A model generated the notes under the pieces. It saw only the letters and a list, made by a program, of their open reading frames with translations. It was not told the origin of the DNA and did no database searches. A program made the position numbers and the translations under genes. This document shows positions 1 through 40,015 of a stretch of DNA of 40,015 nucleotides, piece after piece (positions within the stretch are counted from its first letter, which is position 1; each line of letters starts with the position of its first letter). Source of the stretch: a virus (taxonomy: Duplodnaviria > Caudoviricetes); IMG/VR virus record IMGVR_UViG_3300020236_000130, positions 1 through 40,015 of that record; one strand, 5' to 3'.

Positions 1-2
1 AG

Positions 3-44
3 GAGGCTTATAAAGCCCTGGAGCAGTATCTATTGGATAGATAA
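3..44 (+). CDS. 3' end of an upstream host gene (partial, ...EAYKALEQYLLDR*)
   Basis: Open frame running in from the window edge to TAA at 42-44, followed by AT-rich intergenic DNA; too short to identify. Confidence 0.35.
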   Translation, partial: EAYKALEQYLLDR

Positions 45-214
45 AAATGAGAAGTATAAAAGAAAACGCCTGAATAAAAATCTGTACCTTCTTTTTCTGT
101 AATTTATGCACTTAATAATATTAGCTTAAATAAATCACATCAGGCAATACATTTACTATCCGCTGTCAAGCCAATTTAGAAATGTCATGTTTTATGTTAT
201 TGCCTCAACACAGT

Positions 215-425
215 TGTCATTCCCGCTTTTTTTCTGTCATTCCGACTTGTTCGGAATCGTTCTTTGTACCCCTGTTTTCTTTGTGAAAACAAAGTCCCCC
301 GTGTTTCCTTGTGGAAACAAGGAAGGGGGAAAGAAGGAGTACCTTACGATTCTCGAAGCGAGTCTTCGCGTAGAGTCGCTCCGACCTGACAAGCCCCGTA
401 CCATGACGGTACAGGGGCATGCAGG
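215..425. repeat. Host intergenic cluster of REP-like palindromic elements at the prophage insertion site
   Basis: TGTCATTCCGACTTGTTCGGAATC (235-258); nested composite GTACCCCT...AAGGAGTAC (266-342); CCCCGTACC-ATGAC-GGTACAGGGG palindrome (~394-417). The same families recur inside the prophage and at 39588-39611. Confidence 0.85.
420..425 (+). repeat. Left copy of 6-bp target site duplication TGCAGG
   Basis: Identical to 39579-39584; directly abuts TGTAG. Confidence 0.92.
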
Positions 426-475
426 TGTAGGGGGGTGAGATAAGTAAGTCATTGAAAATGCGATAAGTCGGTTTC
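426..475 (+). repeat. Left end (attL): imperfect terminal inverted repeat with two TG(C/A)GATAA transposase-site-like boxes
   Basis: Ungapped alignment to the reverse complement of 39529-39578 gives 36/50 identities by hand count, including TGTAG and AAATGCGATAAGTC. Confidence 0.9.
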
Positions 476-598
476 GGGGTTCTTTACAGTTGCCTTACAG
501 AACCTGAAAACAGGGGAAAATCAAATGACTTTTGATTTATAGGATTTTTATCCAAGATTTGACAGCGAGGGACGAAGTCCTGATGCTTCTGCGGCCGT

Positions 599-913
599 TT
601 ATTTTTGGATGCTTTCAGAAACTGTCCAAAGTATGATTGCCGTGTCTCCAACGTATGCACGAACTTTTACTGTCCCTGTCCATGTTGTTTTAAGTACTGA
701 AACAGGGATTCCAGCTTTTGTGACAATACAGCCATTTTTAAGAAGATAATCAAAACCATTTCTATCGTTTCTTACTGATGCCTGTATAATCTGGTGTAAT
801 AAGTCTTTAGTAATACAGGCTGCATAATCGCCTTTTAAGGATTCTGCATTAGCGGTACCTGAAAACGTAAAAACAATAAATATAAAACAAAATGAAATTA
901 TAAGTTTTCTTAC
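599..913 (-). CDS. Secreted 104-aa protein with non-canonical GTA start (or start-codon-mutated pseudogene); not in the ORF track
   Basis: GGAGG 5 nt before GTA; VRKLIISFCFIFIVFTFSGTANA|ESLK signal peptide; two Cys; open to TAA at 599-601. Confidence 0.7.
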   Translation of the reverse strand, partial: VRKLIISFCFIFIVFTFSGTANAESLKGDYAACITKDLLHQIIQASVRNDRNGFDYLLKNGCIVTKAGIPVSVLKTTWTGTVKVRAYVGDTAIILWTVSESIQK

Positions 914-937
914 TTAACCCTCCATTATTCTCAGAAG

Positions 938-1477
938 TTAATAATCAATCTTCTTAATACCTAAAATGGCTCTGACTCCCTTTTTACCTGAAATGATCGG
1001 GTCACCACCTGCAATGATTAGCAATGTAGCACCATCAGTTGATCCATTAAAATTATTGATTAAAAGAAAACTGGCTGTATCACCGTTTGCATTCATCCAT
1101 GAATTATTTTTTGGGAAACCTTGCTGTTGCCAGATAATTTTGCCATTGGACGAAATTAGATATGCTTGTAAAAAAAGCATATATTTACCATTAACCGCGA
1201 TAGCAGATGATGGTAAATTCCCAATCTTAACGGTGCCTTTTATTTGCAATGCCGGCCTAAAACCAATATTAATTTTATCAACACTAACATCGAAATTTGT
1301 TATATCCTTGGATAAATAATGAGAATACTTAATATTATGAAGGAACACTCCAGAATGGAAATATTTATCCATAAGTGACGCATACCATACGTTTGATAAA
1401 GACATTGCAGATATTGGCATTACCATCATTATAACAAATAAAAAAATTATTAAAGTTTTACTCCTCTCAGCCAGCAT
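938..1477 (-). CDS. Secreted/membrane-anchored hypothetical protein in the immunity operon (moron)
   Basis: Hydrophobic N-terminus TLIIFLFVIMMVMPISA; starts directly after the repressor stop; AT-rich. Confidence 0.75.
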   Translation of the reverse strand: MLAERSKTLIIFLFVIMMVMPISAMSLSNVWYASLMDKYFHSGVFLHNIKYSHYLSKDITNFDVSVDKINIGFRPALQIKGTVKIGNLPSSAIAVNGKYMLFLQAYLISSNGKIIWQQQGFPKNNSWMNANGDTASFLLINNFNGSTDGATLLIIAGGDPIISGKKGVRAILGIKKIDY

Positions 1478-1990
1478 TTAGCCCTCCTCAGTGGAAAAGT
1501 TTTTGTTTATATTTTGAAGACCATTAAGGCCTTCTTTAATTTCTTTACGGCCTTTTAAAATTTTAAGCACGAGCTTCTTTGCCTCTGGTAGGTCGGACTT
1601 AAGTATTTCGACAATTTCGGTGAGCTCAGGGTCGCCCTTTACATTATTATATATAGCACGATCCTCAGTCACCGTTAAGGAGTTTTCTTCTCGGTGCTTT
1701 AAATATGTCTCAATTTCATCCTCTGTATGCCCCTCTATCTGCAACCGCCACCTAATTGCTTCCTCTTCTGTTTGTTCAGATTCCCACTTACCCGTCAAGA
1801 GCCATATCGCATCACAGCGGAAAACCCTAACCATTTGAGTGATAAAATTAGAATCGGGGATGCGGTGGCCTTTTTCATATCGATTAATTGTATTTACAGT
1901 TAAATTAAGTCGTTTAGCAAATTCCTCTTGGCTCATAGCAGCCATCTTTCTGACGCGTTTAATCCGTTCTCCTAAGTTTTTTTCATCCAT
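1478..1990 (-). CDS. Phage repressor (XRE/HTH_3 family)
   Basis: LGERIKRVRKMAAMSQEEFAKRLNLTVNTINRYEKGHRIP is a classic XRE HTH; divergent from the early operon. Start placed at ATG 1990 because the longer start overlaps the early promoter. Confidence 0.9.
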   Translation of the reverse strand: MDEKNLGERIKRVRKMAAMSQEEFAKRLNLTVNTINRYEKGHRIPDSNFITQMVRVFRCDAIWLLTGKWESEQTEEEAIRWRLQIEGHTEDEIETYLKHREENSLTVTEDRAIYNNVKGDPELTEIVEILKSDLPEAKKLVLKILKGRKEIKEGLNGLQNINKNFSTEEG

Positions 1991-2003
1991 TTGTATTTTT
2001 ACC

Positions 2004-2032
2004 TTGACAAACTTCATCCATTCGGTTATATT
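2004..2032 (+). promoter_or_regulatory. Early lytic promoter (Pe-like), sigma70 type
   Basis: TTGACA (2004-2009), 17-nt spacer, TATATT (2027-2032), just upstream of the Ner-like gene. Confidence 0.85.
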
Positions 2033-2055
2033 CTCTCATAACAGGTGTTATTGGT

Positions 2056-2274
2056 ATGAAAACAAAAAAAAGAGATTTGGAAATAAAAGTAAAAAATCTC
2101 CTCTGGCTAAGAGGGCTTGATGTTGCAAAGCTTGCAAGGCTGATAAAGAAGTCCCGGCCATGGACTTCGCAGGTTTTATACGGGCACGCAAAAAGCGAGG
2201 CAACACGCAAGGCGATTGCCCGCGCCTTGGGCGAATATCCATGGGCAGACCATAAGAGTAGGAAGGCGGCGTAA
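2056..2274 (+). CDS. Ner/Cro-like DNA-binding protein
   Basis: Small basic HTH (LDVAKLARLIKKSRPWTSQVLYG...AIARALG...W); first early gene opposite the repressor. Confidence 0.8.
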   Translation: MKTKKRDLEIKVKNLLWLRGLDVAKLARLIKKSRPWTSQVLYGHAKSEATRKAIARALGEYPWADHKSRKAA

Positions 2275-2321
2275 TTGGCTCTTACTTTATTATATGACGG
2301 CATTTTATTCCCCGGAGCATC

Positions 2322-2351
2322 AGTTTTTGGCACCTCTCTGATGCTTCTTTT
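2322..2351 (+). terminator. Putative intrinsic terminator/attenuator after the Ner-like gene
   Basis: AGCATCAG/CTGATGCT stem followed by TCTTTT. Confidence 0.4.
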
Positions 2352-2353
2352 AA

Positions 2354-2472
2354 GGCGGCGGCCCCGCTGCTTTCTTGCTGGCCCCTGCCCCAGCTCCTGT
2401 CTTCCGACAGGAAGACGCAGGGGCAAGACGTGGCAGCGGGCGAAAGCAGGAAGCGGGGTTGCTGCCCTTTTT
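2354..2472. repeat. Triple-nested palindromic element inside a GC hairpin followed by a T-tract
   Basis: Outer CCCCGCTGCTTTCTTG...CGAAAGCAGGAAGCGGGG, middle CTGGCCCCTGC...AAGACGTGGCAGCGGG, inner GCCCCAGCTCCTGTCTTCCGACAGGAAGACGCAGGGGC. Confidence 0.8.
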
Positions 2473-2510
2473 ATTACTAATCATTTTATCTTTTTTTTGC
2501 CTGTTTATCA

Positions 2511-2996
2511 ATGGCTAAGTTAAGAAGAAAAATAGACATTCAACAACTTAATATTTTTGACCTTATTAAAGAGGTATCAAAAAAACAGGCTGAAGTCTCC
2601 TCAGCTCCATCTATCCGGGGAAAAGAGAGTATTGACGCCGCGGTACGGACTTTAATATCGGATGCTTTAAAGAAATGCTCTTTAAGCCGTTTTGAAGTTG
2701 CCGCAAAAATGTCGGAAGCTCTTGGTGTAGAAATTACTAAATCTCAGTTAGACAGCTGGTCTGCCGAGAGCAAGGAAAACCACAGGTTCCCGCTTGTCTA
2801 CACTGGCGCGTTCTGTCATGCAACCATTAATAAATCTCTTGCGCGTTATATGGCCCAACTCTGTGAGGGATATTTTATTGAAGGGGAAGACGCCATCAGG
2901 CTTGAGCTCGGCAAGATTGAGGAGCAGAAGCAGGAGCTCTTGAAAAAGGAGAAGGCGATTAAGGAGTTTCTGGAGGGGCTGAAGCATGGGCGCTGA
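2511..2996 (+). CDS. Early hypothetical protein, probable DNA-binding/regulatory
   Basis: HTH-like SRFEVAAKMSEALGVEITKSQLDSWSA and C-terminal coiled coil; early operon position. Confidence 0.7.
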   Translation: MAKLRRKIDIQQLNIFDLIKEVSKKQAEVSSAPSIRGKESIDAAVRTLISDALKKCSLSRFEVAAKMSEALGVEITKSQLDSWSAESKENHRFPLVYTGAFCHATINKSLARYMAQLCEGYFIEGEDAIRLELGKIEEQKQELLKKEKAIKEFLEGLKHGR

Positions 2997-3183
2997 TTAT
3001 GAAGGGCAGGAAACGCCGATAACGTTTATCAGGGGGTTACCGGATGAGGTGAAGGCGTGCCTGTCTCATCATCTGAGAAATTGCCTTGCGGGGATTTTGG
3101 GCGGGGCGCAGATAGGCAGGCCGGATCTGGTAGAGGATGCGGCCAGGCATATGGTTGAGGATTTAAAGAATTTTGGACTTTAA
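2986..3183 (+). CDS. 65-aa protein with a histidine-kinase H-box (HisKA/DHp)-like segment
   Basis: GGAGG upstream; overlaps the previous stop; LSHHLRNCLAGILGGAQ resembles the H-box consensus (L/I)(S/A)H(E/D)LRNPLxxIxG. Confidence 0.6.
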   Translation: MGADYEGQETPITFIRGLPDEVKACLSHHLRNCLAGILGGAQIGRPDLVEDAARHMVEDLKNFGL

Positions 3184-3190
3184 AAGTAAT

Positions 3191-3580
3191 ATGAAGAAGA
3201 TTTTAATTATTTTGGCCTTATTCGCATTTATCCCTGCTGTTTCATGGGCTGAGTGGAGCAAAAAAGACACTGTTTATCAATTAACATATTCGGTCTTGCA
3301 CGTTGTTGATTGGGGACAGACGAGATACGGCGCCAAAAATTCTGATAAGTTTCACGAGAATAACTTTTTTTTGGGCAGGTATCCGTCAGTTGGGAAGGTT
3401 GATACTTATTTTTCTCTGACGCTGATCGGACACGCGGGGGTATCTTATTTGCTGCCGGCTAAGGCTGACATATTTGGTTTGAGAATATATCCCCGCAGGA
3501 CATGGCAGGTTGTCTGGATAGGGGTTGAAGCAGGGGCTGTGGCGCGTAATTTTAGTATAGGCGTAAAGATAGGATTTTAA
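3191..3580 (+). CDS. Exported/membrane protein
   Basis: MKKILIILALFAFIPAVSWA| signal peptide; ends in the amphipathic strand SIGVKIGF. Confidence 0.7.
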   Translation: MKKILIILALFAFIPAVSWAEWSKKDTVYQLTYSVLHVVDWGQTRYGAKNSDKFHENNFFLGRYPSVGKVDTYFSLTLIGHAGVSYLLPAKADIFGLRIYPRRTWQVVWIGVEAGAVARNFSIGVKIGF

Positions 3581-3598
3581 AAAAAAGGAGGGGTGTGT

Positions 3599-3940
3599 GT
3601 GAAAGACAATGGCAACAGGTACCGCATTGAGGCGATAGCGCAGGCCGGGCAGGTTCTGAGGGTGATTGCTGATTCAAAAGAGCCTATGGGCGCACAGGAG
3701 ATAACCCGGGTAACGGGCATCAAGCCGAATACGGCCTTCAGGATTCTGGTCACTCTTGATGAGGTGGGGTTTCTGAAGCAGATCGGGGAGAAGTATGACT
3801 TGGGCATGGGGCTGGCGCTGTTCTGGGCCCGGAAGAAGTCGAGGCTTCTTGGGACAAGAGAGCAAATTGACGGGGACTTAAATTCTTTAGAAAAGGAGGA
3901 GGAGAATGGCGGGGAAAACACAGGCAAAGAAGCAGTTTGA
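3599..3940 (+). CDS. IclR-type HTH domain protein
   Basis: IEAIAQAGQVLRVIA...MGAQEITRVTGIKPNTAFRILVTLDEVGFL...YDLG; AGGAGG upstream of GTG. Confidence 0.8.
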   Translation: MKDNGNRYRIEAIAQAGQVLRVIADSKEPMGAQEITRVTGIKPNTAFRILVTLDEVGFLKQIGEKYDLGMGLALFWARKKSRLLGTREQIDGDLNSLEKEEENGGENTGKEAV

Positions 3941-4949
3941 CGAGGATACCAGGACTGCGGAGCTGTATGAGCAGGAGGTTAAAGATGAGGAGAAGAGGGC
4001 AAATCTTTCACGCGTGAATAATTTGAATGATGAGCTTAAGCCCTATTCTGACGGGATGGCTTATGACAGGGACAGGGTCATGCATGAAATCAGGTTTTAC
4101 ATGAAGCAAACGGTTGAGGGGATTATTGAAACGGGGAAAAGGCTTGTGATTTTAAAGGAAAAAGAGGAACACGGCAGGTTTATCAACTGCGTTGAGGAAC
4201 TGGGGATTGCACGCATGACAGCATGGCGGTTTATGGCTATTACTAAGAAATTAGCAAATGTATCACGCGTGAGACATTTAAATATACTCGATATGAAGAA
4301 AGGCATTGGCAAATTATATGCCTTTTTGGACATCCCTGACGATGAATTAAAGGAATTCGAGGATACGGGTGAGCTTAGGGGACTTACTATTGATGAGATT
4401 GATGCGCTGCCGGTTAAGGAACTCAAACTGCGTTTGAGAAAGAGGGACAAGCAGGCTGAACAGGGGGTGCTCCAGCTCCAGGAGGCTGGGGACAAGATTA
4501 AGGATTTGGAGAGGCAGATTCTGGAGATTCAGAAGCCCAAGCTCTATTCATCTGAGGAAGAGAAGTATCTGGATATTATCTCTGAGCTCGGGATGCAGTT
4601 TGAGCAGATACTGATGCTAATCCAGGCACGGATAGGGTATGACAAAAACAAGGTACCTCAGGAGGCGCTTAAAAAGCTTTTTTACCTGCTGCTTTTCATG
4701 CAAAGGGAGACAATGGACGAACGGGTGAGGCTGTGTCAATTCTATGAAGGGGCTAATGATGTGCCCTGGGAGCCTATGCCGATGGAGCTGCCGCCTGATG
4801 ATGTTGTAAATAAAAACGTCCCTCACCTGAGCAAGATTGCAAATTACAGAAAGGCAAAGTCCCCCGTGTTTCCTTGTGGAAACAAGGAAGGTCCCCCTTC
4901 TTTGTTTTCGACAAAGAAAACAGGGGGACAAGGGGGAAAAAAGAAATAG
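3906..4949 (+). CDS. DUF3102-like transposition accessory protein; C-terminus encoded by nested repeats
   Basis: IIETGKRLVILKEKEEHGRFINCVEELGIARMTAWRFM motif; lies directly upstream of the transposase; terminal KSPVFPCGNKEGPPSLFSTKKTGGQGG is repeat-derived. Confidence 0.75.
   Translation: MAGKTQAKKQFDEDTRTAELYEQEVKDEEKRANLSRVNNLNDELKPYSDGMAYDRDRVMHEIRFYMKQTVEGIIETGKRLVILKEKEEHGRFINCVEELGIARMTAWRFMAITKKLANVSRVRHLNILDMKKGIGKLYAFLDIPDDELKEFEDTGELRGLTIDEIDALPVKELKLRLRKRDKQAEQGVLQLQEAGDKIKDLERQILEIQKPKLYSSEEEKYLDIISELGMQFEQILMLIQARIGYDKNKVPQEALKKLFYLLLFMQRETMDERVRLCQFYEGANDVPWEPMPMELPPDDVVNKNVPHLSKIANYRKAKSPVFPCGNKEGPPSLFSTKKTGGQGGKKK
4860..4937. repeat. Nested double-hairpin elements (one inserted in another, AAG duplicated)
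   Basis: TCCCCCGTGTTTCCTTGTGGAAACAAGGAAG[GTCCCCCTTCTTTGTTTTCGACAAAGAAAACAGGGGGAC AAG]GGGGA. Confidence 0.85.
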
Positions 4950-4951
4950 GC

Positions 4952-6751
4952 ATGAACGTATCTGAGTCTATCCTTATCCATGTCTATAACAGCCTTGCCG
5001 GTCTGAGTAACGGCGAAGTGAAGGGAAAGGTTCTGGAGCTGGCAACCCATTACGGGGTTTCTGTGCAGACGGTTTACCGGTGGGCGTCTAAAAAAGGGCT
5101 CAGGCGGCGTAAGGAAAGAATTACTAAGGGGCAGTCAAGGATCCCGGATGATGCCCTGATGCAGGCGTCAACTCTGCTGTATTCTGCGCGAAGGGCTTCT
5201 AATGAAATCCCGCTGCCTGCGTGTGATGCGAAGGAGATCCTGGAGGACTCGGGGTTTGATACGGGAGGGGTATCTACCGGTTATTTCCTTAAGCGCCTGC
5301 GTGAAAAGCAGATATCCTCTAAAGACATTCTCAGGCCTTCTCCGCATCAGTCTTTGTTAAGTAAACATCCCAATCATGTCTGGCAGTTCGATGTTACGAA
5401 CTGTATCCAATATTTCCTTGACGATCAAAAGGGCATGGGTGAAAGGGACCCGGATATGGAGCTCTATAAAAATAAGATTGTCAAGACTGCAAAGACGATC
5501 AGAAAGGAGCTCCTGAGATATGCTGCGGTAGACCATTGTACCGGGGCTTTTTATTTCAGGTATTTCTATGCAAGCGGTGAGCGCGCAATAGACGGCTCTC
5601 AGTTTCTGTTTGAAGCGATGCGGCCAAAGGATGAGCTTTTGGAGGTTACTTTCAATGGAGATTCAGGTGCAAAAAAGGGGAAGTATCACTTCCACGGGGT
5701 GCCCTTTATGATTGTTGCCGACAGGGGTTCGATTGTCGCGGCAAAGGCTAATCAGGCTTTGTTTGATTCTCTGAGGATTGATCTTAAGCCCCATCTGCCC
5801 GGCAATCCAAGGGCAAAAGGCGCGGTTGAAGGTCTTATGAAAATTATAAACGGCTTTGAGGCAAGGCTTAGATTTAACAGGCCGTCAAGCCTTGAGGAGC
5901 TGAATGCCTGGGGTTTGGACTGGGGCATCATGTACAACGGGGTCAAAGATATGAGAGGGATAGCCCCGCGCTCTGCGCTCTGGTCCATGATCGCAAAGGA
6001 GCAGCTCAGGCTCTGCCCGGATGAAAAGCTCTACAGGCTGTTGATCCATGAGCCTGTTATTACGAGGAAGGCAGACGGCGGATGCTATATCAGGGTTGAC
6101 GGCAGGGTGTACAGAATCCCTGACTGTAATGCTGTAAGAAAACAGGTTGAGGTTGTGAGGCATCCTTATGAATATCCTGCTGTTGAGGTGCATTTCAACG
6201 GATATGTCTGGCTGTGCCAGCCGGTGCCGGTGGACCAGTTCGGAAGGCTGACGACCGGCGTCCAGTATGGTGAATACAAGGCGCTTAAGCAGACGGAGAC
6301 TCAGAAGGCAAAAATAAAGTTTGAAAAGATTGCGGAAGACTGGGGCCTTAAGTGGAAAGGGACCGGTGATAAGCGTAGGGCCGAGGCTCCTCCTGTCGGT
6401 TATACCTCGCCGCTTAAGGTCTTCGGGCATCAGGCTGAGAAGGTCGGCAATGTGGAATTCATAAACCGGAAAGGCACGCCTCTGGAGATTAAGCAGTCTG
6501 AAATGCCGGAGAACAGGCCGCTCAGGCATGATGCGCATGAGGCAGACAAAGGTATTGCATCGAGGAGAATATCTTTCATTGAATTTATAAAAATGATTAT
6601 TCAGCAGGTTGGTCCTGTTTCAAAAGAACTGAATCAGAAACTAAGGGCCGAGCATGGGGAATCAATTGAGATATCAAGGGCAGAGGAGGTGATTAGGGAT
6701 ATTCAGGAAGGTGGAGGGAGTGAGAAGGACGTTAGGGAGGTTGCTGTATAG
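4952..6751 (+). CDS. Mu-like DDE transposase (MuA/integrase-core)
   Basis: N-terminal HTH (LATHYGVSVQTVYRW); catalytic triad in VWQFD, IVADRGS and PRAKGAVE. Start set at ATG 4952 because the upstream extension is repeat sequence. Confidence 0.95.
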   Translation: MNVSESILIHVYNSLAGLSNGEVKGKVLELATHYGVSVQTVYRWASKKGLRRRKERITKGQSRIPDDALMQASTLLYSARRASNEIPLPACDAKEILEDSGFDTGGVSTGYFLKRLREKQISSKDILRPSPHQSLLSKHPNHVWQFDVTNCIQYFLDDQKGMGERDPDMELYKNKIVKTAKTIRKELLRYAAVDHCTGAFYFRYFYASGERAIDGSQFLFEAMRPKDELLEVTFNGDSGAKKGKYHFHGVPFMIVADRGSIVAAKANQALFDSLRIDLKPHLPGNPRAKGAVEGLMKIINGFEARLRFNRPSSLEELNAWGLDWGIMYNGVKDMRGIAPRSALWSMIAKEQLRLCPDEKLYRLLIHEPVITRKADGGCYIRVDGRVYRIPDCNAVRKQVEVVRHPYEYPAVEVHFNGYVWLCQPVPVDQFGRLTTGVQYGEYKALKQTETQKAKIKFEKIAEDWGLKWKGTGDKRRAEAPPVGYTSPLKVFGHQAEKVGNVEFINRKGTPLEIKQSEMPENRPLRHDAHEADKGIASRRISFIEFIKMIIQQVGPVSKELNQKLRAEHGESIEISRAEEVIRDIQEGGGSEKDVREVAV

Positions 6752-6755
6752 GCAG

Positions 6756-6768
6756 GGGGACAGTCCCC
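6756..6768. repeat. GGGGAC-A-GTCCCC palindrome
   Basis: Perfect 13-bp palindrome between the transposase and ATPase genes. Confidence 0.5.
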
Positions 6769-6809
6769 AAGAAAAAAAGAGGAGGTGTGTGATTTTGGGA
6801 GGCATATCT

Positions 6810-8030
6810 GTGGCGCTGAAAATGGACATTAAACCTATTGTTTTAAAAGAGCTGGTCTCTGACTGCGATATCAGCCAGGGGCAGTTTGCAAAGGCGACCG
6901 GACTTTCAAGGGCTACTATCAATCTGGCTGTCAACAGGGGGTATATACCGACCCGCAGTCCGGATTTCAAGGGGACGGTAGAGAAATACATACGCATGCA
7001 TACACCGGCTATGCAGTGGCTTAAGGCAAGGAATCTTGTGACTGCTGATATCTGGAAGCGGGGAAAGAAACTCTGGAAGGTTAGCCCGCCGGGCAACATA
7101 AAAAGGTCATGGGAAAAGAGAAAGGTAAAGGCGCTGGTCCCGGGAGATCCGGGGGAATTAATTATTGACTGGGAGGTGGAAATGATAAAACAGGAGGCGA
7201 TGAAGCATTTCAGGATCTTCCGCAATCCGTTTATTGATGATATTCAAAAGGATTCGGATATTTTTATGTCGGAGGAGCACAGGTACATTGAGGCCGCTAT
7301 GATTGATGCGGCAAGGCACGGCGGTTTCCTTGCTGTAGTCGGAGAGGTCGGCTCAGGCAAGTCTGTGATGAGGAGAAAGGTTGTTGAGCAGCTCCGCAGG
7401 GACGGGGATGTGCTGGTTATCTACCCTCAGATTATTGACAAGAGAAGGCTGTCGGCTGCATCTATCTGCGATGCAATTATTATGGATATCTCGGATGAGT
7501 CGCCCAGGATTAAGCTTGAGCAGAAGACAAGGCAGGTGCAGAGGCTGCTGCTCAGCAGGTCAAAAAACAATTACCGCTCCTGCCTGATGATAGAGGAGTC
7601 GCATGACCTTAATGTAAATACTCTGAAATATCTGAAGCGATTCTACGAGCTGGAGGACGGCTACAAGAAACTGCTCGGTATTATCCTTATCGGGCAGATA
7701 GAGCTTAAGGAGATGTTCAATGAGAGTCTGCATGTGGAGATGAGGGAGGTTATCAGGCGGTGCCAGATAGCTGAGATCCAGGGACTGAACGGCCGTATAA
7801 AGGAATACCTCACTTTGAAATTCAAACTGGTCGGTTGTGACATTGAAAAGGTTTTCAGCAACGATGCGTTAAAGTCGCTGGCTAAAAGGCTCACATCAAA
7901 AGACCGCCAGGGCAAAACAATATCACACGCCTACCCTCTGCTGGTAAATAACTATGCTGCAAAGGCGATGAATATGGCGTTTGAGATGGGGGAGTCAAAG
8001 GTTACGGAAGACGTGGTGATGACGATATAA
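6810..8030 (+). CDS. Transposition ATPase (MuB/ExeA-like AAA+) with N-terminal HTH
   Basis: Walker A GEVGSGKS, Walker B LMIEESH, IILIGQ motif; N-terminal ISQGQFAKATGLSRATINL. GTG 6810 follows GGAGG; GTG 6789 is an alternative. Confidence 0.92.
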   Translation: MALKMDIKPIVLKELVSDCDISQGQFAKATGLSRATINLAVNRGYIPTRSPDFKGTVEKYIRMHTPAMQWLKARNLVTADIWKRGKKLWKVSPPGNIKRSWEKRKVKALVPGDPGELIIDWEVEMIKQEAMKHFRIFRNPFIDDIQKDSDIFMSEEHRYIEAAMIDAARHGGFLAVVGEVGSGKSVMRRKVVEQLRRDGDVLVIYPQIIDKRRLSAASICDAIIMDISDESPRIKLEQKTRQVQRLLLSRSKNNYRSCLMIEESHDLNVNTLKYLKRFYELEDGYKKLLGIILIGQIELKEMFNESLHVEMREVIRRCQIAEIQGLNGRIKEYLTLKFKLVGCDIEKVFSNDALKSLAKRLTSKDRQGKTISHAYPLLVNNYAAKAMNMAFEMGESKVTEDVVMTI

Positions 8031-8054
8031 CCCTGTACCACGTGGGGTACAGGG
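8031..8054. repeat. CCCTGTACC-ACGTGG-GGTACAGGG palindromic element
   Basis: Related copies at 17383-17408 and ~394-417. Confidence 0.75.
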
Positions 8055-8092
8055 CAGGCCCTGAACTGCGTGGAGAAAAGGAAGGAGGTGTG

Positions 8093-8386
8093 ATGAGGAC
8101 ACACAGAAGATTCGATGATGAGGTAAAAAACTTTTTGATATGGGTGCTTATTAGCCTGGGTTTGTTTGTAGTGGGGCTGTATGCGGGAGGGGAGATTGCA
8201 GGCAACAGTGACAAGTTGCTTCGTAACGAGATGACTGAGCTCAGGGCGGCCCTGGAGCTGTATCCAAATTCTGTGGTGATTATGCCGGGGCATGTTGCGG
8301 CGAAGATGGGGTATGAGCCGAGGAGGAAAGACCTGGACTTAAGATTAAGAACCCTGGATCAAACAGAGGGAGGGAAACTGCAATGA
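8093..8386 (+). CDS. Single-pass membrane hypothetical protein
   Basis: AGGAGG upstream; TM segment FLIWVLISLGLFVVGLYAG. Confidence 0.65.
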   Translation: MRTHRRFDDEVKNFLIWVLISLGLFVVGLYAGGEIAGNSDKLLRNEMTELRAALELYPNSVVIMPGHVAAKMGYEPRRKDLDLRLRTLDQTEGGKLQ

Positions 8387-8523
8387 TAACAGGGATGATA
8401 ATAGGTTTTCTTGTCGGCGGGTTTTTCGGGATATTAGTGATGTGCATGATGAATGTTGCAAGTAGTGCAGACTACAGGATCGAAAAAATTTTACAAGGAG
8501 GTAAGGGAGATGAGCCTGGATAA
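8383..8523 (+). CDS. 46-aa small membrane protein (DUF3789-like); below the ORF-track cutoff
   Basis: MITGMIIGFLVGGFFGILVMCMMNVASSADYRIEKILQGGKGDEPG; GGAGG upstream, ATGA overlap with the previous gene, overlaps the Gam start. Confidence 0.7.
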   Translation: MITGMIIGFLVGGFFGILVMCMMNVASSADYRIEKILQGGKGDEPG

Positions 8524-9061
8524 TATTGAAAAACTTACAAGGGATTATGCACATGCCCGGAGGATTCTTGCGGATAGGGTGGAGGAGCTTGAGAAGAAAA
8601 TCAGCGATCTCAAGAAAAGGGCGCTGCCCATGATCCGCAAGTGCGTGGAGGCTACTGCACACAGACACGCAGAGCTGGCGGCGGTTATAGAGAGAAGCCC
8701 TCAGCTTTTTAAAAAGCAGAGGACTATTATTTTTCACGGGATCAAGGTCGGGTTTCAGAAGGGCAAAGGCATGCTGAAGTGGGAGTCGCCCGATATGGTT
8801 GTGAAGCTGATCAGAAAGCAGTTCCCGGATCAGGCAGATACGCTCATCAGGATAAGTGAAGTGCCTTTAAAATCAGCGCTGGCGCAGTTGAGCGCGGCAG
8901 AGCTGAAAAAGCTCACGATTACGGTTGTTGAGACAGGGGATCAGGTGGTGATTAAGGGTACGGACAGTGAGATTGATAAGCTGGTGGCTGCGCTGTTGAA
9001 AGAGGATGACCCTGCGATGAGCTCAGGACTGGCAGGCTCAGGATTTAAGGAGGTAGCGTGA
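8510..9061 (+). CDS. gam: Host-nuclease inhibitor Gam-family protein
   Basis: N-terminal coiled coil, then LFKKQRTIIFHGIKVGFQKGKG...; typical position after the ATPase; AAGGAGG upstream of ATG 8510. Confidence 0.75.
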   Translation: MSLDNIEKLTRDYAHARRILADRVEELEKKISDLKKRALPMIRKCVEATAHRHAELAAVIERSPQLFKKQRTIIFHGIKVGFQKGKGMLKWESPDMVVKLIRKQFPDQADTLIRISEVPLKSALAQLSAAELKKLTITVVETGDQVVIKGTDSEIDKLVAALLKEDDPAMSSGLAGSGFKEVA

Positions 9062-9789
9062 AACCGATACATATAAACGCAAAAACTATTTCTGATGCAT
9101 GGTTCCAGTTGTTATGGAGCATTTTTGATAATTCTTATCGTCAGAACATACAACGTGGTTCTTTTGAAAAGGAGCAATACCGGTTGCAGTATCCAGGGGC
9201 AAGTATTTATATTGAGTTCCCGCATCAAGATATAGTGCCAGTTATACCGACTGCTTTAAGTATCCCCTCACCGACAACAATGAAATATATTGAACACTAC
9301 TTTGCCGATTATCTTATGAATCCGGAACTCGGGGAAAATGAAACATATAAATATGCAAGCAGAATATGGGAGGCTATCCGGTTACATCCCGACCATGATT
9401 CACCCAAGACAACATCAATAATAGAAGTCATTCACATGCTCATAGAGACGCCCTTCACAAATCATGCAGTTATTGAAATCGCAAAGCCTGAAGACATTAC
9501 CTGTTGCGTGGGAAAGGATGGTAAAAATGATCCGCCCTGTTTGCGCCTCATAGATTTTAAAGTGATCCCGCCAGACCTTTTGACTGTGACAGTCTACTTC
9601 CGTTCATGGGATTTGTGGGCCGGGCTGCCTTCTAACCTTGGAGGCATTGAGTTACTGAAACAATATGTAGCTTCAGAGGCTGGACTGAAGAATGGGCACA
9701 TGTATGCGTATAGTGCTGGCCTTCACATCTATGGGTATCAGGAAGAGATAGTACGAATAAGAACAATGAAGCCAAAGGAGGAGGTGTAG
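9058..9789 (+). CDS. thyA: Thymidylate synthase (ThyA)-family protein
   Basis: Catalytic PPC; YFRSWDLWAGLPSNL matches RSxD...GLPxN; HIY motif. Confidence 0.85.
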   Translation: MKPIHINAKTISDAWFQLLWSIFDNSYRQNIQRGSFEKEQYRLQYPGASIYIEFPHQDIVPVIPTALSIPSPTTMKYIEHYFADYLMNPELGENETYKYASRIWEAIRLHPDHDSPKTTSIIEVIHMLIETPFTNHAVIEIAKPEDITCCVGKDGKNDPPCLRLIDFKVIPPDLLTVTVYFRSWDLWAGLPSNLGGIELLKQYVASEAGLKNGHMYAYSAGLHIYGYQEEIVRIRTMKPKEEV

Positions 9790-9791
9790 GA

Positions 9792-10013
9792 ATGGGAACT
9801 AAACAAGAGCCGGGAAGATATGATTGTTTAGAAAAGCTATATGAAGATGAGCCGTTTTTTGTGTTGAGGGCCCAAGATGTATTAGCTGATGACCTTGTGA
9901 TTTTTTGGGCTGATATGGCAGAGGCTCAGGGTTGTAATCCTAAAAAAGTGCAGGAAGCAAGAGATATTGCCATAGCTATGAAGCAATGGAACCCACGTAA
10001 ATTACCAGACTAA
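9792..10013 (+). CDS. Hypothetical phage protein
   Basis: GGAGG RBS; DEPFFVLRAQD motif; tight operon packing. Confidence 0.7.
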   Translation: MGTKQEPGRYDCLEKLYEDEPFFVLRAQDVLADDLVIFWADMAEAQGCNPKKVQEARDIAIAMKQWNPRKLPD

Positions 10014-10027
10014 GGAAAGGAGGAGGT

Positions 10028-10234
10028 GTGAAACCGATAGATTTTGATGAAGCTATTATCAAAATTGGAAGGATTGAAATTAAAAGTGATGGCCTACCGC
10101 GCAATACGCATATTAAATTTGATGGGAAAGAGACAAATGATATTGAAAGGATGGTGATTATTATAGATGCATATAAAGACATGGTAGAAATTTATTTTAA
10201 GATTAATCCATTAATTAAGAAGGAGGTGGCGTGA
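10028..10234 (+). CDS. Hypothetical protein
   Basis: AGGAGG RBS before GTG; operon packing. Confidence 0.65.
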   Translation: MKPIDFDEAIIKIGRIEIKSDGLPRNTHIKFDGKETNDIERMVIIIDAYKDMVEIYFKINPLIKKEVA

Positions 10235-10252
10235 AGAATAGGTGGCAGATTA

Positions 10253-10639
10253 ATGATTGAGCAGGTTCAATTAGACTTTGAGGCGCTGGTTAAGGGCTCT
10301 GAGTTAACCCGGGAGGAGCGGTTGGTCTGGGAGGCTGTTCAGCCTCGCAGAGGGAAGGAGAACGCTATTTTAGGGCCCATGATATCAGCTATGACTGAAA
10401 TCGAGTACAACAGGATCAGGGAGATTATTTCTCATCTAATTAAAAGACATGGCCGTTTGATAGCCAGTTATTCAAGGGGATATTTTATCCCCATCACCCC
10501 TGAGGAGGTTATGGAGGCGACGAGGTCGTTACGTCACAGGGGGATCATGATCCTGGTGCGGGCATCAAAGCTCCAGAGGATATCTCTGGAGGAAATATTT
10601 CACCAGGCTAAGATGGAGTTTAATAATGAAGCAAATTGA
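10253..10639 (+). CDS. Winged-HTH-like hypothetical protein
   Basis: RIREIISHLIKRHGRLIASYSRGYFI resembles a wHTH recognition helix plus wing. Confidence 0.65.
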   Translation: MIEQVQLDFEALVKGSELTREERLVWEAVQPRRGKENAILGPMISAMTEIEYNRIREIISHLIKRHGRLIASYSRGYFIPITPEEVMEATRSLRHRGIMILVRASKLQRISLEEIFHQAKMEFNNEAN

Positions 10640-11192
10640 TAACACTCAAAAAAAGCTCATTCATATTGCTAAGGCGCAGTTGAAGTTGAGTGATGAGGAG
10701 TATCGGACAATGCTCTCTGAGCGGTACTGGGTGAATAGCTGTAAGTCTCTGGCTTATGACGATGCGCATGCTTTGATTGAGCATTTTAAAACTCTCGGCT
10801 TTAAGGTGGTTACGAAAAAATATGAAAGGAGGAAGACTGCGCCGAATCTGATCCGGCTTGTATCGAAGCAGCAGCTTGCCAAGATTGAACATCTGAAAGA
10901 GGATATCCGCTGGATAGTAAAGCCTGATGGTTATCAGAGATGGCTTAAGAAATATTTAAAACAAGACCCTGCCCGCATTGCAACTTCGAAACAGGCGAAT
11001 GCTGTTATTGAGGCATTAAAGTCAATGCGTGAAAGGCAGCAAAAAACCCTTCGACAGGCTCAGGATGAACCAGGGGGACAAGGTACCCCTACTTTCTGGC
11101 TGGCCCCTGCGTCTCACGACGCAAGACGTGGCAGCGGGCGAAAGTGGAAGGGGTACAAGGAGGGAGCTGGGAGATATGATTTTCGGGAATAA
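10626..11192 (+). CDS. gemA: GemA/gp16 (DUF1018) regulatory protein with repeat-derived C-terminal extension
   Basis: QKKLIHIAKAQLKLSDEEYRTML...SCKSL...QANAVIEALKSM; upstream of Mor. The tail from LRQAQ onward is encoded by repeats at 11047-11156. Confidence 0.85.
   Translation: MKQIDNTQKKLIHIAKAQLKLSDEEYRTMLSERYWVNSCKSLAYDDAHALIEHFKTLGFKVVTKKYERRKTAPNLIRLVSKQQLAKIEHLKEDIRWIVKPDGYQRWLKKYLKQDPARIATSKQANAVIEALKSMRERQQKTLRQAQDEPGGQGTPTFWLAPASHDARRGSGRKWKGYKEGAGRYDFRE
11047..11156. repeat. CCCTTCGACAGGCTCAGG element plus nested GTACCCCT...AGGGGTAC composite
   Basis: The composite core is near-identical to 26933-27007. Confidence 0.8.
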
Positions 11193-11400
11193 AGACAAGG
11201 ACGAGGATAAAAAGCAGGACCCGGGAAGTGAGAGGCTGTGGAAGGATCTGAATGATGCTGAGATGAGCTGGTGCTGTAAGTTTTTGATTGAGATAAAGAC
11301 TAAATTTAAATTGGCTCATTTTTCTTTTATGACGCCAAAAGGTGAATACGCAGGGATGAATTTAAATTATTGCCCCCGATGCGGCCGGAGGCTCGCATGA
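11176..11400 (+). CDS. Small Cys-rich (zinc-ribbon-like) protein
   Basis: WCC...YCPRCGRRL; start at ATG 11176. Confidence 0.6.
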   Translation: MIFGNKDKDEDKKQDPGSERLWKDLNDAEMSWCCKFLIEIKTKFKLAHFSFMTPKGEYAGMNLNYCPRCGRRLA

Positions 11401-11410
11401 GAAGGAAGCT

Positions 11411-11728
11411 GTGAACTCTGAGTGGATTAAGGAGATATCAATCGAGGACCTGCCTCCGAGTTATCAGGAGGTGGCAAGGATCGTGGGCGTTGAAAACGCT
11501 GTAAAGCTGTCTGAGCAGCTTGGCGGACTGGGTTTTTATTTTCCCAAGATAGACAGCCTGATACAGAAGAAACGTGACGAGAAGATTCGTAAGGAATTCA
11601 GTGGATGCAACCACCAGGAGCTTGCACGGAAGTATGGACTCAGCGAAATCTGGATACGCAACATTGTGCAGAATGGGGAGAGCAAAAAACAAACTGACCT
11701 TTTTGCTGAAAAATCAAAAGGGATTTGA
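11411..11728 (+). CDS. mor: Mor/C-family transcription activator
   Basis: LSEQLGGLGFYFPK...RDEKIRKEFSGCNHQELARKYGLSEIWIRNIV. Confidence 0.92.
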   Translation: MNSEWIKEISIEDLPPSYQEVARIVGVENAVKLSEQLGGLGFYFPKIDSLIQKKRDEKIRKEFSGCNHQELARKYGLSEIWIRNIVQNGESKKQTDLFAEKSKGI

Positions 11729-12027
11729 TAGAATTTAGGAGGCATCAAATGATTAAATACAAAAATTGTAAATATTGGGGTAAAGGTGGAGATGGTTCTT
11801 TAGATGATGGCAAGCAATTTGCTATGTCTATGGAGCAATTCAATAAGGCCATAGAGCCGTATATCCGAGAGATAATAAAAATAGTAAATCTTCTTCCTCG
11901 GACAATCACCGTGACCGGAAGGAACGAGGTTGAATTTAAAACACACTGGACTCCTGAAGCAAGGGAGGCTGTCAAAATAATTAATGAAATTATTGAGTAT
12001 AATCGCACGAAATATTTTGAGACATAA
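11725..12027 (+). CDS. Hypothetical protein (start uncertain)
   Basis: ORF overlapping the mor stop; AGGAGG precedes an internal ATG at 11749. Confidence 0.55.
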   Translation: MIEFRRHQMIKYKNCKYWGKGGDGSLDDGKQFAMSMEQFNKAIEPYIREIIKIVNLLPRTITVTGRNEVEFKTHWTPEAREAVKIINEIIEYNRTKYFET

Positions 12028-12058
12028 CAGCTATTAGTCAGATCTCCCATTGAAGAAA

Positions 12059-12082
12059 GATTCCCGTCAAGCGGGAATGACA
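12059..12082. repeat. GATTCC...GGAATGACA REP-like element
   Basis: Family also at 235-258 (reverse), 12284-12307, 12323-12406, 15070-15135, 15658-15690, 22954-22977, 25249-25272 and 39588-39611. Confidence 0.85.
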
Positions 12083-12109
12083 CAACAACCCCTTCCAATA
12101 ACCTACTTC

Positions 12110-12167
12110 ACTAAACTAATTTACTAAACTACTTTAGAGGACTTCTGTGTTCTCTCCTCTCTAAGCT
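12110..12167 (+). promoter_or_regulatory. Putative activator-dependent late promoter
   Basis: ACTAAACTA direct repeat (12110, 12123), CTAAA-N4-TTTAG dyad, TAAGCT -10-like box at 12162 with no -35; between mor and the lysis genes. Confidence 0.45.
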
Positions 12168-12283
12168 TACTGCATATGCAGTCTGATTATAAACATTCCC
12201 AGTGCTTCTTACACCTCACACCTCCAAGAACGGCGGGCGGGTTGGCCTGCTCGTCCGCCGTCATACCTCTACAAGAGAAGAAA

Positions 12284-12406
12284 GATTCCGGCCAAGCCGG
12301 AATGACAGGAAAAAAAAAGAAAGATTCCGAACATTCATCCTTCGTAGTTTCATCCTTCGCAGTGCTACGGAGAACGGAACTACGGAGAACGGGAGTCGGA
12401 ATGACA
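12284..12406. repeat. Two REP-like elements, the second interrupted by doubly nested TTCATCCTTCG...CTACGGAGAACGG elements
   Basis: Removing the inserts from 12323-12406 restores GATTCCGAACAAGTCGGAATGACA, as at 25249-25272. Confidence 0.8.
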
Positions 12407-12411
12407 AAAAA

Positions 12412-12861
12412 ATGACGATGAGCACGGATAAAAACGAGGTTTTTAAAAAGCTCGAGGATATAGAACTCTTGACTCTTGTGATGTATGGAGAGGCGCGGGG
12501 TGAGGGGCTTGACGGAATGCTTGCTGTAGGCTCTGTAGTTTTAAACAGGGTAAAGCAAAAGGTCTACGGCAACGGGATAAAGGGCGTGATTTTAAAGAAG
12601 TATCAATTTTCAACGTTTAACGAGAGAGACCCTAACAGGGAATCCCTAATTCGAATTGCATTTGATTTTAAATCACATCTTGAGAGTTTTTTAACTTTGC
12701 GGGCCGGATACTGGGTTGCAAAGGGGCTGTTAGAAGGCTACTTGCACAGCAATGTAGGGGATGCAAATCACTATAACACAAAGGGGGTAGACCCTAAGTG
12801 GGATGACAATATGACGTTAATCAGGGTTATTGGAAACCATGAGTTTTTTGAGGGCAGATAG
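12412..12861 (+). CDS. Endolysin, SleB-like cell wall hydrolase (Hydrolase_2)
   Basis: LLTLVMYGEARGE...AVGSVVLNR...YQFS...IGNHEF. The upstream extension in the ORF track is repeat DNA. Confidence 0.9.
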   Translation: MTMSTDKNEVFKKLEDIELLTLVMYGEARGEGLDGMLAVGSVVLNRVKQKVYGNGIKGVILKKYQFSTFNERDPNRESLIRIAFDFKSHLESFLTLRAGYWVAKGLLEGYLHSNVGDANHYNTKGVDPKWDDNMTLIRVIGNHEFFEGR

Positions 12862-12862
12862 G

Positions 12863-13102
12863 ATGACAATACGGGAAGAAATAACGGAGATAATATATTT
12901 GGCCCTCTATTTCCAGGGCACTGATTTAAGTCAGGAAGTATTGGATTCTAAAAGGCGTATAGCTGAAAAAGCAGCTGACAAAATCCTTAATCTATCCATT
13001 CCACCCCTTTTATGTCAGTCAATACCCAAAAGCACTCACCTAATGAATGGAGAATTGTATCAGAAACTTAAACGGGAAGCGGTACAGGAGGGGGAACAAT
13101 GA
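12863..13102 (+). CDS. Hypothetical protein
   Basis: ATG right after the endolysin stop; ATGA overlap with the next gene. Confidence 0.55.
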   Translation: MTIREEITEIIYLALYFQGTDLSQEVLDSKRRIAEKAADKILNLSIPPLLCQSIPKSTHLMNGELYQKLKREAVQEGEQ

Positions 13103-13479
13103 AGAATTTTATCCTAACAAGGATTTTAAGGGCGATAGCGAAACCGTTTGATGGGTATAAAACGCAAATAAGCGGACTGATTCCCTTCTGTACTGGAATA
13201 ATTGCACTTATAGGGGTGTTATTCCCGGATATAGCCGTTCAATATCAATTGCCGGAATCAAATATGGGACTTGTGCTTGCATCCTTTACAACGGCTTTTG
13301 GCTTATGGGGGCTTGGTGGTAAATCTGAAAAGAATAAAAAAGCAGTAGAAGAGCAAACAAAAACTATGAAAGAGATGAATACATTGTTTCAAAAGAGTTC
13401 ACCAACTTTGAAAGCCACTATTCCTGCAGAACCAGAAGAGAAAGCTGGTGGATACAGGAAGCCAGGAGGGGATGACTGA
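13099..13479 (+). CDS. Holin-like two-TM membrane protein
   Basis: GYKTQISGL motif, two hydrophobic helices, charged C-terminus; lysis cassette. Confidence 0.6.
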   Translation: MKNFILTRILRAIAKPFDGYKTQISGLIPFCTGIIALIGVLFPDIAVQYQLPESNMGLVLASFTTAFGLWGLGGKSEKNKKAVEEQTKTMKEMNTLFQKSSPTLKATIPAEPEEKAGGYRKPGGDD

Positions 13480-13802
13480 TTTCCGCTATGGGGGTATGGT
13501 GAACGAGAGAAGGACGAATGAGCCTACGATCTGAAAAGAGTATCAAGTACCCGTATCGCCTAAGGCGGAAAAAATAGCCAAATGAAATGGCGACGCATAA
13601 GGGCAAAGCTCAGGGATTTTTTACTGCAGAAGCCGGGTCCGCCTCAGGCCGGGGGACATGGCAGATATGACCGGCTCTTTGTGACCGGCTCTTTGAAAAA
13701 ATGGGAGAAAGGGTCAGGCCTCATGCCCCGCAGGATCGTAATCCCGGTTTTTCAGAAACCGTTTGGAAGTTTTAAAAATTTATTTAAGAGGAGGAGGAAA
13801 AG

Positions 13803-14213
13803 ATGATGAAAAAGGATTTTAGAATTTACAGGTTAATGGTGCTGGTTCTGGCAGTTGTTCTATTTCTCGGGCTTTCTGCCTGCACCAAGTCATGGAAGAA
13901 AGACTCTGTTCTGGTTTATGGAGGGACTGCTGATACTCTGGTAATAGCCGGGGAAACTATCAAGCAGGCATACAGGGACAAGCTCATCAATATTGAGGAG
14001 TACGCAAAGATAAGGGCGGTTTACAATAAAGCCGTCAGGCTTAATCTTGTTATTGGCGATGTCCTGAAGATTGCGATTGAGGCAGAGGATGCTGTGCTGA
14101 AAAAGGCCAGTTTTGCTAAGTATCAGAAGTTGTTGAATGACTTTATCCCTCTGCTTATGGAACTCAGTCAACTGGCGGTTGAAATGGGTGTGAAAATAAA
14201 CATAGGCGGCTGA
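13803..14213 (+). CDS. Lipoprotein (possible spanin component)
   Basis: Lipobox LGLSA|C after a hydrophobic stretch; helical body; lysis cassette. Confidence 0.7.
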   Translation: MMKKDFRIYRLMVLVLAVVLFLGLSACTKSWKKDSVLVYGGTADTLVIAGETIKQAYRDKLINIEEYAKIRAVYNKAVRLNLVIGDVLKIAIEAEDAVLKKASFAKYQKLLNDFIPLLMELSQLAVEMGVKINIGG

Positions 14214-14246
14214 AGAGGCCGCAACTGGATGTAAAAATAAATAGAG

Positions 14247-14281
14247 TCCCCCGTGTTTCCTTATGGAAACAAGGAAGGGGG
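14247..14281. repeat. 35-bp double-hairpin element
   Basis: TCCCCCGTGTTTCCTTATGGAAACAAGGAAGGGGG, identical to 20778-20812. Confidence 0.9.
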
Positions 14282-14300
14282 ATAAGAGGAGGTAATTAAA

Positions 14301-14525
14301 ATGGCGTTTAAAGATATGTCACCGGAGGATATTACAAAGATGGTCGGCCTGGCTACGGCGGCCTTGACCGGACTCGGGCAGTTGAGCCTGATGTTGATAA
14401 GGGTTGTTAAGCAAAGCAAGGAAATGGCAGAGACAGATAAGGATGAGCTTATTGCCATGATTAATCAGGCACAGGCACAGTTAAAGCCTTTGCCGACTGC
14501 TGAGGAGCTGGATAAAGAGCAATGA
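14301..14525 (+). CDS. Small membrane-associated protein
   Basis: AGGAGG RBS; hydrophobic N-terminal half. Confidence 0.65.
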   Translation: MAFKDMSPEDITKMVGLATAALTGLGQLSLMLIRVVKQSKEMAETDKDELIAMINQAQAQLKPLPTAEELDKEQ

Positions 14526-14538
14526 GAGGAAGTAAATA

Positions 14539-14805
14539 ATGGAAGGGCTGGCAGTTGAAAAGTTACTGAGCCTGCTGGAGTTCGGCGGGCCGTGGGCTAT
14601 TGTGTTTTTCATCTGGTGGCAGGGCGTTAAGGAATCAAAGAGATGGGAAGCGAGGTTCCAGGCTGTAAAGCGCATGTATGAAGACAATGTGGTACTGGTT
14701 AAAGGCTATGAAAAACTCTCTAATGATCAACAGGAATTAATCATCATGAATACGCAGGCAATTACAAAGCTCACAACAATTATCAAGGAGAGGATTAAAA
14801 CATGA
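14539..14805 (+). CDS. Single-TM coiled-coil protein (BhlA/holin-like)
   Basis: FGGPWAIVFFIWW followed by a coiled coil. Confidence 0.6.
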   Translation: MEGLAVEKLLSLLEFGGPWAIVFFIWWQGVKESKRWEARFQAVKRMYEDNVVLVKGYEKLSNDQQELIIMNTQAITKLTTIIKERIKT

Positions 14806-15047
14806 GCGAGATGCTGAAACTTAAAGGCGCGCTGTCTGAAAAAAGATTAAAAAGGCGGCAATTGATCCTTGAGGCTGATACTCACATAAAGCACATCAGG
14901 GACATCTTTGCTGATTCTGTGTATATGCCTGTTACTGAGATAGATGCTGAAGGCGCTCACCTGTTGGCAGGCAAGATCCTTAACCTCCAGAAAAAAATAA
15001 AAGAGCTTGATGAGGAAATCAGGAAGATTAATAAAGAGCTTGAATAA
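14802..15047 (+). CDS. Coiled-coil hypothetical protein
   Basis: ATGA overlap; precedes the terminase small subunit. Confidence 0.65.
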   Translation: MSEMLKLKGALSEKRLKRRQLILEADTHIKHIRDIFADSVYMPVTEIDAEGAHLLAGKILNLQKKIKELDEEIRKINKELE

Positions 15048-15069
15048 AAGAATCGCTCAATTTAACAGG

Positions 15070-15135
15070 TGTCATTCCCGCTTGTCGGGAATCCTTCTGA
15101 AAACAAGGAAAGATTCTGGACAAGCCAGAATGACA
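15070..15135. repeat. REPIN-like inverted pair of REP elements
   Basis: TGTCATTCCCGCTTGTCGGGAATC...GATTCTGGACAAGCCAGAATGACA. Confidence 0.85.
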
Positions 15136-15140
15136 GACAG

Positions 15141-15644
15141 ATGAAAGGGAAGTCGTGGAAAAAGGCAAACCTTCAAACAGCATTTGACACTTACTGCGCA
15201 AGCGGCGGAAGCATGGAGGCCGCACGCAAGGCGCTGAAAGAGAAAGGGCTGGAAGTCTCAAGGCCCACGCTCTATGACTGGGAAGGTAAATATGACTGGA
15301 AGAACCGCAAGTCAGAGATTGACCTGAGACGGCAGGAGACTGAAGGGCAGACACAGGACGAAAACCTGCTTGCAGGGCTTTTATCGCAGAAAAAGAAGTT
15401 CGAGGGACACTTTGATTCACTCGGGATCGAGATAGACCCGCAGGTAACTTATGCGTATACGAATATTGTTAAGTCGATTATTGACATCAGGGCAAAGACA
15501 AATGCCAACAGGGTAGAGCTTTTCATGGAATTCTTTAAAAATTTAATTGATTATGCGCATAAAAATGACCCGCAGGCAGTGGATGTCATTGAACGCAACC
15601 TTGATGACTTTGTGCAGTACATAAGAGAGAAGTATGGGAACTGA
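15141..15644 (+). CDS. Terminase small subunit (Mu gp27-like)
   Basis: N-terminal HTH VSRPTLYDWEGKYDW; directly upstream of TerL. Confidence 0.7.
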   Translation: MKGKSWKKANLQTAFDTYCASGGSMEAARKALKEKGLEVSRPTLYDWEGKYDWKNRKSEIDLRRQETEGQTQDENLLAGLLSQKKKFEGHFDSLGIEIDPQVTYAYTNIVKSIIDIRAKTNANRVELFMEFFKNLIDYAHKNDPQAVDVIERNLDDFVQYIREKYGN

Positions 15645-15694
15645 AAAAATTAAGGAACTGGATTCCCGCTTAAGGATTGCGGGAATGACATTAT

Positions 15695-17383
15695 ATGGCA
15701 ACTAAATTCACAGACAAAAAATTCAACAGAGAGCTCGAGGCGCTGAGGTCGCTCATACAGTCCAAGGCAAAGCCTTTCCCTGATAATAAAAAAACCCAGA
15801 GGGAAAGAAAAAAGCGGGCGTCAAGAGACCTCGAGTACTTTGGCAAGACGTATTTCCCTCATTACGTGACTGCGGAATGCTCAGAGCTCCACAAATATAT
15901 CAGCACCCGGTTTTCAGGGATGGTGCTTCAGTCTGTCAAAACAGGTAACGGAGACAGGGAGGCTGATGCCGCGCCCCGGGGAAGCGCAAAATCAACATGG
16001 ATGACGCTGATTCTTCCGGTATGGGCAGCGGCTTTTAAATACAGGCTGTTCTCTCTTGTTGTCTCGGATACTGCGACACAGTCAGAGGATTTTATCTCGT
16101 TCATAAAAGCTGAACTTGAAACAAACGAAAGACTGAAGCAGGACTTTCCTGAGCTCTGCGGAGAAGGGACTGTGTGGAGGGCTGATACTATCATCACACG
16201 CAGCGGAATAAAGATACGCGGCGCAGGAAGCGGGCAGAAATTAAGAGGCATGCGGCACGGAAACAAACGGCCTGACCTGGTGATATGCGATGACCTTGAA
16301 AATGACGAGGCCGTGGAGTCGCCGGACCAGAGAAAGAAACTTGAGAAATGGTTTTTCAAGGCCCTGATGAAGATCGGGCAGAAAGATACTGTCTCTGCCG
16401 TTGGCGGGACGATCCTTCATTATGACAGTCTGCTCTTTAATCTGCTTAAGAAGCCCGGCTGGAAGGGCAGGAAATTTAAATCAGTAATCCAGTGGTCTAA
16501 ATCTCCTCTGTGGGAAAAATGGGAGACAATATTTGCGGATATCTCCGGCGGCAAGGCAGAGGCAGAGGCCGCTGCAGACAGGTTCTTCTACGGGCATGCA
16601 GCAGAGATGCTTGCAGGGACAAAGGTGCTCTGGCCGGAGGTTGAGGATTATTACTACCTCATGAAAATGAGAATCTCTGACGGGCCGGCTTATTTTGATT
16701 CTGAAAAACAGAACGAGCCGATTAACCCGGAGGACTGTTTATTCCAGGAAGACTGGTTCCAGTACTGGGAAGACGGTGAAGTGGATCTCGCCGGCATCCC
16801 TCATGCCGGAGTGGTCGACCCTTCGATGGGCAAGAAGTCAAAGAAGCGTGACCCGTCTGCAATCCTTGACGGCAGGATGAAGGAGAACATCATCTATGTC
16901 GGCATTGCAGATATTGAGAAGAGGCATCCTGACAGGATCATTGACGACATCCTGAATTATCACGAAAGGGATAAATTCGATAAGTTCGGGGTTGAGACTA
17001 TAGCGTTTCAGGAGTTTTTCAAGGACACGCTCGTGAAAGAGGCGCATAAGCGGGGGCTAACCCTTAATGTCACAGAGATCAAGCCCAACAAGGATAAATT
17101 CCTGCGCATTCAGACCTTACAGCCGTGGATTAAAAACGGCTGGATACGGTTCAAAAAAGAGCAAAAGACAATGATCGAGCAGTTGAGATACTTCCCCAAG
17201 GGTGATCACGATGACGGGCCTGATGCTCTGGAGATGCTGAAATCAATGATTGAGAAACAGATGAAAGCGGCGGCGTCAGTAAGCAGTGAGCCGGAGAAAG
17301 AGGATTACCACGCAGAGCGGTCAACAGGCTCGCGCTGGGTGGACAGATTCTTCGGACGCGGGCGGAGGAGCCTGGCGGCATGA
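15695..17383 (+). CDS. Terminase large subunit
   Basis: Walker A APRGSAKST, Walker B LVICDDLE, nuclease VVDPS and HDDGPDA. Confidence 0.95.
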   Translation: MATKFTDKKFNRELEALRSLIQSKAKPFPDNKKTQRERKKRASRDLEYFGKTYFPHYVTAECSELHKYISTRFSGMVLQSVKTGNGDREADAAPRGSAKSTWMTLILPVWAAAFKYRLFSLVVSDTATQSEDFISFIKAELETNERLKQDFPELCGEGTVWRADTIITRSGIKIRGAGSGQKLRGMRHGNKRPDLVICDDLENDEAVESPDQRKKLEKWFFKALMKIGQKDTVSAVGGTILHYDSLLFNLLKKPGWKGRKFKSVIQWSKSPLWEKWETIFADISGGKAEAEAAADRFFYGHAAEMLAGTKVLWPEVEDYYYLMKMRISDGPAYFDSEKQNEPINPEDCLFQEDWFQYWEDGEVDLAGIPHAGVVDPSMGKKSKKRDPSAILDGRMKENIIYVGIADIEKRHPDRIIDDILNYHERDKFDKFGVETIAFQEFFKDTLVKEAHKRGLTLNVTEIKPNKDKFLRIQTLQPWIKNGWIRFKKEQKTMIEQLRYFPKGDHDDGPDALEMLKSMIEKQMKAAASVSSEPEKEDYHAERSTGSRWVDRFFGRGRRSLAA

Positions 17384-17420
17384 CCCCGTACCACGTAGGG
17401 TACAGGGTAAAAAGAAGGAA

Positions 17421-18803
17421 ATGAAAATTAAAGAAAAGATCGTTAACAGGCTTTTCGGGAACGTCATTGAAGAGAAAGTCAAAGAACGCCTGGCTGCTGC
17501 CTCGATCACTGACGATGATGAGACCGGCTGGAGAAAGCTGACCGGCAATACAACCCGTGACCTTGATCCGATTAAACAGGACCGCATGATAAAGATTGCC
17601 TACTGGCTCTGGGAGAACAACCCCATGGCGCGGTGGCTCATTGAAATTTTAAAAGACTTTATCCTGGCTGAGGGACTTCCGTATGAGACAAAGAATGAAA
17701 AGGTCAAGGAATTGCTCGATGATTTCTGGTATGACCCTCTCAACCGCATGGATCTGTATGCTGAAAAGCACGTCCGGGAGCTTTATCTCTTTGGTGAGCT
17801 CTGCCTGCCGGTATTCACAGCCGAACAGACAGGGAAGCTAAGGCTTGGCTACATAGATCCGGCTGAGATAGACAAGGTCGAGACAGACCCTGAAAACGTA
17901 AAGGCGACTGTCGGGATCATTTTAAAAAGCAAAGCAGGTGAGGAAGCGAGAAAGCTTAAGACCATACTGCCGAAAGATGCGGAAACGATCCTCTCAAAAA
18001 AGGCCCGGCAGATGAGGGAGTCATATACAGACGGCGAATGCTTTTTCTTTACTGTCAATAATGTTACGAACTCGCCCCGGGGCAGGAGCGAGCTGCTTAC
18101 AGTGGCTGACTGGCTGGATGCGCTTGAGCAGTTCATGTTTGATTATGCGGATAAATGGCCGCTGCTGAACACGTTTATGTGGGACCTTATGGTTGATGGA
18201 GCGGGTGATAAGGAACTCAAGGAACAGCTGCGGGCATTCACAAAAAAGTCAGGCTCGGTCTTTGCCCACAATGAAAAAGTTACGCTTGAGGCAAAAACGC
18301 CGGACCTGAAGGCCGCAGATGCTGAACAGGGCGCAAGGCTCTTCAGGAATCACATCCTCGGCGGGCTGGGCTTCCCTGAGCACTGGTTCGGAGGCGGAGG
18401 GGATGTCAACAGGGCTACGTCTGTAGAGATGGGCACACCGACATTTAAGATGCTTAGCTCAAAGCAGAAGTATGTGAAATACATCTTTGAGACTATTTTT
18501 GAGTATGTCATAACAAAGGCGCTCGAGGCCAATTACCTGAAAGTCAGCGAAGATGAAGCCTATGACTATTCTGTAATTACACCTGAGCTGTGTACAAAAG
18601 ACATCACAAAAAATTCAACATCTGTCCAGCAGATATCCTCAGCCCTGGCCATTGCCGAGGTAAACGGATGGGTTGACAAGGAGACTGCACAGAAAGTCTT
18701 TGCGCTTGCCCTGTCTTTTTTAGGCATGGAGATAGATGTTAAGGATGTAAAAAAGAAGGTTGAAGCTAAAAAAGCAAAAGAAGGATATGAGGATTATGAC
18801 TAA
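17421..18803 (+). CDS. Portal protein
   Basis: 460 aa immediately after TerL; SPRGRSELL motif; AAGGA RBS before ATG 17421. Confidence 0.85.
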   Translation: MKIKEKIVNRLFGNVIEEKVKERLAAASITDDDETGWRKLTGNTTRDLDPIKQDRMIKIAYWLWENNPMARWLIEILKDFILAEGLPYETKNEKVKELLDDFWYDPLNRMDLYAEKHVRELYLFGELCLPVFTAEQTGKLRLGYIDPAEIDKVETDPENVKATVGIILKSKAGEEARKLKTILPKDAETILSKKARQMRESYTDGECFFFTVNNVTNSPRGRSELLTVADWLDALEQFMFDYADKWPLLNTFMWDLMVDGAGDKELKEQLRAFTKKSGSVFAHNEKVTLEAKTPDLKAADAEQGARLFRNHILGGLGFPEHWFGGGGDVNRATSVEMGTPTFKMLSSKQKYVKYIFETIFEYVITKALEANYLKVSEDEAYDYSVITPELCTKDITKNSTSVQQISSALAIAEVNGWVDKETAQKVFALALSFLGMEIDVKDVKKKVEAKKAKEGYEDYD

Positions 18804-18824
18804 AGACCGCAAAAAAGCCGCATG

Positions 18825-18935
18825 TCAAAATGCGCCACAATCGATTTTCAGGCGCAAAGACGTACAAACCATCGGGTTTTCAGCGAAGATGGAAATTGAC
18901 ATGTTTATAAACATGTTAAAACGCGGATTAGGGGC
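18825..18935. other. Candidate strong-gyrase-site-like region near the prophage centre, overlapped by a small ORF (18796-18945)
   Basis: Gap in the head module about 1.1 kb from the midpoint (20002), with periodic AT tracts (TTTATAAACATGTTAAAACG). Confidence 0.4.
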
Positions 18936-18941
18936 TCTAAT

Positions 18942-19748
18942 TTGAAAACAGTAAGCGCTGAAATACTTAAAATCCTGAAAGAAAAGGATAAGGGCATTGT
19001 TTCCGGCACTAAAGCCATCAAAAAAATGCTTGAGGAGCTCCAGCTCCAGGTGTTTGCCGAAATCAGCATGGCGGCAGTTGGTTCGTGGGATGCTTATTAT
19101 CTGCCGACACTTCAGCAAACCATTGAAGCGCAGATAAAAAACTTTACTGCAAAGGCAAAAGTAGAGGCCTCCGGGATGATGGAGGATGCGTGGGTGTACG
19201 GCCAGGCTCTTGTGGATGAGCCCCTGGCAGTTGCAGGTATATTTTTCGGGATGCCGGATCTTTCCACATCAGTGCTCGATACGCTCAAGGATTTCACACT
19301 TGGGAAATTATCGAATGTCGGGGATGCGGCATTTGACAAAATCAAAGGCGAGTTGACTATGGGGCTTTTGGGCGGCAAGACGCCGCAGGAGGTTATAACG
19401 GCGATAGGTAAAAACCTGAGTGACCCCTCAATCTTTAAATCGATTGCCTCCCGGGCAGAGGCAATTACAAAGACTGAGATGGGCAGAGTGTTCTCAGTGG
19501 CAACACAAAGGAGAATGAAGCAGGCGGCAGAATATGTTCCCGGGCTTCAAAAGCAGTGGAAACATGCAGGCCACCCTAAAAAGGCGCGGCCCACTCATCT
19601 TACTGCAGACGGGCAGAAAGTACTGGTGAATGAGAGATTTAACATCGGAGGAGAGATGATGGAACACCCGAGAGATCCGGGTGCGCCGCTCGATGAGGTA
19701 ATAAATTGTGGTTGAGACCATTTTCCATATCACCCCAATTGGGAGTGA
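18942..19748 (+). CDS. MuF/SPP1 gp7-like minor head protein; in-frame TGA (19713-19715) at the conserved second Cys (protein ends at 19715 if not read through)
   Basis: RAEAITKTEMGR, KQW, RPTH...DGQ, HPRDP...INCG(TGA)DHFPYHPNWE*. Confidence 0.85.
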
Positions 19749-19770
19749 AAAATTTTACAAGGAGGTAGAC

Positions 19771-20061
19771 ATGAGTACAAGACCGATTGACGCAAGGTAT
19801 TTGAAGGGGCTGAAATTCCACAGTGCGGAAAGCAAGACTGTGGTGGAAGACGGAAGGAAGGTCAAAAAGTTCATGCCGACTGAGAGGCCGCTTGAGCCTG
19901 AAGACGTTCTTTCCTGGAAGGACAAAGGCGATTCAGTGGTCATTGTGACCGCGGACGGACGGAAGGTCACTGTGAGTAAGTCCGGCAAGCCTGTTGTCCC
20001 CCCGGATGAAAAGACCGGCAAGGATAAAAATGGCGGCAAAGGGAAAGACGGCAAGAAATGA
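19771..20061 (+). CDS. Hypothetical head-module protein
   Basis: AAGGAGG RBS, ATG 19771; ATGA overlap with the capsid gene. Confidence 0.7.
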   Translation: MSTRPIDARYLKGLKFHSAESKTVVEDGRKVKKFMPTERPLEPEDVLSWKDKGDSVVIVTADGRKVTVSKSGKPVVPPDEKTGKDKNGGKGKDGKK

Positions 20062-22349
20062 AGCTCAGCTATGAACAGATAAGGGAGCTGATATACAGGG
20101 CTCTTCCGAATGCCTATATTGTTGAGCTCTATGATGATCACTTCATTGCCGAGGAAGGAGAGAAATATTATCAGGTCAGCTATGCAATAGTGGATGATGA
20201 GCTGACGCTGGGGGACAAAGTCGAGGTAAAGAGAAAGGTCGAATACGTAAAAATACAATCGGCAATCAGACTCTCAGGCGCGCAGGATAAAAAAGCAGAT
20301 GACTATGGGTTTAAATGGAAAGTCCGCATTGTAGAGTTCGGCACTGATAAAAACAAGACCTACTGGACAAAAGAGCCGTTGGTTGCATCTCTTTCACTCT
20401 TTGAAGGAGCAAGGGTCTTTATGCTCTCTGAGGCACAGCACCAGGATAAAAGCCATCCATTCGGCAAGCCGCCGACAGAGCTGATCGGCTGGCTCTCAGG
20501 CGTTACAGCAGATAACAACGGGATTGAGGCTGAGCTTAATATCCTGAAATCAGCAGACTCCTTAAGAGATGCCCTGGTTGATTCATGGGAGAGAGGGAAT
20601 CCTGACCTGCTCGGGCTTTCATTGGATTTAAAAGGGAATGCAAAGAAAAAAACAGTTGCAGGGCAAAAGGTGCTTTATCTTGAGGGAGTGAAAAGTGTCA
20701 CTGTTGACATTGTTTATGACCCCGCAGCGGGCGGGAAATTTTTAAGGATGGCCGCGGCCGTTAAGGCAGGCCAGAAGTCCCCCGTGTTTCCTTATGGAAA
20801 CAAGGAAGGGGGAAAGGAGGCAGAAATGTTGAAAAAACTGTTGGCTGCCTTGAAGGAGCAGAGGTCAGACCTCTATGCGACCATCGAGGCAAAAGTAAAA
20901 GACGGCACAGTCACGGAAGATGAAGTTATAGATCTCCTTGGCAGCGCCATTGTAAAAACAGAGGACCTTGATGGAAGAATCAAGGCAACGGTGCTGGAGG
21001 CAGTTAAGGCGCCGCTTGAAGAGCTTAAGGCTTCGCTTCAGAAAAAGCCCGGGGATAACGGGGACAATGGCGGGCAGCCGGACCCTAAGGAAATCCTTAA
21101 ACAAACCCGTGTCATAGCATGCGGGATTATTCTCATGGACGAGATTAAAGGCTCGGAACTGCCGGAGCTTTCTCAAAAGAAAATTGAAAAGCAGTACCGG
21201 GGCAAGGTCTTTGAAACCGAGGATCTCAGGGCTGCAATCAATGACGAGAAGGAGTACGTTGACAAGCTCACAGGCTCAGGCGGGGTGCACGGCGCAGGTG
21301 ATGTGCGGATAACCGAGACCGACCTTGAGGCGCGGGTGAAGATGCTCGATGACTTCTTCGACCACAAAGTGCACAGCCTTAAAACCTGTTATATCCATCT
21401 CACCGGGGATGACAAGGTGACAGGGGAGCTTAAGGCTGCAAGCAGGCTCAGGGCGTCTATTGATACGACCACCTTTGCACAGATCTTCGGCGATTCCGTC
21501 ACAAGGAAGATGGTCAAGGAGTACGGAATGCCCGGGCTGGATGAATGGAAAAAGATTGTTGATATAGTGCCCCTTGCTGACTTCCGCACAAACAGGCGCA
21601 CAAGAATGGGTGGCTACGGAGACCTGCCGGCTGTTGCCCAGGGCGGGGCTTACGCTGCACTCAGCTCTCCCGGTGATGAGGAAGCCACCTATGCCGCAAG
21701 CAAAAGAGGCGGCACGGAAGATCTCACCCTTGAGGCTATCAAGAACGATGATGTGGGGAGTATAAGAAGGATCCCGACGAAGATGTCAAGGGCTGCAAAG
21801 AGAACGCTCCATAAGTTTGTCTTTGATTTTCTGAAAGACAACCCGACCATCTATGACTCAGTAGCTCTCTTCCATGCTAACCACGGCAACCTCGGCTCTG
21901 CCGCACTTGATGCGGCAAACCTGACTCTAAGGCGTCAGGCAATGCTTGCGCAGACAGAGGGGGATTCGGGCGAGGTGCTCGGCATACCGCCCAAGTTCCT
22001 GATTGTGCCTGTTGAGCTGGATAAAACTGCATATGACCTGGTAGCTGCGCCGAGGAATTCCGACTTTAACCCGACTGCTGCGGACTTTACCCGTACGCTT
22101 CAGCTGGAGTTGATTGTTGTGCCTTACTGGACAGACGCTAATGACTGGTGTCTGGCCGCTAACCCTGCTGACATCCCTACAATTGAGATTGGATTCCTTG
22201 ACGGCCAGCAGGAGCCTTCTCTGTATGTTCAGGATATGCCGAATGCAGGCTCCATGTTCACAAACGATAAGCTCACATACAAAATCAAGCACACCTACGG
22301 CGGCGTGCCGATTGAATACAGAGGGCTGGACAAAAGCGTAGTAGCGTAG
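20058..22349 (+). CDS. Fused prohead protease/scaffold/major capsid protein (Mu gpI-Z-T-like)
   Basis: N-terminal protease-like region (GLSLD, VDIVYDPAAGG); C-terminal capsid region (LTLEAIKNDD, LFHANHGN, PKFLIVP, IEIGFLDGQQEP); strong internal RBS before ATG 20826. Confidence 0.88.
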   Translation: MKLSYEQIRELIYRALPNAYIVELYDDHFIAEEGEKYYQVSYAIVDDELTLGDKVEVKRKVEYVKIQSAIRLSGAQDKKADDYGFKWKVRIVEFGTDKNKTYWTKEPLVASLSLFEGARVFMLSEAQHQDKSHPFGKPPTELIGWLSGVTADNNGIEAELNILKSADSLRDALVDSWERGNPDLLGLSLDLKGNAKKKTVAGQKVLYLEGVKSVTVDIVYDPAAGGKFLRMAAAVKAGQKSPVFPYGNKEGGKEAEMLKKLLAALKEQRSDLYATIEAKVKDGTVTEDEVIDLLGSAIVKTEDLDGRIKATVLEAVKAPLEELKASLQKKPGDNGDNGGQPDPKEILKQTRVIACGIILMDEIKGSELPELSQKKIEKQYRGKVFETEDLRAAINDEKEYVDKLTGSGGVHGAGDVRITETDLEARVKMLDDFFDHKVHSLKTCYIHLTGDDKVTGELKAASRLRASIDTTTFAQIFGDSVTRKMVKEYGMPGLDEWKKIVDIVPLADFRTNRRTRMGGYGDLPAVAQGGAYAALSSPGDEEATYAASKRGGTEDLTLEAIKNDDVGSIRRIPTKMSRAAKRTLHKFVFDFLKDNPTIYDSVALFHANHGNLGSAALDAANLTLRRQAMLAQTEGDSGEVLGIPPKFLIVPVELDKTAYDLVAAPRNSDFNPTAADFTRTLQLELIVVPYWTDANDWCLAANPADIPTIEIGFLDGQQEPSLYVQDMPNAGSMFTNDKLTYKIKHTYGGVPIEYRGLDKSVVA
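20778..20812. repeat. 35-bp double-hairpin element inserted in frame in the capsid polyprotein linker
   Basis: Encodes SPVFPYGNKEGG; flanked by GAAG/AAAG. Confidence 0.9.
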
Positions 22350-22363
22350 CGAAAAGATAAACC

Positions 22364-22456
22364 GCCCCCCCCTTCTTGCTTTCGCAAGAAAGCAGCGGGG
22401 GCTACAAACTATAGAGAAGTCCCCCTACTTTGTTTTCACAAAGGAAACAGGGGGAC
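22364..22456. repeat. Two double-hairpin elements after the capsid gene
   Basis: 22364-22402 (CTTGC-TTTC-GCAAG) and 22419-22456 (CTTTGT-TTTC-ACAAAG). Confidence 0.85.
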
Positions 22457-22467
22457 AAGGAGGACAC

Positions 22468-22941
22468 ATGAGAATCAGAATCAAAAGTCTTTTGCTGGCA
22501 GTGATTATGCTCTTTATATTCATGATCATGCCAATGATAACTATGCCCGGGCCGGCGCATGCGGCTGTGACCAACTACCCTGAGGTAGTCACGGGCATAC
22601 AGGCTTTGCCGTTTCATTTCTCAAGAGTCATAACGGCAACAGCAACTCCCATAACATTCAAGTTGCCGTTTAAGGCAGAGGTCCTTGGAGTTTCAGCGCA
22701 TGCAAAGGTCCTGGATACGGTAGACGGAAATGAAACCTATACTGTTGATGTGCAGGAAGGCGGGACTACGATATTGAGTTCTGCAATTTCCCTTGCCGCA
22801 CAGGATACGGTGTATGAAGGCACATTGTCAGATACTTCACTGGCTGATGAGTCGACTATTACTGTTGTATTGACGCTTGGCGGGACGACTCCGAGTCTTA
22901 CGGATTTGACCGTGTTGTTGACCTTGAGACGAACTAATTAA
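22468..22941 (+). CDS. Beta-rich protein in the capsid-decoration position, with a Sec-type signal peptide
   Basis: MRIRIKSLLLAVIMLFIFMIMPMITMPGPAHA|A; AGGAGG RBS; Thr/Val-rich beta strands. Confidence 0.7.
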   Translation: MRIRIKSLLLAVIMLFIFMIMPMITMPGPAHAAVTNYPEVVTGIQALPFHFSRVITATATPITFKLPFKAEVLGVSAHAKVLDTVDGNETYTVDVQEGGTTILSSAISLAAQDTVYEGTLSDTSLADESTITVVLTLGGTTPSLTDLTVLLTLRRTN

Positions 22942-22981
22942 TCAAACAGGAAGGATTCCAGACAAGCCGGAATGACAACAA

Positions 22982-23060
22982 GCGAAACCCCCGCTGCTTT
23001 CTTACGAAAGCAAGATGCGGGGGTAATGCAGGCGCGGCGGCCTGCATCTGATGAGCAGCC
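22982..23060 (+). ncRNA. Type II hammerhead ribozyme with loop I/3'-tail pseudoknot; predicted cleavage after GUA (23025/23026)
   Basis: GC-GAAA (22982-87); stem III CCCCCGC/GCGGGGG closed by A-U; UA (23024-25); stem I ATGCAGGC/GCCTGCAT with loop GCGGCG; CTGATGA (23048-54); GC (23055-56) closes a 2-bp stem II; GCC (23058-60) can pair with loop GGC. Confidence 0.88.
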
Positions 23061-23079
23061 AGGAGGGAAAGGATTAGTT

Positions 23080-23358
23080 ATGGCATTTAGAAAAATAAAT
23101 ACTGATGAGTTTGAGGAGGAATCAAGACCGAAAATCAGGCGTGTCAAGCTGTCTGATTTAAAAACGAAGCTCCGAGATAATAAGCGGGAAATTTCCAACA
23201 TTAATAAACGAATAAATTATTTTAAGGGGATTTTACTGCCTTCAACTTATCCTTATGATGTAAGAAATTTTTTGAATACTTTAAGAGACGAAAGAGAAAT
23301 GTATACCGATGGTATTAAAGAATCAGAAGCTCTTATTACTAAATTGGAGAAGATGTAA
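23080..23358 (+). CDS. Coiled-coil hypothetical protein
   Basis: AAAGGA before ATG 23080; the upstream extension in the ORF track is the ribozyme/repeat. Confidence 0.65.
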   Translation: MAFRKINTDEFEEESRPKIRRVKLSDLKTKLRDNKREISNINKRINYFKGILLPSTYPYDVRNFLNTLRDEREMYTDGIKESEALITKLEKM

Positions 23359-24846
23359 GTGGCTATAGTCTGGGACAATACAAGTAAGATATTTACCGCA
23401 ACTGCTGACGTTGGCGCCGGCGATAGCTGGGCCAACGCTTTTAACGAGGACGACTTTTTTAATGTAGGAGGGCAGGCAGGCGTTACTAAAGATGTAAGTA
23501 TGCCTGCGCTGAATATTTACAAGTGGGTAGGAAGGATAGAGATTGCGGACGCAACTTATGTCTTATGGAAAAATACTGTTCATGTCATAGAAGTTACATT
23601 TGAGATGAACAATGAAAGTTTTTTTACAGGGTTAGGGCCGTTATCTTATCTCGCCTGGGGCGAAAAGATAAACGGAAACCCTCAAAATGGTATATCAATT
23701 TCCGTGGATGACACAAATTATTACATTAAATACATGGTTGATATGCCTATAGACTCTTTGAGCGTAACAAATCTTTATAGCAGTTCTTTAAAAACTGTAC
23801 TGAGAAATACTAACAAAACCACAAAGGCGGGGCTTAGTTTATTGAATCTTGAAGGAGAGATTTTAGATATTAAAATCGAGGGATTCCGTTACGGATACTA
23901 TATTTCAAGTAGTGCAGTAAATAATTTAATTATCGACCATGTGCAGGTTATTGATAGCGGGGCTTTAGCGATTGGGGCATTCCATCTCATGGCAGAGATG
24001 TCCACTCCTGTGAAAAAAATATTCATAACTAATTGTAGGAGAGGGCTTCAAGGTCATGGAGCAAAAACTCCTAACATAGACTTCTGGAATGTCGAAGGCT
24101 ATAACTCCAGCATTGAATCAGTAGGGACTAAGTATAATTATGAGATTACTGTAAGGGTGATAAATAGTGTTATTGACTGGTCGAAAATATTTATATATGA
24201 CTACCCTATGCACGCAATAGAGGAGTGCTACTCACTGAAAATTCACAGCGATGCAAATGCAAAGGTGTACTTTAAAGATGCGAGTGAATTGAATGCCCAT
24301 CAGGGGTATTCTGGCAGTAAGCTCGATGGTGATATAGACAATGCCCAGACGTTAATTAATGTTGACAGTGGAACTGACTTCGCTGTTGGCGGAGTTATAA
24401 AAATTAACATGGAACATATGCTTGTTGGCAGTATTAATGCAAATCAGCTGACTGTTACACGGGGGTACAACGCGACAGTAGCAGCAAACCACGCTGATAA
24501 TATGTGGATCTGGAAGGTGCCTGATTACGTCACTCTGGACGGTAACGGAAATTTGTCTGTCCAGCAGCCGGAGGGAGTTAAGGATTATCTGGTTTTTCCA
24601 AAAAGGCGGTGGGATAAAATCGCTTTAGACCTTACGACTTTTAATAATCATAAGATAAAAATTGAAAAGGCCGGGATCCAGACGTATGAAGATACGATCA
24701 CGGAATATCCGGCTGAGGGAATCGTGTTGGAGATTGCTCTGCAGACAAGGCTGTATGCGGCTACTGCGCTGAAGACGACTATCCCGCAACAGGGTTTAAA
24801 GACAACTGTAGCAGGCAGGGCATTGCAATATAGGATGGGGACATAA
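23359..24846 (+). CDS. Putative virion appendage protein with beta-helix-like region
   Basis: Ile/Asn-rich short strand repeats; LTVTRGYNATVAANH module typical of phage fibre/tail proteins; AT-rich. Confidence 0.55.
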   Translation: MAIVWDNTSKIFTATADVGAGDSWANAFNEDDFFNVGGQAGVTKDVSMPALNIYKWVGRIEIADATYVLWKNTVHVIEVTFEMNNESFFTGLGPLSYLAWGEKINGNPQNGISISVDDTNYYIKYMVDMPIDSLSVTNLYSSSLKTVLRNTNKTTKAGLSLLNLEGEILDIKIEGFRYGYYISSSAVNNLIIDHVQVIDSGALAIGAFHLMAEMSTPVKKIFITNCRRGLQGHGAKTPNIDFWNVEGYNSSIESVGTKYNYEITVRVINSVIDWSKIFIYDYPMHAIEECYSLKIHSDANAKVYFKDASELNAHQGYSGSKLDGDIDNAQTLINVDSGTDFAVGGVIKINMEHMLVGSINANQLTVTRGYNATVAANHADNMWIWKVPDYVTLDGNGNLSVQQPEGVKDYLVFPKRRWDKIALDLTTFNNHKIKIEKAGIQTYEDTITEYPAEGIVLEIALQTRLYAATALKTTIPQQGLKTTVAGRALQYRMGT

Positions 24847-24850
24847 GCGC

Positions 24851-25219
24851 ATGAACGGGGTTATGAAATTTGAAACCATAAAGGGAGATACTCTCCCGGC
24901 CCTGCAGGTAAACGTTGGAGAGAGCAATGACGGGAAAAAGGAAAACGGCTTTGTTACTGATCCGACAGGAGCCATAGTCAAATTCTCAATGTGGAAGATA
25001 GAGGATGAGACCATAAAGGTTAATGCTGCAGCCGGCAGTGTCCAGAACGTAGCGCTAAACAGTGACGGGACATATTATGCGGAGCTGGTCTATGCCTGGG
25101 TTGCGGCAGATGTTGATACAAAAGGACAATACCCGGGTAGGTTTACGCTGACTATCGGGGCAGATACAATCTCCATCCCCAAGAAAAAGGGAGAGTTGTT
25201 AGTAATCATAGACGATTGA
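24851..25219 (+). CDS. BppU N-terminal-like (Ig-like adaptor) protein
   Basis: IKGDTLPALQV...TGAIVKFSM...LVYAWVAADVDTKGQY pattern. Confidence 0.6.
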   Translation: MNGVMKFETIKGDTLPALQVNVGESNDGKKENGFVTDPTGAIVKFSMWKIEDETIKVNAAAGSVQNVALNSDGTYYAELVYAWVAADVDTKGQYPGRFTLTIGADTISIPKKKGELLVIIDD

Positions 25220-25277
25220 ATCGGGAGAATGACAGAAAAAGAAAGAATGATTCCGAACAAGTCGGAATGACAGAAAA

Positions 25278-25964
25278 ATGAGTGTATTAGCTGACATAAG
25301 ACAAAAAGTTATTTCCATTGTAAGGGACGACGCAACGAAGCTCGATAACCCTCATGATTACGACCGCATCATCAGCGCTGCAGTCAACAGATATTCCAAA
25401 CACCGCCCTGGTACCGCAGTTGCAGACATCACAGGGGACGGCGGTAATGATTATGCCCTGCCCTCTGCCTGGGTAGATGAATTCTCAGCGATTAAAAGTA
25501 TTGAATTCCCAATCGGAGACGTGCCGGCAACATTGCTGGATGATGATGCATACACAATCTATCAGGATACCTCGGCCAGGAAAATACGGCTTATCCATGA
25601 TTCACCATCAGCCTCTGAGTCTTTCAGGGTGACGTTTTCAATTCCAAGGACAGAAACAACGGTCCCGGCTAACGAAGTGGATGCCGTGTGCAGCCTTGCG
25701 GCCTCGTTCTGTCTGGAAGAGCTTGCAAATGTTTATGCTCAGACATCAGACGCTACTATTGGCGCAGACTCTGTGAACTATAGAACCAAATCCCAGGAAT
25801 TTGCATCAAGGGCAAAGTCGCTGCGGAATCTCTACAAGAGTCACCTGGGGATAAAAGCAGATGATACTGTGATGCCGGCAAGCGCAGCAACAGATCTGGA
25901 TGTGGGATATCCGGGCGGCAGTGACAGGCTTACTCATCCAAGGAAACTGAGGGAAAAGCGGTAA
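25278..25964 (+). CDS. Head-tail connector/adaptor protein
   Basis: Synteny; helical N- and C-termini (AVNRYS, LAASFCLEELA). Confidence 0.6.
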   Translation: MSVLADIRQKVISIVRDDATKLDNPHDYDRIISAAVNRYSKHRPGTAVADITGDGGNDYALPSAWVDEFSAIKSIEFPIGDVPATLLDDDAYTIYQDTSARKIRLIHDSPSASESFRVTFSIPRTETTVPANEVDAVCSLAASFCLEELANVYAQTSDATIGADSVNYRTKSQEFASRAKSLRNLYKSHLGIKADDTVMPASAATDLDVGYPGGSDRLTHPRKLREKR

Positions 25965-26476
25965 TGGAATTAAAAGTCTCAATGAAAAAGAAGGGCCCAA
26001 TTTTTGAGGGTAAAACCGCAAAGATAGTTAACAAAGACCTTACAGCTGCAATGTATGAGGCAACTCAGCTGCTTGAGCGGGAGGTTAAAAAGAGGACTCC
26101 TGCCGGTGTTATGGGCGCCCAGGCAGGCCTGCGCTCAGGGATACACGGCGAGGTCACAGGCAAGGGCACGCCCAGGGTAAAGGGCATTGTTGCCGCGCAT
26201 GCCTCACATAAATATGCAGAGGTTATTGAAAAAGGGCGCAGGGCAAATAAGGCCTGGCCTCCGGAGGGAGTACTGCTGAGGTGGATACAGGTGAAGTTCG
26301 GAGAGAGTGCGGAGACAGCGCAGAGACTTGAATTTGTTATCCGAAGGAAAATCGGGAGGAAAGGCTTCCCCGGGGTGCATATGTTTGAGAACGCTCTTAA
26401 TGAAAACTGGACAAAGATTAAGAAAATATTTGACAAGGCCGGCTATAAGATAGCGAGGGATTTAGGTGGCAAATAG
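25964..26476 (+). CDS. HK97 gp10-like neck/tail-completion protein
   Basis: VKKRTP...LRSGI...YAEVIEKG...IGRKG...HMFENA. Confidence 0.7.
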   Translation: MELKVSMKKKGPIFEGKTAKIVNKDLTAAMYEATQLLEREVKKRTPAGVMGAQAGLRSGIHGEVTGKGTPRVKGIVAAHASHKYAEVIEKGRRANKAWPPEGVLLRWIQVKFGESAETAQRLEFVIRRKIGRKGFPGVHMFENALNENWTKIKKIFDKAGYKIARDLGGK

Positions 26477-26930
26477 ATATTTATCGATCCTGGCAGATGT
26501 TAAAACCAACCTGGACTCTGTCATCGACATAGGGAAGACCTACGATTACGAGAGGTGGTTAAAAGACTGGACTAAATTTATCAACCTTTTTAAGTCAGAG
26601 AACCACGGGCAGATCCGCGGCTGGGAGATTACAAGGGCCGCGGCGCCCGAGCATCAGGCAGGCGCATTTTTCAGGCATCATAAATTTGTCATCCGGGGAT
26701 ATATGGCAATCAAGGACTCAGATGCAACTGACAAAACATTTCAGGAGCTGGTTGAGGAAGTCTGTGCGAAATTCAGGACAGCCGCTGACGGTACTGCATG
26801 GTTTTATGGTGATGGAGACCAGAGCGGCGATGCGCCGGCCCAGGTTGAAACAATTGAAGCAAGGACTTTCGGCGGAGTGCTGTGTCACTACGCTGAAATA
26901 AAGTTAACGGTCACAGAACGAATAATTTAA
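26466..26930 (+). CDS. Tail terminator-like protein
   Basis: Size and position before the tail tube; C-terminal strand AEIKLTV. Confidence 0.6.
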   Translation: MANRYLSILADVKTNLDSVIDIGKTYDYERWLKDWTKFINLFKSENHGQIRGWEITRAAAPEHQAGAFFRHHKFVIRGYMAIKDSDATDKTFQELVEEVCAKFRTAADGTAWFYGDGDQSGDAPAQVETIEARTFGGVLCHYAEIKLTVTERII

Positions 26931-26932
26931 CA

Positions 26933-27046
26933 GTCCCCCTACTTTCTGACTGGCCCCTGCGTCTCACGACGCAAGACGTGGCAGCGGGCGAAAGTAAGAA
27001 GGGGGACAAGGTACCCCTGCTTTCTTGCGAAAGCAAAAAGGGGTAC
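26933..27046. repeat. Nested composite element (26933-27007) plus a second double-hairpin element (27011-27046)
   Basis: Core TGGCCCCTGCGTCTCACGACGCAAGACGTGGCAGCGGGCGAAAG shared with 11101-11144. Confidence 0.85.
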
Positions 27047-27058
27047 AAGGAGGTAACA

Positions 27059-27208
27059 ATGTTAAAGAGACAGGCAGGTTCCTTTATCAAGGAAAAAGGA
27101 GGAGACATAAAGCCAAACCTTAAGGACCCGGCAATGAGAGAGAGAGAGAACCTCAGGAAAAAGGCCGAGCCCAAGAAAAAGGAGGTAAGTACCAATGTTA
27201 AGAAATAG
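27059..27208 (+). CDS. Small basic hypothetical protein
   Basis: AAGGAGG RBS before ATG 27059; overlaps the tail tube start. Confidence 0.55.
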   Translation: MLKRQAGSFIKEKGGDIKPNLKDPAMRERENLRKKAEPKKKEVSTNVKK

Positions 27209-28136
27209 AGCAGTAATCCTGGCAAATGTTGAAGTAACATACGGCGTTGATATCGTGCCAACGCCCGCGGCAAATGCAATACTCTGCGAGCTTCCTGAGT
27301 TCTCGGTAATCGGCAGCAGGCTTGAAAGACCTAATATTCAGTCCTACATGGGCAAATTATCGCCGCTGAATATCGGGGAAGGGCTGAAAATCAAGTTTGT
27401 CACCGAGCTAAAGGGGCATGGCTCTGTTGTGGACACGCCTCCGGAGATCGGAGTGCTCTTCAGGGGCTGTAATTTCACAGAGACCATTACACCGACTACC
27501 GGGCCTGTTGATTACGATCCGAACTCGGCGGCCGGCATACCCGACAGCTCTGAGAGCCTGTCTATCTACTTCTACCAGGATGGGATTCTCCATAAGCTGT
27601 TAGGCTCCAGAGGGACTTTCTCGGTAGCCCTTAAGGCAGGCGAATACGGCAAGATCACATGGGAATTCACCGGGATATACGCAGGGCCGGCTGACGATAC
27701 GCTTCCCACCGGGACGTTCAACACTACACTCCCGCCGCGTTTTGTATCCGCATCCTTTGCAATTGATTCATATGCGGCTGTCATTGAAAGCCTGAATATT
27801 GATATTGCCAACAGGATAGTCAAGAGGCCGAGCGCCAATGCGGCAACAGGCATCCTCGAGTGGCTGATCTCTGACAGAGAGCCAAAGGGAGACTGCGACC
27901 CTGAGGTAGTAGCCCTTGCGACCAAGGACTTCTGGGACATGTGGAATCAGTCGTCCCAGGTAGCGCTTGCTGCAACTGTTGGAGCAGTCTCAATGAACAG
28001 GTGCGTAATCACAGGGCCAAAGATTGTCCTTGATGTGCCGACATACGGGGATAGAGAGAATTTCCTCACACACGGCCTGCCGATGAGCCTGCACCCGAGT
28101 TCCGGCAATGACGAGATTAAATTCAGCTTCACGTAA
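27195..28136 (+). CDS. Major tail tube protein
   Basis: 313 aa, beta-rich, VEVTYG N-terminal motif, GNDEIKFSF end; upstream of the chaperones and tape measure. Confidence 0.85.
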   Translation: MLRNRAVILANVEVTYGVDIVPTPAANAILCELPEFSVIGSRLERPNIQSYMGKLSPLNIGEGLKIKFVTELKGHGSVVDTPPEIGVLFRGCNFTETITPTTGPVDYDPNSAAGIPDSSESLSIYFYQDGILHKLLGSRGTFSVALKAGEYGKITWEFTGIYAGPADDTLPTGTFNTTLPPRFVSASFAIDSYAAVIESLNIDIANRIVKRPSANAATGILEWLISDREPKGDCDPEVVALATKDFWDMWNQSSQVALAATVGAVSMNRCVITGPKIVLDVPTYGDRENFLTHGLPMSLHPSSGNDEIKFSFT

Positions 28137-28152
28137 AAAACAGTTTTGAAAG

Positions 28153-28229
28153 GTCCCCCTTCTTTCCCCCTTCCTTGTTTCCACAAGGAAACACGGGGGA
28201 CTTTGTTTTCACAAAGAAAACAGGGGGAC
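28153..28229. repeat. Nested double-hairpin composite with CTTT duplication
   Basis: Reverse-complement equivalent of host-flank composite 266-342. Confidence 0.9.
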
Positions 28230-28302
28230 GAGGGCAGGGATCAGTTTAATTGCTGGTCCCTGACAGTTATTAAAAAATAATTTTAAAAAGGAGGCTCGCA
28301 AA

Positions 28303-28785
28303 ATGAGAGACCTTACTGCAGACAAAAATACGCTTAAAATTCAGGACCCGATTTCTAACTCGAATATAGAGCTTTACTACCGCATGCCGGAAACTTCGGA
28401 AATGCAGAAATACCGTTCAGAAGCCATCATCAGGAAGGGAAGAAAGCTGAAACTCAGGACATTTGAGGCTCAGCTCAAATACGGATTGATAATTCTCACA
28501 GGTTTTAGAGATGGAGATTTTGGTGCAGGTGGCAAACACATATCATCAAATCCTGACTGTCCGAACCAGATAGACGTTGATGGGAAGATGCTGCCGCTCG
28601 TGTACAGGGAAGACTGGAAGGATATTTTAAAAGATAAAGCGGCTGACCTGGTTATTGCTCTTGCGTCCCATGTTTTTGAAAAACCCAGGACAGATATGAG
28701 CGAGTCTTTATTTGAATTTGTAGATGAAGAAGATGAGGAGGGGGCAGAGGAAATACCCCCTTTGGCGAAGAGCTCAGGAGACTAA
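28303..28785 (+). CDS. Tail assembly chaperone (G)
   Basis: Between tube and tape measure; acidic C-terminus with a slippery heptamer. Confidence 0.8.
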   Translation: MRDLTADKNTLKIQDPISNSNIELYYRMPETSEMQKYRSEAIIRKGRKLKLRTFEAQLKYGLIILTGFRDGDFGAGGKHISSNPDCPNQIDVDGKMLPLVYREDWKDILKDKAADLVIALASHVFEKPRTDMSESLFEFVDEEDEEGAEEIPPLAKSSGD

Positions 28786-29060
28786 GAGATAAGTGTTCTG
28801 AGGAGAACAGGGAAGAATGCCTGAAGAAATTTTACAGGAATTCACCACCCGGCATGCCGGCTCCATGCGGGACGTGCGAGAAAAAAGAGCATGAAGACTT
28901 TGAACCTTCACCGTGGTTCGGTCATATATCTTTTTTATACTCTTTGCAAAAAGCCGGGTATCCCTTTGCCAAAAATGATTTAAGCATGGATGAATGGACA
29001 GACCTTGCAATATTTAAAGAGGAGATAGAAAAACTTAAATGGCAAACACCAACACAGTAA
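28758..29060 (+). CDS. Tail assembly chaperone GT extension via -1 frameshift at C CCT TTG (28758-28764)
   Basis: The X XXY YYZ heptamer is in phase with G; the -1 frame is open from 28761 through the 28854-29060 ORF. Confidence 0.8.
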   Translation, partial: PFGEELRRLRDKCSEENREECLKKFYRNSPPGMPAPCGTCEKKEHEDFEPSPWFGHISFLYSLQKAGYPFAKNDLSMDEWTDLAIFKEEIEKLKWQTPTQ

Positions 29061-32000
29061 ACATAGCGTTTCGGACAGACGGAGCCGGGAAGATCGTTAC
29101 TGACACCGGCAAAGTTACCGGGGCAACAAAACGCATGGGTGACTCAGCTAAGAAGGCAGGGACATCTATGTCGTCCCTTGCGGGCAAGCTTAAGGGGTTG
29201 GCTGTTATGCTTGCAGCCGGCTTTGGGATTAAACAGGCTATCTCCAGCGCCGTTGAATTTAAACACAGCATAATGGAAGTATCGACACTTGTAGATACTT
29301 CAACGGTTTCAATGGCCCGATATGAAGAAGAGATAAAATCACTGGCAGTAGAAGTCGGTCAGAGCACTCAAGACCTTACCAAAGGTTTATATCAGGTCAT
29401 TTCAGCAGGGGTTGCTACTGAGGATGCCATGACGATTTTAGCGGCATCGGCTAAGGTGGCTGTTGCAGGCATAACAACTACGGAAAAGGCGGTTTTAGCC
29501 CTTACAAAGGCATTAAATATTTACGGATTAGAAGCCAGTCAGGTTACATTTATTTCGGATTTATTTTTCAAAACCGTAGAACGAGGGCAGATAACTTTTC
29601 CGGAACTGGCATCTCAGGTTGGCCGTATCCTGCCCTTTGCAAGAGCCTTAGGGGTTGAGATGGAAGATGCTTTGGCTGTCTTTGCAGGGATGACTACAGT
29701 ATTAGGGCGGGCAGAACAGGCGGCAACAGCACTGGAAGCAACCTTCAGGGCTTTTATTACCAGCGGTCAAAAATTTAGAGATATAGGTATTGATATAAGG
29801 AAAGTGCTGGCGGAAGAAGGACTGGTAGGAGCGCTTAAAAGACTTAAAGAGGTGACAGGCGGCGATGCTGAAAAATTAAGAGAACTGGGCATTGAAACTG
29901 AAGCATTAAGAGGTGTCCTGGGATTATTCGGGGGTAAGTTAGAAGACGTCGAAAGGAATTTGAAGGAGATGGAAGTTGCTGCAGGATCAGCCGGGAAAGC
30001 TTTTCGTAAGATGGCAATGGGTGCACATTTTGCGATGGCTGTGATTAGGGCTCGGTTTGATGTATTTGCGGCGGAAGCAGGTAAAACTTTCCTGCCGATT
30101 ATTGAACAAATATTAAAATCCGGGATATCGGTGTTGGATGCCTTCAGCGCCCTGTGGGCTGTGCTGAGCTCTTTTCCGCTTGGGGTCATTGAGTTCTTTC
30201 GCAATCTTAGAACTGAGATGGAAAAGACCAGGGAAGAAGCGGATCAATTCGCAGACCCAACTCCGTTTGAGGAATTGTGGGCATTTTTAGGGAGATGGGG
30301 AAAGGATACACTTGCCGTATTCACTCATTTTGGAAAGTCAACAGCGAATGCCTTTGCAGTAATGGTAATAGACATAATTGCTATACTTAATGGCCTTATA
30401 AATGTATCAAAACCCATCGGCGAAGTTCTTGTCGGAATCTTTACTCTTGATTCAGAGCGCATAAAAAAAGGGTGGGCAGACTGGAAAGACACTGCAGCAG
30501 ATACGGTCGCAGATTTGTACAGCATTGCTGCTGCCGGTTTTAAGGGAATAGGAGATTCATATGATGACATGATTAAGAAAATGCAGAAGACGCGCGGGCT
30601 GCCGGAAATAGTCGGAGCGGTAACACGGGAAGTTAAAACCCTGGAAAAAACAATGGCGGCAATAAGAAAAGAGGCTGATGCTTTTGTGAAAGATGTATAT
30701 GGGTCACTTAAGTCCACAGAGGAGATACGGCTGCTTGATGCCAGCATACAGGCCGCAATAGACAAGATGACTCTCTCGCAGCAGGAATTAATATTAAAAC
30801 AGGCTGAGGCGTGGAGGAAAGCAGGGGCTGATCAGATAAAGATTCAGCAATGGGTAAACCTGGAATTAAAAAAACTGGATGATGCCCGGCTTGAAGATAT
30901 AAAAAAGCTTAATGCCGGCATACAGGACATGATAGACCAGATGACTCTCTCACAGAGGGAATTAGTTTCAAAACAGGCTGAGGCGTGGAAAGAAGCAGGG
31001 GCTGATCGGGTTTTGATTCAGGAATGGGTAAATTTAGAATTAAAAAAACTGGATGATGAGAGGCTTAAAGATGTAGAGAAATTTGCTGATGCTATTGTGA
31101 AGGAACTTTGGGGGACATACGATACTGTTGAGAAAAAGACTGAGGAGCTTGGCAGGACGACTGAGGATGTCTTTGCAATGATGCGCTATGACGCGGGCAC
31201 TACTGCCAATAACCTGGTGTATTCGTTTGAGACTATGTTCTTTGACGGTTTTAAGAACGGGCTTGATTCTTTGCTGGATTATTTTAAACGCTTCCTTGTC
31301 AGGCTTGCCTCTACAGCCTTGGCGCAGAGGATTATTATCCCGGTGCAGACTGCATTGACAGGAGCCGGGACAACAGGCGCCGGAGTTAGCGGCATGGGAA
31401 AGCTGGCCGGTTTTATGCCTTTCCTGGGTGCCGGGATGGTGGGTGCCGGCATTGGCACAATGCTCGGGGACAGCACAGGGAATATGATAGGCGGAGCAAT
31501 CGGCAGTATGCTTGCATCAACGGCTTTTGCTCAGAGTATGCTCGCAGGGGTAGTTGCTACTGTCGGAACATCTCTCGGTCTCACATTTGCGGTTTCCGGA
31601 GCAATTCTTGGTCCAATAGGCATTGCTATCGGCGCGTTATTAGGCTCGATCATTGGTAAATTATTCAGCGGCAAGGACAAAATCCCGAGCACTGAGCTGG
31701 TTTACAGGCCGGAGGATCAGTATGCTGAGCCCGGGTTCTGGGTTAAGGGCATTGAGGAGATGGGGGAGGAGTTCTCAAATGCGGTTATCCCGGCCATGGA
31801 TACGCTCAGGTCTGAGCTGATGGACTTTGTTGAGTCAATCGGAGGAGACCTTTCTAAATTTTATGAGAAATTCCTGACCGGCTCAACTGAGCTTGACAAG
31901 GACTTGAATCTGGAGCAGCTGTTAAAGAAATGGGCCGGCCAGTATGCGGAGTTTGTAACTCAGATTGATTTTACGCAGTTCCAGAAGTCAGGGGAGGACC

Positions 32001-33580
32001 TTGTCGATACTATTGACAGGATTATCAGCTCTGTTACTGCGTTTGATGATGTGATGGAGTCTTTTGACAATTATATCTCGGCTATTCAGGACCAGTATGA
32101 TGCGATTGCATTATGGAAGGACCAGATGACGGCGGCTGATGAGCAGATTAATGAATTAAAGGACTCACTCAGGGAAACTACGGACCCGGCTGATGCCCTT
32201 AACTATGCGAGCCAGCTGAAGCAGGCGATTTATGATAAGTATTTAATGGAGAAGCAGTTTGTTGAAAACCTTGCGGCTTCCATAGAACAGCTTAAGGTCG
32301 AGATGGTTAACTTTACGATATCAATGCAGCAGAAAATATCAGGGCTGACCGGTGATTTTACGGCATTAATTGAGACAATTACATTAGCGGCTTTTCAGAC
32401 CATGGGCGGAAGTCAGAAACTGCTTCAGCCCGGGGCGTTTAAAAGCCTGGCTGATTTACAGCAGTTTATTGGTTATCTGGATCAATGGCTGGCCGCGAAT
32501 ATAGCCGCTATACAAAAAAGCTATCAGGCCAGGATTGCGGCTCTGCAGTCAGAGAAAGAGGCCATACAGGAGGCTTACGAGGCCCGTACGGATGCCTTAC
32601 GGGAGGAGCTTGACCTGCTGCAGGAACAGCTCGAGGTTGCCCGCGCATGGGAAGGGGTGTTAAACCAGGTTAAGGATTTGATATTTAACCTTACGACTTC
32701 AACAGCATCCCCTGCAGATATCTTTGAGCGGCTGAATTTTGCCCGCAGTGAAATGGACAGGATCAAGGCCCTGTATGAAGCAGAGGCAGACCCTTTGAAA
32801 AAGGCGGAATACTCTTCTCAGCTCGCTAATCTGATCCAGGAATATCTCGGTCTGGCTCAGGAGGCTTTTCAGAGGCCGTCGCCTGAGTATCAGGCAATCT
32901 ACGGAGAAATGATAGGCTGGCTTGAGGAGCTCCAGACGTATGCTCGGGAGCACGGCGGAAATATCGAGAGCATCGAGGAGCAGATTAAAAATATCAATGA
33001 GGAGATGAAGGCCATACAGGAAGCCATGCGGGACCAGCTGGAATCTATTGATGCGGAAATCAAATCTTTAAATGACCAGATGAATGCAGAGATCGAGGCT
33101 TTTAAAGAGGCGTCTGTTAAATATTATGAATGGGCAATGAATGAGGGCATAAGACTGTATCAGGAAAAGATTGACGATCTATCTGAAAAACTCGGGGATA
33201 TCCTCGGTGATAAAACTATGGAGGAGTATCTGGCAGACCTCCAGCTTGCGGCTGTTACTGAATTAATTTATATCAGGGATTTACTGGCTAACATCTTCGC
33301 AAACCTCTTTCCAAATATGCCGGTACCTGAATACCAGTCGGGGGGACTGGTCGGCAGGACCGGCCTCGCCTATGTGCACCAGGGCGAGACTGTAATACCG
33401 GCAGGCCAGTCCGCCGGAGCGGGCAACACTACTATACAATTCAACCAAACAATAAATATCAATGATACTAAAGATTTAGATGAAGAAAAAATAGCAGAAT
33501 TATCGGCTGAGGAAGTAATACGTCAATTGAAATATGACAAGGGCAGAGCATTAGTTCAGGATATTGTAGCTCGGAGATAA
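29039..33580 (+). CDS. Tape measure protein (TP901-type core)
   Basis: 1513 aa, Ala-rich and helical; GLYQVISAG and VERGQITFPELA core; Gly-rich TM-like region; AYVHQGETVIP C-terminal motif. Confidence 0.93.
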   Translation: MANTNTVNIAFRTDGAGKIVTDTGKVTGATKRMGDSAKKAGTSMSSLAGKLKGLAVMLAAGFGIKQAISSAVEFKHSIMEVSTLVDTSTVSMARYEEEIKSLAVEVGQSTQDLTKGLYQVISAGVATEDAMTILAASAKVAVAGITTTEKAVLALTKALNIYGLEASQVTFISDLFFKTVERGQITFPELASQVGRILPFARALGVEMEDALAVFAGMTTVLGRAEQAATALEATFRAFITSGQKFRDIGIDIRKVLAEEGLVGALKRLKEVTGGDAEKLRELGIETEALRGVLGLFGGKLEDVERNLKEMEVAAGSAGKAFRKMAMGAHFAMAVIRARFDVFAAEAGKTFLPIIEQILKSGISVLDAFSALWAVLSSFPLGVIEFFRNLRTEMEKTREEADQFADPTPFEELWAFLGRWGKDTLAVFTHFGKSTANAFAVMVIDIIAILNGLINVSKPIGEVLVGIFTLDSERIKKGWADWKDTAADTVADLYSIAAAGFKGIGDSYDDMIKKMQKTRGLPEIVGAVTREVKTLEKTMAAIRKEADAFVKDVYGSLKSTEEIRLLDASIQAAIDKMTLSQQELILKQAEAWRKAGADQIKIQQWVNLELKKLDDARLEDIKKLNAGIQDMIDQMTLSQRELVSKQAEAWKEAGADRVLIQEWVNLELKKLDDERLKDVEKFADAIVKELWGTYDTVEKKTEELGRTTEDVFAMMRYDAGTTANNLVYSFETMFFDGFKNGLDSLLDYFKRFLVRLASTALAQRIIIPVQTALTGAGTTGAGVSGMGKLAGFMPFLGAGMVGAGIGTMLGDSTGNMIGGAIGSMLASTAFAQSMLAGVVATVGTSLGLTFAVSGAILGPIGIAIGALLGSIIGKLFSGKDKIPSTELVYRPEDQYAEPGFWVKGIEEMGEEFSNAVIPAMDTLRSELMDFVESIGGDLSKFYEKFLTGSTELDKDLNLEQLLKKWAGQYAEFVTQIDFTQFQKSGEDLVDTIDRIISSVTAFDDVMESFDNYISAIQDQYDAIALWKDQMTAADEQINELKDSLRETTDPADALNYASQLKQAIYDKYLMEKQFVENLAASIEQLKVEMVNFTISMQQKISGLTGDFTALIETITLAAFQTMGGSQKLLQPGAFKSLADLQQFIGYLDQWLAANIAAIQKSYQARIAALQSEKEAIQEAYEARTDALREELDLLQEQLEVARAWEGVLNQVKDLIFNLTTSTASPADIFERLNFARSEMDRIKALYEAEADPLKKAEYSSQLANLIQEYLGLAQEAFQRPSPEYQAIYGEMIGWLEELQTYAREHGGNIESIEEQIKNINEEMKAIQEAMRDQLESIDAEIKSLNDQMNAEIEAFKEASVKYYEWAMNEGIRLYQEKIDDLSEKLGDILGDKTMEEYLADLQLAAVTELIYIRDLLANIFANLFPNMPVPEYQSGGLVGRTGLAYVHQGETVIPAGQSAGAGNTTIQFNQTININDTKDLDEEKIAELSAEEVIRQLKYDKGRALVQDIVARR

Positions 33581-33588
33581 CACGTTAA

Positions 33589-34350
33589 ATGGCGAATTTT
33601 ATTTTTGGATACACCTTTACAGCTTATTCAGCAGTAGCATCCTCTGAGGACTCGAATTATCCGGGTACCAATTTATCAATTTACGGATTTACAAAGCGGC
33701 ATTTCCGGTCCCTGGTATCAACAGCGGTTACTATTGTCTTTGATTTTACAACAGCAAAGGCGCTGGCCGGCGTGATGCTGCATGATATCAATTTTACTGA
33801 TGTATTTATTGAGGGCAATGCAACTGACTCATGGGGAAGCCCTGCATTTTCTCAGCAGTTTACTCCGGCAAAGGACGAGAGGACTGAAAGATATAAATTA
33901 TATGCAACCCTGACCGGGTTTAATTACAGGTACATGCGGCTGAGGATCCCTGCTCAAACGCCGGTTGACGGGCTGTCTGTTTTTAAAATCGGCACTGTGG
34001 TCTGTCTTGACACAATCCTCGAGATTTCAGAAAGTCCTGACTGGTCGTATGACTATTCGGCAGATGAAGAAATTAAAGTCAATGAGTTTGAATCAGGAGG
34101 TGATGAGCGGGTTAATCTTGGTGATTTGATATGGAGAGGCAGTTTCTCATTTAACCCCTATATCAGAACCAATGAAGGGGAATTATGGACGCTCAACAGC
34201 ATAAAAAAAGATGAAAACCTTGTCTTTTTTGAAAACCTGGGCGATGTCTCAAAAGTATATCTCTGCAGAAGAGATACCAAGATAAAGGTCACATGGCATA
34301 CCCCTAAAGCCGTGAGAACAAACAGACTGGAATTCAAGGAGATCGCATGA
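33589..34350 (+). CDS. Distal tail protein-like
   Basis: First gene after the tape measure; beta-rich with a galactose-binding-like insert (YRYMRLRI). Confidence 0.6.
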   Translation: MANFIFGYTFTAYSAVASSEDSNYPGTNLSIYGFTKRHFRSLVSTAVTIVFDFTTAKALAGVMLHDINFTDVFIEGNATDSWGSPAFSQQFTPAKDERTERYKLYATLTGFNYRYMRLRIPAQTPVDGLSVFKIGTVVCLDTILEISESPDWSYDYSADEEIKVNEFESGGDERVNLGDLIWRGSFSFNPYIRTNEGELWTLNSIKKDENLVFFENLGDVSKVYLCRRDTKIKVTWHTPKAVRTNRLEFKEIA

Positions 34351-34532
34351 CGTTAAAGGGATTACTGGCTCTGCTTAAGAGCAGGGCTAAAAAGAATGCT
34401 GTAAAGATGAAGGATAAAATCAGTTTTAAATTAACTAAATACAGTCCCCCTTCTTTGTTTTCACAAAGAAAACAGGGGGACAAGGAGGAACAGAAAGATG
34501 AAAAGGAAAACGCTCATAAGTCTTGTAAGTAG
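34347..34532 (+). CDS. Small hypothetical protein spanning a repeat element
   Basis: AGGAG RBS and ATGA overlap; C-terminal half is repeat-derived. Confidence 0.35.
   Translation: MTLKGLLALLKSRAKKNAVKMKDKISFKLTKYSPPSLFSQRKQGDKEEQKDEKENAHKSCK
34444..34481. repeat. 38-bp double-hairpin element
   Basis: GTCCCCCTTCTTTGTTTTCACAAAGAAAACAGGGGGAC. Confidence 0.9.
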
Positions 34533-35100
34533 TTTCATAATCCTGTTGTTTGTCCTGGGCTGTGCGACATCCGGGCCAGTGGGAAATAAGCTGAATCTTG
34601 AGGATAAGATTGAGATTAAAAAGCAGAGCCTAAACCGCCGGCCAGAGGCATTATTGACGGCTAATATGTCTCTCACACTGTTTGACAGTCAGGGGCGGAT
34701 AAAAGACCAGAGAACATATCATAATCTTGTAGTCAATGCCGGGCTGGCAGGGGTCGCAAGCCGGATTAACGGAGATGGCTCTGAGGCCGTATTTACGTAT
34801 GTGGCAATCGGCATCGGCACAACTGCGGCGGCAGCCGGGGACACTGCCCTGCAATCTGAGATAACAACAGGCGGGGGATCCCGGGCAGCGGCAACAGTAT
34901 CGAGAATAACCACAACGGTTACAAACGATACTGCCAAATGGGTCATAACGTATTCTTTCACAGCGTCTTTTGCCGTTACCGAATCAGGGATATTAAACGC
35001 TGCATCGGCAGGTACAATGCTGGCCCGGAAGGTATTCGGCGCCATAAATGTGGCAAATACGGATTCGCTTCAAATCTCATGGACTGTCCAGAGCAGTTAG
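34498..35100 (+). CDS. Tail fibre/baseplate-anchor-like domain preceded by a lipoprotein signal
   Basis: LFVLG|C lipobox; NLVVNAG...YVAIGIGTTA...DTALQSE...TESGILNA...MLAR domain typical of fibre N-termini. Confidence 0.7.
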   Translation: MKRKTLISLVSSFIILLFVLGCATSGPVGNKLNLEDKIEIKKQSLNRRPEALLTANMSLTLFDSQGRIKDQRTYHNLVVNAGLAGVASRINGDGSEAVFTYVAIGIGTTAAAAGDTALQSEITTGGGSRAAATVSRITTTVTNDTAKWVITYSFTASFAVTESGILNAASAGTMLARKVFGAINVANTDSLQISWTVQSS

Positions 35101-35103
35101 TCA

Positions 35104-36708
35104 ATGATAGAGCTGACAGATTTACGCTCTAAAAACAGTAAGCATTTTCTTACTGGCATATTGCCTGACGGCGCTCTTCAGATGCAGGCAGTTATTGGTG
35201 GGGATATTTCTCACTACAAAGACAATAACGGCGTCTGGCAGGATATAGACTTTTCTCTATCAGAGTCTGCCCCTGCTCCTTTCACTCATCAATTTACTAA
35301 GGGACATTACAGTGTCCTCATCAATGCAAACACAGGCAAGCTTAGGATATATCCGGACAGACAGGATAACAGTAAATATATTGTTATTGGCACAGTAAAC
35401 AATACAGCAGTCAATGTCCAGGTAATCGATAAACATCTTGTACGTATTTCCAAAAATACTCCGGATGTTACATATAATTTTTTCCTTACTGATAAGGGAA
35501 TAAAGACAAATATTGTATTAAAAAATTCAAACGCTCCTTCATCTTATAATTTTGAATTTAAACTCAGTGGAGGATTAACAAGACAGGGAAGAGAAATCTA
35601 TGATGGAAATAAAATTGTAGGCACTCTTCCAAATCCTTTTCTTTATGACTCTTCAGCAGATCCTGAATATCGTGGGGTAGCTGAATCTTTCGAAAATGGA
35701 GCAGTCACCCTCACAGTTAATTTATCAGGGCTGACCTATCCTGTTATCATTGACCCGACTCTGACTGTTCAGCCCAGCACCAATGATTCAACAATGAAGA
35801 AAGGAACCCCAACCACTAATTATGGTACAAATATAAGTTTACAAATAGCAGGAGATGCTGGGGGGACACTTTATGAAAGAACAATTATAAATTTTAATTT
35901 CGCTTCTTTGCCTTCTGGTATTATTATTGTAAGTGCTGCCATGTCGCTGTACCGGTATGGTTATTTTAATAGTGATGCGGTTGGCAGAACTTATACCGCT
36001 TTAAGGTGCACCAGAACAAATTGGACGGAAGGAGGAGTTGCATGGGATACATATGATGGTACTAATAATTGGACTGCTTCTGGTGGGGATTATACTACAA
36101 CCGATTATAATCAAGAGACAGTTCCGGCCATAGGAAATTGGATGGATTTTTCAAGTCTTAAAGCTCAAGTTGATTATGCAATAAATAATACAAGTGAAAT
36201 TATACACATCATTATTGCAGAAGATACTGAATCAGCGGGTGATTATACATCACAATTTTATTCAAATGATTATACAACCGACACTGCTCTGCGCCCAAAA
36301 TTAATAATTAATTATAACTATGCTATAGTGCTTACAGAACTTATAAACCTGTCTGATGATATATCAAAGCTGGCTGGCAAAGACCTTTCAGATTCAATAA
36401 CCCTGACAGACCTTGCAAATTTTCTTATTACCATAACAGAAAATGAAACATTAACCCTGACAGATGCTATAAGCACAGCACTTAATAAATTCAAAATACT
36501 TACAGAAGCATTAACCTTATCTGAAACTATTGCTCTTTTAACCAAGCGGACACTGGCTGACGGAGTGACACTGTCCGATGCTATCTCAGCTTATGCGTTT
36601 AAACCGAATAAGCCGCTTGCATCTTACAGCACAAAATTATTGATAGATATGTTTCTTGACAGCGGGACAAGGTTGTTTTCAGGGGACGATATTTATATCA
36701 ATGAATGA
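35104..36708 (+). CDS. Putative receptor-binding protein with a DNRLRE-like carbohydrate-binding domain and C-terminal ~16-aa repeats
   Basis: YPVIIDPT linker; DSTMKKGTPTTNYG...RTIINFN...IVSAAMSLY...RPKLIINY; repeated L(S/T)D/E-x-I-T-L-T-D units. Confidence 0.65.
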   Translation: MIELTDLRSKNSKHFLTGILPDGALQMQAVIGGDISHYKDNNGVWQDIDFSLSESAPAPFTHQFTKGHYSVLINANTGKLRIYPDRQDNSKYIVIGTVNNTAVNVQVIDKHLVRISKNTPDVTYNFFLTDKGIKTNIVLKNSNAPSSYNFEFKLSGGLTRQGREIYDGNKIVGTLPNPFLYDSSADPEYRGVAESFENGAVTLTVNLSGLTYPVIIDPTLTVQPSTNDSTMKKGTPTTNYGTNISLQIAGDAGGTLYERTIINFNFASLPSGIIIVSAAMSLYRYGYFNSDAVGRTYTALRCTRTNWTEGGVAWDTYDGTNNWTASGGDYTTTDYNQETVPAIGNWMDFSSLKAQVDYAINNTSEIIHIIIAEDTESAGDYTSQFYSNDYTTDTALRPKLIINYNYAIVLTELINLSDDISKLAGKDLSDSITLTDLANFLITITENETLTLTDAISTALNKFKILTEALTLSETIALLTKRTLADGVTLSDAISAYAFKPNKPLASYSTKLLIDMFLDSGTRLFSGDDIYINE

Positions 36709-36711
36709 AAA

Positions 36712-39054
36712 ATGCCTATAACATTATATGAAAGAAAGCTCTTAAATGAGCCGGCAATAAACAGGAAGCTGTCAGATATTTTTTATGGCATTGTGTCTCC
36801 GTCCAATGTGAGACCCAAGTTCTCAAATGCAGACGGCTATTTCACGGATTTATTAAATGCCGGCGAGGAGTTCAGGAATAAAAGAGTCAAGCTCAGGAGA
36901 TACGAGCCCGGGGACTCCCCTGCGATATTATTTGAGCTCTCGGGCATAATCATTGATTTTAATTTTACTGATGTTGCCGAGTTTACAGTGTCAGTCAATG
37001 ATCCAGATCCACTTCAAACTCTTTTGCCAAAGAAGGTTTATGAAACTGATGATTTGCCGGAAAATCCTCCGAATGAAATTAATCCAGAGCGTGATTTAGG
37101 CAAGCCATTTCCCCTGCCTTTTGGAATGCCGAATAAAGTCTCACTTATGTATGTACATGCAAATTTTACAACAGATGAATATGATTATATTGTAGCAGTA
37201 GATATTATCCAAAAAGTAAAGACTGTTTATAGAAATAAAGTAGTAGTAGATAGTTCAGAATATACAGTTTACGATGGCTCGCAGAGTAGTCCATATCCTG
37301 GCACAGCCTTTATCAGATTCACAAAAGAGCAGAGGGATTTTCAGGGTCGCCTGTACGAGTTCACAGCTGATATATGGGGATTTACTTTTGGGGGCGGAAA
37401 TCACTCTATGAAAATCGTGGATTTCATAGAGAACATTTTGTCTAATTCTAAATGGGGGCTTGGTGAAACAATAAACACAGCATCATTTGATGCGGCCAGA
37501 ACTGCTGTGGCTGGTTTTGGGGGAACTTTCAATGGAACCGGGGTTATTGATGCCCAGGTCTCTGCTCAGGACATTCTGAATGAGCTGTTGTTTTTATGCA
37601 GGGGCAAGCTGCATAAAAACGAGGCAGGCGAATGGACCCTGACGATTGACACCTATCAGGAGGTTGTCACTGCGTCATTTGGAAGCGGAGATAAAAAATT
37701 CGAGAATATCAAAAAGATTTCGTCATACAAAAAGACCCCTACAAAAGAAGCAATAAAAAAATATACGCTTAATTACAGATACAACAGATGGGAACAGGCA
37801 TTTGCCAACAAGAATGAAAGAAATATCTTTGCCTTTGGCGAGGATAAAGAGCACAACACAAAATGGGTGAGAAATCATACAACAGCTGATATTATTACCT
37901 GTTACCAGCAAAAATTAATGCAGCAGGGCGATACCAGGCTCAGGATTGAAGTCGGCATGGAGGGCCGGGCACTGGCCCTCAGGAATACAGTTAAAATTAT
38001 AATTCCCCGGCTGAATATTGACGGGGAATTTCAGATAAGGTCAATCAGAAAGAGCCTGACCAGGTACGAACTTGATTTAATATCTTATAATTCAACGATT
38101 TATGATTATACAATCGGGACTTTACCTCCTGATGCAACTCCTGATAATACTCCTGATTATTCCAATACTGCCCCTGCTGCTCCGACCAGCTTCACTATAG
38201 ATGCACAGGGCATAGACCAGGGCACAGACGGCACAACAACAACGTATTATGAGCTAAGCGCAACTGCCCCGGCCGCTAACTTCTCCCACATGATTTTTGG
38301 CTATAAAAAGGCCGGCAGTTCGGCCTATAAATATCTTGAGGGCGAGCTGGGAAGCGGGGAAATATGGAAGATCAGGATTGAGGGGTTGACTCCGGGGATC
38401 TCCTATAATCTGGCAGCGGTCTCAGTTAATGCCTTTAACCTTAAATCCTCGCTTGCAACATTATTATCTCAACTGGCGCCCGGAGACACAACCGGCCCGG
38501 GGACTGTAAGCGGACTGACCGGCTCAGGCAAATACAAGACCTGGCACTGGAAATGGAACGCAAGGACAGAGGATGATTTAAGAGATTATGATGTCCAGAT
38601 CGGCACAACTCCCGGCGGGAATAATGTCTTTGACGGGTATGTAGCAGGGACCAGCATTGACTTTACTGACAATTCTCAGGGATACGGTACTTTATACTGC
38701 CGGGTTAAGGCAAGGGACCTGACCGGCAACTTAAGTAGTTCATGGACATCTAATGTAGCAGCAACAACAAGTCAGACGCAGGCAGGTGATATCGGCGGCA
38801 ACCAGGTAACATATCCAAAAAGACAATTAGTTGAGGAACAAAGTGCAAGTTTTAATCTTGCTCCTGGAGTAGGTCAAAATAATATTTTTGTTCACAATTT
38901 TAGTAGAAAACCTATTATTACTGCTACAATAGGGATACCTATAGAATTATTGGAAATTCAAATAGCTTCATATACTGCCGATTCTTTCAATGCCTCTACT
39001 AAAAATAATAATACCCAAACATTAATAGGTACAATTCTTGTAACTTATTGGTAA
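36712..39054 (+). CDS. Central tail tip/host-specificity protein with FN3 domains
   Basis: GKPFPLPFG hub-like N-terminus; FN3 signatures IEGLTPGISYNLAAVSVN and LYCRVKARDLTGN. Confidence 0.75.
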   Translation: MPITLYERKLLNEPAINRKLSDIFYGIVSPSNVRPKFSNADGYFTDLLNAGEEFRNKRVKLRRYEPGDSPAILFELSGIIIDFNFTDVAEFTVSVNDPDPLQTLLPKKVYETDDLPENPPNEINPERDLGKPFPLPFGMPNKVSLMYVHANFTTDEYDYIVAVDIIQKVKTVYRNKVVVDSSEYTVYDGSQSSPYPGTAFIRFTKEQRDFQGRLYEFTADIWGFTFGGGNHSMKIVDFIENILSNSKWGLGETINTASFDAARTAVAGFGGTFNGTGVIDAQVSAQDILNELLFLCRGKLHKNEAGEWTLTIDTYQEVVTASFGSGDKKFENIKKISSYKKTPTKEAIKKYTLNYRYNRWEQAFANKNERNIFAFGEDKEHNTKWVRNHTTADIITCYQQKLMQQGDTRLRIEVGMEGRALALRNTVKIIIPRLNIDGEFQIRSIRKSLTRYELDLISYNSTIYDYTIGTLPPDATPDNTPDYSNTAPAAPTSFTIDAQGIDQGTDGTTTTYYELSATAPAANFSHMIFGYKKAGSSAYKYLEGELGSGEIWKIRIEGLTPGISYNLAAVSVNAFNLKSSLATLLSQLAPGDTTGPGTVSGLTGSGKYKTWHWKWNARTEDDLRDYDVQIGTTPGGNNVFDGYVAGTSIDFTDNSQGYGTLYCRVKARDLTGNLSSSWTSNVAATTSQTQAGDIGGNQVTYPKRQLVEEQSASFNLAPGVGQNNIFVHNFSRKPIITATIGIPIELLEIQIASYTADSFNASTKNNNTQTLIGTILVTYW

Positions 39055-39063
39055 GGAGAATAT

Positions 39064-39273
39064 ATGGCAAAATTTATGATTATTGATAATGACGGAAATA
39101 TTCAGAGAACAATTAATCTCCCTTATCCTGGGACATTAATTAATATTTCTGATATGCCAGATGAGGAATGGGAAGGATGGTATCAAAGACTTCACGAAGT
39201 CAAAGTAGATATGGAATCAAAAGGCAACCATAAAAAAGACCCAAGAGGTCTGCCGAAGATTGTTGAGAAATAA
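39064..39273 (+). CDS. Small hypothetical protein (possible fibre chaperone)
   Basis: AAGGAG RBS; last phage ORF. Confidence 0.6.
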   Translation: MAKFMIIDNDGNIQRTINLPYPGTLINISDMPDEEWEGWYQRLHEVKVDMESKGNHKKDPRGLPKIVEK

Positions 39274-39338
39274 CCTGCTTTCCTATATATTGGGTAAAGC
39301 GGTACGGGGGGTTATATTAGGGGCAGACCGGAACATTA

Positions 39339-39477
39339 ATTGAGAACCAAGGGAAACATTGAGAACCAAGGGAAATATTGAGAACCAAGGGAAACATTGA
39401 GAATCAAGGGAAACATTGAGAATCAAGGGAAACATTGAGAATCAAGGGAAACATTGAGAATCAAGGGAAACATTGAG
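39339..39477. repeat. Tandem array of 7 x 19-bp ATTGAGAA(C/T)CAAGGGAAA(C/T) plus a partial eighth
   Basis: Units start at 39339, 39358, 39377, 39396, 39415, 39434 and 39453; no spacers. Confidence 0.95.
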
Positions 39478-39528
39478 GGAAATCAGCGCATAAAATCAAA
39501 AGTGTTTTGACTCAGTCAAATGGTTTTA

Positions 39529-39578
39529 GAAAGTGACTTATCGCATTTTTTCGCACACAATTATCGCACGCGGCTACA
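39529..39578 (-). repeat. Right end (attR) inverted repeat
   Basis: Two TTATCGCA boxes; ends CTACA; followed by the TGCAGG duplication (39579-39584). Confidence 0.9.
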
Positions 39579-39753
39579 TGCAGGAAGGATACTGGACAAG
39601 CCAGCATGACAGACATGATGAATAATTAAAAGGGCAGGATAGCATGACTTTTTTAGGACATTTCTATTTTGGTATTACACACATTTACTATCCGCAAGAA
39701 TTCGAATTAAAAGGGCTATTCGGAAATTATATGGGGAGATTATGACAAAAATT

Positions 39754-39762
39754 TGATATAAT
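39754..39762 (+). promoter_or_regulatory. Extended -10 promoter for a probably leaderless coaE
   Basis: TGATATAAT 5 nt before ATG 39768; no Shine-Dalgarno in between. Confidence 0.5.
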
Positions 39763-39767
39763 TTATT

Positions 39768-40015
39768 ATGCCATTCATTGGCCTCACAGGCAGTCTCGGG
39801 ATGGGGAAGACAACTGTCCTGAGATTCTTTAAGAAATCAGGGGCATATATAATTAATGCTGATGCGGTTGTTCACGAACTATTGGAAGACCGGTCAATAA
39901 TAAAAAAACTTGTCATCCTCCTCAGCAAAGATATTCTGAAAAAAAAATCCCTGACTACCGATAGGCAAGTCTCGCGGGTATCGATAAATAAAAAACGTAT
40001 GGCAGATATAATCTT
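39768..40015 (+). CDS. coaE: Dephospho-CoA kinase (host gene, 5' part; runs off the window)
   Basis: MPFIGLTGSLGMGKTTV...GAYIINADAVVHELL...INKKRMADII. Confidence 0.92.
   Translation, partial: MPFIGLTGSLGMGKTTVLRFFKKSGAYIINADAVVHELLEDRSIIKKLVILLSKDILKKKSLTTDRQVSRVSINKKRMADII

Follow-up and report, generated by a model that had tools for sequence, protein, structure and literature searches.

An in-frame TGA in place of a conserved cysteine of the MuF minor head protein: a probable selenocysteine codon in Mu-like prophages

Introduction

A TGA that stands where the relatives of a phage head protein carry a conserved cysteine may mark the end of a truncated gene or a site of selenocysteine (Sec) insertion. 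This question is raised by the minor head gene of a prophage in the window (the whole stretch of viral DNA that was analysed, 40,015 nucleotides, IMG/VR record IMGVR_UViG_3300020236_000130), for which the initial annotation proposed a CxU motif decoded by the Sec machinery of the host. To our knowledge, the prokaryotic selenoproteins on record are cellular and mostly redox enzymes. Sec in a virion head protein, if true, would extend recoding to phage structure and would hint that the MuF domain, which is widespread but little understood, harbours unrecognised thiol chemistry in the form of a metal or redox site; it would also mean that about a third of the database proteins of the family are annotated 11 residues short.

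The prophage and its MuF gene

An integrated Mu-like transposable prophage occupies positions 426..39578 (plus strand), and is recognised by its transposase and ATPase, its TG...CA ends (TGTAG...CTACA) and the target duplication TGCAGG at 420-425 and 39579-39584; phage Mu itself duplicates 5 bp, as against the 6 bp here. The gene set comprises transposase, AAA ATPase, Gam, GemA, terminase, portal, capsid, tail tube and tape measure, and the core neighbour genes align with their relatives over most of their length, which shows that the prophage has suffered no gross decay. No tRNA gene was found in the window. Several other features were observed in passing: tandem units of ~19 nt near the right prophage end (about 39335-39480), possibly transposase-binding sites or end repeats; a thymidylate-synthase-like gene in the early region (9058-9789; PF00303, E 2e-11) that could encode a DNA-modification enzyme; a tail-region protein with a CBM96/disaggregatase-repeat domain (35104-36708), a candidate receptor-binding protein; and a 763-aa protease/scaffold-capsid fusion (20058-22349; PF25209 and Mu gpT), preceded at 19771-20061 by a conserved 96-aa gene of no known family with matches in 102 loci including duplicates.

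The gene in question, 18942..19748 on the plus strand, has 268 codons when its internal TGA is read through and yields 257 aa when it is not. It scores 30.7 bits against PF04233 (cut-off 29.6) and matches a head-morphogenesis PHROG (E 2e-27), its match to TIGR01641 falls below the cut-off, and its predicted fold resembles viral minor capsid proteins (TM 0.82, E 4e-11). The portal gene lies on one side and the protease-capsid gene on the other, and the PF04233 domain together with this place in the head module identifies a MuF/SPP1 gp7 minor head protein, in the short form with no toxin extension. All invariant MuF residues are present. The frame reads ...PLDEVINCG-TGA(19713-19715)-DHFPYHPNWE-TGA(19746-19748), exactly as first described; the open reading frame up to the first TGA spans 18942-19715, and the motif C-G-TGA (19707..19715, plus strand) corresponds to CxC with TGA at the second cysteine, codon 258. 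Both motif cysteines are invariant across 69 Cys-form relatives, so that frame and alignment together bear out the replacement of a conserved cysteine. A 10-residue tail (19716..19748, plus strand) runs from this TGA to the true stop, and the AGGAGG of the next gene begins 11 nt past the second TGA, at 19760, close to the distance of about 10 nt given earlier, with its ATG at 19771.

Positions 18800-20600 are identical, with zero differences, to a Logan contig of sequencing run X1, and an error of one assembler is therefore unlikely as the origin of the TGA, this run being probably the source sample and thus not independent of the window record. TGA is the commonest stop among the 43 selected plus-strand open reading frames of the window and ends 18 of them, including MuF itself at its final stop; the phage therefore uses the standard code, TGA being an ordinary stop elsewhere as the initial annotation had cautioned, and a genome-wide reassignment of TGA (code 4/25) was rejected on this count. 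No similar case was seen on inspection by eye among the other TGA-ended frames of this set.

The codon at the second cysteine and the tail beyond it

The Cys-versus-TGA count in relatives, which the initial annotation had called for, was made on 184 loci and the window; 181 of these 185 reach the motif (four stop short of the C-terminus), and 136 distinct loci remain after duplicates are merged. The codon is TGC in 78 and TGT in 38, that is, Cys in 116, and TGA in 20, the window included; TAA, TAG and TGG (Trp) occur in 0/136. Among 119 database relatives, which as proteins do not reveal the codon at their end, 41 end right before the second cysteine, 77 carry CxC and the tail, and one is cut earlier. 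The suspicion that the TGA is a private nonsense mutation is not borne out by these figures, the stop position being shared by 20/136 loci and 41/119 database proteins. A pattern scan allowing any TRR codon returned TGA in 7/7 matches, six of them MuF, and a further scan of this kind TGA in 6/6, four of them MuF; all the MuF matches repeat alleles already counted, and the non-MuF matches L201, L252 and L254 were dropped. A single-sequence scan of viral contigs for relatives found nothing, whereas alignment scans did find them, and annotated phage records held only distant relatives (at most 35% identity among the 30 matches listed). A search with two exact patterns aimed at further MuF lineages, too narrow to weigh either way, gave 0 matches, and a MuF profile run over 401 genomes of the phylum of the TGA-bearing bin G002 found G002 only.

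On a tree of 214 rows, built without the codon and the tail (13 of the 136 loci were too short and were left out) and with protein-only rows ending at the column scored as TGA, the Cys/TGA state requires 32 changes, at least 17 of them forced by well-supported branches, against 45 for shuffles. The sister of the window is a TGA locus, L002 (support 93), and its nearest relatives are a mixture of Cys and TGA forms.

Conservation of the peptide after the TGA, which had been set as a check, was found throughout: no further stop interrupts the frame for 10-25 codons in 20/20 carriers, all of which have the conserved tail, and its Pro (20/20) and Trp (20/20) are kept as in the Cys forms. Differences in the tail fall mostly at third positions (696 vs 505 vs 214), a signature of conserved coding sequence. 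In the AlphaFold model of a Cys relative, P0003, the tail forms a beta-strand at 258-262 (pLDDT about 90) and its presence lengthens strand 202-206, and we infer that these two strands pair with each other; in the truncated model of the window protein, pLDDT falls to 77 at the end. Residues invariant upstream of the motif are K203, W205, H207, R215, H218, F232 and P242 in P0003 numbering. The tail of the window carries a private V/I-to-F change and an Asn at position 8 that is found in 16/106 Cys genes and in no other TGA carrier, and its C-terminal domain departs from the family at 5/32 conserved columns, as many as are seen in 10% of relatives.

The hairpin downstream of the TGA

A hairpin at the position of a bacterial SECIS element, TCACCCC-AATT-GGG-A-GTGA (19730..19748, plus strand), has seven pairs, a bulged A at 19744 and the loop AATT at 19737-19740, and overlaps the true stop codon of MuF. 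It starts 14 nt past the TGA and its 4-nt loop 21 nt past it, so that the SECIS-like spacing noticed at the outset holds, as does the absence of the canonical G from the apical loop, no G hairpin having been found; the proposed TTTT/AAAA extension of the stem is absent from the predicted fold (-8.2 to -9.0 kcal/mol). The published model of bacterial SECIS elements has a loop of 3-9 nt, often with G followed by G or U, at a spacing of 16-37 nt, and the same source describes some elements that lie outside it (PMC13188914, as far as its accessible text goes). The geometry of the carriers fits this model, with the loop starting 21-22 nt downstream and, in 19/20, G[G|U] in it.

Taken alone, the hairpin of the window does not stand out from shuffled sequences (z -1.2 to -1.5); its significance emerges only in comparison with Cys-bearing relatives, which share the same His-Pro-x-Trp codon constraint and of which 114 served as the control (two Cys loci were too short to fold). 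First, G at +23 is present in 19/20 TGA carriers and 38/114 Cys genes, and a G[G/T] loop in 19/20 and 21/114. Second, the median hairpin free energy is -10.6 in carriers and -5.9 in Cys genes. Third, the full stem of 7/7 pairs occurs in 14/20 carriers and 2/114 Cys genes, the stem score being the best of four registers picked after the carriers had been seen. Looser conditions (loop 3-9 nt, stem of at least 4 bp, spacing 16-37 nt, MFE at most -7.5) are satisfied by the window and by 18/20 carriers against 56/114 Cys genes, and the full model including the G by 17/20 against 44/114. Because TGA and Cys rows are related, Fisher p-values are overstated, and eight independent pairs were used instead: the stem goes with TGA in 6.0 and against it in 0.1 (median p 0.031), and G at +23 goes with TGA in 5.0 against 0 (median p 0.0625). 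Covariation on one fixed register is not above shuffles (71/500); the carriers use different registers. Seven Cys genes (L025, L029, L035, L036, L037, L085 and L095) retain a stem of 6-7 pairs with a G[G/T] loop, and are likely to be recent Sec-to-Cys reversions or pre-adapted alleles.

These data bear on the reading that every carrier simply terminates at the TGA, a truncation repeatedly tolerated, with the hairpin a by-product of the His-Pro-x-Trp codons or a terminator-like element. TGA is indeed one step from TGC or TGT, the protein sequence in part dictates the CC/GG pairing, and assembly of SPP1 does not require gp7 (PMC6316719). A tail that is open and conserved in every carrier, over lineages only 38-65% identical to the window protein, is hard to reconcile with such truncation, as are the lack of TAA and TAG at the column and the general lack of stem and G[G/T] loop in Cys genes under the same codon constraints, and we hold this reading to be highly unlikely.

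Host lineage and Sec machinery

To the right of the prophage lies a fragment of host coaE (dephospho-CoA kinase; 39768..40013, plus strand), whose 84% likeness to a Thermodesulfovibrionia CoaE (P0124) points to this class as the host lineage. The nearest of 390 genomes of the class, G355, whose CoaE has no more than this 84% likeness and which serves here as a proxy for the actual host, has selA, selB, a TGA-bearing selD and selC, the tRNA-Sec(UCA) gene. Among the five nearest genomes of the class, selA is present in four, selB in five, selD in four and selC in four. The 390 genomes hold two MuF copies, both with TGA and both in genomes with selA. The suggested check of hosts for selA, selB, selC and selD was answered in part. 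The complete set is present in G355 and in G002, G003 and G007, three of the five bins whose MuF has TGA; G001, with a 2.9-kb contig, gives only a partial SelB match, and G019, an archaeal bin with a 4.7-kb contig that is possibly misbinned, has none of the four genes. Most bins with the Cys form are likewise Sec-positive (selA 15/18, selB 16/18), and host Sec status therefore permits TGA but does not predict it.

Two loci met in this survey deserve mention. In the Aminicenantales bin G001, the C-terminal half of SelB (L185; C113, 18905-19798) lies apart from the N-terminal part, perhaps as a frameshifted selB. In G349, ARAGORN assigns Cys(GCA) to a tRNA (L216, 73-167; C32) whose score exceeds the tRNA-Sec cut-off (56.7 bits). 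A second selD with TGA lies 1.3 kb away, and this tRNA may be of the Sec type despite its Cys anticodon.

A SECIS-dependent Cys-tRNA with a UCA anticodon occurs in some anaerobes. The UGA might accordingly be read as Cys or another residue, the hairpin would serve either route, and the sequence by itself cannot name the residue inserted. Insertion of a residue other than Sec is nevertheless improbable in view of the ordinary tRNA-Sec(UCA), selA and selD of host-class genomes, of the absence of Trp from the column in all relatives and of the lack of a tRNA gene in the window.

The missing loop G of the window

The window is the only one of the 20 TGA carriers that lacks the loop G: it has A at 19738 (+23), where 19/19 others have G, and the MuF copy of G322 also has the G. 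Its stem is whole (7/7), with a bulge shared with L106 and L032 and two pairs changed on both sides. A full stem without the G occurs in 1/114 Cys genes, which makes descent of the window's TGA from an ancestor with TGA and SECIS far likelier than a fresh nonsense mutation.

The contrary reading, in which the TGA is private to the window, arose in a Cys-type gene and resembles the Sec alleles of the family by coincidence, can draw on the Asn at tail position 8, a residue common in Cys genes and absent from other carriers, and on the interleaving of Cys and TGA forms near the window. Besides the rarity of such a stem in Cys genes, it has to contend with the TGA of the sister row and with a stop in 15-34% of the family, which would be far above the chance of a fresh hit at one codon, and we give it very little credence.

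Within the preferred descent from a Sec allele, it may be asked how well the window's own copy is decoded. Since it alone among carriers lacks the G, decoding may be weak or lost. A hairpin with a G loop can form at every TGA site examined in selD and fdh genes of the host class (n=11) and at two such sites from other phyla, in a lax test that 44/114 Cys controls pass in similar form and L216 passes by its second-best fold only (the wrong-strand rows L230 and L233 were dropped). A fully functional copy, in which the host SelB accepts the AAUU loop and makes Sec-MuF efficiently, is conceivable given the intact stem, the intact prophage ends, target duplication and core genes, the retention of every invariant MuF residue and the SECIS elements that PMC13188914 places outside its model. 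With G in every other carrier and in G322, G loops at the selD and fdh sites of the class and a private change in the tail, we consider efficient decoding of this copy possible but rather doubtful. The original proposal of a CxU virion protein thus fares well for the family, where codon, tail and hairpin concur and the hosts surveyed mostly have Sec machinery, and less well for the window's own copy.

Proposed decoding and its consequences

The TGA in the MuF family of the window is most likely a Sec codon and the protein a phage selenoprotein. The observations are jointly best explained, in our judgement with high probability, by an inherited Sec codon served by host SelB and an in-frame SECIS, with the G-less hairpin of the window predicted to recruit SelB poorly. 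On the bacterial model, the SelB-Sec-tRNA complex of the host would bind the hairpin 15-33 nt past the UGA during late expression; Sec would be inserted at residue 258, followed by ten residues predicted to complete a beta-strand of the C-terminal domain. SPP1 gp7 attaches to the portal, is taken into the head in small numbers and is dispensable (PMC6316719). By analogy, MuF would be a portal-bound head protein of few copies, in which the CxU pair and the invariant upstream His, Arg and Trp may make up a metal-binding or redox site. Lineages appear to flip repeatedly between Cys and TGA with SECIS, mostly in Sec-positive anaerobic hosts; the codon is observed and Sec is its probable meaning. 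In the window, the G-to-A change would most simply be one recent event in a resident prophage and would leave MuF mostly truncated, which should be tolerated since assembly does not depend on gp7-type proteins, although only about 25% of SPP1 virions without gp7 are infectious (PMC6316719). On this view the phage could bear partial readthrough and switching between Cys and Sec as well as loss of the element once it is resident as a prophage.

With more reserve, we favour the wider proposal that the MuF proteins of Mu-like phages infecting anaerobes are a genuine selenoprotein family with many Cys/Sec switches, and the first selenium-containing bacteriophage virion protein; recoding would then tie the yield of fully infectious particles to the selenium status of the host, and the window would hold either a decayed element or a SECIS that Thermodesulfovibrionia SelB reads without the G. 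Direct tests of SECIS gain and loss can draw on the many sister pairs of Cys and TGA forms and on this G-less allele from nature. For experiments, a canonical G-loop member (e.g. L003 in G003) would be preferable, and the window would serve as a naturally occurring allele that has lost the G.

Comparison with known systems

A phage selenoprotein was not found in a literature search for which subscription papers were mostly outside scope and supplementary lists could hold MuF entries. The table of 119 selenoprotein families in PMC13188914 (2026) has neither MuF/PF04233 nor any phage family, and the word 'phage' occurs 0 times in the accessible text; according to the available part of PMC9402790, selenoprotein families contain few or no viral sequences. 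As a MuF/SPP1 gp7 protein (PF04233, TIGR01641), the gene is ordinary in its Pfam match over the cut-off, its place after the portal and its predicted fold, and is set apart by TGA at the second motif cysteine in about 15% of loci. Searches by sequence or fold, in which the C-terminal domain was queried only together with the rest of the protein, retrieved generic helical bundles and no solved MuF structure.

Selenoproteins of poxviruses, the glutathione peroxidases of molluscum contagiosum virus and fowlpox virus, are likewise virus genes that depend on the Sec machinery of the host, but they are described as captured host enzymes of eukaryotic viruses (PMC8310308, in the part available), whereas MuF is a native phage head protein. 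Basilisk-like phages offer another link between phage and Sec through a tRNA-Sec gene; what is reported there, as far as the accessible text of PMC6145125 goes, is a predicted tRNA and not a selenoprotein, whereas the window has no tRNA. Bacterial selenoprotein genes differ from the present case, known from sequence alone, in that here the gene is a phage structural one, the hairpin lies over the true stop and the window lacks the loop G. They share with it the UGA at a Cys-homologous column, Cys-bearing homologues, a conserved open frame after the UGA, a hairpin loop 21-22 nt downstream with G[G/U] in 19/20 carriers, and a CxU motif of a type already listed for other families in the available part of PMC13188914.
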